A stretch of 62,435 bases of DNA, filler included, from Hausera hauseri (Eukaryota), in NCBI GenBank assembly GCA_046269625.1. It is 11 parts of 11 records of this genome, joined end to end, with 100 filler letters (N's around TTAATTAATTAA, not from the genome) between each part and the next. Parts side by side here need not be neighbours in the genome. Positions count along the whole stretch, not along the records: positions 42,010 to 46,117 come from JBJURY010757319.1; positions 46,218 to 55,987 come from JBJURY010293280.1; 9 more parts are not named here. One strand, 5' to 3'. Every line of letters starts with the position of its first letter. The first letter of the stretch is position 1. Below the pieces are notes generated by a model, which was not told the DNA's origin, made no database searches, and saw only the letters and a list, made by a program, of their open reading frames with translations. The translations under genes and the position numbers were made by a program. Below, piece after piece: positions 1 through 62,435 of this stretch.

Positions 1-2466
1 GTCTGTGCCGCTCATCTGCACACGCTCAGCAGGCAGAACCTGAATGTGGATATTTTTAAACATTTTACTCTCATCTGTTGAGCTTGAATCCCCTCCTTCT
101 GTGTTTGTCGACTGTGTGAACAGATGTTTAACATATCCAACCCAAATTCTAAAAAATGTAAATGCAAACAGAATACAATCATTTGAAATCTCATAAACTG
201 GTATTTTTTTTACAATAGAACTAAAAAATTAGAAAAACTTTTGGTAAGTTTATATTTAATGGCAGCAAAACACCTTTAAAGGAGACATATCCCGCTTTTA
301 AATCCTTATTTTTCACTTTTAAATCCTTCAGTTGAGGTCTATATAAAGTAGAACTGCAATGTTTTGATCTGAATTCCTCATTATTGTAACTCCACAACCC
401 CTTCTTTCACCTTTTCTGAGCTGTGTCTCAGATCAACTCACTTTGAGGCTGTCTCTTCATATCCAAACAAGGAGCTTCACCCTCATTTCTGCCAAAATAA
501 TTGTGTAATGTGAAAGTGATGGCAGTGAAAATGTTTGAAGTTGCTGAGGTTGGATTTGTTTGAAGACAGCAGTAATCCATTTTGGTCTTGACCCTGACTA
601 GCTCGCAAAGCAGTGTATATTGTATAACATAACATTATGAAATATAGATAAGAAAAATGTACAACTCACCAGATGTCTGTGGTAGAAGACTATAAAATTT
701 ATAAATCCAGTTGGTAAATAGTTTAAATCTACACTATAAATGTACAGTTTAAATCTACAAAAAGCATACTGTCAGATTTAATGTGAGATTCGTAAAAAAA
801 CACTTAGATCACATTTATTAAGGCGAAATTAATCAGGCTGTGATTTAATACTTACTTATTCGTTGAGTCAAATTTATAGTAACTCGATGGCCAAATTAGA
901 TACATAAGTTAAAATCTATAATAACTCAGTGGCCAAATCAGGTATATCCGCAGTCAATGTTCACCATCACGGATCTCAGGTGTAATTTATTTTTCTTTCA
1001 CGTCTAATAGATAGTTCCCTGTGGACTTTATCAATTATTAAAGAAAATATTTCATCTATTTACTACGAGATGAAATTCATTCCATTGGTCATACAAAAAA
1101 TATAATNNNNNNNNNNATTTATTTGATTGTCTAGACATACCTAGGTGTCGGAAATTGCGTTATAAGGGCAATTCTCCTAACAGACTGAACATGTGTAACT
1201 ACGTCATTTTTAAGAATCTGCCAATTGACTTCGCAAGTTTATGTTGTCGCCTCGGTACGATTTATGCTGTAGCCTCGGTATTATATTCTTGCCCAATCAC
1301 ACCATCATTTACCACTGATAATCTAAAAAACCCCAAATAGTACGCCTCGCATTTACCTGATACTACAAGTCATAACTGACTCATTCGTGTTTTCACAATA
1401 GGGCTCGTGATACCTAAATACAATAATACAACGCGGACTGGAGTTTTACAGCCGATGATGCGTGCCATTTCGCTCTGTCGCTCACCAACATTGCCTTCGC
1501 TCAGGTTCGTGCACATTAGTGGATTCCAATCGAAATTTTTTATCACTAATCCGCTTAGTGATAGCGAACATCCCAATATCTGCCTACGAAATCCCTCGTT
1601 TATGTATCTGCTGTATAATCAAAATCTACAAAAGAAGTCTAATTCTCACCATGACGCAATTTGATAATACCGGTTATAATTCTAATTTTTGTAATTTTGT
1701 CGTATGTTAATAATTGTGTTTTTGTGTATCTCTAGGTGGTATTTGTACCATTTTAGTTCTATTTATTTATTTCAAGTGAATTTTTAATATTAATGTTTAT
1801 TTTCATGAGGCTCGGGTTTCCGTGTTACAATTCTATTCTATAATTCACATTTGTTTATTTCTGGCAAGCGTTTCCTTTAGAGACTGTTTCGAACACTTGA
1901 CTTTGATAATTATATTCAAGTGTCCCTCCTTAGCGTTTATTTGAAATATTTACCCTAGATTAATTATTTATCCTTACAAAGTCTCTGAATGCACAACCCA
2001 ACATACACGAGGACAATCACTAACATAACTGAGGTTATTATTGAAATTAATTGGTCATAAAAATATTTAAAGTCATTTGTTGTAATAATTATAACAAATG
2101 ATGGATGTGTTGAGATTCTGAACCTTATACATATTGTTTGAAAGTATTCAGGATAAAATCTTTGTCAATAAATAACAAAAAAATTAGTGCATTTTTCAAT
2201 TATATCCCAATATGAATGCGACATTTCGACAAGTTTCAACCTATATTCTACTAATATACAATTTCGAGTTAATCAAATATTCCGTGAAACTAAAAACTAC
2301 GACACATTAGCGGCTGATATTTCAATATTTCAAAATATTTTGTACATGCACGATATTAAATAAGCTCCCGTAATCGTTATTCGGATAGACCTATTTCAAA
2401 TCCATGCATATAAACGATAATGTAATTAATTTTCGTTACAGTTTCCGAAAATAACTGCAAAACACC

Positions 2467-2550
2467 TTAACCTTCCATTTACCAAACGGGTCCAATAGAC
2501 CTAATTGCAATATATTTTTAATGCACATTTTTTGGTAGACGGAGGGTTAA
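2467..2550. mobile_element. Tiny piggyBac-like MITE with TTAA at both ends
   Basis: TTAACCTTCCATTTACCAAA ... TTTGGTAGACGGAGGGTTAA: 17/20 inverted match including flanking TTAA and CC(C/T)T termini. Confidence 0.65.
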
Positions 2551-2897
2551 ATATTTTGCCTTTAACAACACAATATATGTATCAACTGAATGATTACCAT
2601 TGCGAAACACTATAATAACTTTTTATTCATAACCATTGTGATCATGTGACATCATTTAATCGGTCAGTGATTTGAGCCTTCAATGACCTTCACCTTATAT
2701 AACCTTGATGAGCAATAGGGAATATGTTGGGTTTTGTCCCCAGGTAACTTATTTTTCCATTACTAATAAATACTGTGAGAGAAAAATTGTATGGACCCTG
2801 AACGTGAATTCCTAAATAAAATTAATTTGCCCCTCTATATTACAACATACTTCCGCCACTGACTAATAAAATTAGCATACAAACTGAAAATTGTTAA

Positions 2898-4001
2898 TAC
2901 TAATTTGGACAAAAAAATAATGAGACTGATTGAATAAAACCAAATATTTTATCCATCCAAATTTATTGTGTCTCCTTCATAGTAATCCCCTTCCGCTTGA
3001 ATACACTTATTCCAAAAGTTTTTCCAGTCTTCGAAACAGTTATTATACGCAGCTTCCGGTATAGCCTGCAAAGCGGCCAGTGAATTCTTTTGGATGACTT
3101 CTATTGATAAAATCGATGTCCACGAAGTGGTAATTTCAATCGAGGAAAAAGAAAAAAGTCACACGGAGCCATATCTGGCGAATACGGTGTTTGCAGTATG
3201 ACATTCACTTGATTTTTGATGAAATACTGACGAATAATTAAGGCTGTATAAGATAGAGCGTTTTGGTGATACAGAAACCATGAATTGTTTCGCCATAATT
3301 CTCGTCGTTTTTACGAATTAACTCGCGTAAACAACACAAAAGGCCTAAATAATATTGTTTGTTGACTGTTTGGCCATTTGGAAGAAACTCTTTGTGAACT
3401 ACGCCACGGTAGTCGAAGAAAACAGTTAACATGACCTTGATTTTTGACTTGACATCCTTTCGGCCACTTGAAAACGACACTATTTTTCAAACGTATTCAA
3501 GACGAGAAGGCACATCTTTTAAAATTGTTTGGATTAAACCTTTTGATATACCGACACTGTCTACGAGGTTCCTTTGAGTCAATCAACGATTGGAAAGTAC
3601 AAGCTCCTTGATTATGTTGATGTTTTCATCATTAGTTGAGGTTGATTGTCTTCCTGAACGAGGTTCGTCTTCGACAGCTTCACAACCCTCAACAAATGGT
3701 TTGTACCACTTAAAAACTTGTGATCTTTATAAACATTCATAGCCGTAACACTTTTGTAATATTTTCAATGCATCAGAACAAGAAATGTCATTTTTAGACA
3801 AAATTTGATACAAATTCTCTGTTCGACATATTTAGCCATATTAAAAAATCGCTACAAACAATTTTATTCAAACACAAAAGACGCTGTAATTTCTAACCTA
3901 ACAAAGCAAATGTAATGAAACTTCTGTCAGCTGTTCACAACAGCCAAACCCTACCAAATAAATATACACATCGATATTCAACGCGCGTACTTTTTATAAA
4001 T
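2898..4001 (-). mobile_element. Mariner DNA transposon, internally deleted; scaffold ends inside the second TIR
   Basis: TA-initiated TIR-like TACTAATTTGGACAAAAAAATAATGAGACT at 2898; transposase remnant inside. Confidence 0.85.
2949..3839 (-). pseudogene. Mariner transposase pseudogene
   Basis: MAKYVEQRICIKFC...VEDEPRSGR (HTH), KIKVMLTVFFDYRGVVHKEFLP, PYSPDMAPCDFFLFPRLK, KCIQAEGDYYEG; stops and frameshifts; first catalytic (TGDETW) block missing. Confidence 0.92.
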
Positions 4002-4101
4002 NNNNNNNNNNNNNNNNNNNNNNNNNNNNNNNNNNNNNNNNNNNNTTAATTAATTAANNNNNNNNNNNNNNNNNNNNNNNNNNNNNNNNNNNNNNNNNNN
4101 N
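4002..4101. other. Artificial scaffold-joining spacer (N44 + TTAATTAATTAA + N44); identical copies start at 8694, 14070, 19910, 23959, 30676, 36913, 41910, 46118, 55988
   Basis: Identical 100-nt block with stops in all six frames occurs 10 times; sequence on either side is unrelated. Confidence 0.98.
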
Positions 4102-4799
4102 TCATATTATACTGCTCAATCTTCATGATGAGTAGTACATCTAATTATCTCTTGTTATTGTTGCTGTGTTCAACTGTACTTGTGTTCAACTGTCTGACCA
4201 CCCTTTTTATTATTGTTGAAATTTACATGTTTTATTTTAGCAACGGAATTTTCCGATAATTTACGAAAGATTTATTTTTGTTGGAAAGTTAATATATATT
4301 CTGTTAAAGTCACAACGAAGATTAATACGGTTCTAAAATAAAGTAGGTTGATTTTGTAATTGTGATGTTGGACTGACTGAGATTCATAGATTTACATTTA
4401 GTAACAAAGAAAAACCTTATACATGTTGAAAAATAGGAAAAGCTTTTCCCGGAAAACCAGTCAGTTGTGGGTTTAATTTTTCGTATATTTCCGCTTGTGC
4501 AAAAATAAACAAGAATAAATCCACAAGAAAATAAGTCAATAGGACTTTAGTGTATTTCAAATGACAAACCTTAATTCTCATCACTTTGTAAAATGCCCTT
4601 AGTGTTAGTAGAAAGCATTAATGTTCCTTGGTATTTTTCATTTTTGTTCTGTTATATTTTTTTACATTTTTGATGAATAGCTTATTATGGGTAAAAAGCG
4701 TAAATCTACAGTATTGACTAGCGCAAAGAGTAGCAAGAAGTTCTGTGCACAACCAGCCCCTTTCGATACAACAGAGCCTCCGACGTTGAGTCAAGTCAT

Positions 4800-6465
4800 T
4801 CAATACAACTATTTTCTTAAAAACAGTAATCCAGATTTAAAAGACTGACATTTCTAAAGTAATTGGGAAAGATGTTATTGAGGTCTGGCGATAGGTGAAC
4901 CCACGGCTACCACTCTGATGAATATTGCATGGTAAAGAAGATAGATAATGCTTGTTTCAAGAAGATGAAGATCAACTGGATGATGCTTTCAGCAGTCCAA
5001 AGTTTAGAGAAAAGCCTTCATAAACTTTTTGACGTGTCTTCTCGTTTTGGAGCCAGCTTTGAAAACGCATTGCTCCTCGACTTACAAGCTATGGATCATC
5101 TCAAACCTGGTCTGGATCTAGGACAAGTAATCCTAGATAAGAGAAAAGAACAGAATGAAAGAGAAGAGTAATAAGAAGCAAGGTAAAGTATGAGTCCGTT
5201 AGTGTATTGGGGTTGATTCAAAGATTGATAGAGGTTACAAGTAAAGATCAAAGTGAAGAAAGGAAAAGGATTTGAGCATCATTTGCCTTTTACTAAAGGG
5301 TTAGGAAAAGATAATGGAACATATCTAACTCACAGGATCAATCTAACAAAGAGCTACAGGAGCTGTTCTTGGAGAAGAGAGCTTCTTGGAAGAGTTCCAA
5401 AGTGTAAACAATCTCAAAGCAGCAATCCTCGATGATACAGTAACAAACACTGGTTGAAAAAGCGGCCTTGATACAGTGCTGCAAAATAATCTCAAGCGAA
5501 GACTATTGGTTGTTCTCTTCATCAAAATAAAATACCTTTTCGAGCAATTTTAAGTTCCTTGATGGCAGCACTAGGAGTCCCACGGTCTTCAGCCGCCCAA
5601 TGGGTAAATTATGTGAGACTGATCACCAGAAATTGGCACAGACCAAGTTCACAATCCTTAGTGGTCTACTTGATGATGTCCAGTTTCTTGATGAAATTCC
5701 TGCTGATCTCAGAACGGACCAGAGACTTTTGGAGTATATTCGAGGAATTTCCAGTGGCAGAGTTGACCCCAGATTTGCTGCATGGAAAATTGGAGCCCTC
5801 AGTCATGTTAGATGACTGACTCTGGCAATCGGTTTGATGTATATTTGGACGAAAGGTGTTTGTTCGCCAGAACTGAAAGACAAGTTGTACTACGCCGTTA
5901 AGTTCATAGTCAAGGTGTATGCAGTTAGCTGGTTTGATATCAAGAGGGATAAGAGGTTCAGCAACCAGCAGCAATACATCTACAATATGATCCAGAGGAT
6001 CAGGAACCAATCAGAAGAGGTTCAAAAGATGGCTCTTGAGAACCTGCAGCTGCTGCCGGGGAAAATGCTTTACTCCATGCTGAAGTCAAACTATCTGGTA
6101 ATGAGACAGGCTGCTCTGCAGAAAATCCTCTCAATCAGAGCTGGTGTCCCGCCAAAGAAAAGACTGAAAATCACAGCCATCAACACAGAAGCAAACCACT
6201 GGTCTGAACTAAACAATCTGTCACACGATAGCATCTGTGAAGCTACCCTGACTGAACGCTTCTCCGACAGCGATCTTTAGGATGCACTGGATAACGGCAC
6301 AGAGCTGAACTTACCAGATCTACCTTCACATTCTCAGTGTTGGGGGCAGTAAATCTGACATTTGAAGCTTCTAACATTGTTGATGGATTGGAATCAAGAC
6401 AGATACATTCTTGCAAAGGTTGCAAGCCGTCAGATGAGACTTGCAACTGAAAGTTACGATGACAT
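4800..6465 (+). pseudogene. hAT-related (hATm-like) transposase pseudogene
   Basis: DLRTDQRLL..IGALSHVR*LT, FIVKVYAVSWFDIK, DLPSHSQ..EAS motifs homologous to the copy at 15195-17372; many frameshifts; TIRs not found. Confidence 0.75.
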
Positions 6466-7732
6466 TTGTGGTTAGGCAATAGATATTAGACATGCGTTTA
6501 ACACTACAAACATTTACTTCTCTGGTGTAATTGGCAAAACTTTGATTATTTCCCAATATTTGTGTTCTGCTTATTAATTTGGCAGATATCGGTGATGAGC
6601 ATGAATAATTTTAACAAATTATAGTGCATTATATTTTTGGATGTCTCCTGGAAATTTTGTTTCATATAACAAAGTGAAATTTTTGGTTCTTTCTTATTAC
6701 CTACATATCTCAACGAGTCCAAAATTGATATCTTCAAAAAGTTGAAAAAATAACCCATTGTAAAGCGTTACTTTAAAACAAAACTTTAATTAAATTTGCA
6801 TACAGTGAATTTACAAAATATTAATTAACATACTGTTGACAATTACATTTTAATTCATTTTGTGTTACATTGTGCCCTAACTGATTTATCTAAATTGTTA
6901 GACTGACATGGGCGACATTTGATTGTGGGTATTGTTGAACTGATATGGGCGACACATCGGATTATGAATGTCATTCAGCCGACATTGGCGGCAGTTTTGT
7001 TTTGATTTATTTTAATGGAATCCAAATCTTATAGAATTGTGACGCCTCCAATTTTGTATAAAAACTTAGTCGTTTCTTTTTAGTTGTACAATTATCTGGT
7101 TATAGTTTTATTTAGTCTGAAATAAAATTTATTCAATGAGTAAGCATTATTATTATTATTATTATCTCAATTGCTGTTGGTTATTAAAGTGTCGATTTAT
7201 TTAGTGTACGTTCTGACAGACGGGGTTATTTCGTATAACGAAAATTCCCACGATAAAGGTTTTGCCCTAGAGGCATTACCTGCCAAAATTACACATAAAC
7301 TTTCACGACAAGGGTTCTGCTCTGGTAGCATTACCTGCCAAATTCTGATTCTCAATTTGATTTTGGTGTATAAAGTTGAATAGCTCCCTTTGTCAGATCA
7401 CGTATAAAAGTTTGAGTAAATAAAGCCTCTGAATCTCAGGCCTTATCCTAGTGATATTACCTGAAGACGGGTTGTCAAGTCGATTCTTGACGACTCACTA
7501 AAATCGTAGACCCCAAGTAACTGTCTAAATAACAAGAACGAGATATATAGTTTGTGTTTCACACCCGCATCGCCTTCCGATACTAGTGATATATAGATAG
7601 ATTGATTCCCGATAACAATCTCGTTGATTCTTATATCTAAAACAGTAGCTTTGATATTGAACTCACTATAAGGCTAAGACTAGCCCGACCTTCCAACTGT
7701 TGAACTACTAGTAAAAACAATAATTTAATAAT

Positions 7733-8300
7733 ATTGTCTGCTAAATTAGGTATTTAGTTGGAAATTTCGTAAAACAGCGAGTTTAAAACTTCTGGTCTAC
7801 TTCACCCCGACTTTTGGCAAGACATAATATTAGTGACCAGGTAGCTAGCAGAAATCCGCTTTGCAATACCTCTCATCGTCCATTACAGAGCATGAAAATT
7901 TTCTTAAAAACTGTTCAGAGTTTTCGAGATCGCATTTTAGCAATGTTTTCTTTGTTCTGAGATCGGTCAGCTACTTTATGCACATGAAAACCCCTCAAAC
8001 CTCCTCTCACCTTAATTCTGTAGACGGTTGACTTAGAGATTCCTATTTTATCAGAAATATCCCTTACAGGATTACGTTTGAAAATGGCTATGACTTTCTT
8101 TTCATAGTCTTTCCTATTTGACCCTCATTTCATTTCCGACGTCAATTTTCTTTGAACACTTGAAGCATCTTTAAATTTAGTTAAAATATTTTATATGATT
8201 GTTTTTGGGATAACAAGAACTTTAGCCAACTCACTTTGTGATATTCCCGGACTGTCAAAGTATTTGGTCAAAATTAACTTTCTCCTTTCAATTGATATAA
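7733..8300 (-). pseudogene. Tc1/mariner ITmD37E-like transposase, N-terminal half
   Basis: HTH ISQSELAKVLVI..., VRDISDKIGISKSTVYRI, then VMDDERYCKADFC*LPGH*YY..AKSRGEVDQKF..TKFPTKYLI*QTI, matching the DD37E-family pattern MDDETYVKAD..LPG. Confidence 0.75.
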
Positions 8301-10680
8301 TTCCATGGAATCATTCAATATGCTGTATGCACATGCGTATAGAAATAAAAGCTTTTCACATACCTTCGCGTGAATGGTAATTAGAAATATTTTGTCGATA
8401 TTTTTCTGGAACATTCCTTATACTAACAAGGAACAACAACCTTAATGCTAGTCAGAGTTTTACAAGTTCTATAAGTACAAAATTTTATGCTAATTAATAA
8501 TATGAAAAATTTTTGCATATAAAGTTAAAATGATGCTATATGGACCTCTTCAATTTCCCCCTAATGTGCAGAAGAATTATCTGAATTAGCAAATGTTTTG
8601 CCATATTCTCCACCATTAATATTTGACTAATTGTGTTTGTTGATGTTTTGTCGACCTAATAAATATCCATCTAATATTTGACTAATTGTGTTTNNNNNNN
8701 NNNNNNNNNNNNNNNNNNNNNNNNNNNNNNNNNNNNNTTAATTAATTAANNNNNNNNNNNNNNNNNNNNNNNNNNNNNNNNNNNNNNNNNNNNGCTTTAA
8801 CGCTTGGTTACGCAGTCTTATTCCGCACATGCCATTTGATTATCCAGTCTAGAAACTTGTCTCATTGCATCTTCTTCTTTTGTCGTTTCCATATTGTACC
8901 TTGTAACTTTTTGGTCTAGTCTGGAAAACTCAATGCCCGCTCAGTTCTATATCAAATCATTTCTACATGTTCTATCTTCTTGAGTGACTATACTGTTTGT
9001 AATGTTTCTAGTAATTTTCTTCATGATAATAAATTTACTGCAGTAATAATAATGACGACTGTCAACATATTTTTCTCCCTCATCATTGTTCTAGCGGGTA
9101 GCGATGATAACATCAACGAGCGAAGTGACAACAACAACAGTGGTAGAAGCAACTCAAAGCTTGCATTAAACTAAATAATTTACTTGGTAACGAGCGAGGC
9201 ATGGCGAGTAGTGGAGCAGTCACCCAATAGCGAAGACTATTTGTTTATACCGGGTACATTAAAATTCCCCTGGGACCGATCTTTGCTAATGGTCAAGTGG
9301 AGAGATCACTTTGTTATGTTTTATCACTGAGTGTATGAAATTTGGTTTTATGATTTCATGCATTGTTAATTATTTTGTTCTTTTGGCTTTAAGCACTTTG
9401 TGGGTTGAATCACTGCAGTTTACTTAGTATTATTTTTTTGCTGTTAATAATTAGTGCAGGATGTCTGACAAAATATAGTGAATATTTAAATAAGCCACCG
9501 AATTATGAGTAGTTTGTTTTTACAGAGATTGCATAACAATCTTATAACACGTATCACACGTGGCTGCAAATACACTAAAACTCGCCGTTTCAATATTTGT
9601 CATTCTTAGTATCATGCTATCCATAATGCTAGTTTTGTTAGGGTTTGTTAATAAAATAAAACCAAATCCAAAAAATCAGACCAAAAAATTCAAATTTCAA
9701 TTCAAACTCAGATTCCAGTTCGAACTGATCCAGGATATCTCAACCAAACAGAAAATGAATACACATTAACATTTATTCGAGTGATACAGAAATAATGACA
9801 ATAACAAACTATTCAATGGACCCAGAAAAGAGAAAAATGACAGTTAATAAATTGCAGATAGAAATTCACGTATTTAGAATTACGATGTTCCTTATGATTT
9901 CACTGATTTAATGGAAGCTAGAATTCTTTACACAGAAGATAACCCATAGTCAACAAGGATCGTTATAAAAGTAATTGTGCAAAATAGTAGACTTCCGATG
10001 AAACCCTAAGCTACTTACGCAAGCTTGCTGACACGAAAGCCAAACGACAAAAATATTGTGACTTAAATCCAAAACCTTCAAAAATATTGGTATGCATAAA
10101 GGCATACCAATATTGGTATGCATAAATGTTTCCAGGTGTACTCTACTTCTTGACTACTGAGATAAGCATCGCCAGCAGCCCTACAACCCAAAACAAGATT
10201 AGTCAGGTACAGACAGAATCTGCGTGGATTATTTTGTGTCAGTGTTGCCAAGCTTACCTAAACAGGCAAGGTGAAATACCACTAACACCACTTTCTTTCC
10301 TGGTTGTCTACTTTTCCTTTTGCCAATGTTATTTTGTTTCAAAAGAGTGAATTTCCTTACCCTCTCCTGACCAACAGCTGGGTTTAGTTAAGCAGGAAAG
10401 CATACTTAGTCTCAATGTGGTAGATGCTTCCGTTCTTTAATGTTCTCTTTGGTCAGAGGTTTTAGTGAATACAGAAGGGTCCTTGTTAAGGTGCATATAT
10501 TCGTCAAGTTTAAAAAAGCAGCTCAAGCCCAACATGTAAAGTCATCTTAACATATTTTTTCACTATTGGTTTGCTTTACAATGGAATTTCTTGCATTTCG
10601 ATTAAAATGTTTCGTTATCTTGTTGAATTTTATCTTCACTCAATGTATTTCGTTTTAATCGAATTTTAAAAGAATCTGCA

Positions 10681-11624
<944 letters not shown>

Positions 11625-12518
11625 CTAATTGAAAGGTACATAACATTGAATTATCGAGATCAGAAAAGGTTATGAACTGTCACGAACAAAATAGTTCTAA
11701 CCCTCAATACCACATCCTTACTCATGCGTGTTTATGATTGCGAATGATGATCTTGCAACTGATAATCACACAACGATAATATATTACGCAGTACATGTTA
11801 TTACAATTTAGTTTTTTTTTCAGAATATTAGAATTTTGCAGATGTAAAACTTCGTATATCCTTTCAATTTTATAATACAATCGAAGAATAACACCCAAGA
11901 TTTTTTAACATCTTAAAATTCCAAAAAGCTCTGCTTTTAAACACAAAATTAATGCAACTATAATTTCATGGCAGAGTCCATAGATACAGCAAATGAAACC
12001 ATATAGATCTAAAACTGATTTCTTCGACATAAACCAATTTATCGTTCAACCAACTATTCTAGAATCCCAACATTCTTAGACTTCTCGAAAAAAAATTCTC
12101 ATTTATTAAAAACGTTTTTTTTAAAACCTTCGTAGAATTTTTTTTGTCTTAACAATTTCTTCAAATTTCACCCAGAAGGACTACTTTTAACGAGAATATT
12201 TAAATTTTAAACCTGAAGATCTCAGAATATTTATTCTTAAATTTAAAATTATTTCAATAAACGTTTTGCGAGAAAATCTTCCAACTTTGCTCCATTTAGC
12301 CGAAACAAATATTTTCCCGTTATCATTCATTTACATTACAGGTCAATCAATACAAACCGAAAAAGAAGATGGTAAACAGTTTAATTAATAACTTCAGTGT
12401 TAAAAATCAATTAGTAGCTTAAATATATCTGCTGCTAATCCGAAAATGAATGTTCCTATATTAAAATCGTGCTATTGTATTGATCTGATGCAAAAGTCTC
12501 TGACCGGGTAATTTACAC

Positions 12519-12543
12519 TATATATATATATATATATATATAT
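12519..12543. repeat. (TA)n microsatellite
   Basis: Direct reading. Confidence 0.95.
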
Positions 12544-12553
12544 TCACTTAGAT

Positions 12554-13123
12554 ATGGGTGAACAGTCAGTGGACCTCAATTAATTGAGGGACGACATGGC
12601 ATTAAGTCTGTCCAAAGAAGATGATGATTTCATACGTGATAAGAAGCCGGTTGAGAATTCGGTACAAATTAAAAAGAAGGCTGTATATACGCAACAAACA
12701 GGACAGCCAAGGGTGACTAAGCAACGGGCGGAAGAATTGATTAAGGTCATAGAAGAAATCCAGTGCATCCAAGAAAGAAAGGAAATCACAGCCAAGGCGA
12801 CAGGAAAATTGCAGCGGCAGTACGGAAGCAGGAAAAGAAGACGGGACGGCCTGAAATTGAAGGAAGAGGTGGAAATGGTCCCATTACAACAGGACAATGT
12901 GACTGATCCTAAATTGCACAGAAACGTTGAGAAAAGATTTGAGATCAGCACCAAGCCGCAGGTATCAACAGACAATGAGAAGGAAATGACAGACCTCCGA
13001 TTGCAAATTTGTCATTTAAAGGAACAAGTCACTAATTACCAGCTAGTAATTGCAAATCAGAGACGAACGATACAGCAGCTGAGAAAAAAGGGAACACGGC
13101 TGATAAAGAAAGTCAGTGTGTGA
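12554..13123 (+). pseudogene. Charged coiled-coil ORF of unknown function (ATG 12554, in-frame stop at 12581); possibly a TE ORF1/gag remnant
   Basis: 179-codon K/E/Q-rich open frame with heptad-like C-terminus; no recognisable domain. Confidence 0.35.
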
Positions 13124-13653
13124 AGTTGGAGATGGAAGATAAATCTGTGGCTATATCAGTATATGTTACAGATACTAATACACATACAGAACATGTGACA
13201 GAAGGAAAGGATATGCAGACACAGGCACATGCATAGGTAGATGCACTGGCAGAAAAGCATGCATGCAATAACTGCTATATTGTATACAATTATTGTAAAT
13301 AGTCAACATCAGGGTTATTTATAATAATGGAAACGTTAATCGGTCCTCATTAGGGCTATATATTTTGATTACCTTTTGTTGTGTAATTTGTATTACTTAT
13401 TCTGTTGTAGTTTTAATAAGTTTAAAAAACTTAGTCTTTTGCAGAAAAGACAGTAGGTTTAAAGAAAAAGTGAAGCAGGTTGATTAAATGCATTGAACGA
13501 TAAGGAAGATGAACCAAGAATATCATGGTTTGTTTTATAGGCTTATGTACATATGACTTAATTTTGGTTGCCTTATTAATCTGTGAGGTTGATTGGATGC
13601 ACACACATTCGGCATTATATATGCACTAAACATTATTTATATCTGTCTGAAAA

Positions 13654-13953
13654 ATGCAAACTGAAATTTGTTCTTATCTCACTCTTGTGGATGTTTCGTC
13701 AACTTTATACGACACTGTATTGTTGACCATGACAATCCCAACAGCAGTCCAGTTCAGCGACTATTTCAATTTCACCTTCATCAAACCAGATTGGCAAAGG
13801 GATATCGAAATATATTGGGTGAGAATAGACGAGATTGCGAGAAGGGTGGTGATGAAATGCACGAGAAACCGGTATATTGATTTAGGACAATTGTTCAAGT
13901 CAAGTGCTGTATTGGAAGAATATATCAATATGGAGAAACGTCCAGTAGCATGA
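13654..13953 (+). CDS. Short intronless hypothetical protein (99 aa), possibly viral or TE-derived
   Basis: AAAATG start, TATATA ~35 nt upstream, protein-like composition; no homology recognised. Confidence 0.35.
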   Translation: MQTEICSYLTLVDVSSTLYDTVLLTMTIPTAVQFSDYFNFTFIKPDWQRDIEIYWVRIDEIARRVVMKCTRNRYIDLGQLFKSSAVLEEYINMEKRPVA

Positions 13954-14169
13954 TTTTTTGTTGTTTTAATATAACTTCTGTGTTAAAAAATCTTTCTTGT
14001 TTCAAATTACTGTGCTGATTTTTGTATTTTATCGACTTATTAAAGATTTTTTAACTGAATATGCATAATNNNNNNNNNNNNNNNNNNNNNNNNNNNNNNN
14101 NNNNNNNNNNNNNTTAATTAATTAANNNNNNNNNNNNNNNNNNNNNNNNNNNNNNNNNNNNNNNNNNNN

Positions 14170-14643
14170 TTAGCTAATATCAATTATCGCGGACATGTTA
14201 CCGAGTGTGACATTAACACACTACCTTTTAATCAATGGAAGCCGATGCAGTATGTCCTCAAGTGTCCACCGGATTTTACATGCATCGTATTTCAATCGGG
14301 AACGTGTCGTATTATGGGTTGTTGCAAACCAATCACAGCCTAAAACAGTAAACTACTACGATTCGGAATTGTCATTGACCAAATCCAATCAATAACGGTA
14401 ACGACTCAGTTAGACTACCACTACCACAACCAAACGATCAATCTGTACAAATTAGCTATGGCTGCTGCTATTGAATGTACGTATGAACCCGAACTGTTTC
14501 CTGCACTGAGACTGACATTGTTTCGCCCACTTTGTGTCAATGTGTTTAACAGTGGAAAAATTGTCATACTCGGTATTCGTACAATGGACTATGAAACGAC
14601 TGTTAATCAAATTAAAAACCATATCAATATTTTAGTGAATTAA
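14170..14643 (+). pseudogene. Divergent TATA-binding-protein-like gene (both TBP repeats); one in-frame stop at 14341; 5' end cut by the scaffold edge
   Basis: LANINYRG / CIVFQSGTCRIMGC (repeat 1) and IQSITVT / INLYKL / YEPELFPAL / VNVFNSGKIVILG (repeat 2) parallel TBP LIFSSGKMVCTG, IQNMVGS, YEPELFPGL, LIFVSGKVVLTG. Confidence 0.8.
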
Positions 14644-14706
14644 AATAATTTACTTTGCGCAATAAGCTATAAATACCACTCCCAAGTTCGTTCAGACATT
14701 ACTACT

Positions 14707-14897
14707 ATGGAAGACGATGATAAAGCGATACTACTCAATGGTGACAATGATGAAAGTTCAGATTGGTCATGGTTGTTTGGTGGCGAGAAAGACAATTCCA
14801 ATGTCGAATTTCTGGAACCGAAAACAAAACTTTCACTTTACTGCCTTCATTGTTTATTGATTTTACACATTTCATTTGTTCAGAGAGATTTATGCAT
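14707..14897 (+). pseudogene. Acidic small ORF next to the TBP-like gene, interrupted by the hATm-like element
   Basis: TATAAATA at ~14668, ATG 14707, MEDDDKAILL..WSWLF; frame runs into the TIR at 14898. Confidence 0.4.
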
Positions 14898-17872
14898 AAG
14901 GGTGTCCCGTTTATGTATGAGAAAAAAATTTTTTGAGCTACACTATCGCAAGAGGTATCAAAATTTACGTAATTTTACACAGATTACGGAAAAGGGAAAA
15001 ACAAGAAATGCGTGTCATCTTGAGGGCTGTACCGCACTTTGAAATTTTGTAAATTTTAAGTTTTACAGACCTAAACTGTATGCCTAAAATAATACAAAAT
15101 TCAAGTTTAAAAGGTATTTCATTATTGAAATTAATGAAACAAAACACAAGAAAACAAAATAAACAAAATAGAGCTTTTATTTAATGACAAAAATTTAGAA
15201 TTTAAACATATTTTTGTGTCCAAAATTTGGCATTTCTGCTCAAGATTGAAACAGGTTCTAATGAAGCCATCTCTAAAAATAGTGTCAGGTACACTTTGTG
15301 AAGTCTCTGTTACCAGTTTAGCACATCTTTCCATAGATTGTGTGTGACGAGGAAAGTTAACAATTTCCAAGTTCTTATTTCTGCAACGATTTGAAGGTCC
15401 TCATTAGAAATATGGCGCAGAATAGGCGATTTTGTAACCTGACACTCGTGCCACACAATAATTTCGGTGTAATCTCTAGCAGAGAAATTAATTTTTGGTA
15501 GTTTAAATATCCTGTGTTTAATGCTACTTTCAGCTTCTGTAGCATTTATTATTCTTGGAAATGACAGCTACCGAATGTGGTCTCTATCATCAAACAACAT
15601 ACTGACAAGTAGGTTTTCTAGGTGCGCAAAAAAGCATTTCTTTCAATAACAGAATCCACGACAGATCTCAGATTTTCGGGTAAAAATCGAGAGTACATAA
15701 TCATCTGAAGAATATGTTTGGCTCCGTCCTTAAACGACGTCTTTTGCTTGATTAGGAACCAAATCGGAGCGTATACCTTAACCACGTAGTTGACAACCAA
15801 TTGAAAATTTTCAGATGGATTAAGAGTACTTAGGTAAAGTCTGAGTATACGATTAGCAGAAATAAGCCATCTCGAGTGCGCCAGCTCAGAACTACAGGAA
15901 CTACTTGATACAGCTTGATATATTTCATAGAAATATTTTTGATTCGTACTTAGTTCATCGACGACATTTTTCGGCAACTAAGGCAAATTACCAGCCACCG
16001 CACAAAAAGACATCGTGGTTTTATTTTCGCCAACAGCTAATTGTTTTCCAATAGGTCCGGAATATTCACTAAGACACGAAGTGAAACCATCTAAGGTGAA
16101 GAATAAATGACGAAGGGGTAACTCATTGGCATGAAGCATACACACACCATGGTAACGGTCTATCCAAATGTTCCTCTAAATATTGAATCACGCCACCCTT
16201 CCAACCGGTGTTAGTTGCAGTTCCGTCATATCCAACGCAAATCACGTCATCTAAATTCAAACCTTGACCCCCTAATAAAGTTGTGATCAAATTAAGAATT
16301 TCGTTTGAAGTGCCACGACTTGGCATTGTGTGTCCCAAACAAATTGATCCAGGTTCTGCTAAAATTGAGATGTGCTCTTCTAAAACTTCTTTGCTATGGT
16401 AACGACCCTATATTTTCTCATTTATCAGAGTCTTGTCTTTTCGCCCATCAAAGTAAATGATTTTTATAACAATACCTCCAATATCTTTTGAAGCTTCTGT
16501 CCGGACTTTAGATATAGCTCTGTGGATCTTGTTTATATCAATAACTAGAGTTACATCTTCGGTAGAAACCAAACCGACGTCAGCCGAAACCGCAGAAGCA
16601 AGAGCAGCAGAAGATCGCGTCGATAAAGCGTATCTATCACAGACCATAGTAACTGTTGGCAACGGTAATGTATTACGATTTGCTGTTGAAGTCGATGGTG
16701 TCTCTGACGAGGGCGTGTTTGTCGAGGATGCATCTGTTATCAGATACGCTTCCGGGGAAGATTGCGCACCGAAACTTCAAAACACTTTTCTGCGACAGAA
16801 TCGGTTTTATGAGTAAAACACGACTTTTTGTCTGCCCTTACTGACTCTTTAATTTTTCTCTGCTGTCGTTTCATTAACCTAACCGTCTCTTTCTTATCAA
16901 CATCGCTTATAACCATTTTCCTGTCATTTCTTTGATCCAACAAAAGACTTATCTTTCTTAGGTTTTAAACACGAACAAGATTCAAATGAAGTGCATTTAC
17001 AAGTAGCAACGTCGAAAAGCTTGTCAGATGACTCTAAAAAACACCAGTTTGTTTTCAAAACTATCATTTCATTTGCTTTTGGGATATCTTTTTCAAATTG
17101 AGGTACTTTTTGAAATAGGATTTCAGTAATTGAATAACTCGTTCCTTAGTTACGATTGAAATCGAAGCTTTTATACAAATATTGTTGATTTCTTCAGAAA
17201 CAATCGCAAATATCTAAATTGGAAGGACCCTTTCCATCATACTTCAATTTCAGGTTGTTTTTGACAAATAAAATACATTAATGACGTCCCTTATAGTTGG
17301 TAGCTGCCGATCGTCAAATTCGTTGTATGATCCCAATATAGCGCAAGTAGTCTTACTACGCCTCGAACTCATTATTTAAAAATCAAAAAATCCTCTTTTA
17401 GCACTGTTGTTGTAATTAAAATTTAAAACAGCCTTCTTCAGCCTTTCCATTTTAAATTAAAAATAACGGAGGAGCAGTCTTGAACTGTTATTCTTTCCTA
17501 AAATGCGAAATAAAGAAAATAGAACGCTGTTAAACCAATCCAGTTAAAAAATAAACGTCTACTCGTCTTTTTCATGAAATCAAAGCAGACCTGAAACATG
17601 CACATAAGCGCAAGTTTCCGTAAAAGAAGACAGTATGTATTACACCTAAAAAGAACAAAAAGCAAATATGTTATATTTAGTTCAGGAGCCGAAATTAAGC
17701 ATAGCGAAATATCACCATAAAAATGACAATTTTTCAAAACTTTCTAGATCGGTAGAACCCTAAAAATATAGTTCTATTTTAATTTTAAAATTATTTTGGT
17801 AATATACGATCAATTACGCAAATCTTAAGGTCTTGAATTAAGGTAAACCAAAAAAAATTTCGGGACACCCAA
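14898..17872 (-). mobile_element. hATm-like DNA transposon with short TIRs
   Basis: GGGTGTCCCG at 14900-14909 and its reverse complement CGGGACACCC at 17861-17870 flank the transposase; no 8-bp TSD found. Confidence 0.75.
15195..17372 (-). pseudogene. hATm-like DDE transposase pseudogene
   Basis: QLPTIRDV, YFDGRKDKT, EEHISILAEPGS, GYDGTATNTGWKGGVI, LHANELPLRHLF, LAHSRWL..ANRILRLY, FPRHTQSMERC; frameshifts and stops. Confidence 0.85.
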
Positions 17873-18189
17873 CAAATTGACGCCTGCGGAAAAAAACGAA
17901 ATTTAATATTTACCATTTGTTCGAATAAATGCAGTAGCTAAAATTGATGATGTTGTAATTTGTTATACTGTCATATTTAATTACTACTTGACTGTGTCGT
18001 ACTTTTATTATATTTTTGTGGTTATTTAACGTATTTTAAAATCTAGTTATTTGTATTTATTATAGACAGACCAAGTAATTAATATAACAAACATGATTAA
18101 ACATTAATTCCAATTGTGCAAGTCCATATAAGTAGTATAAAATTGCTTGTTCTGGCACAGACGCCCTCCCCCCATAAATAACGTAACTT

Positions 18190-19500
18190 TCTGTCTGAAA
18201 TTGCGCGACTTCCGGTGAAATTTGCGCAAATTTACGCAATTTTCACCGGAAGTTGGGCAATTTCTGAGCAGGAAATAACGCAAAAATGCGCAGCAGCCAT
18301 GTCCTCATGTGTTCTGAATTGAAAAATTGTGAAAATCCCGTAAAGACATCGAGAAATTGACCTGAAAGAAAAGGTGGTTTTGGGGGAATTGCGTCGGACT
18401 GAAGAAATATATCGCAATTTTCTCATCACGGTTGACCTAGGCACATCAGCGCGGTTCGAATGATATAAGGATTGTAGGGAAAACCTTTCTGAATAACCCG
18501 TAAAAGGGTATGCCGATTCTGTCACAGTTCCGGTTTTTCGGTGAAAATGGTCGGAAATTCAACATCTCAGCCCGTAGGAGTCGTACGGAATTCGCTTTGG
18601 TGTCATTCGATTCGTCTCAATGAGACGAGGATGATGAAGCGCAGACCCACGTCATTGGTTTGTACGGGCCGGAGTTATGAGCAGAAAACTGAGCTAAAAA
18701 AGTTTGAAATGAGCACTGCTCAAAATTCTCACACCACACAGGGCTTTCATCGATTTCATCGTGTAGTATTCGGTTAGATCTATTGACTGGTATGTGAATG
18801 GATTCAGCCCGCTGAGTAGTTTGAGTACAAATCAATTGTGCGCTAGAGCGATTTAAAGTTTAAAAAACGGGAAAATGACCATAACTTCGGAACGCTAATG
18901 GATAGTGAAATGGTTTGCATATCGTCGGAATGATGATTGGGAGACGAATCGAACGGTGCAATGATTTAGGTCGTCCGACTCATTACGATTAAGCAGTGAG
19001 CATTTGAGCATTATTGAGGTTTTTTGGGAATTGAGTCTGAACGAAAACCCATATTGTCGGTTTCTCTGCACAGTTGGCCTAGTTATGGCAGTGTGATTCG
19101 AATAATACATAACATATTCGGACAACCCTTCTGGCGGCCCGACAAAGGGTATGCCGGTTCTGTCACAGATGGGGATTTTCGGCCAAATTTCCAATAATGT
19201 ACTGTAGCTCAGCCGACAACAGACCGATTGAGTCCGTTCGGATATCGTTTAACACGCACATTGTGCTGCATCGCATGGGACGCAGGTGGACTGTATCGGT
19301 CGGAGTTATTAGCAGAAGGCGAAGCAACAAGGGTTTTAGGGGCTCGGGAAATGACCTATAGCTCAGTATCTGTAGTCGATTTGGGTAACGTTCGATTCAA
19401 AATTAACGTAATTGGATAGCACCGGACGGAGTTATAAGCGGGGAACCACATATACAAGAAGGTTGAAATACTAAGCCTGGCACATGATGTGTCGTGCTCA
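18190..19500. mobile_element. Non-coding, internally repetitive non-autonomous element (family unassigned)
   Basis: GC/CpG elevated over flanks; 46-bp near-palindrome at 18208-18253; direct repeat AAGGGTATGCCG.TTCTGTCACAG at ~18504 and ~19145; recurrent CGGAGTTAT and TTCGATTCGTCTC in both orientations. Confidence 0.5.
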
Positions 19501-20009
19501 GCATGTGTGTATGTATGAAAAGACGTGAGTACATTTTAGTCCTTGTTTTAAATAATTGCGAAATCATATACAAGGTCATTGACTAGTATATAAATGAAAG
19601 GGAAAGAAAAAAAGCATTGTTTGTTCTGTGGAGAAAATGTCTGCGATTGATTTAAAACTTGCAATTAAAGAAATTGAAATTTTTGTTGTTATTTTTTTGT
19701 TTTTTTCAATAGATGATGCAGGAGCAAATTAAAATTCTGTGGAATAAGCTACATACACCATTTAACAAGAAAAATGGTTTAGCATCCGAATTACTCGCAC
19801 AGCGATGTATGGAAAAATTAAAGTTTATGGAGCCTTATTTAGATGGATTGCAAATGAAACGAATATTTCAACATAATCAAATTCTGATTGAAATTGTTAA
19901 TCAATTCCANNNNNNNNNNNNNNNNNNNNNNNNNNNNNNNNNNNNNNNNNNNNTTAATTAATTAANNNNNNNNNNNNNNNNNNNNNNNNNNNNNNNNNNN
20001 NNNNNNNNN

Positions 20010-23000
20010 TGCGCTTTAAAATTTCGACAGAAAATATTTTTGTTCAACCGCAAGTGTGCCTACTGACCGCGACAGCAAATCCGCGACCAAATTCTCAGTA
20101 CCCGAAATATACTTTATGACAAACCTAAATGTAGATAAGTACGATATCTGTCGTTTCTGCCTCAGTGATGGCTGTTTTAGTGACACGATATGTTGCAGGG
20201 GTTTGTGGTAGGTTTAGAGAAGATGCTTGAAATGTTTTACTACCAGAACTATGGCAACAACGATCAGATGTTGAATATAGGCTTTCTGGTTGTGTGAGTT
20301 TCCAAGATTAAAATTCTAAAGGTTCATCGATGCCATTAGAAATCTGGTGTAGTATTGCACCAGTAGCTGTGGTAGAGGCATCGATGGTAAGTATCACCTC
20401 CGCGTCGGGTTTTGTATAAGCCAGTATTTCGACGGTTTTTAGGCCTTCGCGTAAGTGATCGAATTTAATGACTAAATAGGGAGTGCATTAGATTAACTGC
20501 CTTTTCTTTCCGGATGAGAGATGTGCGAAAGGTGCTGCATGCTCAGAGCAATACGGTACGTATTTATGGACAAAATGTAGTGTGCCTAGAAAATTCCTCA
20601 TATCTGTAATGATCGTTGGTAGTGTTACATTTTTCAGTTGCTGTAGTCGATCAGGTTGTGGAGAGTGGCCGTGAAAAGTAATGATGTGGCCTAAGAAATT
20701 GAAACGTTTCTGAAAGAAGTTGCACTTGGAGAAGTTAACATGTAAGTTGCTATGATGTAGTCTGTGAAAAATAATTCGGAGATGTTCATGGTGTTGTTTA
20801 ACGGAGTTGGAGTCAACTAATACGTCATCTATGTGTGGATGAGCAAAGTCAAGGCTTGCGAGAACGGTGTCGATGTGGCGTTGAAAGGATTGGGCTGCGT
20901 TACGTAAACCGAATGGCATAAAGATGTATTCGTAAAGGTAAAACGGAGTGATGACAGCAGTCTTTGAAATGTCATCGGGTGCGACGGGAATTTGATGGTA
21001 GGCTTTGTGCAGATCTACTGTGGAATAAGTATTGGTGTTGTTAAGACTGTGCTGGATATCCTTTATCAGCGGTAATGGGTAAGCATCCGTGATGGTTAGA
21101 TTGTTTATTTGACGGTAGTCGCTACGTGGTCGGAAAGTACCGTCTTTTTTGTTACTACATGTAATGGTGAAGCCCATGGTGATTTTGACCTCCAGATGAT
21201 ACCAGATTTTTCGAGTTCGTTAAACTCTACTTCCACGGCTTTTCGTCTACGAAAAGGTAATGGTCTCACCTTTTGTCTGATAGGTATTTGGTGTTGGGTG
21301 ACTATGTGGTGGTAAGTTGTTGATTGGGGCATAAAACTAGAGTCCTTTTTGAGTATGTGAGAACAAGAAGAAATGATATAGAATTTGAGATTGGAATCTA
21401 GTGATCAAAATGATTGAGGCATAACATCAGAGGAGGTGATGGTTGTGATTGGCGAAGAACGACCGACATTGCCACCATGAACATTCGGTTTAACTGATCG
21501 CTTTAAAATCGACTTCGATATTTGCGACGTAATTTAAAAAATAGATAAAATACTAAATGTATCGTTATCAACCGACGGACAATTTGCCAAATTCACATGT
21601 CATTTCGCAGACGAAATACCTGTTGAGCTATCTGGAAGACAATTGTTAAAGTTCACGACGGCGTTTCTACGTAGCAAAGAGCCATATTTGAAGTCAATTG
21701 GCAGATCGTATGCGGCCAAAAAATCTGAGCCGATTATGGGCGCTTTAATATTGGCCACGTGGAATTTTCAGACAAACTTGCCTGGTAAGTTTGAAAATGT
21801 AAAAACCAGTTCCATCGTACCTGCGATTCGCAAAGGTTGACCGCTGGCAGTGAAAAGCGGAGAAGACACTGTAGTGGATGTATGGATGAAGGACAAAGGG
21901 AAGAATGAAAAGGTAGCTCCTGAATCGACAATAAAATCGATATTTGGAGCATTGCTAGCGAACAGTGTAGCTTTTAGCAGAAAAACTGCGGAGGCGGTGT
22001 TAAAACGGCTACAAGACTGAGCGGTATTGCCTATGCCAGAATGTGCCGTCACATCTGGCGGCGTTTTTAGTCTTTTGAAGATTGTGGAGGAAGAAAAGAT
22101 GAATGATAATGAGAAGAAAGGGAAGAAAAAGATGAAGGGAAACTGAAGTTGTTTTTGTAATGTTTACATCTCGGAACACGCGATCTGGCTAGAGAGTAAA
22201 AGTTTATGTGATAAAAGCCTATAGAACTCTCCAGCATAAAACTCTTGTCATAAAATTTACAGCCCAAGAGACATTTCTCTGCATTTCAGCGAATTTTATT
22301 GAGATGAAAACAAATCATTCGTCCACCCAGAGATTTGTAACGAAATGAGTGCCTGGAGAGGCTACGCTCACGCGATGCACGGGTCTCACCTCGCCGAGAC
22401 ATAGACAGATTACTTAGTTTGGCAGTGATGGTTGAAATTCAATGTTGTAGAGTATCGTATTGTTTCTGCATTAATTTTAGTTGCTGTGCGAAAACAATCG
22501 TGTCTATGTGGGATGAAGTATGCGTGGTTGCTGCAGCTACGGGTTGTGAGTTGTTAGTTTGTAAAATTTCGAAACTTTTATCAGCCAATAGAGCAAGTTT
22601 TTTAATCGTCGTCGAGTTGTCAACGACAGTAAGGAGAGCTCTGATGGAAGTGGGTAAAGAGGAGAAGAAATAACGACGACGAAAATCTGCATTGTTAGTG
22701 GGGGTAACGCCAAGAGCACTAAGGTGCGAAATAGAGGTCTGCAGAAAGTCAGAAGGCTTTGATTGCCTATAGCATGTTCGTTAAACGACATCTGTATTAT
22801 ATTATCAAACGATGGATCGGTAATATGAAGAACAAACTCATAAAGCATGCCGCATGGTGTTGAAGAAGTAAGGATATCAGCAAGCTTATTGATTTGATGC
22901 TTGGTATTTGCTGGGAGAAAAAGTAACAAGCTGTTGGTGCGCAGGAAAGAATCGGTAATATGATTAGCTTTAAGCCCTTGTAAATGAAATTGTAGACAAG

Positions 23001-23420
23001 TGCAGCTTGAATTAGTTTTATCGAGAAAGAACTCTGTGCAAGGAAGGTTAGGAGAAGCAGATTGTGAAAAGTCAGCAGGGCGACGATCATATCTGGTTGT
23101 GGTGGAATTTTCAGCAGAAGAATCAGGGTCCGAACCACCCTGGATGTAAAAGTGAAGGGTGACATGAATGATTGGAGAAGCGATGGAAGAAAAGTGAATC
23201 AGGCGGGCGTAGGACCGAACCATGGTGCGACAAATAAAGGTCGGAAGTGTGTAGAGAAGAGGATAGAGACGTATAGAGGGTGTAATCAATGTCCGTGTTA
23301 CTAGTGTGTGGGGTAGAAATGTGTTATTTTTAAAAACAAAAAAGGAAAGTGGTTGAAGAGTGATGCCTGAGGCGTGTTGTGACGCATGGGTCACGGACAC
23401 ACCTAGGTTTCCAACCAAAA
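20010..23420 (-). mobile_element. Decayed Ty3/Gypsy element, CsRn1/Kabuki-type (UBL-gag, PR, RT, RNase H); 3' end cut by the scaffold edge
   Basis: [64 protein letters not shown]; gag CFHLNKF..AEKCLLGC. Confidence 0.92.
23134..23360 (-). pseudogene. Ubiquitin-like N-terminal domain of Gag (frameshifted)
   Basis: PLSFFVFKNN...(alternate frame) LSSSLHTSDLYLSHHGSVLRPPDSL...IIHVTLHFYIQGG|SD; GG codons 23134-23139. Confidence 0.65.
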
Positions 23421-24058
23421 TGATGTTCAGACCGCATAGCCGAGGGAGCAGTCGATAAAACAGATCTCTGATAATCAGTGTTTATCGCAGACTGGTCGGG
23501 TGCTCCGTATATATTAACAAGTTTAGAGAATCGTGGATGTTTAATTAACAATAAACAATAATTCGAATAACCATAGAAAGAATCCGTATAAAAGGCATCA
23601 TCCTCAATAAAAGGGATGTTGTCACAACTACTGCCAATTCGCAAACGACTTTCCGCTTTAAACGGTGCCACTGAATTTGTATAGAGATCGTCATTATCAA
23701 TAATCAAAAAGTATCTTGTTGAATTTTCTCCAATTCCGAATCCGTCTTTTTTAACAAATCACAAACTGCTTCCAAAACCGGTGATCGTTTCATTCCGGAT
23801 TGTGGCGGTATAGGTAACGAAAAATAAGTATTCGGTCGTGAATGCGTCGGTACTGGTGAAGATGATGTTTTTCGAAATACAGAATTTGGTAACGTGTTAC
23901 AGTAGTCATCGGCAACCAAACTGGTTTCATCTTCGGAAAGTGTTTGTTTCTTGTTGGANNNNNNNNNNNNNNNNNNNNNNNNNNNNNNNNNNNNNNNNNN
24001 NNTTAATTAATTAANNNNNNNNNNNNNNNNNNNNNNNNNNNNNNNNNNNNNNNNNNNN

Positions 24059-27000
24059 AGCGCATTGACGGCCATATTACTTGTCGATGAAGTAGGCAAA
24101 ATGCGGCTTTAGTACCAGGATGGTGTAGTAAATGCACATGGTGAAATGCTTGTCTTTGCAATGATGGTGCTAAGATTATTAAGGAATGACCTGATTTGAA
24201 AGTGTCTAAAGCCACGCCGTCAACGATTGTGCAAGATTTAAAAGACTTAAGCATGTCTGGAGGTAGCTGGTTCTGTTGAAGTTGTTTTTGCGTAAAAATC
24301 GGAGAAAAACTAATCAACCTAACCGACCTAGATAAAAAATCAGCAACTAAATTGTTAACGCCGTTAATGTTTAATATCGAAGCTAAATGTCGATAAGTAT
24401 GATATTTGTCATTCTTAGTGTGTGGAAGGGTGTTTCATGGCCATTATGTTAAGTAAGGGTTTGTGATCAGTTTGCAGAGTGAAACGACGAGCGACAAGTA
24501 GATGTGAGAAATGCTTTAAAGCGAGAACAATTGCTAATAGTTCTGGATCAAACGTGGAATATCGAGTTTCAGGTGCTGTTAGCTTGCGGAAGAAAAATTC
24601 TAATGGTTGGTTTTCTCCCTTGTAGATCTGATGAAGTACAGCGCCTACAGCAGTGGTTAACGCACCTGTGGTGAGGATGAGCTCTGCATCAGGCTTGGGA
24701 AAGGCAAGAATATCAACGGTTTTGATGCATTCGAGTAGCTTGTCAAATTTGTCAACCAATTCAGGTGTTTACTGGATTGGTTGATGTTATTGCCGCCACT
24801 TAGGTGTGTGAATGGTGCCGCCAATTCTGAGCATTATGGGACGTATTTATGTACGAAGTGTAGTGTGCCAAGGAAGCTACGCATTTCGGTGGTCGTATGT
24901 GGCAATTGGATGTTTTTAAGAGCTTTGACTCGGTCTGATTGGGGAGAATGGCCGTCTGGGGTAATAAAGTTACCTAAAAAGTTAATGCGCTTTTTGAAAA
25001 AGTGGCATTTGTCGAAATTGATTTGGAGGTTGTGGTGGTTGAGACGTTGGAATATTGCACGAAGATATTGCTCATGTTGTTTGTCCGAAGATAAAACGAC
25101 TAGAATATTGTCGATATAAGGGTGTGCAAACGGGAAATCTGCAAGAATTGAATCGATTTGGCACTGAAAAGTTTGTTCGGCATTCCGCAAACCGAATGGC
25201 ATGAATAGATATTCATAAAGGCTAAAAGGAGTAGTTACTGCGGTTTTTTCTGTCTTCAGGTGCTACCGGTATTTGATGGTAGGCTTTAACTAAATCAATG
25301 GTCGAATAGATGGTGGTTGAATTAAGGCGATGCAAGATATCCTTGATTAGTGGTAAAGGGTATGCTTCCATGATAGTCAAGTTGTTAAGCTGTCGGTAGT
25401 CACCGTATGGTCTGAAAGTACCATCCTTTTTTGTACAACGTGTAACGGTAACGACCAAGGAGATTTGGAACAGTGTACTATTCCGGAATGTTCTAGCTCG
25501 AGAAATTCGGTTTTTACGGCCTGTCTACGGCGAGGTGACAGAGGCCGTACCTTTTGGCGTATTTGACGTTGATGCTGTGTGACTATGTGGTGTAAAGTGC
25601 TGTTGGCGGGAGTAAAAGTACGATTTTTTTTAAGTACGCGTGGACTTGATTTGTTGATGAATTGCTGTAACGTTGTAGGTAGCTGTGAGAGATTTGGTAA
25701 AAGTGGTGGAACGGTTTGAGTGGTAGCGGATGCGATGTGAGTTTTTAGGTGATGTGCAGTCAAGTGGTATTTGGTGTAAGATGGTTGAATTGAAGATGGT
25801 ATTGGCTGAGGTATTTTCGTCGAATGAGTTAGCGTTGGTGGAAGTACCGCAATTATCGACATTGAACTTTGATCGAATGTCAGTATTATTATTTCAAAAT
25901 TTACGAAAAGAATTATTATGAAAATTCGAATTATTGTTATAACAAATCGAATTATTCGCAGACTTTTTTAAGATTGGCTTCCGCACTCCGGTCGACTGCG
26001 CGTTAGTCGAAATGCTATTTACATGTCCAGAAATGTCGCCAGTGGTGCCGTTCCTCAAATATCGCTGGCTGCAGTCAACCAGTAGGTTATAGTGTGAGAG
26101 AAAGTCAGATCCAAGGATTGCCGACTGGACTTTAGCGACTGTGAACGTCCAGCGGAAAGGCGCAGAGAAACCAGGCAAAGTGAAAGATAATGTAGTTTTG
26201 CCCGAGATGCGCAGCGGTTGGCCTGAAGCAGTGTATAAGGGCTTAAGTTTGAATGGAGAGTTTTGAACTGGAAATGTTTGCGGTAGTAAAGAAATCGCTG
26301 CACCTGTATCGATGAGAAAGTCAACAGATTGAGTTGTAGAAGCAGTGATTGCGGCCTTTAAGGTGAAAATGGAGAAAGAGACATGTCGGCGTTCAGAATA
26401 TAAAGTAGTGCCGTTGCCAGAGTTTGCCGTGACTTCTGGCGGCGAACTTAGTTTTTTTTGAAAAGGTGAATTAGGATGACTATTAGAAGGAAAGGAAGTA
26501 CGTCCGTCATTCGTATGGGATTTGGAAGTGCAGCCTGGAATACATCTACGAGCTTGATTTTTGAAGCTTGAGTGGTAGATGCAGACAACGGTGTCCGAGG
26601 AAAATTTCTGGTTATAAAACTTGCATCCTAGGCAGCACTTCTGGGCATTGGTGTTAAATCTGCTGTGGTAATAGCAGATCGACTCACGCGCAGGCGATGG
26701 TGAGCGGTTTCTTGACGTGGAAAGGGAGCGGTCGGCGGCAAAACCCCTTCGTCGGGAGAGACAATTCGTTCAGTTTGTTATTGATGTTATTGATTGTTGC
26801 ATACAGTGCAATGTTTTCAGCACGTAGCTGACTAAGTTGTTGTTCTATAGATGTGTTATCATTTGTGGTAACTGCTGCTGAAACTACTGGTGGAGAATTC
26901 ATGTGTAGGACATCATATGTCCTATCGGCTAATTCGGCCAATTTTTCAAGCGGCGTGGAGACTCCCACCACAACAGTTGGGGGCGAATTCATGCCACCAC

Positions 27001-27330
27001 GAATGCGGAGATGTGTGTTGAAGCAAGCGTAATTTGAAAAAGGTAAAGTTTCGTTGAGATGTATAATAGTGCCGTGATGACTGAGGTAAAAGTCAGAAGA
27101 ACCAAGTAAGGAAGAAATGCAAGTCTGAAGGGTGGGAATGTGTGGATGTGTTGTGTGGGGGTATAAATGTTTATTGTTAAAAAAGAAAAAAATGGAAGTG
27201 GGAGCAGTTGTGCGCCTGGGGGCATGATGTGGGGCCAGCGCCGAAGGTGCCGTCCGATCGACCGGCGTAGGGTTGGCGGTCGGACCCTCCGCCTCGGCGG
27301 GGCGGGCAGCAAAATGCGGCTTGCCCCCAT
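24059..27330 (-). mobile_element. Decayed Ty3/Gypsy element, CsRn1/Kabuki-type; internal gag deletion; extends to the start of integrase
   Basis: Two CHCC fingers (CYYHSRFNTNAQKCCLGC, CIYHSSFKNQARRCIPGC), PR FLIDTGAAIS, RT, RNase H (LQTDHKPL), IN start HHPGTKA..WPSMR. Confidence 0.93.
26993..27228 (-). pseudogene. Ubiquitin-like N-terminal domain of Gag
   Basis: IPTLQTCISSLLGSSDFYLSHHGTIIHLNETLPFSNYACFNTHLRIRGG|MNSPP; LRIRGG at 27010-26993. Confidence 0.75.
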
Positions 27331-27504
27331 TCCCCCTCAAACCGCGCAATATCTGAGTGTCGTCATCGTTATTGAAACGGGCATCTTTTGCCGAACGTTT
27401 CAAAGCACATTTCACCGATCTGAATTGAGCTGCTAACATATTAGCGCCGTTTTTGTTCGTGCAAAATCCAGTGTTTCACAATTGCTGAATTTATCGTTAA
27501 AATG

Positions 27505-28112
27505 TTCGGCGCACAGGTAGACAGCACAGAAAAATAGTCGTTTCGGAACAGGTAATCACAAGAATAATGAGAACCAGAAACAAGAGGCCAAACATATAAT
27601 ACATGTATGTCGACCATATGTTGAGAATGTAAAATAACTGAATATACAACCAAATGATAAAACTCCTACCATAAGAATCCTGGGAACAGCACGCGTGTAA
27701 AGCGACTGGTATGGCATTTGTCGTGGAATCTGATTAGTTTTTACTGGTTGAGAAATTGGCGCCTTTTTGAATCCGATATATGCGCCGACAATGCACAATG
27801 GAAAGCTAATCAAAAAACAGCTAATAGACCAACAATTGCACCAAATTGTACTGCAGCTGAACTTTTACTGACCCATAAAACAATGTTCAGAATGAAAAAT
27901 ACGCCAAATACAGATTCGGTGCAAAGAAACGCAGTCAATATTACATTACTTTTCCACTTTTCACCGTTCATCATTTTACAAAGTCGCGATGACCAATAAC
28001 GGGCTGGTGCTTCAAATAAAACGTAGAAAACGATTCCACAAGTGGCAAACGCTCCTCGGTTTGCAGGGCTAAGGAATCTGAAACAACACACGAAATATGT
28101 CACTACTGTCAT
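27505..28112 (-). pseudogene. TM9SF2: Transmembrane 9 superfamily (TM9SF2/EMP70-like) internal fragment, fused in frame to PRMT3
   Basis: FLSPANRGA, GEKWKSNVILTAFLC, SSAAVQFG, PVKTNQIPRQMP, FGCIF, ITCSETTI; frameshifts; no introns. Confidence 0.88.
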
Positions 28113-29570
28113 GAGAGTCAACTGAAGTCCACGATTTTCTCTCATGTGCCGTTTAACCGAAATAGTCCCCGACAATGTCTCTCCCTCGGTCAATGGTATT
28201 TCTTCGGCAAGCAACAAAATCGTTTGCTGCCAATGAGTTGGCGTAGCTTGCGGACTTGTGGAGAACATTACTTGTTTCTCCGTTACCGTGTTAGGCGCGA
28301 AGAAAAACGTATCGAAATAAGCGACAATTGCGCCAACTTTGCCCGATCGCATATCAATCAATGTGAAATGTTCATTTATAGTTTGAGTACAGACGTTGTC
28401 ATTGGCAAAGGCCAAGTCCTGGACATCGTAATTACGTATACAAACTGTGTTTGTCATTATATCATTTAAGGGAACTATATCAACGATGACTTCTTTCGAT
28501 ATGTGACTTTTCATATTTTCCATATTGATTCCGTAAACATCATCCCAACAATCGATATTGTTTTGACGATATGTTGCCAAATTAGCACCGACAATGTTGA
28601 GTGTAAAATGGCGAGGAAAAACCAACCCACTAACAGGTCTTAGGTACCGTTTGCAAACATACAAAACTGATTCCAACATGGATTCATATATCAAAAAATA
28701 ACCCATCCATTCGGAAATTATAACGTAAACCTTTTCGCAATGAATCTGGATATCTTCAAGTCGTCCGTGTATCAATTTTACTTTATCACTGAAACCATTC
28801 TTTTCAACAATAGCCTTTGCATGGTAGATAATATCAGCACAATCCACACCATAATCGTGTTTCGCACCAGCCCTAGCAGCAAACATACTGAGAATACCGG
28901 TACCACAGCCGATATCAAGAATAACTTTACCATTGAAGTGCTCACAGCAGATTTCTTCATTGAATCGTCTGTATGATTCAGTTCTAACTTTATCCTTAAT
29001 AATAATATCGTGAATTGAATAATGAGAATATCCGCTAAAATAAGCAATATCCTCGTCACCCAACTTCTTAATTATTGAAATATCACAGAAAACATGTGAA
29101 TTCTCCACTAAACTGTCTTTATCCATTAATTCCATCAATTTCTCTTGTAGATTTGATATCGTCTGCTCATACAATTTTATTTGGGACTGCAATTCACTGA
29201 TATTCTCAGAAGTTTCTTGAAATAATGCCTTACCATAAATTGCACTAAAGTCACAGAATAATAAGCTATCGTTAGCTAAGTAAGGTTTTAGATATTCCTC
29301 ATCTTTCCAATGCCCAGACTGGATTTCGTCAACAGTTATTGAAAATATTTTTTTTCTTAAATAGTTTACAAATTTTATCCAGTCATATTCATCTTTAATA
29401 TTTGCAACGTCTAGTATATGCTTGATATTTGTGTTGTGGTCTCTAAATACATGATCAAGCATATTCATAGCATTGTTAAATTGCTGATCATAACATAAGC
29501 ATAAGTATGAATTATCAACGAAATCGTCATCGCAAATACTACCTTCGCTAGATAAATCGCAATCGGACAT
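28113..29570 (-). pseudogene. PRMT3: Protein arginine methyltransferase 3-like, near full length, intronless; natural stop replaced by the TM9SF2 fusion
   Basis: N-terminal zinc-finger-like region and YDWIKFVNYLRK, YLKP..ND.LL, YFSGYSHYSIH..KDKVRTESY, VILDIGCGTGILSMFAARAGA, IISEWMGYFLIYESML, STSPQATPTHWQQT; several conserved positions substituted (HDIIIKD, KVYVII). Confidence 0.9.
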
Positions 29571-29646
29571 CTGATGTATTTGATTCAAATTTGGATTTCT
29601 AGACTGGAGTTTGAAAATTCAACGTTGACCAAAGTTTAGAGGTAAA

Positions 29647-29670
29647 CAGCTCTGACACCAATTGTAGTAT
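29647..29670 (-). promoter_or_regulatory. LTR 3' terminus (...ACTACA) plus primer-binding-site-like TGGTGTCAGA
   Basis: Minus strand reads ATACTACA AT TGGTGTCAGAGCTG; AATAAA ~130 nt upstream; same junction as at 50965-50989. Confidence 0.65.
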
Positions 29671-30781
29671 GTAACTGTCGACAAATATGTTGAGATTGAA
29701 TATAATAAAAATTCCAAACGGTTATAGAAAAGAAAATCTGACTCCAATGGTAAAATGCACAGATTACTAGCAAAAATCAAAATGGACAATAATCGATTTT
29801 ATTTGACTTCAATTTACAAATTGTAATTATAAATAATAAATTAAAACAAAATTCCAACACTTGACAAAATAAAACCAGAATCATCTGCCGACATTTTGAA
29901 AAAGTAAAGTCCACTCAAATCGATATCAGATGGCTGAGACGTATCCAAACACAAATGAAAGGCGTTCGGTTTTGGTAAGACGTATGAAATAATTTTCATA
30001 TTGAGCGAGTTGGTACCATTCTATGATAAAGAAAGCTGAACACATTTTGGATCACTATCTGACGAGATCTGATGACATAAAATGTTTTAATCCTTTGACG
30101 TTTGGAGGTACAGTAAAACTGAAGAAAATATGTATTTTCACACTTTGGTGGCCTAAAAATAATCAGGGTTGTGCATTTTTGGAGTTGTTTACTTGGTATT
30201 TTCACAGATGTTTTTTTCACTCTTACATGTGTTTTTTCTGCTCTTTTTCTGCCCACTATCTCTTGCGTCACTCGGAGCTTATAACTTCCTCAGCATACGT
30301 GAATGCGTTCGCATTCCTCCATCGGAAACTTTACAGCAAGGGTGAATGCGTTTCTTGCTCTGACTGTGTCATGAGATGACGGTATTCTGTCAGATGAGAA
30401 GTCGTGAACAATCTTGTTTAAAATCTTGTTGTGTGTGTATTTTCTTCTTACAATGGCTTCACATACAGTGTTTCAGTTCTATATTTTAAAACTTTTTTAT
30501 CTCCATTTGGAGTCTTATTTATTGCATGTTTTTTTAAAGTCCAGTAATAATTCAGTCTGGGTCTTTTTAAGATGGCAGAAGAGGACTTGGTGAGTGAGTG
30601 AATGAGTGGGTGGTACATAAGGTTCAGCGAACGAATAGTAAGGAATGAAGGATAAGGTAGATCTACTAGCAATCANNNNNNNNNNNNNNNNNNNNNNNNN
30701 NNNNNNNNNNNNNNNNNNNTTAATTAATTAANNNNNNNNNNNNNNNNNNNNNNNNNNNNNNNNNNNNNNNNNNNNTTTAAA

Positions 30782-31480
30782 GATATTGCTTTTGAAATAA
30801 TTTACCCAAAAGGATGCAAAGAATAGTCATAAGGATTAAAAGAAGAAGAATTGAAAAGAAGACTCAATGATTTAATTTGAACATTAGATGTTCTTAGTAA
30901 CGAAAATCCATAGAACCAGGATTCTTTGCTGTATGGTGGTAGAATTAATAGTGAAGACAATCTGCTAATGTCATGAAGCAGTAAAGAAAGTGTTAAACAA
31001 TACAAAGGACTCCTCTATCATTTATATAGTGAACAGTTTCTGGGTCACCGCGACTCTGAAGTTCAACTTCGAGTAGGTAATTGTATTTGGTTGCTATCTA
31101 AAATATGTACTGCTGAGAAACTATTTAATTTATTTACTGAACCCTCAGGTTTGATTAAGACAGTTTTAGATTTCTTGTTGAAATGCCTAAATCATTTGGC
31201 CTCAATAAAGTCTGTTCATGATAAACATTACATCAATTGCCATAAGATTTTTTTGATTTGTCGTGAAACGGACATATTTACCCTACATGTAAATCTTGAT
31301 TCATCCAACGGTGTTTTAGCCGACGTTGTTTGTTTTTTACAATATCATTAGAAAATTTTCCGAATGGGGTATTGATAAATCATCAAACGATATAGGGCAT
31401 GACTTTATTATCCATCTATTTGATAAGAGTTGTTATTATACACGTGAAATTGCTACCGTTTATACTTAATTTTCTTGCTG
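30782..31480 (+). pseudogene. PDS5: PDS5 (cohesin regulator) N-terminal fragment
   Basis: IIYPKGCKE*S*GLKEEELKRRL and YKGLLYHLYSEQFLGHRDSEVQLRVGNCI parallel PDS5 ITYPPGVKEISDKISKEEMVRRL and [26 protein letters not shown]; in-frame stops; no introns. Confidence 0.7.
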
Positions 31481-31489
31481 AGTGAAGTG

Positions 31490-33523
31490 CATTTTTATCA
31501 TCCTCATCGACGACGACAATTCTGAATAATATTACATCCACTGAGTCCTTAAACAAAACTCTTCCCAGCGGTTCGTCAAAATCAGTAATAGTAGTCTTCG
31601 GACTTTAACCCATACGGCATATGTTACGACGGAATCTTCATCAAAAGAGACTGCATGGACTAGGTTGGCTAATTTTACATCTGTTTACCCTTTAAATACA
31701 ACTACTTTTATAGAAACGTCTAAATTGATTAATTATAGTAGATCTACACCGTCCATTATGGGGAATAGTTCTTTAAGTACCTCTGAATCGTACTTTCCAA
31801 CGTCTATTGTTCGGAGTGGTATTAAGTCAAGTTTCACTTCAAAAACGTCTCTATCCACTGGATTGCCAAAATCAACTAACCATAATATTCCTATTTCAAC
31901 GCATAAAGATTATTTTACTACTCCATTTTCATCAAGCCATAAGAACATGACTATTCCTAATAACATTACATCATTCTCTTCTTCAAAGACCAGTGCTCAA
32001 ATAGAGCCATCGAAACCAGTTACTGGAAGTTTTGTAACACCTTCAATTATGAACAATGATCTTTCGATTGTTTTTTCGTCATAGTTCTCAACTTCGAACA
32101 TTTTGAGAAACATTTCAACGATTCATTCTTCGCAAACAACACGTCTAACTGGATCGTCAAACCCCGTTAGACACACTACTTTAACATCAACTCATGTGGG
32201 TCATGGTTATAGAACATCATCTGTTTCAAATAAAACAAAATGGACTATTTTGAATAACTTTACGTCAGGTCATTCCGTTAACACTGCGTTTGTAACTCAG
32301 TCACCGGAATCGACTACCGGTAGTGTATATACATCTTTTATTGCAGATGGTGCTTCTTTAGGTACATCTGAATCAAATTTACCCAAATCGACTCACTTGA
32401 GTACAGTTGCATACACTGAGCCGTCAAACATGACACTTCTAATGAGCTTCCTGACTTCAGCAAGTAGGTTATTTTCTACGCCGAAATCTTCATCAAGACA
32501 AACAAAATGGACAATTCCGATTAACGTAACATGCGTCCATCACTCCAACACGGCGTATATATCAAAGTCGTCGAAAGTGACACGTGGTACTACCCCTACA
32601 CTTTCGTATGTTAGTAATGATATATCTAGTACACCTGAATTCAACTTTTCTAAATCGACTCTCTAATACCGTTTCATCCGCTACTCCATCGAGAATGACA
32701 CTTACTGATAGATCTTCAAAATCCCCTGGCTTTAGTACTCTAACGTCACATAGTAGATATGAGTCTACAACAGAAGCTCAATCAAACCACACAAAATGGA
32801 CAATTATTAATAACTTTACATCCTTTCATACTTCACACTCGTCGAAAGCGACTAGCGGTAGTACTCCTACATAATCTTATGTGGGTAATGGTTCTTTAAC
32901 TACGTCTTTATCGCATGTTTCGACACCGTCAAGTCTGGATAACTTTACCTCAATTCAGCCTTCTACAATGTCACTTCAAACGAGATCGTTAATATCAACT
33001 AATAGGAGTTCTCTAATGTCATCACATGAAGGTTATAACTTTACGGCATCATCTAAACTAAACCAAACAGCATGGAATATACTAAGTATGTGTACACCAG
33101 TTCAGTCTTCCAAGACGGCTGTTGTGACTGAATTATCGGAGATGTTTAACAGTAGTGCTCTCACAAATATACATATTAATAATGGTTCAGCAAGAACTTC
33201 TATATCGACCTTGTCAAAATCGACTATTCAATAATATTACATCAACCCACCCATCAAAAACCACTCTTTCAACTGGACAGTCAAAATCGACCGATCGAAC
33301 AAATATTACAACAACATATGAGGAATATGGATCTCTGACTACATCTATTATGAGCGGCGTTACATCAGTACATCCGTCAGTAACGACCCCTCTTACAGAA
33401 TCGTCAAAATCTGTTTACGACAGTACATATATAGGTATTGGTTCTACGGGTACATCTGCATTGAATTTCTTTTTATTTATCAAGTCTTCAGATATAATGC
33501 TTTCAACCGAAGCTTCAAAATAG
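31490..33523 (+). pseudogene. Mucin-like Ser/Thr-rich protein fragment with ~6 degenerate ~95-aa repeats
   Basis: Successive S/T-rich frames; repeat core (N)xTKWTIxNNFTS at ~31651, 31941, 32235, 32502, 32791, 33067; many N-x-S/T sequons. Confidence 0.75.
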
Positions 33524-33524
33524 G

Positions 33525-36500
33525 CCACCCCGCATTTTGCTGCCTGTCCCGCCTGGGCAAAAATCCCGACCGCCAACCCTGCGCTGGTCGGTTGGATGGC
33601 GCCTTCGACATCGGCCCCTCGTTATGCCCCCAGGCGCACCACTGCTCCCACTTCCATTTTTTTCTTTCCTAACACTATACATTTATACCCTAAACACAAC
33701 ACATCCACACATTCCCACCCTTCAGACCCGCATTTCTTTTCCCCTGGGTTCTTCTGACTTTTACCTCACCCATCACGGTACTATCATACATCCCAACGAA
33801 ACTTTACCTTCCTTTTCAAATCATGCTTGCTTCAACATACATTTCCGTATCCGTGGTGGAATGAACACTTCCCCAACCATTGACACTACGGATACAACCA
33901 CCACAAAAAAGCCAATACCCATTCTCTAATACTCCAAACCAAACCCTCCACCTACTTCAATTGATGAAAATCCTCACAAAAATCCTACCAATACTTCATG
34001 CTGCACTGAATACTTCATAGATAATGAAAAATCCAGTAAAACGTGGCTTCACTTCCATCAACTTTGGTTACAGTCCAACGGTATCACAGACTCCTTATCC
34101 AAAGCCCATAGCCTACCCTATCTTCTCCCAAACTCGATAAAAGCCTCAATCCATAACTTACTAGACATCTTTTAACACCCTGACCCTTATACCAAATTAT
34201 TCGACGCTGTATTAAAACAGATAGAACCATCAATCGACGTTTCTTTAATGAAAATTCACTGGGGACACAAAAACCCAGTGACTTCCTACGCACCTCGTTA
34301 GCACACTTGCGTACATTTGGCGTCACTAAGGAGCACAACCCAGATCTTCTACACCAATATTTTCTTAATGCGCTACCTATCCAAATCCGGACCCTCCTTA
34401 CCGTGGTGGAAGACTCCACGCCGCTTAAAAATTGGCCGAATTGGCCGATAGGACACACGATGTCCTACACGCAAATTCTCAACCAGTAGTTTCAGCAGCA
34501 GTTACCGCAAATGATAACACATCTATAAAACAACAACTTAGTCAGCTACGTGCTGAAAACATTGCACTGCATGCAACAATCAATAATATCAATAATAAAT
34601 TAAACAAATTGTCTCCGTCTCGACGGGGAGAGGGGTTTGCCTCTGATCATATTCGTTCTGCGTCACGAAATCGTTCACCATCGCAGGCGCGTTTGTCGAT
34701 CTGCTATTACCACAGCATATTTAACACTAATGCACAGAAATACTGCCTGGGTTGCCCATTTTATAGCAAGAATCTTTCCTCGGACACCGTTGTTTGCATT
34801 TACCGTGCAAGATTTAAAAATCAAGCACGTAAATGTATCTCCGGCTGCACCTTCAAATCCAGTACGAACGACGGACTTACTGCCTTCACTTCTCACAGTC
34901 GTCCCAGTTCATCTTTTCAAAAGAAACTAAGTTCGCCGCCAGCGGTCACGGCAAACTCTGGCAAAGGCTCTGCTTCACATTCTGTACACCGACACGTCTC
35001 TTTTGCAGTCTTTACTCTAAAGGCTGCAATTCCTGCCCCTTCAACACAATCTACTGACTTTCTCATCGATATAGGTGCAGCAATTTCCTTCCTACCATAA
35101 ACTTTTCCCGTACAAAATTCTCCATTCAAGATCAAACACTTATACACTGCTTCAGGCCAACCGGTACACATTTCTGGCGCGACTAAACTATTTTTCACTC
35201 TGCCGAATTTTCTTTCACCCTTCCACTAGACGTTTACAGTAGCTAACGTCCGAGTCGGAAATTCTAGGATTTGATTTTCTCTCACACTACAACTTACTGG
35301 TTGACTGCAGCCAAGGATATCTCAGGAGAGGCACCGTTGGAGACATTTCTGGACATGTAAATAGCATTTCGACTACCGCTCAGTCGACAGGAATGCGGAA
35401 GCCTATCTTAAAAAAATCAATGAATAATTCAATTTTTTATAACAATAATTCTATTCGTAAATTTTTAAACAACAATATGGATATACGATCGAGATTTGAT
35501 GTCGATAGGTGTGATACTGCTACCAACGTTCACTCATTCGACGACAATACCTTAGCCAACACCATTTTTTACTCAACCATCTTGCTCCATATACCACTTG
35601 ACTACACATCACCTAACAACTCACAAATTGCATCTGCTACTACTCAAGCAGTTGCACCACTTTCACCGAATCTCTCACAGCTACCTACAACTTTACAACA
35701 GTTCGTCAACACATCTTGCTCACGCGTACTTAAAGAAGACCATACTTTTACGCCCGCAAACAACACTTTACACCACATAGTCACACAGCACCAACATCCA
35801 ATACGCCAAAAAATACGGCCTCTTTCACCTCGTCGTAGACAGGCCGTAGAAGACGAATTTCTTGAGCTAGAACGCTCCGGCATCGTACGCCGCTCCAAAT
35901 CTCCTTGGTCATCACCGTTACACATTGTACAAAAAAGGACGGTACCTTTAGACCATGCGGTGATTACCGACAGCTTAACAACTTGACTATCATGGATGCG
36001 TATCCTTTACCATTTATGAAGGATATCCTGCATCGTCTTAATTCAACCACCATCTTATAAACCATTGATTTAGCTAAAGCCTATCATCAAATAGCGGTGG
36101 CACCCAAAGACATAAAAAAACCGCAGTAACTACGCCTTTTGGCCTCTATGACTACCTATTCATGCCATTTGGTTTACGGACTGCCGCACAAACTTTTTAG
36201 CGGCACTTTGATTCAGTTCTTGCAGATTTTCCGTTTGCACACCCTTATATCAACGATATCCTAGTCGTTTCATCTTTGGCCAAACAACATGAAGAATACC
36301 TTCATGCAATATTTCAACGTCTCCATCACCATAATCTACAAAACAATTTTGACAAATGCCAATTTTTCAAAAAAAGCACATTAACTTTTTAGGCCACGTT
36401 ATTACACCAGACGGTCATTCTCCCCAATTAGACCGAGTCGATGCTCTTAAAAACATCCAATTGCCACGTACGACCACGGAAATGCGTAGCGTTCTTGGCA

Positions 36501-36912
36501 CACTCCACTTTGTACATAAATATGTGCCATATTGCTCGGAATTAACAGCTCCATTCGCATACCTAAGCGGCGGCAAAAAACATTAGCCAATCCAGTGGAC
36601 ACCTAAATTGATTGACAAATTCGACAAACTACGTGACGGAATCAAAACCGTCGACATTCTAGCTTTTCCCAAGCCTGAAGCAGAACTTATCCTCATCACA
36701 GACGCCTCAACCACCGCAGTAGGCGCTGTACTCCATCAGATCTACAAGGGAGAAAAGCAACCATTAGAATTTTTCTCTCGCAAACTAACAACACCTGAAA
36801 CCAGGTATTCCACATTAGATCGAGAACTATTGGCAATTGTTCTCGCCCTCAAACATTTCTCACACTTACTCGTCGATCGTCATTTCACTCTACAGACTGA
36901 CCACAAGCCTTT
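33525..36912 (+). mobile_element. Decayed Ty3/Gypsy element, CsRn1/Kabuki-type (same subfamily as 24059-27330)
   Basis: GC-rich leader, UBL-gag, two CHCC-type fingers, PR FLIDIGAAIS, RT, RH ITDAS..DRELLAIV..QTDHKP; nucleotide similarity to the 24059-27330 copy. Confidence 0.93.
33624..33860 (+). CDS. Ubiquitin-like domain (79 aa, open from ATG) at the Gag N-terminus
   Basis: MPPGAPLLPLPFFSFLTLYIYTLNTTHPHIPTLQTRISFPLGSSDFYLTHHGTIIHPNETLPSFSNHACFNIHFRIRGG|MNTS; GG at 33855-33860. Confidence 0.75.
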
Positions 36913-37012
36913 NNNNNNNNNNNNNNNNNNNNNNNNNNNNNNNNNNNNNNNNNNNNTTAATTAATTAANNNNNNNNNNNNNNNNNNNNNNNNNNNNNNNN
37001 NNNNNNNNNNNN

Positions 37013-37221
37013 TGCAAAATCGATTTATCGATTACCCCTTCCCCCCGGGAGTGGAGCAGAATCGCCATTTTCCCCCTACTACTATGTGCTGTTCGTCTGC
37101 TAAATAAAATATAGACCAAACGGTAACGAAGCGGGACAAAATATCGTTCCGCCCTAGCTGCGCCAAAACGGTGAATCTATTGCCAGAAATAGAGGGCCAT
37201 GTCTTAGACCGTGGCACTACA
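37013..37221 (-). repeat. 3' LTR (partial), beginning TGTAGTGCC
   Basis: Directly follows a polypurine tract downstream of integrase; truncated by the scaffold edge. Confidence 0.8.
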
Positions 37222-37234
37222 TCACCCCCCTCCC
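37222..37234 (-). promoter_or_regulatory. Polypurine tract GGGAGGGGGGTGA
   Basis: G-rich run immediately 5' of TGTAG on the minus strand. Confidence 0.8.
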
Positions 37235-40200
37235 GTGGCAGGAAAGGAACTGTAGGGTAAAAAAGAAGGAGGTGAAACGCTAAAAATGTTTAGTGCCTAT
37301 TGGGTTTTGGTGTGTATGAGGCGTTATGTTCCGTCTACGGATTTTTCTTTGCTATAGGTACTAAATGTCACTCTGCGTGTCCTATTTGGTTGGATTGTGC
37401 TTGGTAGTTGAACGATGTTTTGTGGTGGATGTTTTGTAAGGTTTTAGGATTCACTGTGCTGTGTTGCGTGAGGTGACGGCTTTGAAGATGGTGAAGGGAA
37501 TAAATTGAAGGATAGAGGCGAAGAAACTGAAGGTGGTGGGGATGGTGAAAGAGAGGGGAAGAAGCGTGTGAAGAAAACGGAGTAAACGGTGTAGATTCAG
37601 TAAGCGGTGCGGAAGTTGAGGATGATTTAGTGTGAGATAAAAGTGGTTGCTGCAACGGAGCGAAATCGTGGAGTAAGTTTGAGGAAGGAATGGAAGGAGT
37701 CAGAGTTGAGTTAGGATTGGATGTAGAATCGGAATCCGGGTTGTCATCAACGAAGAAAGCGGGTTTAAGATTTGAAATGTGGACATTGTAGGGTTTTTCT
37801 TGGCGTAAGATAGTAGCTGTATAAGATGAGAGGTGAAGTAGTTTGTATGGACCAACATACTGAGGTCGAAAACCCGAAGGTGATTGATCCTTCAGCCATA
37901 CAAACTTGGCTGAGTATAAATCCTTCGGTGTGTACCATTTGTTATTGTTAAATAAACGACAGGATGAGTCTGAGTTGACTTCGACAAAGTGTGACTGTGC
38001 CGCGCGAATGTTTTCGTCTGTCGGATTGTCGTCAAGGTCGGAGAGTTCGAAAAGGGCCCGTATTGGAGTCCCAAAAAGTGCCTCGGCTGGAGCACAACCC
38101 GTGGTGGTAGAGGGAGTGTTGCGCCAACCGAGTAGAACGAATGGCAGTATAAGCGTCTAATTGCGATGATTGACTGCTAGGATTTTTAAAAAATTTTTCA
38201 TAGTTCGATGGAATCTTTCAAGAAGTCCATTTGCTTGTGGGTGGTACGGTGTTGTATGCAGATGTGATATACCCAAGCGTTTAACAAGCGATTTAAAAAA
38301 TTCTGACTTGAACTGCGGACCTTGGTCCGTTATGATGTGCCGTGGGGATCCGAAACGACTTATCCAGATTTTGATGAAGGCATCTGCTACTGAATCAGTG
38401 TTTGTTGAACGGAGAGGAACGGCTTCTGGCCAGCGAGAATCACGATCCATCATAGTGAGAATGTGTTGATATCCGTTGCCGGACGGTAAAGGTCCGACGA
38501 GATCAAGATGGACAGTATAAAAACGTGATGTACATGGGAAATGGTAAAGCGGCGATTTAAGATGTTTGTTGATTTTGTATTTTTGACAGGCGATACATTC
38601 CTTAACCCAACCTTGTACATCTGTGCGCATTGATGGCCAAACTATATTACGTTGGAGTAGGCGAAAAGTGACTTTCGAGCCTGGATGATGAAGCGAATGT
38701 GTGTGAAGAAAAGCTGGCTTTTGCAGAGAAGGAGCGAAAATGATTTTTCAATACTGGGGTTAGATGTGTCGTATGCGATTCCATCAATGATTTCGAATGA
38801 TTTGAAAGAGTTAAGAATATCAGCAGACGGTTGATTGATCTTTAGAATTTCGGTAGAAAATATTGGTTCGACCGTGATTGAGCCGATCGACCGTGATAGG
38901 AAATCCGCAACCAAATTATCCGTACCTGAAATATGCTTTATGACGAAACTAAATGTGGATGGGTACGATATCTGGCATTCCTGCCTTGGTGATTGTTGTT
39001 TTAGTGACATAATGTGTAGCAGAGGCTTGTGATCCGTTTGGATGATAAATGGGCGCGAGAGAAGGAGATGTTTGAAATGTTTTACTGCCAGAACTATGGA
39101 TAGTAGCTCACGATCAAATGTAGAATATCGGCTTTCTGGTTGTATAAATTTTCGAGAGTAGAATTCCAAAGGTTCGTCAACACCGTTGGAAATTTGGTGT
39201 AGTATTGCACCAGTAGCTGTGGAAGAGGCATCAGTGGTAAGTATTAGCTCCGCGTAGGGTTTTGGGTAGGCCAGAATTTCAACGGTTTTCAGGTCTTCGC
39301 GTAAGTGATCGAATTTTGTGACTAAATCGGGAGTCCATTGGATTAACTGTCTTTTCTTTCCGGATGAAAGGTGTGCGAAAGGTGCCGTAAGCTCAGAGCA
39401 ATGCGGTATGTATTTATGGACAAAATGTAATGTGCCAAGAAAACTTCTCATATCTGTAGTGGGCATTAGTAGTGTTACGTTTTTTAGTTGCTGTAATCGA
39501 TCAGGTTGTGGAGAGTGGCCTTGAGGAGTAATAATATGGCCTAAAAAATTGACACGTTTTTGGAAGAAGTGGCAATTCGGGAAATATAATTGTAAGTTTT
39601 TTGGTGTAACCTAGAGCAAAGGATTCAAATATGTTTATGATGCTGTTTGATGGAAGTGGAAGCAACTAATATGTCATTGATGTGCGGATGAACAGAGTCA
39701 AGTCCCGAGAGAACGGTGTCAATATGCCGTTCAAAAGTTTAGGATGCATTTCATAAGCCGAATGGCATAAAGATATATTCATAAAGGCCAAAAGGAATGA
39801 TGACGGAAGTTTTTGGAGTATCATCAGGTGCAAAACAGGAATCTCATGATAGGCTTTGTGAATGTCGATTATGGAGTATTTGTTAGTGTTGTTAAGGCTG
39901 CGAAAGATGTCCTTAATGCGAGGCAGTGGGTAGGCGCCAATGATAGTTAAGTTGTTCACTTGTCTGTAGTCGCCACATTGTCTATAGGTGCCATATTTCT
40001 TTATTACTACATGTAATGGTGAGGCTCAGAGTGATTATGACTTCTGAATGATTCTGGATTTTTCGAGTTCGTTGAATTCTGATTCAACATCTTTGTGTCT
40101 GAGAGGAGAGAGTGGTCTAACCTTCTTTTTGATTGGTTTCTGGTGTTCTGTGACTATGTGGTGGTAAGTCGAGAAGAGGACTTAAAGTTGGGGTACTTTT

Positions 40201-42044
40201 TACAGTCATGGAACAGAATGTTGTTATGTAATCTCGCAAAGATACATCTACTTGTATAAATGGTGATGAAGGCTGAAAAATCTGGTCTGTATTTGCATCG
40301 GAATTTGGCTGATAATGTTAATAGAACTTTCAAAATTTATCGTATAGTTTTTAGTATCGATTTTGGCACGACAATGAACTGCGTAACGAGTGGGATACTA
40401 CTTTCTGATGTGTGATTATTTGTACGTTTAATAGCACGATGTTGTCTGCAGTTGGCCAGAAGATCGTAGTGAGATAGGAAGTCTAAGCCTAAAATTTGAG
40501 TTTGAGTATCTGAACTATAAACTTCCAGCGAAGGGTATCTGGAAAATGTGGTAATGTAAAAGAGATTTCAGTGGTAACGGAAATACGTAGAGCCTGTCCA
40601 TTGGTGGTGAAAAGTTTAGTGGAAGTTGGATAGAGGACAAAGGTAAGAGTGAAACAGCTGCACCTGAGTATATTAAAAATGTGGTATGATGTGGAGATTT
40701 CGTCAGTGTAGCGTCAAAAAGATGGCATTTGTGTAGTTACTGCTGTTGAGTTGTATAAGGTGGCCATTGCCAGAATTTTCCGCAGTATCTGGCGGCTCTA
40801 TACGTTTTTTATATTAGAAGAATTAGACATGTCTGATGTAAAGCTCGCGTCCAGGTAAGCACCGTTTGGTCATTTATTTAAACCTATTATTGTAGACGCA
40901 ACATCGTTCGCGTCAAAATGTTGTGTGTAAAATCTGCAACAAAAACAACATTTTTTGGCATTATGGTTGAATCTAGAATGGTAATAGCATACTACTTGTC
41001 GCGCAGGTGATTGAGCATGTCTAGATTTTACGGATGATTGTTTGCTTCGATCTGCGCTGAAACGACTATGACGCGGCAAAGTTATCGCATCCAGTTGATT
41101 TAAAGTAGCCAACATGGCCTGGTGTAAAGCTGCATTTTTGGCTTGCACTGTTTGTACATGGTTTACTAATTTTTCTGTATTATTCGATGTAAATGTTGAT
41201 TGTAAGGTTGAAATAAGTGTTGGTGCACTACTGTCATGAAAAATTTCGTGGCTTTTATCTGTCAGCTGAACCAATTTGTCTAGCGTCGCAGAGTTCTCAA
41301 TCACAGTGAGGAGGAAGCGAATTTGGATGGATGAAGAGGATAAGAAATAGCGTCGCAGTAGATCAGAGTTATTTGTTGGTGGACACTAAGGGGTTTAATT
41401 GAGAAAGGATGTGCGCAGAAATTCAGAGCTTTTGGTTACCAAGGACGTTCTTCTGAAGTACTCCTGGGTGATTGTGTCAATTAATGGCTCAGTTAATTTT
41501 GAAAACACTAATTACAATAATAATTGGACGACCTTTTTGGGCGCTCGTACGTAGCCTGAAAGTAGTGAGGTTAAAGCATTCCAGTTTCTGTGCAGTAACA
41601 AATTCTAACAGAGAATTCAAAATGGCTGAACCCATAATTAAATTGTTATAACGTAAAATAAATGGAAAATTCTATTCGGGCGATAGTGAACAGCGATTCG
41701 TAATAAAATTGTATTTGATCAAGTCACGGATTAACAGTAATTCAAAAAAAGGTTTGAAAAACTGAGAAAAACCAAAATATTGAGTTTACAAAATGGTTGA
41801 TATTGATCAAGCTGTACAAGATGGATTCTGAAATTGATACTGGAATAAAAAAATTATGGCCGAGATTTCTTTGAGTATTTAAACAATTTTCTTTTTTTGC
41901 ATTCAGAAANNNNNNNNNNNNNNNNNNNNNNNNNNNNNNNNNNNNNNNNNNNNTTAATTAATTAANNNNNNNNNNNNNNNNNNNNNNNNNNNNNNNNNNN
42001 NNNNNNNNNTTCAGTGTCCAAAATTTCTAATTCTATTTAAGATA

Positions 42045-42266
42045 TTAGGATTTCGGATTCTTGTCTCTTTTAAAAGAAAAAAGTTTGCGCTTTTTAACTT
42101 TTGGTTGATTAAGAAGATTTTCTCTTTGTTGCTTTAATTCCAATTGATGTTGGATCTCTTTATTAATTGCGTGTCTTGCAAAAAAGAACTCTAAACGTTC
42201 TTGAAAAACCCAAAGGTAATATTCAAATCTGATTTTTAAACGTTCCCAAAGAACTTTGATGCACAT
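42045..42266 (-). CDS. Small basic ORF (73 aa) just downstream of the LTR and PBS-like site
   Basis: ATG 42266, basic NLS-like tail PKVKKRK; ~75 nt past the LTR end. Confidence 0.4.
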   Translation of the reverse strand: MCIKVLWERLKIRFEYYLWVFQERLEFFFARHAINKEIQHQLELKQQRENLLNQPKVKKRKLFSFKRDKNPKS

Positions 42267-42340
42267 TAAATTTTTAATGTATTTTGTCTTTTATTTGTTC
42301 CCTTGTTTTATTTTGGTTCTATTCAATTACTGAAACCAAA

Positions 42341-43570
42341 TGTTGAAGGAAAGAATTATTTAAACTTAATGTTATGAATTTATTACTTTTAGGTATCGAA
42401 CGTTGGCCTACTATGGCTTCGGCCGTTCACGCTGTTAATGAGAGGGATGTGAAGTTTATTAGTTAAAAAAGAAGGTGTAAATAACAACAAATAGTTTTTA
42501 CACACAAAACAAAAATATTTACCACGATTCAAATGGGAATCTAACCCTGAAACTTGTATCGGAAGAGAACTTCTAATACTGCACAATAACAAAAATAATG
42601 GCACTTTGGCTCTGCGTTGTAAATGATGAGACTAAGAATTGATAGCAAATTTATTCAATTCTTTTCAAATAGAATGGAACCAATGAAGCGAATTCAATAG
42701 ATCCAAATAAAACTACCAACGGGAGGGAATATCGACCTCTTGGAACTAGTTTGAAACTGATTATAAAATCAAATAGGGGGAAATATCAACCCCATAAAAC
42801 AGTAAAATAATCATCATCAATTTTCAATTATTGTTCGATCTGATTTATTTTAACGTTCCCTTTTATACAACTTTATCGCATGAGGGAGTTAACTTCTATT
42901 TTTAGAAGCTTGTAATTTCGTAAAGTTATATCTGGGGGTGTTCTTTTTATTTCTACAAATAATGTGGGGGTTTTTTAGAGATTTTTTTTGTTCATAAAAG
43001 TTTTTGTGGTATTAAAATTTTAGGTGTGGGAGTACTATCTTGATGTAGCGTAGTTGTTGGTAATTTAGAGTTTTTAAAAGTTGGGGGTGTTTTTTACTAC
43101 ACAAGAGTACACTTGTTTGTTTGGTTTACAAATGTTTATTGCAACTTACGCATTTTGTATCAATGTACTATGCACAAAATAAGCGATAACTTAGCAAATT
43201 ACTTAGTGCCTTAATCACTGTTGTTAGTGATAAATCAATTTAGCCGTAGTTTCTACTTTAGGTTTTTAACCGTTTATTTCATGGTAAAGACTACAATCGT
43301 AGTACCTAAGTCTTATATTTTTAGTTTATACTTGCAGCTAACAATACTGATTCAACACGAATTTTTTAGACATAGTGTAATTCACCTACTGTACAAACTT
43401 ATCTTTTTCGCAACATCATACAAGTAGCAATTTTAGTGCTAATAATTGTTACAAAATCGTGTTACACATTACAAGCTATTTCAATTCAATTCTTGTTCAA
43501 TAATATTAAGCAATTTTTTAATTAATCATATGAAAAGTTATGCTTTCCTCAACATCTTCAACATCCAACA
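42341..43570 (-). repeat. Probable complete LTR (~1.2 kb) TGTTG...CAACA
   Basis: Preceded by PPT AAGGGGGGAAGGA (43583-43571); ends CAACA followed by TT-TGGTTTCAG (PBS-like); internal TATAAAA (42867-42861) and AATAAA; alternative end at 42370. Confidence 0.65.
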
Positions 43571-43766
43571 TCCTTCCCCCCTTAAAGAAAATTTTTCGTT
43601 TTATTTCAAAGAGAAAAATTTTAATACGTTTAATTAAATGAGGTCGATTTTTCCTCTACATAAAAATAAAATACAGAGTATATAAAACATGAACATGATG
43701 AATGAAAAAAGATGAACAGAAAAAATAATAAAAAAAAATATACACAATGTTTTTAAATTAAGTCAT

Positions 43767-45839
43767 TTATATCTGTATTGTAGCTCGTACTTCTTTCTGC
43801 AGTTCCATTTCTGTTTCCTTGATTACCGGAATGTGATATAAATTTTCCAGGATGTATTTGTCTTTAGTGGCAAATAAGATCATCCGGAGTTTGTTTTTAT
43901 CCGTGTCTTTTAATACAAGTGGACGACCACCCCTTGGTTTAGGGAGAGGTACCACATCCAACTGGATTGGGATTGGTTGGAATGTGAGAATTGGTTTGTG
44001 ACTGAGTTGTTTTACTGTTTCCAGATTTCCTCCGATTAGTGCCAGGTGAAGAGTGTTGTATATCTTGTTTTTATACACGATGCCAATCGGGATACCAAAA
44101 TTTTTATTTGGAATCACTAGACGGTTATTTGTTATACTTGAGACGGATTGTGGTACATATTGAACGTTTATACATTGGCTAATTTGTCCATATAACAGCA
44201 TGGATAATTCTGTTTGTGGTTTCGGCTCAGTACTTGTTAGTATGTTATCTGTATTATTTTTCAATTGCTCTATTGGAGATGGTTTTTTATTCTGGATCCG
44301 TTCGTATTTATAATTTTCATGATACTTTGATGGAATTTTTGATAGACTGCCATAGTCAATTACATTATTAGCAGGCGGCTTCCAATCGTAGGTCCATTTC
44401 TCGTTTGAACAGGAGTTTTCTATTTTGTTATAGATTTGAATGATACTTTGAAGAATCAATTCTGCCGTTTTTGGAAAACTGTAGTCAAAGCCATATACTG
44501 TGGGCATCTGTGTTAAATTTGTTTTGAGCCCTTGTTCTTGAAACCTTTGCTTGGTATTTTTCGTTGCCAATAGATCCAATTCTCCAAATATGACTTCTTT
44601 TGGGATTCTGAGTGCTTTGAGGATGGCGCTGGTGTTGGCGCTAATAACAATGTATCCAAAGAGATATCGTATTATCTCCTTTCGAACTTCGTCTTCCTCT
44701 GGTGATTGTTGGATGATTTGCAATGACAACCCATGGATATGTTCGTTTGTATTTGAAATTTTTCTCCTGGGATTAATAAAAGACTGGTAGATAATTAATT
44801 GAGTTTCGTCAGCGATAATGATTTCTATAGGTAGAAGATCTCCATTGGAGGCGTAAGCTAATGACACTGCCAGAAATCGGTAATTATGGATTGTTGTTAG
44901 TCCATAATTATAGATATTTTTATCCGGTTGTTGGTAAAAAATAGGCATGTTAAACTCGGCTTTAATATCAGTTGTGAGACATGATTCTATGCCGATAATG
45001 ACTGGTGTTGCTAATATTCGGAAATATAGATTGGTTTTCAGGGCTATTGCCTTAATCTTTATGGTGTTCTTTGGTGTCATTATCGCAATTTTTTCAGGTA
45101 ATCCGTCATAGTTATCCGATTGGGCTCGCATCTGAATTTTTCCTTGACTTAAATGGACGAGGATTTTCTTTGTATTGTCCTCCATTTGTATTAGTCTAGT
45201 TAGATCCACATTGTATAGAGGATTTTCGTATTTCAGTAACCGGAATGAACGATCCGAAAGTGTGTTAGTTTTTAAAGTATTGTCCAAATATTTACATTCA
45301 GGGTAGAAAATGTCTGTGGACTCATCGGTTAGCTCTATTAATTTACTGTAAAACTTTGCAGAATAGAGATTTCTGTTGGTGTCGTATCTTTGGATAAGTT
45401 TTTTGTCATACAACTCGGTTAAAGATCTATTTTTGATCCTGCTTTTTTCGCTTTTCTGAAAGTTTTCTTGTACTGTACTTTGCAATCTTCTTTGTTTTTC
45501 GTCAGGTAAATCATTAAAGGTAAAACCTTTTCGTCTGACTTCCGTCATAGTGGTATACATCTTTGCGATTGGAGTTGAGATAGGTCGCGATAAAATTCCT
45601 CTGTTCATTGAATAACTCAGATTGGGAGTTTGGAAAGTAAATGAACAACTGGTAGTTGGATGTATCATTTGTTGTTGAGGTGGTATAACCCTTCGTTTAG
45701 GGTTAGGGACCACAGTTTCGTTTGAATCATCTGAACTGGCTTCGTCTTCGAACTTATCCAAATCTATGCTGATTTCTTCCGGATCATTATCCTTTTTTAC
45801 AGATTCTGGTTCATAGACTGGCGTGTTTAAGAAATCCAT
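43767..45839 (-). CDS. Intact 690-aa retroelement accessory ORF with an inactive DEDDh (REX4/ISG20-like) exonuclease domain
   Basis: Uninterrupted frame; polypyrimidine+CAG acceptor (45844) just before the ATG; FLAVSLAY..IIIADETQLIIYQSFINPRRKISNTNEHIHGLS..SPEEDEVRKEIIRYLFGYIVISAN..LKALRI matches the fold pattern without the catalytic acids; ends ~190 nt before the PPT. Confidence 0.75.
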   Translation of the reverse strand: MDFLNTPVYEPESVKKDNDPEEISIDLDKFEDEASSDDSNETVVPNPKRRVIPPQQQMIHPTTSCSFTFQTPNLSYSMNRGILSRPISTPIAKMYTTMTEVRRKGFTFNDLPDEKQRRLQSTVQENFQKSEKSRIKNRSLTELYDKKLIQRYDTNRNLYSAKFYSKLIELTDESTDIFYPECKYLDNTLKTNTLSDRSFRLLKYENPLYNVDLTRLIQMEDNTKKILVHLSQGKIQMRAQSDNYDGLPEKIAIMTPKNTIKIKAIALKTNLYFRILATPVIIGIESCLTTDIKAEFNMPIFYQQPDKNIYNYGLTTIHNYRFLAVSLAYASNGDLLPIEIIIADETQLIIYQSFINPRRKISNTNEHIHGLSLQIIQQSPEEDEVRKEIIRYLFGYIVISANTSAILKALRIPKEVIFGELDLLATKNTKQRFQEQGLKTNLTQMPTVYGFDYSFPKTAELILQSIIQIYNKIENSCSNEKWTYDWKPPANNVIDYGSLSKIPSKYHENYKYERIQNKKPSPIEQLKNNTDNILTSTEPKPQTELSMLLYGQISQCINVQYVPQSVSSITNNRLVIPNKNFGIPIGIVYKNKIYNTLHLALIGGNLETVKQLSHKPILTFQPIPIQLDVVPLPKPRGGRPLVLKDTDKNKLRMILFATKDKYILENLYHIPVIKETEMELQKEVRATIQI

Positions 45840-46241
45840 GTTGCTGAAAAAGAAGATAAAGGTATAGCAGGTCACATTTAATGGCTTGCTAGAAGGGTAG
45901 GTGGTTACCCTTCGATATTTTACTGGTCTGATATGTTGATGCAAATCTATTGGTTTAGATTTGCTGGTATGTAGTGTGTGCATTAATACTATTGTTTTAG
46001 TTGGTGTGTATGATTTGGTGTGTTTATTTTTGTTATTAAGTATTTTATCCCTTTCAACGTCGACTCTCCACTCCACACATGTTAGACATAATAGATGAGT
46101 TGACAATAACAAAGTTTNNNNNNNNNNNNNNNNNNNNNNNNNNNNNNNNNNNNNNNNNNNNTTAATTAATTAANNNNNNNNNNNNNNNNNNNNNNNNNNN
46201 NNNNNNNNNNNNNNNNNTTTTAGTTTAACATTTACTTTAAT

Positions 46242-46842
46242 TTGTTTTTCATTCAGAAATGTTTGCAATATCCCATGTATTGCATCCCTTGCATACATAA
46301 GGGTGGACAGTGCCACAAGGAAATGTTCAAATGTTATTCAGTGGCCAAGGACACGTACCTGTGTCCCGTGTGTTTTATTCAAAAGACGTGTCCGTACGCC
46401 GACTTTTATAAGATGCACAAGCATATTCTCAGTCCGTTCACGCGATCCAAGACTAATCACGTTCATTGCCCCACAGTTACGTTACTGTACTTTTAAGGTG
46501 CATGGCGTTGATGGTTACCCTAGTGCAATGGAGCAGTTCTATGGTACAACAACAACAACAACCACAACGGTGCACGGTAAACGGGCCTATGTAGGCCCCG
46601 GTTGTTCTATAGTTGAGACGCAAGTCAACTATGAACAATTCTACAACAACCACATGGACCACTTGAACCAGTTTCAGAAGTCCAAAAAAGAAATATTAAT
46701 GGACTTAGCAAAAGTAGCATCAGCAGCAGGAAACGTTAAGCATCAGCAAGCCTTGACGAATACTTTCAAAACAACGGAAGTCAGAAACAGCAGAAGCAGC
46801 AGCAGGAAAATGAACCGCCCATTACTGTCAAGTACGACCTGA
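46242..46842 (+). pseudogene. Cys/His-rich frames upstream of PolB, probably the frameshifted N-terminus of the same gene
   Basis: CIPC..CHKEMFKC..YLCPVC..MHKH; same codon style as the downstream polymerase. Confidence 0.4.
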
Positions 46843-46849
46843 ACAGATC

Positions 46850-49800
46850 GTACGTGGACATGAAGGTGGACATATCGGCGAAAACAGCAAAGCAGTTGAA
46901 GGATGTACCCGCTAATGTGCGTAACCGGTTGGAATCAGAGGTGGCCAATTTCCAACAACAACACTACAGCAAAGTGCAATATTATGCACTTGCAGAATTT
47001 GCAAATCTGCAGGGTGACAGGGAACAATGGTACCTTTCTCATCGAGCCGTACCATACTCTGAGGATTTTATTGCCGATTTAGGCGAAAAGCTTCACGAAA
47101 AAAATCGCCAGCTACACCGAAAAGGGAGGTGATGGCGAATTGTAAAGATTGTCACTCTCGACTTTATTCTGACCAAGACGAGTGACATGATTTACCTGTC
47201 CGGACGTTCATTCATACCAACACCTGCATCCTTGAAGCAGTCTCTGGCGGTAGTGAATGTACAAAATACTAACGACGAATAATGCTTTATTTACAGCATT
47301 CTGGCCATATTGAAATATGATCGTGTCCAGACATCATGCAAATTGTCCAAAGCAGTACAGTAAGTATTTCTCAGAATTGGACTACGACGAGTGTTGGATG
47401 CCGATGAAACACAAAACCATTCCGGCATTTGCACGACGTAATCAGACACTGGTAGTCAACGTGTTCCGGTTCAACACAATCGTAGAATCCTCACGTGGAC
47501 ATAATTTGCCGCAGTCGAAATCCTATTGGACGCCCAGTAAATTTGTTGCTGTTGGAGAATGGAGAAAAGTTTCATTACACGGCCGTGAACAATTTGGACA
47601 GATTGTTGAACATGGAGCATGACCAGTTCATCAAAAAGCGTATACGGCGCAAATGGTGTTCCGTGTGTCTGCATGGATTCCGATCAAATGAGATATGGGA
47701 AAAGCATGTGGCGCTGTGCAGACAAACTTCGTAAGGAACCACAATGTATGTTATGCCAGTCAAAAAGGAGTTGAGATTCAGTGACTGGTCAAAAACGGAC
47801 AGTCCGGCATATGCGGTGTATGCCGATATCGAAGCAATTCTACCACGGCTCAATGTATTCGATCAAAAGCACGTTCTAATTTCCGTTCATATGTTGCTAG
47901 TACCAATAAAGGCCTCCGGGCAACCGCGGTATTACGTTTTCCATGGTTGGAACTGTGTACGTGATTTCTTGCAGCAGGTGAAACCATAGTGGAAACGGAA
48001 ATCGCGCCGTGGTATCGCAACAATTGCAATAAGCCATTGGTTTCGGCAGACGAATATCAACCGCTGCTTTTCGCTGTCACTGATGAATGCTATCGTGCCA
48101 CAAAATAATACCGTTTGATGCACAGGAACGGCTCGTACTTGCGGTCGATACTTGCGAGCAGCATGCAATTCATGCAATTCAGCAAGGCGAGTGCGACCAT
48201 TCCTGCCGGTGATCTTTCATAATTTCCGAGGCTATGATTGTCACCATATTCTCAAATGGGACATTAACGGCTTTCCATACTGGGATCTATGCATAATCTC
48301 AACGACAATGGAGAAATACCTATCGCTGTCGGCATGAGTAAACCGATTTCAGGTACGCTTCCTTGATTCATTGCAATTTCTCAATGAATCATTGGCAAAG
48401 CTGGTAAATGCCTTATCAGAGGTGCCGATACCACCGACGCAGTTCCCTGCATATATTGCACGCAGCAAATGCATATTTCCATATGACCTTGAAACATCGT
48501 ATGAGCGACTCCGGACAGCAGAGGAATTACCGCCGTGATGGACAGGTATCGTAGAAGATGAATATCTGAGAGTACAAGAATCTTGGACAGAACTTGGCTG
48601 TAGAGACATGTTAAATTACATGTGCCAGTATCTTAAACTGGACGTGTACTTATTAGCCGACGTGTTCAAAGCATTTCGGACCAAAGCGCTGGCGGAAGAT
48701 AGGTTGGAGCCACTCAACTTTTATTCCATACCTGCATTGAGTTAGGCGTCAGCTCTAATGTCGCTGGATCGAGACATTGAGCTGCAGCAAGACCCGGAAA
48801 TGTACCAAATGTTTGATGTCAGTATTCTCGGCTACATGACATTTGTCAACAAGCATCAGGTCAATGCTACCGATATCACATCACTGCTGTATATTGATAT
48901 TAATAACCTGTACGGCTGGTCGCTTTCGCAACCCTTGTTGTACGGTTCATTTGAGTGGGTAGTCGACAGACAAGATCTGGACCACATAATTGTCAATCTA
49001 CCACGAGCAAACATAACAGGCTCAGTCGGATACCTGATGGAAGTCGATCTCGAGATACCGGATGAGCTGCATGACGATTTGGACGATTTACCGGTCGCAC
49101 CACTTAACCAATATCCGCCAGGCTCAAAAGTGAAGGAACTGCCCATGACTCACGAACCGAAGCAGAATTACGTGGTCCACTGGCGTTTGCTACAGTTCTA
49201 CATGCAACTCGGTGTACGCGTCACACAGCTGCATCGTGCAATCCGATTTTCTCAGGCTCACATATTCAAGGCGTACATAGATGGAAATTCGACGTAACAA
49301 GCCGCAGCTTGTACAAAGTTCGAAAATTACAACTACAAGCTGAAAAACAATTCCCTGTACGGAACAACAGTGGAGAATCTGAAAAAGCGGCTTAATGTAC
49401 GCCTATGCAATAGCGAAAAGCGGTTGGTCACGTACACAAGTAAGGCACAGTTACGGCTGACAATGCACATTGCCGACGGATTGGTTGCGGTGCTGCTAAA
49501 CATGGAAGAATTCGTTCTGGACCGGCCAAGTTACATCGGACAATTGGTATTGAACCTGAGCAAGTTGAGGATGTATGAGATGCAGTATCGCGACTTGGTA
49601 CGTTACCGGCAAATGTTTGACGGCTGCAATATTGATATAATTAACTGTGACACAGATAGTTTTTTCCTGCGGCTGAAAAACGTCAATCACGAACAAGTGC
49701 TGCAGCAAATGATGGCAGACGGATTACTGGATACGTCCAATTACCCACAGAATTATCCATTGTACAGCTACGCCATCACAAACAAAATCAGCTGCTTCGA

Positions 49801-50089
49801 GGATGAAAGTGAAGGTCGGGTTCAGTATCGGGAATGCATATTTTTACGGCCAAAATGTTATAGCCAAAGGAGTTCAGTTGACCCAGACGGAAATAAACCA
49901 TGGTAATTATCGCCGTGCCTATGAAGGAGGACAATCAAAACTGTTGTGTCTCAAACAATCATCCGATCAATTGATCTCCAGCTGTATACGGTGACCAATA
50001 CAAAAGTCGCTTTATCATGCAATAATGATAGTCGAAAATGGGTGGGGCGAAATAAGAGTTGGGTGTACGGATATTGGAGTTTGATATAA
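46850..50089 (+). pseudogene. Polinton/Maverick-adintovirus type protein-primed DNA polymerase B with an endonuclease VII-like insert
   Basis: CFIYSILA, CSVCLHGF, YADIEA, AACNSCN, FHNFRGYDCH, RFLDSLQFL, KCIFPYD, YLKLDVYLLADVF, YIDINNLYG, KLKNNSLYG, CDTDSF, LRPKCYS, AKGV; multiple stops and frameshifts. Confidence 0.9.
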
Positions 50090-50964
50090 CACACCTTTAG
50101 TGTTCACAAACAGTTCAATACAAACATGCAATTCAGTCCAGCTAGATCATTGGCATTTTTGATCTTTATTTTACATTCATATGCTGTACATGTTTTGTTA
50201 TATGTGATCAATAATGTATTTGTACACTAGTTTTTGTCTTTTGTTTAATAACAAGGAAATGGGGCTTAAGTTGGGTTATCGAAAATAAATTAAAAAATCT
50301 CATATTACTCAAAACTCAAATACTTTTCATTATTAATCTAAATGACAACACCAAAAACTGAAATAAGTTTTATTATAGTAGGTTTATGTGAGCGCACGAG
50401 AATCACACCTGTGAATCAGAGTATACAATTTGTTATTACAATTAATACTGCAACGACGAACCACATGCAATCATATTGATCAAGAGCTACACTAAAATAA
50501 GAACATTTTTGTTAGTAAATTGGCATTTCAAACTATACGTAAATGAACGATCTAGCATAACGTATAATGATCAGTAAGTTAACTTATGTCTAAACAATTT
50601 GTCCAATAATTAAATTAAATAATTAAAGTTTAACTTCGTTTATAAAAATTAATATTTCATTACTCTTAGAAAACGCTGCGATGCATTCTAAACAGCACTA
50701 TTATTTCTTTGATTTATCCTTTATTATTATTTTCACAATTCCATTTAAAAATACTAAAGTAAATGAATGCGAATAAAAGATTACAAAATCCGTTAATTCC
50801 CAACTATTAAGATTATGTATATAAGAAATAAAAATATATGGATTAATTGATAAATTGAAAAAAAAATTTGTAGCTTGAAAAGAATAAATGATTGTTTCTC
50901 GTCTGTTCTCTTCTCGTCGGAATTTATCCTTCTCATTGGATTCACTTACTACATTGGATTTATT

Positions 50965-50989
50965 TTCTACAATTGGTGTCAGAAGTGGA
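50965..50989 (+). promoter_or_regulatory. LTR 3' terminus (...TCTACA) plus tRNA-Leu-type primer binding site TGGTGTCAGAAGTGG
   Basis: TTCTACA AT TGGTGTCAGAAGTGGA; AATAAA ~85 nt upstream. Confidence 0.75.
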
Positions 50990-51099
50990 TTAAAAAAGCA
51001 AGAATTGAAATTTTATTCAGACTTCAAAATTAGCATTTTAACGGATGCTTTGAAGTTTTGTTATTTTTTCATGAGAAACTGCGCATTAGATTGAGAATA

Positions 51100-53240
51100 A
51101 ATGCCGCAAAATTACGATGGAACTAAAAAGCCGTCGAAATTATTTTGGATGTACATGGTCATTGTATTCGACAAATAGACCCGAAAGCTGGGCGTATTCT
51201 TTCGGTTTATTATTACAAAGATACTGAAATGATTTCCAAAGTGTCCGATGTCAGTTACGTGTTTATTATTCGGATGGATTTGGTCGATGCATATGTTCTC
51301 TGTCCAAAACCGAGATGAATTCTTTTGTGTAGCAGCCGAAAAAGCAATGAACAAAATCGGATGTACATTACACGAATTTAAGATCCATTGTCAAAGGATT
51401 ATTTTCTAGAATATTGGATGGGTAAATATAAACAAGATGAATACATCACTTCACATGCGGAATTGTACGTTCAAAAAGTGGTTCCTCACAAACATGGCTC
51501 AGACAATCCCATACAGAGGCTGCTGTGTTTGACAGAAACATGTCTTGTAGAATGAGATCCAGAAACTTATATCCTCGTTACTCTAAGACCGTTGTGCGAT
51601 ATATTTGCCTTAATTCCTAATCCAGAACAACCGCAAAAATTCATTATCGAATACGTTCAAGGAGTGGCTAGAACATACTTTTCTACAGATCGAGATTCAC
51701 GTTTATCATCTTTACCTGATGGTGCTCGTTCAAGCGGTAATCGCGATGAATGTGTTAAAATGAAACCCACCGAACGTTGGTATCGATTTGGTCCGTTTAT
51801 TGTGGCAGTTGAAGAAGAGGTTGAATCGCGGCATATGAAAATGATCCAACAAAAACCGGGGACCTTCTGCGTGTCAGACACGCTCCAAGAAACACCCGGT
51901 GGAATGAGCTTCAGTGAGGCGGTCAACAGATTCAATGCCAACATACCATACAGTGGACTATTGAATGTCGTTACACAAGAAGGTCTGTTTTCGAAAAATA
52001 AAGCAAGATTGATAAAAGGAGCTTTGGCATCACTTATTAATAGAGAATGCAATCAATCTGAGATTTCAGCACACGAATCAGAAGCGCAGTTTCATGCCGT
52101 AAGACGGTTGACAGCTTCGAAAGCTGATTTCCAAGCATTTACACAAATAAATAAAATGCGCGAAACTCTTGGCAAGAAAGTCTTTCTGGCACTTAGTAGA
52201 AACGATGAAGCCGTTGCTCACTTTGCCATTGATATAATCAATTCATTGATACAACCCATGCATGAAAACCATGATATACGACAGGAACAACTGAACAAGG
52301 ACAGTATTATGTCAAGCGATGAGTTTTTAGAAAGTCTCCCGGACATGTTTTCGCTTCATCTGCTACGTGAAACCGGTGCTTTGGTTATCAGTGCAACGCT
52401 GGACTTTTTGACATTCACAGTTTGCCCATCATACTGTGAAACGTCCAAAGGTGACAGCTTTGATACTTTGCTAAAATCCGAGTATGGCAACTGTGAAAGG
52501 TGTATGTCTGATCATCCAAGCTCTGATTGATGAAGCGGATTCGGAAGCTGGAGATTCATTGCAAAGACTTGCATTAGCAGAAGGCCTCTTACCGCAGCAT
52601 TTATTGAGTTCATAGTTTGCAAGAAACAATGATCATCGTAGTCTGGCATTTCGTCAACTCAATCTTCAGCTTCTTTCGTTGTGGCTTTCTGGAAATATCG
52701 AAGCCAAAGACTTTTTACGACGCGTTTTACCATTTGGTTTGACTTTGAACTTGGACAGTACCAATGAACCACCGGTGTCATCGATTGACTACTTGTTCGT
52801 TAGAGATGATCTGGAAACGGCACGGGTGCATTGTTTGGAAACCCAAAAGAAAAATGCCGAAGCACTAAGAGCATTAGAAAAGAAATCAGATAACCTTTTG
52901 ATGCACTGGCGAATAAAAAATTGTCTCAATATCAAACCGATTCGTGATAGAGATAAAAAACCAGTCTGTTTGAGGAAGCGACGAAAGCGCATAAAAGCGG
53001 TAGATAATTGGAAGCTGTTCTTTTATCGCTTCTGTCAAGATCATGCAAAACCCAATTTGATTTGGAATATCTAGACCAGAAAAGAATTTAGAGAAGCTCT
53101 GGAAAAAGAAATAACGGAATTTAAGCGCGAACGAAATTTCTGTACTCAATTAGAATCATCGGAAAAAACTGATGATCCAGACAATGTTGATGAAAGTTCA
53201 ACCGAAATGAACGAACAAACGAATACCAAACATAACAGAT
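51100..53240 (+). pseudogene. DNAJC13: RME-8/DNAJC13 N-terminal fragment, intronless
   Basis: RLLCLTETCLVE*DPETY..TLRPLCDIFAL, YFSTDRDS..DGARSSGNRDECVKM, FNANIPYSGL, QPMHENHDIRQEQLNK, LRKRRKRIK..NWKLF..DHAKPNLIWN; stops and frameshifts. Confidence 0.92.
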
Positions 53241-53963
53241 AGCAAGTGGTTCAATAACTATTGTCTGAAGCTGCTATTTTTGAAAATGTAAAGAAAATGA
53301 ATATGATAAAAGAATCGGTTATTATTGTTCGTAATTCAAGACGAAATAGTACAGATTTTATGTGTAAAAGACCTACTGCAGTTTTTGACGTTCAAACTGC
53401 ACAACCTTTTCTTTGCCATCGTGGATATCTATCAACTAATGCTTTTCTTTTTGATCGATCATCATTTGTTAAAAAATGAATGGCAAAAGTGATTATAGCG
53501 ACCTAAAAGATTTTCGAAATCAAGAAATGGCTCCTCAAATCGCAGATACTATTATACTGCCACCAAAAGGACAGATCAGGTCACACGGTACCAATTTCAA
53601 CTTAACAGTATTCTGTCCCGGTGAAAATTGCTCAGCGCAATCATTCTGTGTCAGAATCACATTGTCAATGCTCGGTCACAATGAAGATGCTGTCACTGCG
53701 TTCAGTAAAAGAACATTCAGACACAGGTGGGTGAGATTTTTTGCACTGATTTGCCCCCAGCAGTGCGACCATTTTTTGCTCATATGCAGACCCTTCCTGG
53801 TTCAAACTATTTTTCATTTTAAAGGGTTTCTAAGCTTAACATCTTTGAATATTCCTTTATCCCAATCATCATTTGTCACCGCTATCCCGGCTGTACGCTC
53901 GAACCGCTTCTTAACCCAAAAGGTAACTGCCCAAGCCCCCGTGCATTTCATCCTTCCCCTGGT

Positions 53964-54366
53964 ATGACCTCATTACAATTATCTTTCCTGGTCTTTAGCT
54001 ACAATCAACACATTACAACCTTAACAACACTACAATTATCTTTCCTGGTCTTTAGCTACAATCAACACAATATAACCTTAACAACACTACAATTATCTTT
54101 CCTGGTCTTTAGCTACAATCAACACATTACAACCTTAACAACACATTACAATTATCTTTCCTGGTCTTTAGCTACAATCAACACATTACAACCTAAACGA
54201 GACAGCACAGTTCTTATATAACGCTTTGTCCTCATCATATAACACTTCTGATTTCTATTTCACATATCAAGGGTTTATAATACGTCCTTCCTACTCCCTT
54301 TTGTTTTTCACATGCCATGAATGTCCTATCATCCACCTGGTGCTCCATTTTTGCCTTCGGGGTGGA
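53964..54366 (+). pseudogene. Ubiquitin-like N-terminal domain of Gag, disrupted by a tandem duplication
   Basis: Collapsing the repeat and restoring one base gives 77 aa: MTSLQLSFLVFSYNQHITTLNETAQFLYNALSSSYNTSDFYFTYQGFIIRPSYSLLFFTCHECPIIHLVLHFCLRGG|SD; LRGG at 54355-54366. Confidence 0.72.
53971..54194 (+). repeat. 57-bp tandem repeat, ~3.9 copies
   Basis: Unit CA(T/C)TACAATTATCTTTCCTGGTCTTTAGCTACAATCAACACATTACAACCTTAACAA. Confidence 0.95.
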
Positions 54367-56087
54367 TCGGACGCAAACCCATCTTTCTCGGATGACAAAT
54401 CCACGAATACAGGCAACGTATATCGTTTGCCACACTCCCACCAATCACGCGCTTCGTTAAATTTGCCTTGTGTGGAATTTTTCCTTGACAAAACAACTCC
54501 AGCAAACCATGGCTCCAATTCCACCAACAATGACTAAAATCAAACAGCATCACTGATTCTTTTGGACAAGCCAATAGTCTCTTAATTCTTCTGCCTGCCA
54601 ACGTCAAGCAGCAGATTAGTAATATCTCCAAGCTGCTACAATCCTCGACACCTTACGAGACACTCTGTGAAGCTGTACTGCATGTCACAGATCCTTCGAT
54701 TGACAATATAATACAAAAGTATTTTAACGACCACGCGATAGGAAGCCAAAAATATACGACTTTCTCCAAACGGCCATTCTGCAGCTTAGCGTTCTAGGAG
54801 TGATCCCTACGAATAACGCGGATCTAATTCGCCGTTATTTCTTGCCATCGTTGCCCACCTCAATCAGAGACTTACTAACCGTTGTCGACGAATCCACAGC
54901 GACCGGTGCCCTTTGGCTCATTTGGTTGGGCACGGCCGGGGGTCCCCTACCGCTGCCTCAAGCCCATTGTCGGGCCCGATCTTCCAACTCGAGGATCTAA
55001 ACGAGTCAGTAGTACCCGAAAAGAATCGCGATTGTCTTTGGAGAAAAATAAGATTAAACGTCGAAAACCTCAAGATAAATATAGAGAAAAATGCCATCAA
55101 GAATCGAAGTACAATACCCTATTGAATCAGTGACATTATGGATGCAGATTCAATAAGTTCTGGATTAATAGACCTAACACTAACATCCGAAATATAACTG
55201 ATGAAGAAATACTTCGATTAAGAAATCCTAATTCATTTACCAATATTCCCTCATCGATCCAGCATCAGGCCTCTGTGGAATCCACTAAATTCAATCTAAG
55301 TCAAATCAGTCAGGTTGAATACATTACATCATTACCAATATCGTCCCTTAGCAATGAATTACCTTTAGCACAGAAAATGGATTTTATATCTTCATAATCC
55401 CATTTAGTTATGGATATGTCAATGAGACTTCGTAGATCTGTTACTAAACAGAAATATGGTTCAATGGATATGTTAGGCCTATCCAGACAAGAGGAAGGAA
55501 ACCTCCAACGGACCATGTATGATTTCATGAAGCAGAGCACATTGAAATTAGAACAACGTAAATGTTCCATGAAATGTACCGCAGTTCTAACCCGCAATAA
55601 ATCCCATTCACCCATGTCTAAATTATCCATCACAGTACCAAATATGTATTTTCAAGAGTGTATTGAGAAAAGCATCTTAAAAATCCAAATGGATATTAAC
55701 GTAATCAAAATTCATCGTTGTTCACTACAGAAAATTGAATTCCTCCAGAATATGAACGGCACAGTAAAGTACTTAAAAGACAGACAAAACCAAAACCAAA
55801 ACCAAAAGCTGGTGTAGCGAAAAGGCGCCAGTTATCAAACAGCACTTGCCTGGTTCAAGAAGTATCAGAAAAATTCAGTCAAAATATAATTAATTTTCTT
55901 GGTAAACGATTTACGTCTGAGTTCTGTAACGGATTTTTGTGATATCCTTCATTTTTATCCCAATCTTATACCGCGTGATGACTATCGNNNNNNNNNNNNN
56001 NNNNNNNNNNNNNNNNNNNNNNNNNNNNNNNTTAATTAATTAANNNNNNNNNNNNNNNNNNNNNNNNNNNNNNNNNNNNNNNNNNNN

Positions 56088-56262
56088 CATCCTGATTTCG
56101 ACCATCAAAGAATGATGGCTTTGGGGCCAAAACATCTTGAGCACTTTGAGGCAATGACGAAAAATTTTTTCGTCTTTTCTCTGCTTGCTTCTCTGTTAAC
56201 GTGCAGATTTCCGATTTCATATCACTGGTGTGATCGCCAGTAAGAGAACTAGAAGATTCCAT
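56088..56262 (-). CDS. Possible first exon of a host gene, cut by the scaffold edge
   Basis: ATG 56262 after an AT-rich intergenic stretch; open to the edge; not recognised. Confidence 0.35.
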
Positions 56263-56684
56263 ATCAATTTATATTTCGAATATAATTGACATTATTCAAA
56301 CAAATTATCACATTTTCTAACTCTACCAATTAAATAAAATATAATACTTTATAACGTTACATTGCCTTAATAACATCATCGCAAAAATCTCGGCACACAA
56401 CACGTAAAGTCATTTATGATCGAACCCAAATCTTTTACCGCAGCATCTTTTAATTTCTCGTGAATTTTCATGTGGAAAACACGTTACGAAAGATGGGATG
56501 TTTAATCAAATAAATCTCGAAACAATTAGAGAATACTTATTAACATTTCAATTATAAACATACATTTACATTCCTGTCATTGAAAGACAAATAAATGATC
56601 ACTTTTAGTACTAACAAATAGAATTTTGATTTTACCATTTTCATTTAAACATTAAAAACAAACGAACTTTACAAACAACCGATA

Positions 56685-57042
56685 CTAATTTAATTCACTA
56701 ATATAATTGTCTAATTGTCGGTTGAATTCCATGAATGACATGGATTTTGCCATTTTAGACTTCATATGATGGTGACAATAAACTCTAAATAAAAGCATTT
56801 AAATAAAACAAACGATCGCGCTCTAAAGAAACCAACTTTCCCATAGTAGCAAAAACCGGTGAGATGAAAAGACCATAAATTAAAGCCATCTTCGGTTTAC
56901 CTAAATAACAGTGTGCCAAAATTTATAATAAACGTTGTTTTAAAAATATACTTGTCCAAAGAAAATAAAGTCCTGAAAAGGATACTCCACCCAAAATACC
57001 AGAGACTAAAATAGATTTCGTACAACTTGATTTTTTATTCAT
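56685..57042 (-). CDS. COX20: COX20-like cytochrome c oxidase assembly factor, 3 exons (57042-56952, 56900-56837, 56784-56685)
   Basis: Splicing two GT-AG introns (51 and 52 nt) gives SSCTKSILVSGILGGVSFSGLYFLWTSKPKMALIYGLFISPVFATMGKVYCHH..., two TM segments with the C..GI.GG..FL.TS...YC pattern. Confidence 0.55.
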
Positions 57043-57519
57043 GTAATTTTGAGAAAAATATGTATTCAATAGGCATTACTTTTTACTTCAAATACTTGTG
57101 TTTTTATGTTGACTTTCAACGATATAGATCAACGATAGTGAAATGTAGCATTTTATGAACATATTAATTATATTACAATTTATATTAATATAATATTACT
57201 TATAATAATAATTTATTATATAATAATTACTTAAGANNNNNNNNNNTTTTATTGCAATATATACCATATAAGCACAATAATAGCAGCCTAGTGCCATTTA
57301 TCACTTATTTAAAAAATAAAGAAACAGGCTTCGACCTTATTCCGTGTTCTTTACTGAAGAAAGTAAACAATATCAAACAGCGAGGGAAGATTGGAAGTGT
57401 TGCCTGTTTTTGTAAGCAAAAATTCATACATTAGATGTTTAACATAAGAATCTTGACAAAATTAAAAATTTAAACACCTCGAAGAATTGTGACCAGAAAA
57501 ATCCAAATGATTAATTTAG

Positions 57520-58006
57520 TATTTACCCATTCAGTGCGCCATTAGGCGAATATGACAGGCTTCACAAAACTTGTATATTATTTATATGTTAATTTAATTT
57601 ACATTATATAGATAATATCAAAATGAGGTTTCAAAAAATCTAAATGGAATTAACTTTTCTATGGTTTCTTGGTTTTTACAAAACAAGATCAGGTTAACTA
57701 AAAGTTAACCGTACAGGAAATATTAGCCATTAATAATTGTATATAACTGTACGAAATTTGCAGATGTTACAAATTCATATTAGTTTCTTAGTGAGAAAAG
57801 TGCCGTGCAGTTCGTCGCCTATTTGATGCGCCCTTTGTTAATATGAACTTGCATTATAAAACCATATGTTAATTAAATATTAATCTCATTCAGATTTTTT
57901 TGAAACCGCATTAATGTATTATCCAAATAACGTGAATTACGTTTAGCATATATTTTTCTGATGGTTTTATGAAATATGCCATATTTACTAATCTATTGGA
58001 TAAATG
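57520..58006. mobile_element. Degenerate foldback/MITE with ~145-bp inverted arms
   Basis: 57520-57665 aligns to the reverse complement of 57860-58006 (shared AATG.GGTTTCAAAAAATCT.AATG core). Confidence 0.5.
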
Positions 58007-58374
58007 AAGCATTTATAGTACCAAAACGCATACCATTTATTTTTATTTCATTTATATTGTATAATTTGCATAATTATTTCTAAGGTACCAAATAATGAAA
58101 ACGAACTTAAAGTTTTCTTATTTCTTTGATTTTTCCTATAGAGACACTCAAATTTAATTAATTGCTATATAGTTTTAAAATTTTTTTCACACATTGATGT
58201 ATTTTTTATTAATCCATTTTAGTGTTGCAACACATGCTTTAATTGAATTCATCTGTTCTGTAGGAAAATTTTGGTGTTTTATTTTATTCAGTAATTTGTA
58301 TCGTTATTTGGTGTTAATTTTTTATCCGATTATGTATTTACTGAAATACTATAGCCGATTCTTTCGAAAAATTG

Positions 58375-58625
58375 TCAGAAAAATACGACACCAACCAAAA
58401 ACTGAACGCTACATACCGGAAAGAGAAGATATCCCAAATCCTAAAATGTACATGCTGTTACTTATGTACAATGGAGCTAAATACCACGGTATGCAATTCT
58501 GCGCTGATACAATTACCATTAAAAAGCTATTCTGGATTCGTTACATCATCTCAATTTAATCAATCAAAATGCGTCTAAACAACCCCACTGTGTTATTTCA
58601 ATCGTGTTTCTAAAATCGACAAGTT
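58375..58625 (+). pseudogene. TruA-family pseudouridine synthase (PUS1-like) N-terminal fragment
   Basis: MLLLMYNGAKYHGMQ..TI and a downstream FQ.C..IDK remnant of the FQRCARTDKGV motif; frameshifted. Confidence 0.6.
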
Positions 58626-59059
58626 TGTTTGAAAAATGTAAATGAAAAGAAGTTTGTTTAGTACAAATAAAGTTTATTTACCGTGAACTTTTTGAATTTA
58701 AAATCGGCCATTGTAAACGATTTCGTAAATTTTAATTATATCAATTTTCGATTGCATTTCTTTATTGTGAACAGTTTATTTTCTTCGATTTTGAAGATAC
58801 ATTTATTACGTATGCAGTTATAAAATGAGAGAAGTTTTGAATCATTTATTCTGCTATCCAATTCCTATAATCGCAGTGTTCTTCGTGAATCCATTGAAAA
58901 TAAGAGATACAGTTCTCATGGTGACAAAATTGCGTGAAACCAGATTATATGCTGTTGATTTATTTTTCGTGAAAAAAGGAAACAAGCGACATCTGAATCT
59001 CGGCCAAGGCTTAAAATACATATTTCCCAGTTTCTCGTTATTCTTTTAATATTACATTG

Positions 59060-59670
59060 CAAATTTTCAACTCCGTTACGAATTTCAATAAGTTCTATGT
59101 GGAAAGCCTTCAGGAATGGAATGCCACCTATTAATGTCGGTATTACTTTCTCTACAACTTAAAAGGTTATCTATTTTTTCCCACTTTCAATGCTTAATAA
59201 AATTTTACCCAACACTCGTAACGATGTATTATTCGCATAACGCATTTGACACGTAATTTTGTTCTATTTAAAGCGCCCAACAAGATTTTATCTGTAATAT
59301 TTATTCCAGCACCTGTTTCTAATAGACAATTGAATTTTCTTTGAATTACTATCCGAATACCGGGGCGCCCTTGAAACCAGTTACAATTAATTTCACAATC
59401 ATAAGGTTGGTTCAATTTCCTCGTTTCACAAGGTTGTAAACAATTATCAGAATCAGGATTTTTATAATCAAATGTACAATCGTCATTTTTAAACTTTTCA
59501 TTATGTAGAGTAGGCAATGTATAAAACGGACAAATAAAATATTACTTTTAGGCATATCTACATTATCATAATTAATATTAGCACAGTACTTACTAAAAAT
59601 ATCAATATTTAAAACACTACTATTAAAATTTGTAGAAAAAATCGGTCCACATAAAAATAAATCACCTGCA
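59060..59670 (-). mobile_element. Gypsy gag-end/protease fragment; diverged duplicate of 61800-62430
   Basis: GRPGIRIVI..CLLETGAGINIT (degenerate DTG); colinear nucleotide similarity with 61800-62430. Confidence 0.75.
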
Positions 59671-61129
59671 TCTCATGTAGATTCCTAACTGCCGGAGTCT
59701 ACATGTTTAGAACAATTTACTTATTCTTTTACTACAGACGGACGATGACGAATTAGATGAAAAGGAAATTATATCAAAACACAGTGAAATGCGAAATAAT
59801 TTTTTGAACTCCGACATGCCCGATGGAATTGAAGTTTGAAACGTGATATTAAATGGACAAAATCCAGGATTGAGTAAAATGAACCGGATCACTAGAGATT
59901 TAATATTAAACGCAATAATTGTGAAACCTTTGACGAAATCGAATTTTTTACCTCGTCTTTCATCACGGGTTTTAGATGAATCAGTGCCTAACGTTGTGGC
60001 ACAATACACCGAAAAACAAATGCCATTGATTTCTATAAGTGAAAATGAAACGATGGAATCGTTTATTAAATATTGGAATCGTTTTATTACACGATAACAT
60101 ATCTTCACTAGTTCAATAATTGATCATCAGCTTAACGACAAAGAAGCTGGTTATTTTCTCGTCTCTAAAGTGTTACTGTTCAATTCACCAGAACCATACG
60201 TACGAAAATCGTTTTAGTCAAGAGATTCGGTATAATTGAAACGGTTCTGAGTTGTTTCCAAACTCAAATCACTTTTTGAAAAATTTCATCGAGAATACAA
60301 TCAATTTTAGAGGTAAATGACATTTTGCGATATTACGGGAATTCACATAATCATTTTTACCATGTTCAAAGTCCGTTTCAATCGAAATTTTCTCGTTCTG
60401 TGTTACGATTTGCTGAAATGTGCCAACAGAGTGAAGGGTGTAATAAAATCTGTTTCTGTTGTAACATGTCATTTGCAAAATTAATTACAACTCATCCATT
60501 ATTTACAATCGGTTTTAAAAATTCCATCGAAAAAGAAAATTTACCCAGTTCAAATTTCAGTCTCATAGACAATATTAACAGTAACGTTACTAGTCAATAA
60601 CTGTAAATATCTCTATTTGATTATGAGTACTTATCATATAATTTGAAAAGATCGGAATTTTGGATTGATGATTTTTACGCAAAATGTTGGTATTATTCTC
60701 GCTATTTCTGTGAGAAACTTTACGTCGGAAGTAGATGAAATAACGTTTCTATAATTTCGGTTATAGATGATTTTAATAATATCGTTAGTTTTTGTTTTTG
60801 TTTTTCTGGTTCCACGAGTGTTGGCATGGGTTGTGTTGTGGAGGGAATTGTTTTTATACTTGAGAGGGTTAAAATGATTGTTGGAAAACAAGATTAAAGA
60901 TAAACATTCCCAAATGATAGTATGTGTCCATCGAAATCAGGTATTTGCAAACTTAAATAAATTAATGGTGAAAGGAAAATTAATTGAGGATAAAAATATG
61001 TGTGAATCGAATTCAAAAATATTTGGGCTCAGTGGAAAATTGATGAATGTGAGTTCGTATTCTAATATGGCCAATATTTTAATGGATAAAGTTTTTTATT
61101 TTAAGGTTGATATGTGTAATGTTAAAATA

Positions 61130-62435
61130 ATTAATATAATTCAATTGAAGATAATTCAATTCCCCAATGACCGTGTGCATCAATTTCTGGAAGGTAAATG
61201 GCGCAGCAGCTATACCGAAGGGAATTCTGGTAAAACAGTATTTTCCTGTCTTTGTTGAAAATGTTGTTTTTATTTGTGACTCCTCAGTAAACTGAACTTG
61301 GTAATAAGCATTACCCAAGTCTATTAAACTAAATATTGTGGTCCCGTTTAAAGAATCAAGCATTTCTGAAATATTTAGTATAGGAAAATTTGGTTTGACG
61401 GTAATTTCATTCAGCTGTCTGAAATCTAGACACAAAGGTACATGTCTTTTATCTTTCCAAACTCAAACTATCGGAGTGTGTCATCCTGAATCACACTTTC
61501 TGATAATTCCATTATTTTCTACATTAGATATTAATTCATCCAATGATGGTTTTGATGAATAGGATTACTCACAGTTTCAATGTGGTGCTTAAGTAAGGGA
61601 GTTTAACCGACATCCCACTTGTGTGCCATAAATATAGACGAATTTCGAGATACAATATTGAATAATGGTGATTTATTAGAAATATTCTAAGTATCTAGTG
61701 CTTTCTTCCTTCTAATTATGTCTGAAATTTCTAATTCAAACTTACTAACTATACTACATATTTCCGAGTTTCGTGTTATTACTTCAGCATCTCATATTGT
61801 CAAATATTCAACTTCATTACGAATTTTAATAGTTCTATATGGAAAGCCTTCAGGAATGGAATGTCACTTATTAATGTCGGGGTCACTTTCTCCACAACGT
61901 AAGAGGCCATCTGTTTTTCTTCGTTCCCAATTTCAATGCTTAATAAAATTTTACCCAACACCTGTAATGATGTATTGCTTGCACAACGTACTAGACACGT
62001 GTGATTCGTATCTAATTTTCTATCATTTATAGCAGCCAACAAGCTTTTATCTGTTACATTTATTCTAGTCCCTTTGTCTAATGAACATTGGAATTTCGTT
62101 CTCTGAATTACTATCTGAATACGGGGTCCCTCTTGAAACCAGTCATAATTAATTTCACAATCGGTTCAATTTTTTCGTTTCACAAGTTTGTAAACAATTA
62201 ATTTCAACTTGTTTATCGGAATCAAGATTTTATATTCAAATGGACAATCGTCATTATTGGACGTTTTATCATTCAGGGTAAACAATAAATAAAACAGACA
62301 ATTAAAATATTATTTTTAGACTTATTTACATTATTAATACTAGTACAGTAATTACTAAAATTATCAGTATTTGAAACATTACTTTGAAAATTTGTAGAAA
62401 AAATCGGTTCACATAAAATCACCTTCTGCTCCCTG
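61130..62435 (-). mobile_element. Decayed Ty3/Gypsy fragment (PR, RT N-half) of a second family
   Basis: CLDFRQLNEITVKPNFPI..IDLGNAYYQV..KTTFST..IPFGIAAAPFTFQKLM; breaks before YxDD. Confidence 0.88.

Follow-up and report, generated by a model that had tools for sequence, protein, structure and literature searches.

LTR retrotransposons can acquire host sequence when the reverse transcriptase (RT) jumps, repeatedly, to an mRNA packaged with the element where the two share a short word (Tan et al. 2016, PMC5131818). The retrocopies described in the available text of that paper are partial mRNA copies within LTR elements, joined at short shared words; they derive from two to four parents and undergo secondary re-copying, and in one family the switch site is fixed. 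Maize Bs1, in the available text of PMC13317346 and PMC5131818, is likewise an LTR element that carries three host-gene pieces in one ORF. The locus described here works like both, and it shows the arrangement by which Tan et al. recognize such copies, namely host sequence between parts of an LTR element, here the LTR end and PBS upstream and the leader and gag-pol downstream. We consider it highly probable that this is a broken Ty3/Gypsy copy in which PRMT3, TM9SF2, a RecQ piece, and DDB1/NAA15 remnants lie between the PBS and gag, most likely through serial switching of the RT onto co-packaged mRNAs at points where short words are shared.

Organization and decay of the locus

The contig JBJURY010081325.1 (C81325) lies whole at positions 24059–30675 of the window, which is the entire 62,435-nucleotide stretch of Hausera hauseri DNA analysed, and belongs to a very fragmented assembly (G000; 909,086 contigs). 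On the minus strand, the order is LTR end, PBS, spacer, PRMT3, TM9SF2, RecQ piece, DDB1/NAA15 remnants, leader, ubiquitin-like domain (UBL), and broken gag-pol (Table 1). The initial annotation had laid out the LTR end, PBS, PRMT3, TM9SF2, leader, and UBL-gag-pol as co-oriented parts, which holds, but it had missed the RecQ and DDB1/NAA15 segments and the broken state of gag-pol, which contains frameshifts and stops and whose gag is ~540 nt shorter than in all three siblings checked. The element is of the Ty3/Gypsy type, with gag, PR, RT, RNase H, and IN in order, a PBS, and, in siblings L075 and L096, a PPT together with the LTR head.

Table 1. Features of C81325, in their order on the minus strand, with positions in the window
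Feature	Position	Strand	Basis and remarks
5' LTR, 3' part, AT-rich, ending ...ACTACA	29663..30675	-	Similarity to relatives and solo-LTR anatomy; truncated at contig end
PBS, 10 nt, directly adjoining cargo	29651..29660	-	TGGTGTCAGA; 18-nt form counted in G000
Spacer, 80 nt, ATG-free; probable PRMT3 5' UTR	29571..29650	-	Position between PBS and first ATG
PRMT3 copy, intronless, near full-length, decayed	28113..29570	-	Pfam and homologue alignment
TM9SF2 middle; in PRMT3 frame down to 27810, frameshifted beyond	27511..28112	-	Pfam and homologue comparison
RecQ-helicase piece, end of Zn-binding region onward	27365..27510	-	RecQ cargo of relatives; frame
Older-cargo remnants: few DDB1 codons, then few NAA15 codons	27342..27367	-	Identified via longer cargo in relatives
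Leader, GC-rich (72% GC), sharing the UBL-Gag frame; element-internal	27228..27341	-	Same downstream sequence in 30/30 loci
Linker and ubiquitin-like domain ending LRIRGG, then Gag Met	26993..27227	-	Predicted fold; alignment
Gag CX2HX9CX3C (CHCC) motif	26623..26676	-	Motif as defined in the available text of PMC2582038
Broken gag (~540-nt gap near 26971), protease, RT, RNase H, integrase start	24059..26992	-	Several frames; ends at contig edge

The LTR end reads ACTACA-AT and is followed by TGGTGTCAGA at 29660–29651, a PBS type that we take to be that of tRNA-Leu. The first ATG past the PBS is at 29570; the 90 nt previously given between the PBS and PRMT3 is the distance from the PBS start, and the distance from the PBS end is 80 nt. 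The 18-nt form of the PBS occurs 324 times in the assembly, against none for a reversed control. Upstream of the leader, the exact 10-mer was found in sense at 6 of 40 loci and in antisense at 1, a bias that shrank to only 8 versus 4 when one mismatch was allowed. Positions 30141–29659 are 89% identical to another contig (C149966), and the final 150 nt resemble other pre-PBS ends; the family's GC-rich LTR head has no match within C81325. In siblings, the integrase and a purine tract are followed by this head, which is 110 nt long and starts with TGTGG, and then by variable sequence. By our assessment, 9 of the 30 head loci follow a purine tract and 21 follow unrelated flanks. L166, ~1.9 kb long, is a solo LTR flanked by a perfect 5-bp duplication, and its right end shares 90% identity with the sequence preceding the PBS of L080. 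A further solo LTR, L036, makes a weaker case: its 5-bp duplication has one mismatch and is possibly a chance match, because loose duplication matches occur at 5 of 17 head loci. Locus L094 preserves the order PPT, head, 4.2 kb, LTR end, PBS, 1.2 kb, leader, and in L247 the PBS lies 64 nt ahead of the leader. The AT-rich LTR ends are diverse among copies, and no contig contains a whole element with both LTRs. Taken together, the solo LTRs, L094, L247, and the sense bias of the 10-mer tie both the LTR end and the PBS to the family, so that the earlier LTR–PBS layout stands. ARAGORN detected no tRNA genes in four PBS loci. We rejected the candidate in which the LTR truly ends at the leader's CCCCACA and the PBS is foreign: all 30 of 30 loci continue into the same leader, no head locus had CACA together with a matching duplication, and the right ends of the solo LTRs are AT-rich sequence of the pre-PBS type.

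An open frame of 602 codons, 586 of them from the ATG at 29570, extends from 29618 to 27810; the fused ORF of ~590 codons reported earlier is therefore real in length, but it closes at a frameshift at 27810, beyond which TM9SF2 continues in two other frames to ~27511. Within the 602 codons, Pfam identified the ANM3 zinc finger (residues 76–112), the methyltransferase (233–328), PRMT_C (342–502), and EMP70 (497–602), and the domains of both proteins thus lie in one frame across the junction near 28112, as initially described. The PRMT3 part aligned end to end with 15 homologues, short of only ~10 C-terminal residues, in agreement with its description as near full-length, and its best named full-length matches show 35–39% identity. 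The TM9SF2 part is 58–60% identical to mollusc TM9SF2 (58% over residues 497–602). Because the residues GLQLTL suit both proteins, the joint between them can be resolved to ~18 nt at best.

At its other end, TM9SF2 passes into the RecQ piece through a 6-nt shared word that preserves the native frame of both, so the microhomology sought near ~27500 is present; a short shared word also occurs at the RecQ/DDB1 joint. The RecQ piece, presumably from RecQ5, is ~145 nt long and is followed by a few DDB1 codons, a few NAA15 codons, and then the leader; three RecQ-carrying copies have it as well, and its frame is that of RecQ_Zn_bind in L005. The chain of TM9SF2, RecQ, and leader is repeated in a second contig (C866631, ~88% identity), and the TM9SF2 part occurs in a third, with different upstream sequence in each, which indicates re-copying. 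The initial annotation had proposed the serial capture of two cellular mRNAs; several do lie between the PBS and gag, but the captured genes number at least three and belong to a family-wide cassette.

It is very unlikely that these joints are artefacts of assembly from a fragmented, mixed sample. Such an origin would be in keeping with the low depth, the single run, the occurrence of the PRMT3 joint in one copy, and the presence of exons that we labelled vertebrate-like at L025, L026, and L041. However, one unitig from run X1 crosses 27869–28239 with no differences at a depth of ~10 and a second crosses 27340–27644, so that the joints at 28112 and 27510–27340 are both bridged without mismatches, although X1 may be the assembly's own source data and its support is then not independent. 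The recurrence of the chain in C866631, the native frames preserved at the joints, and similar fusions in other public assemblies also argue against an artefact.

Judged from its sequence, the PRMT3::TM9SF2 protein is a relic in neutral decay and a by-product of the element. The PRMT3 copy has lost 15 of the 96 columns that are invariant among the 15 homologues, including a zinc-finger Cys, whereas homologues left out in turn lost 0–6 each in the same test; part of this loss may reflect lineage divergence. The TM9SF2 part is ended by a frameshift private to C81325, and its pN/pS relative to copy L102, which has different sequence from 27974 upward, was 0.85 and 0.99 on small counts of 16 and 22 differences. 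The PRMT3 frame has no stop across 486 codons, an outcome given by 5–15% of neutral-decay simulations at 4–6.5% substitution; this chance is lowish but acceptable because the length of its frame was the reason for choosing the locus and PRMT3 was captured last. The length of the frame, with 586 codons open from the first ATG past the PBS, and the absence of another PRMT3 locus from the assembly could instead point to a working domesticated gene, either the sole PRMT3 or a selected membrane-anchored chimera, but the lost columns, the pN/pS values, and the private frameshift all oppose this, as does the strong fragmentation of the assembly, and we regard such a gene as highly improbable. The initial annotation had held that capture would be contradicted if this were the only PRMT3 locus; it is formally the only one in the fragmented assembly, yet the loss of conserved residues makes it improbable that this copy works as a gene. 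A role as a membrane-anchored methyltransferase, also raised there, is unsupported because the chimera decays neutrally.

Host sequences upstream of gag and their origin

C81325 belongs to a large Gypsy family: the leader yielded 860 first-look candidates, of which 40 were scored. Upstream ORFs of at least 90 amino acids amounted to 14,755 amino acids in sense and 2,707 in antisense (33/34 loci examined). Of 79 sense ORFs listed, 74 were scanned against Pfam and 33 gave matches, 31 of them to host domains from ~17 gene families and 2 to retroelement domains; the host domains include CHD1, STT3, PAZ, Rb, tubulin, GCP, ITPR, INTS7, UFL1, and UCH. The cargo is nested, in that the pieces nearest the leader are common to more copies, whereas PRMT3 is private to C81325. 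Variable, co-oriented host pieces occur at two sites, the LTR interior and the PBS-to-gag interval. Of the LTR-side ORFs, six of seven had no Pfam match and the seventh had one weak match below the cut-off. A ribozyme or other known RNA in the leader was considered and rejected: an Rfam scan found no known RNA there, its three weak miRNA matches being below the gathering score and all elsewhere, and the folding z was -0.20.

Wherever the genomic locus of the relatives' cargo was found (DDB1 and STT3), sequence comparison indicates that the cargo is spliced. The DDB1 locus L201 has a 77-nt GT-AG intron that is missing from four of the five cargo loci queried, the fifth having no motif match. 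In L205, the frame of an STT3 exon is intact and the exon is flanked by AG and GT, whereas the cargo continues into coding sequence on both sides; pN/pS between the STT3 cargo and its parent was 0.39 on 18 differences. The DIS3 locus L271 also has GT-AG introns, which a public fusion protein (P0201) spans at 78–96% identity. The host is an invertebrate, and its introns are short. DNA and protein searches of the assembly found no PRMT3 parent, only pieces of PRMT1, CARM1, and other paralogues. For the TM9SF2 span they likewise found no parent, only a decayed 5' part, exons of vertebrate-like type, and paralogues, and a search for a CHD1 parent was also negative. With the PRMT3 and TM9SF2 parents not found, intron loss and a shared word at 28112 are putative for the PRMT3–TM9SF2 joint itself, as is a shared word at 29650.

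The missing parents are also in keeping with capture at the DNA level, in which resident elements would have received genomic pieces, or processed pseudogenes of older date, by gene conversion or non-homologous repair. Decayed host genes that still carry introns are indeed present (PRMT1 in L020, the TM9SF2 5' part in L224), and the cargo in L206 and L084 apparently retains an intron, suggesting that DNA-level or pre-mRNA routes operate too. As the explanation of this locus, however, DNA-level capture is unlikely, given the exact intron loss in the DDB1 and STT3 cargo, the strong sense bias of the upstream ORFs, the clustering of cargo joints at the PBS and, on the leader's 5' edge, in two places, and PBS copies that extend past 18 nt into tRNA sequence. 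PBS copies fused to cargo are either cut off at 10–13 nt or reach up to ~45 nt into the tRNA sequence. Under serial RT switching, late minus-strand synthesis would reach the 5' edge of the leader, depart from the element there, and climb a host mRNA, in C81325 to near the 5' end of PRMT3. Plus-strand strong-stop DNA, consisting of the LTR and a tRNA copy of variable length, would then join the end of the host cDNA, which would account for a cargo-fused PBS of 10 to ~45 nt. The resulting chimeras would be re-copied and then capture again.

The UBL and the start of Gag

The UBL had no Pfam or PDB sequence match. AlphaFold predicted an E-E-H-E-E-E order with a pLDDT of 60, a beta-grasp at low confidence; Foldseek gave a list dominated by ISG15 and ubiquitin, with a best E of 0.07 and no significant score, and VIA gave a best Z of 4.8 (rmsd 3.2, 65 aligned). 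An Atlas search gave scores <0.9, which serve as a lead only. The C-terminal RGG is present in 17 of 18 aligned rows, the remaining row ending before the site, and is kept in subfamilies that are 33–44% identical. Shared alleles by codon position numbered 26/23/43 in the UBL and 12/19/14 in the leader, where they reveal no protein-level constraint; gag was left out of these counts owing to a frameshift in the reference copy.

No ATG is conserved in the leader or UBL, the commonest occurring in 10 of 54 copies. Met follows GG at 37 of 45 UBL ends in the subfamily of C81325, so Gag could initiate there, and in a second subfamily S or K follows GG at all 7 loci detected among 11. Two putative proteins from public ENA contigs, possibly of the same species as C81325, each unite in one sequence Met-started host cargo, the UBL, and a CHCC Gag with no Met after GG (DIS3::CNOT1 in P0201 and P0203, CARM1 in P0204). 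Thus, the lack of a conserved UBL start, the lack of Met after GG in related subfamilies, and the public fusions suggest that the cargo may supply the start codon.

The reading frames bear on this as well. In 41 of the 56 copies that were anchored, the longest open frame ahead of the leader is the Gag frame, but these copies share ancestry, and raw lengths exaggerate the bias, since in the other two frames stops common to the copies lie near the joint. Of 36 in-frame peptides listed, 24 were scanned and nine had Pfam matches, namely ankyrin, DDB1, RB_B, DUF3452, tubulin (3 copies), kinase, and RecQ with TPR/NAA15, and among the 74 scanned ORFs, all of at least 95 amino acids, no host domain adjoined the leader in a non-Gag frame. 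A shared-word null places 0.39–0.41 of joints in frame by chance, which gives five independent in-frame classes a chance of ~0.01; in one cargo class (L076 versus L086), the native frame is ambiguous. In C81325, all five joints are in the native frame, one on weaker grounds, as the frame of the last RecQ codons is taken from length and contiguity because the 421-amino-acid ORF that sets it has no Pfam or PDB match. On the other hand, a 4-nt loss in the RecQ piece, common to C81325, L102, and L074 and likely older than the TM9SF2 capture, would have shut the frame before Gag, although an in-frame ATG does follow in C81325; as read from the sequence, this shared frameshift would argue against a cargo start with release through the UBL. 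Of nine PBS-bearing copies, only C81325 has a long frame beginning at its first ATG past the PBS, though all nine are decayed. This, the Met that often follows GG, the leader's lack of a codon-position signal, and the ambiguous frame of the L076/L086 class also count against that reading.

By analogy with pestiviruses, we tentatively suggest that the cargo could give Gag its start codon and that host deubiquitinases could free Gag via the UBL, a reading to which we assign somewhat less than even weight. The wider proposal is similarly speculative: the 5' region of a large Gypsy group might be a replaceable host-mRNA cassette, in which the cargo would provide a start codon, deubiquitinases would cut at the UBL to release Gag, and capture would be tolerated or selected, making it a standing exon-shuffling machine. 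If true, this would join mRNA capture by LTR elements with ubiquitin-fusion processing of the pestiviral kind, explain how the family keeps gag-pol while its 5' end is repeatedly rewritten, and lead one to expect many in-frame multi-gene chimeras within one animal genome. Such cassettes are prone to mis-annotation as host genes or novel fusions; the PRMT3::TM9SF2 chimera by itself is of little importance.

Comparison with known systems

A literature search that covered few subscription journals found no account of a UBL ahead of Gag or of a PBS-to-gag cassette that varies. The Gag motif CX2HX9CX3C and the order PR-RT-RH-IN are shared with the CsRn1 clade (PwRn1, AgCR), but that clade, in the available text of PMC2582038, has a Trp-type PBS, TGGTGA(G/C)CCCG, and a 4-bp duplication, whereas C81325 and its relatives have the TGGTGTCAGA, Leu-type PBS and 5 bp fits best in L166 and L036 (two cases only); the UBL ahead of Gag is a further difference. 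Without a Trp PBS or a 4-bp duplication, the family is not placed in the CsRn1 clade despite its Gag motif.

The planarian giant Gypsy element Burro/GYPSM1, as far as the available text of PMC6431247 describes it, similarly carries host-type domains, including a Ubi2/SUMO motif, in its polyprotein, but it has a fixed ORF of 4,900–5,100 amino acids with an N-terminal Gag and CCHC knuckles, whereas the family of C81325 has a CHCC Gag, an upstream UBL, and variable cargo. Cytopathic pestiviruses offer an analogy of working only: captured cellular mRNA and a ubiquitin module precede a viral protein, and host hydrolases yield its authentic N-terminus (available text of PMC8310069). These are RNA viruses with near-identical host ubiquitin and experimentally shown cleavage, whereas the UBL of C81325 is divergent and element-resident, and its cleavage is putative.

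Among the systems that capture mRNA, Bs1 is one fixed chimera present in 1–5 copies and reported as expressed (available text of PMC13317346 and PMC5131818), whereas cargo varies in the family of C81325 and this copy is decayed. In the retrocopies of Tan et al., according to the available text of PMC5131818, cargo replaces part of the internal ORFs at tens of loci, whereas here gag-pol is kept downstream, cargo occupies the PBS-to-gag interval and the LTR, and hundreds of candidate copies exist. C81325 is thus real, a decayed copy from a family that captures host sequence unusually often, and it corresponds in part to the LTR retrocopies already described. The capture of mRNAs by template switching is known from Tan et al. 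and Bs1, as far as those sources are available; what this family adds is that the cargo is often in frame with UBL-Gag.

Cargo in other elements

A second element in the window carries, in order, a PBS, pieces of RME-8/DNAJC13 (Pfam E-values of 5e-112 and 3e-41), a predicted ubiquitin-like domain (UBL), and a segment resembling the head (the GC-rich start of the LTR); its UBL ends in CLRGG and is followed by S. Contig C135206 contains a sibling of the main-locus family, in which a Ser/Thr-rich, mucin-like cargo, common to loci L077 and L045, lies 5′ of the GC-rich leader.

Elsewhere in the assembly, a related element (L090) carries, 5′ of its UBL-gag, an almost complete TM9SF paralogue that appears to lack introns and that we take to be TM9SF4-like. 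At L075, an RNB-type exonuclease piece, presumably DIS3L2-like from its motif, occurred in the 3′ LTR interior, behind the head. Pieces of other LTR elements, namely an integrase and an RT that we assume to be BEL/Pao-like, were found together with host cargo 5′ of the leader at L086 and L076.

Coordinates of cargo-bearing elements and other features
Feature	Sequence	Coordinates	Strand
RME-8/DNAJC13 element	window	50974–54984	+
Mucin-like cargo element	window (C135206)	30776–36912	+
TM9SF paralogue element	L090 (C3224)	3733–275	-
Exonuclease piece in LTR	L075 (C479909)	1–1621	-
Foreign LTR pieces, cargo	L086	2922–3810	-
Foreign LTR pieces, cargo	L076	1–1469	+
Hairpin	window	29407–29474	
Open frame	window	43767–46115	-
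Polymerase-like ORFs	window	46740–49906	+

Extended primer-binding sites and intron-bearing gene copies

The PBS extended as a tRNA copy to approximately 35–45 nt, far beyond the usual 18, in L068, L008, L243, L245, L247, and L248, the last of which also had an inverted copy nearby.

Introns of approximately 36–50 nt and in-frame stops were present in PRMT1 at L020 (C18860) and in the 5′ part of TM9SF2 at L224 (C12579); both are decayed intron-bearing copies. Long introns accompany the exons of CARM1 and TM9SF at L025, L026, L041, L223, and L227, which were read as vertebrate-like; two organisms thus seem to be mixed in the assembly.

Other features of the window

An imperfect hairpin lies within the PRMT3 zinc-finger region of the main locus, where Rfam miRNA matches were weak and below threshold. 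A 782-codon open frame had no Pfam match. A further group of ORFs, two of which were scanned without a Pfam match, resembled by eye a Polinton/adintovirus-type B-family polymerase.

Follow-up and report, generated by a model that had tools for sequence, protein, structure and literature searches.

The window analysed here, 62,435 nucleotides of the Hausera hauseri assembly (869 Mb in 909,086 contigs), contains a 690-codon open reading frame which is an added 3' accessory module of a Ty3/gypsy element, not a replacement of env. The encoded protein is predicted to carry two folds, that of a DEDDh exonuclease and that of an AlkB-like barrel, both without their catalytic residues. We give about an even chance to the reading as a whole, in which this double pseudo-enzyme, in a spliced and a polyprotein form, would bind the RNA or cDNA ends of the element and shield them, shielding being its most tentative part.

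The module within a giant Gag-Env-Pol polyprotein

Positions 42010-46117 of the window represent the whole of a 4,108-base contig (C757319), both ends of which lie within the element. Its genes mark the host as an animal. The reading frame at 45839-43767 of the minus strand was recovered intact, in agreement with the first-pass annotation, and no longer frame exists anywhere in the window. The same annotation treated it as a free-standing frame in the env position. However, the ATG at 45839 does not open the frame, which is open already 92 codons upstream, at the start of the contig. The signal peptide and membrane anchor of an Env protein were looked for in the 690-aa product and not found, as no 19-residue stretch reaches a hydrophobicity of 1.0. 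The N-terminus is acidic (15 D/E versus 3 K/R among residues 1-45) and is followed by PKRR at residues 47-50; these traits too had been read correctly at first pass. Pfam yielded no significant match to the 690-aa protein. The features of the contig are listed in the table.

Features of the module and of the 3' LTR (window coordinates)
Feature	Positions	Strand	Remarks
3' LTR starting with TG, truncated by the end of the contig shortly before the terminus	42010..43570	-	from sibling comparison
Conserved 73-aa small ORF in the 3' part of the LTR	42045..42266	-	conserved in many copies
Conserved covarying hairpin in the LTR	42398..42428	-	16 copies
Polypurine tract	43571..43583	-	purine run before the TG-initiated LTR
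690-aa accessory ORF: pseudo-AlkB, pseudo-DEDDh and C-terminal domain (predicted)	43767..45839	-	folds; dN/dS 0.083 versus nearest full-length copy
Beta-rich conserved C-terminal domain, residues 543-680 (predicted)	43800..44213	-	pLDDT 82.5; best Z 2.9; dN/dS 0.06
DEDDh fold, residues 316-485 (predicted)	44385..44894	-	catalytic positions A324, S326, I406, K457, I462; ISG20 Z 16.4
AlkB/2OG-Fe(II)-like barrel without HxD/E, residues 138-290 (predicted)	44970..45428	-	Ofd2 Z 11.2
Acidic N-terminus, predicted disordered, ending NPKR(R), NLS-like	45690..45839	-	N46, P47, K48, R49 invariant in 17/17
Open in-frame spacer linking the ORF to the upstream polyprotein	45840..46117	-	contig starts inside; junction open in 14/15 loci
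Predicted splice acceptor, pyrimidine tract and CAG, CTTTATCTTCTTTTTCAG	45844..45861	-	4 nt before the ATG

Elsewhere in the window, an intronless PRMT3-like frame with an EMP70/TM9SF piece at its end adjoins a Gypsy element (27810-29618, minus strand). Broken frames occur at 48746-49906 and 51556-53074 of the plus strand; we take them to resemble a protein-primed DNA polymerase and an RME-8-like host gene.

Of the 4,956 candidates in the protein search of the genome, 64 were scored as matches; leaving aside the match of the window copy to itself, they are 45-91% identical. Stops fall within the matched stretch in 33 of the 64 and are absent from it in 31. The alignments used the 17 full-length copies free of stops. 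The nearest relatives of the window copy have protein identities of 85% (full length) and 91% (partial). No near-identical sibling was found in the assembly, where collapsed repeats could hide one, so that recent movement of this copy, and with it the earlier description as a recently active element, is unsupported. On the other hand, the multicopy nature of the module and the presence of pol upstream were borne out: integrase precedes the module on 10 contigs, and the sibling copy L056 has the PR-RT-RH-IN order of Ty3/gypsy elements.

The layout of the complete element emerges from several copies. One sibling frame is open for 2,180 codons upstream of the module ATG. On contig C66660 the module homologue terminates a 2,851-codon frame in which the last part of a fusion glycoprotein is present together with protease, RT, RNase H and integrase. 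The next unit on this contig and a unit on C466577 provide the front of the element in one frame of more than 3,000 codons, in the order Gag with a zinc knuckle, a long helical region, a ubiquitin-like domain, the fusion protein and Pol. The fusion protein is a gB-type Env (Pfam PF24664, E 3e-65 to 5e-85). In a sister family (C22230), a single 3,763-codon frame runs from the zinc knuckle through Env and Pol to the module. The whole polyprotein is estimated at about 4,600 aa from the overlap of two units, no unit of the window family being complete end to end. Since the 690-aa frame is in frame with Pol and the true Env lies between Gag and Pol, the frame is a 3' accessory module; the annotation was right that it is not Env, and wrong in the position assigned to it. 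The ubiquitin-like domain between Gag and Env occupies residues 1081-1148 in L076 and 1132-1201 in L077. The neighbouring units on C66660 have RT proteins 99% alike, yet about one third of their synonymous sites differ.

Between the integrase and the module there is a second membrane protein of about 340 aa, with a signal-like start and a membrane anchor (L059:4700-5810, minus strand; residues about 1690-2045 of L056). It has no match in Pfam or the ESM Atlas, and may contain a fibronectin-III-like motif. Both anchors were located in 15 loci, and in 14 of these an uninterrupted common frame connects the anchor of this protein with the module. In one sister family a stop codon intervenes between Pol and the module.

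The family has the LTR features of Ty3/gypsy, namely TG...CA termini, a polypurine tract and a tRNA primer site. As annotated (about 190 nt), the purine tract and the TG-initiated LTR follow the stop codon closely: the tract with TGTT lies about 197 nt past the stop in the window copy and 149-317 nt past it in 30 of the 32 copies examined. In siblings the LTR terminates a few bases past a conserved motif. The window contig closes with this motif and stops 6 nt short of the terminus seen there. Thus the LTR spans from 43570 to beyond 42010, and not only to 42341, where it had been thought to end. The CAACA at 42341 followed by TTTGG was considered as an LTR end with a primer site (a tandem copy); the sibling LTR ends rule this out and make the CAACA internal. 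Nine other copies have a visible LTR end, of which five continue into a primer site and four into unrelated flank. In L024, L054, L057, L059 and L060 a primer site comes after the 3' LTR, the arrangement of tandem units with a shared LTR. Host tRNA-Lys(TTT) genes are complementary to one primer site; for a second one no matching tRNA gene was found.

The LTR also contains a small ORF with an aromatic/amphipathic start and a basic end, to which Pfam has no match. In its first 41 codons, 13 copies have 673 synonymous single-base codon differences versus 273 non-synonymous ones. The LTR hairpin has a 4-bp stem with compensatory changes at all 4 pairs (16 copies) and a GAA-N5-AGTA loop; Rfam gave nothing credible for it.

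Two predicted folds and the loss of catalytic positions

The AlphaFold2 model of the 690-aa protein, for which the input alignment included four distant relatives, has a mean pLDDT of 75.8, with residues 1-99 disordered. The top Foldseek rows are the PolC exonuclease, ISG20L2, ISG20, DnaQ and ERI1 (E 2e-6 to 1e-5). In VIA-align, residues 319-484 match ISG20 (Z 16.4, rmsd 2.7, 160 aligned), that is, the predicted model has the RNase H-like DnaQ fold. Residues 138-290 match Ofd2 (Z 11.2, rmsd 2.9, 134 aligned), ALKBH6 (Z 10.8) and OsALKBH1 (Z 10.2), and the double-stranded beta-helix of AlkB and other 2OG oxygenases is recognizable in the model, a Z of about 11 being moderate and common to many 2OG barrels. 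The REX4/ISG20-type exonuclease fold proposed at first pass has therefore held up in the fold search, whereas the dead barrel in front of it and the unmatched C-terminal domain had been missed. When residues 515-690 were folded alone, two of the five models were confident (pLDDT 82.5), and no structural match above Z 2.9 was found for this domain, which does not show that the fold is new.

At the sequence level, a profile including the distant relatives matches ISG20L2 with E 9e-9. The profile of the genome's own 17 copies alone reaches only E 0.39 against a DEDDh chain, and hence it is on the distant relatives that the link to DEDDh proteins hinges at the sequence level. Searched singly against PDB sequences, the protein had a best E of 0.18; the ESM Atlas had no usable match for the frame, and neither the alignment nor a search for longer forms gave a match in word-based protein searches. 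ISG20, ISG20L2 and REX4-type enzymes, about 12-14% identical to the module, are thus its best matches by both fold and profile. However, the module keeps none of their catalytic residues.

The ExoI DxE position corresponds to A324-V-S326, with Ala, Thr or Ser at the first site and Ser or Thr at the second in all 17 copies. The ExoII Asp corresponds to I406 (Ile, Met or Leu in 17/17), and the ExoIII His and Asp to K457 and I462; an alternative alignment one residue earlier still offers no His or Asp. None of the five DEDDh catalytic positions is restored in any of the 17 stop-free copies. The loss had been noticed at first pass, with ExoI read as SLA; it aligns to AVS, two residues earlier. The barrel is similar in this respect: the HxD/E of the iron triad HxD/E...H is absent from the window protein and from 12 of the 17 copies, and in the other five it occurs at unshared or loop positions.

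Four distant proteins were found in a representative protein library. One of them (P0004) and two relatives keep D-A-E, D and H..D, match the Pfam family RNase_T and share the barrel preceding the nuclease. P0004 has the two-domain layout of the window module, and the two can be aligned along 314 columns (prob 97.3). Scans of metagenomes and viral contigs found no relatives. The genome search with P0004 gave at least 100 scored matches to the two-domain module in sister families (L083-L108); 26 loci were fetched, and 19 ORFs with the anchor motif, one per contig, were aligned. None of the 19 has either ExoI acid; Ala replaces the first Asp in 18, and one keeps an ExoII Asp. The shared Ala suggests that catalysis by the DEDDh domain was lost once, anciently, in a module that was then long retained.

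By its substitution pattern the module is under strong purifying selection. Comparison of the window copy with C903235 gave dN 0.075, dS 0.90 and dN/dS 0.083 over the whole ORF, and by region 0.23 in the N-terminus, 0.08 in the barrel, 0.035 in the dead nuclease (the lowest of six regions) and 0.06 in the C-terminus; these values rest mainly on one unsaturated pair, 8 of 136 pairs being usable over the whole ORF. Constraint on the upstream spacer is weak (median dN/dS 0.61), yet the spacer stays open. In the dead exonuclease 38 of 170 positions are invariant, including the stretch PR-x-x-I-x-N-x-NEH-x-HG, which we take to be the substrate-side loop. That the domain is a decaying vestige of a once active nuclease is scarcely credible: the missing catalytic residues and the stops in 33 of the 64 scored matches would fit decay, but dN/dS of 0.035-0.08 contradicts it, as does retention of the module across families about 20-30% identical to the live relative.

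Another possibility is that the DEDDh-like domain has acquired a non-canonical active or metal site, formed by N363, N365, E366, H367, H369 and K457. These residues are invariant in 17/17 copies. However, sister families differ there (e.g. NFDSHxTG and a different ExoIII), and no metal-binding acid occupies a canonical position, making such a site improbable.

A candidate splice acceptor and probable exchange of the module

The sequence immediately upstream of the module ATG, CTTTATCTTCTTTTTCAG, looks like a splice acceptor, as was noted at first pass. We defined the motif as at least 11 pyrimidines in 14 followed by YAG 1-20 nt before an in-frame ATG. It is present in 35 of the 46 copies that reach the module start (51 loci examined), in a scan that took the best site in the interval searched and is biased toward matches. 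As a control, 376 in-frame Met codons in ten long frames were considered; the motif precedes nine of them, namely 8/8 homologous Met codons versus 1/368 others. Ser, Arg and Gln codons, in differing phases, all preserve the AG, so DNA rather than protein is conserved. In sister families a T-rich AG precedes the module at a constant phase, with weaker pyrimidines (8-12 of 14), and it persists in the family with a stop between Pol and the module. No conserved donor was found in the leaders and LTRs. Contigs of run X1, possibly from the source sample, have no joint at the acceptor and provide no evidence either way. Given the conservation of the acceptor compared with control Met codons, a separate spliced form of the module, made besides the polyprotein, is likely.

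The acceptor does not interrupt the frame, and the module may accordingly act solely as a protease-released part of the polyprotein in the particle; the acceptor-like motif would then be a by-product of the Phe-rich sequence. The open junctions and the sibling frame of 2,180 codons agree with this. We nevertheless regard it as improbable, because the AG is kept under different codons and phases, the motif is rare before other Met codons, and one sister family interrupts the frame between Pol and the module.

The module cassette appears to have been swapped between lineages. Where pairs of copies have unsaturated synonymous sites in the gene for the upstream membrane protein (0.33-0.40), those of the module have reached saturation (0.71-0.82, with 45-49% identity). 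Trees of the module and of the upstream region for eight copies reject each other (AU p far below 0.001), a discordance that could partly reflect chimeric contigs in the fragmented assembly. C237851 is 89% identical to the window copy in the spacer and 94-96% at the LTR end, versus 52-66% in the ORF. In run X1 the contig depth reaches the thousands on either flank, compared with 18-350 across the greater part of the ORF and U3; a single additional peak lies close to the NLS. This is summed contig depth, qualitative and possibly from the source sample. The module and U3 vary together between conserved flanks, and U3 is divergent even in copies with ORFs as similar as 85%.

The high diversity of alleles flanked by conserved sequence would also fit a module that limits the element or benefits the host through copy-number control, exclusion of rival elements or an antiviral decoy, and accessory domains of retrotransposons have been proposed to serve the host (PMC6338049). 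However, the module stays inside multicopy LTR elements, with no domesticated single copy among the loci read, and this explanation seems very improbable.

Possible role of the module and known systems

The absence of the catalytic residues of both folds, combined with strong constraint, points to binding rather than cutting. The ancestor may have been a nuclease joined to a non-catalytic barrel, the nuclease then losing catalysis; the dead module would have been kept under strong constraint across deeply diverged families, for which binding without cutting would be the simplest reading. Non-catalytic binding of nucleic acid by the module is somewhat more likely than not. The spliced form would be soluble and carry an NLS-like signal, and we infer a nuclear location for it; the read-through form could travel in particles. 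Element RNA or cDNA ends bound in this way may be shielded from host nucleases and silencing, shielding being tentatively favoured as the purpose of the module. Unlikely is a wider version, namely a virus-style counter-defence common to a whole clade of enveloped Gag-Env-Pol retroelements, in which a reader of RNA ends and base marks derived from two dead RNA enzymes, both spliced and nuclear and particle-borne, hides the element from host decay and small-RNA silencing, and is traded between lineages as alleles in an arms race.

The main rival to shielding is transactivation or a protein decoy. Here the dead folds would be scaffolds for host proteins, and the spliced nuclear form would be a transactivator, with the acidic N-terminus as activation domain, or an antagonist of host defence. 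In this it would resemble accessory proteins of complex retroviruses or poxvirus C16. The N-terminal domains of vaccinia C16, a viral 2OG-like barrel, are among the fold matches (E 5e-4), the N-terminus is acidic and predicted disordered with an invariant NPKR, and the module and U3 vary together. However, U3 diverges between copies with ORFs 85% alike, so the module and U3 are not a tightly coupled pair, and the strongest constraint falls on the exonuclease-like domain; this alternative is unlikely.

Exuperantia, a DEDD-derived RNA-binding protein, matches the model with Z 9.9. Maelstrom and EXD1 are likewise DEDD-derived (PMC5408684). Exuperantia and Maelstrom may serve as a model of how a binder could work, as they keep the DEDD fold without canonical catalysis. 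However, both are host genes with folds farther from the module than ISG20, and there is no sign that the module descends from them.

Each ingredient of the element has a precedent: the bdelloid DEDDy ORF3, the orchid AlkB and the Burro polyproteins. The bdelloid LTR retrotransposons Juno and Vesta have an ORF3 that is DEDDy/RNase D-like with intact DEED residues (PMC5408684). As in these elements, a DEDD-superfamily frame lies at the 3' end, whereas the module considered here has a dead domain of DEDDh/ISG20 type joined to an AlkB-like barrel, and continues the reading frame of Pol; in the module no DEDDy domain with intact residues was found, its best matches being DEDDh with the residues lost. 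Orchid Ty3/gypsy elements carry an ORF for an active AlkB-like m6A demethylase close to plant AlkB (PMC9289625). The 2OG-oxygenase fold in a large Gypsy element is shared, but the barrel here lacks HxD/E and is joined to a DEDDh domain.

In the planarian Ty3/gypsy elements Burro/GYPSM1, a huge polyprotein contains Gag, a ubiquitin/SUMO-like domain, Env in frame between Gag and the protease, and RT-RH-IN, and accessory domains may be separate ORFs or parts of the polyprotein (PMC6431247). In the family described here, too, a single ORF places Env in frame after Gag and before Pol, and a ubiquitin-like domain is present, a likeness of gene layout. The extra domains of Burro are MATH, BIR, BCL2-like and ankyrin, with no nuclease or AlkB module named in the available text (PMC6431247); none of the four was found by Pfam in the long ORFs scanned. 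GAG-ENV-POL errantiviruses with a gB-type Env occur in Nematoda, Bryozoa and Platyhelminthes, with the same gene order and class of fusion protein as here; their main text mentions no exonuclease, DEDD, nuclease, ubiquitin or accessory, and the supplements may list related elements (PMC13524379). No description of a dead AlkB-plus-DEDDh module in an LTR element was found in the literature covered, which was mainly open-access.

The family resembles a complex retrovirus in its giant polyprotein, second membrane protein, small LTR ORF and conserved double pseudo-enzyme. For LTR retrotransposons of animals the usual description is gag-pol-env, and accessory genes are few. As relatives with live sites have the same two-domain layout, the switch from nuclease to binder is testable on natural proteins. 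Should the module indeed block silencing or the decay of RNA, an animal LTR element would here encode a counter-defence at the protein level, which to our knowledge is rare.
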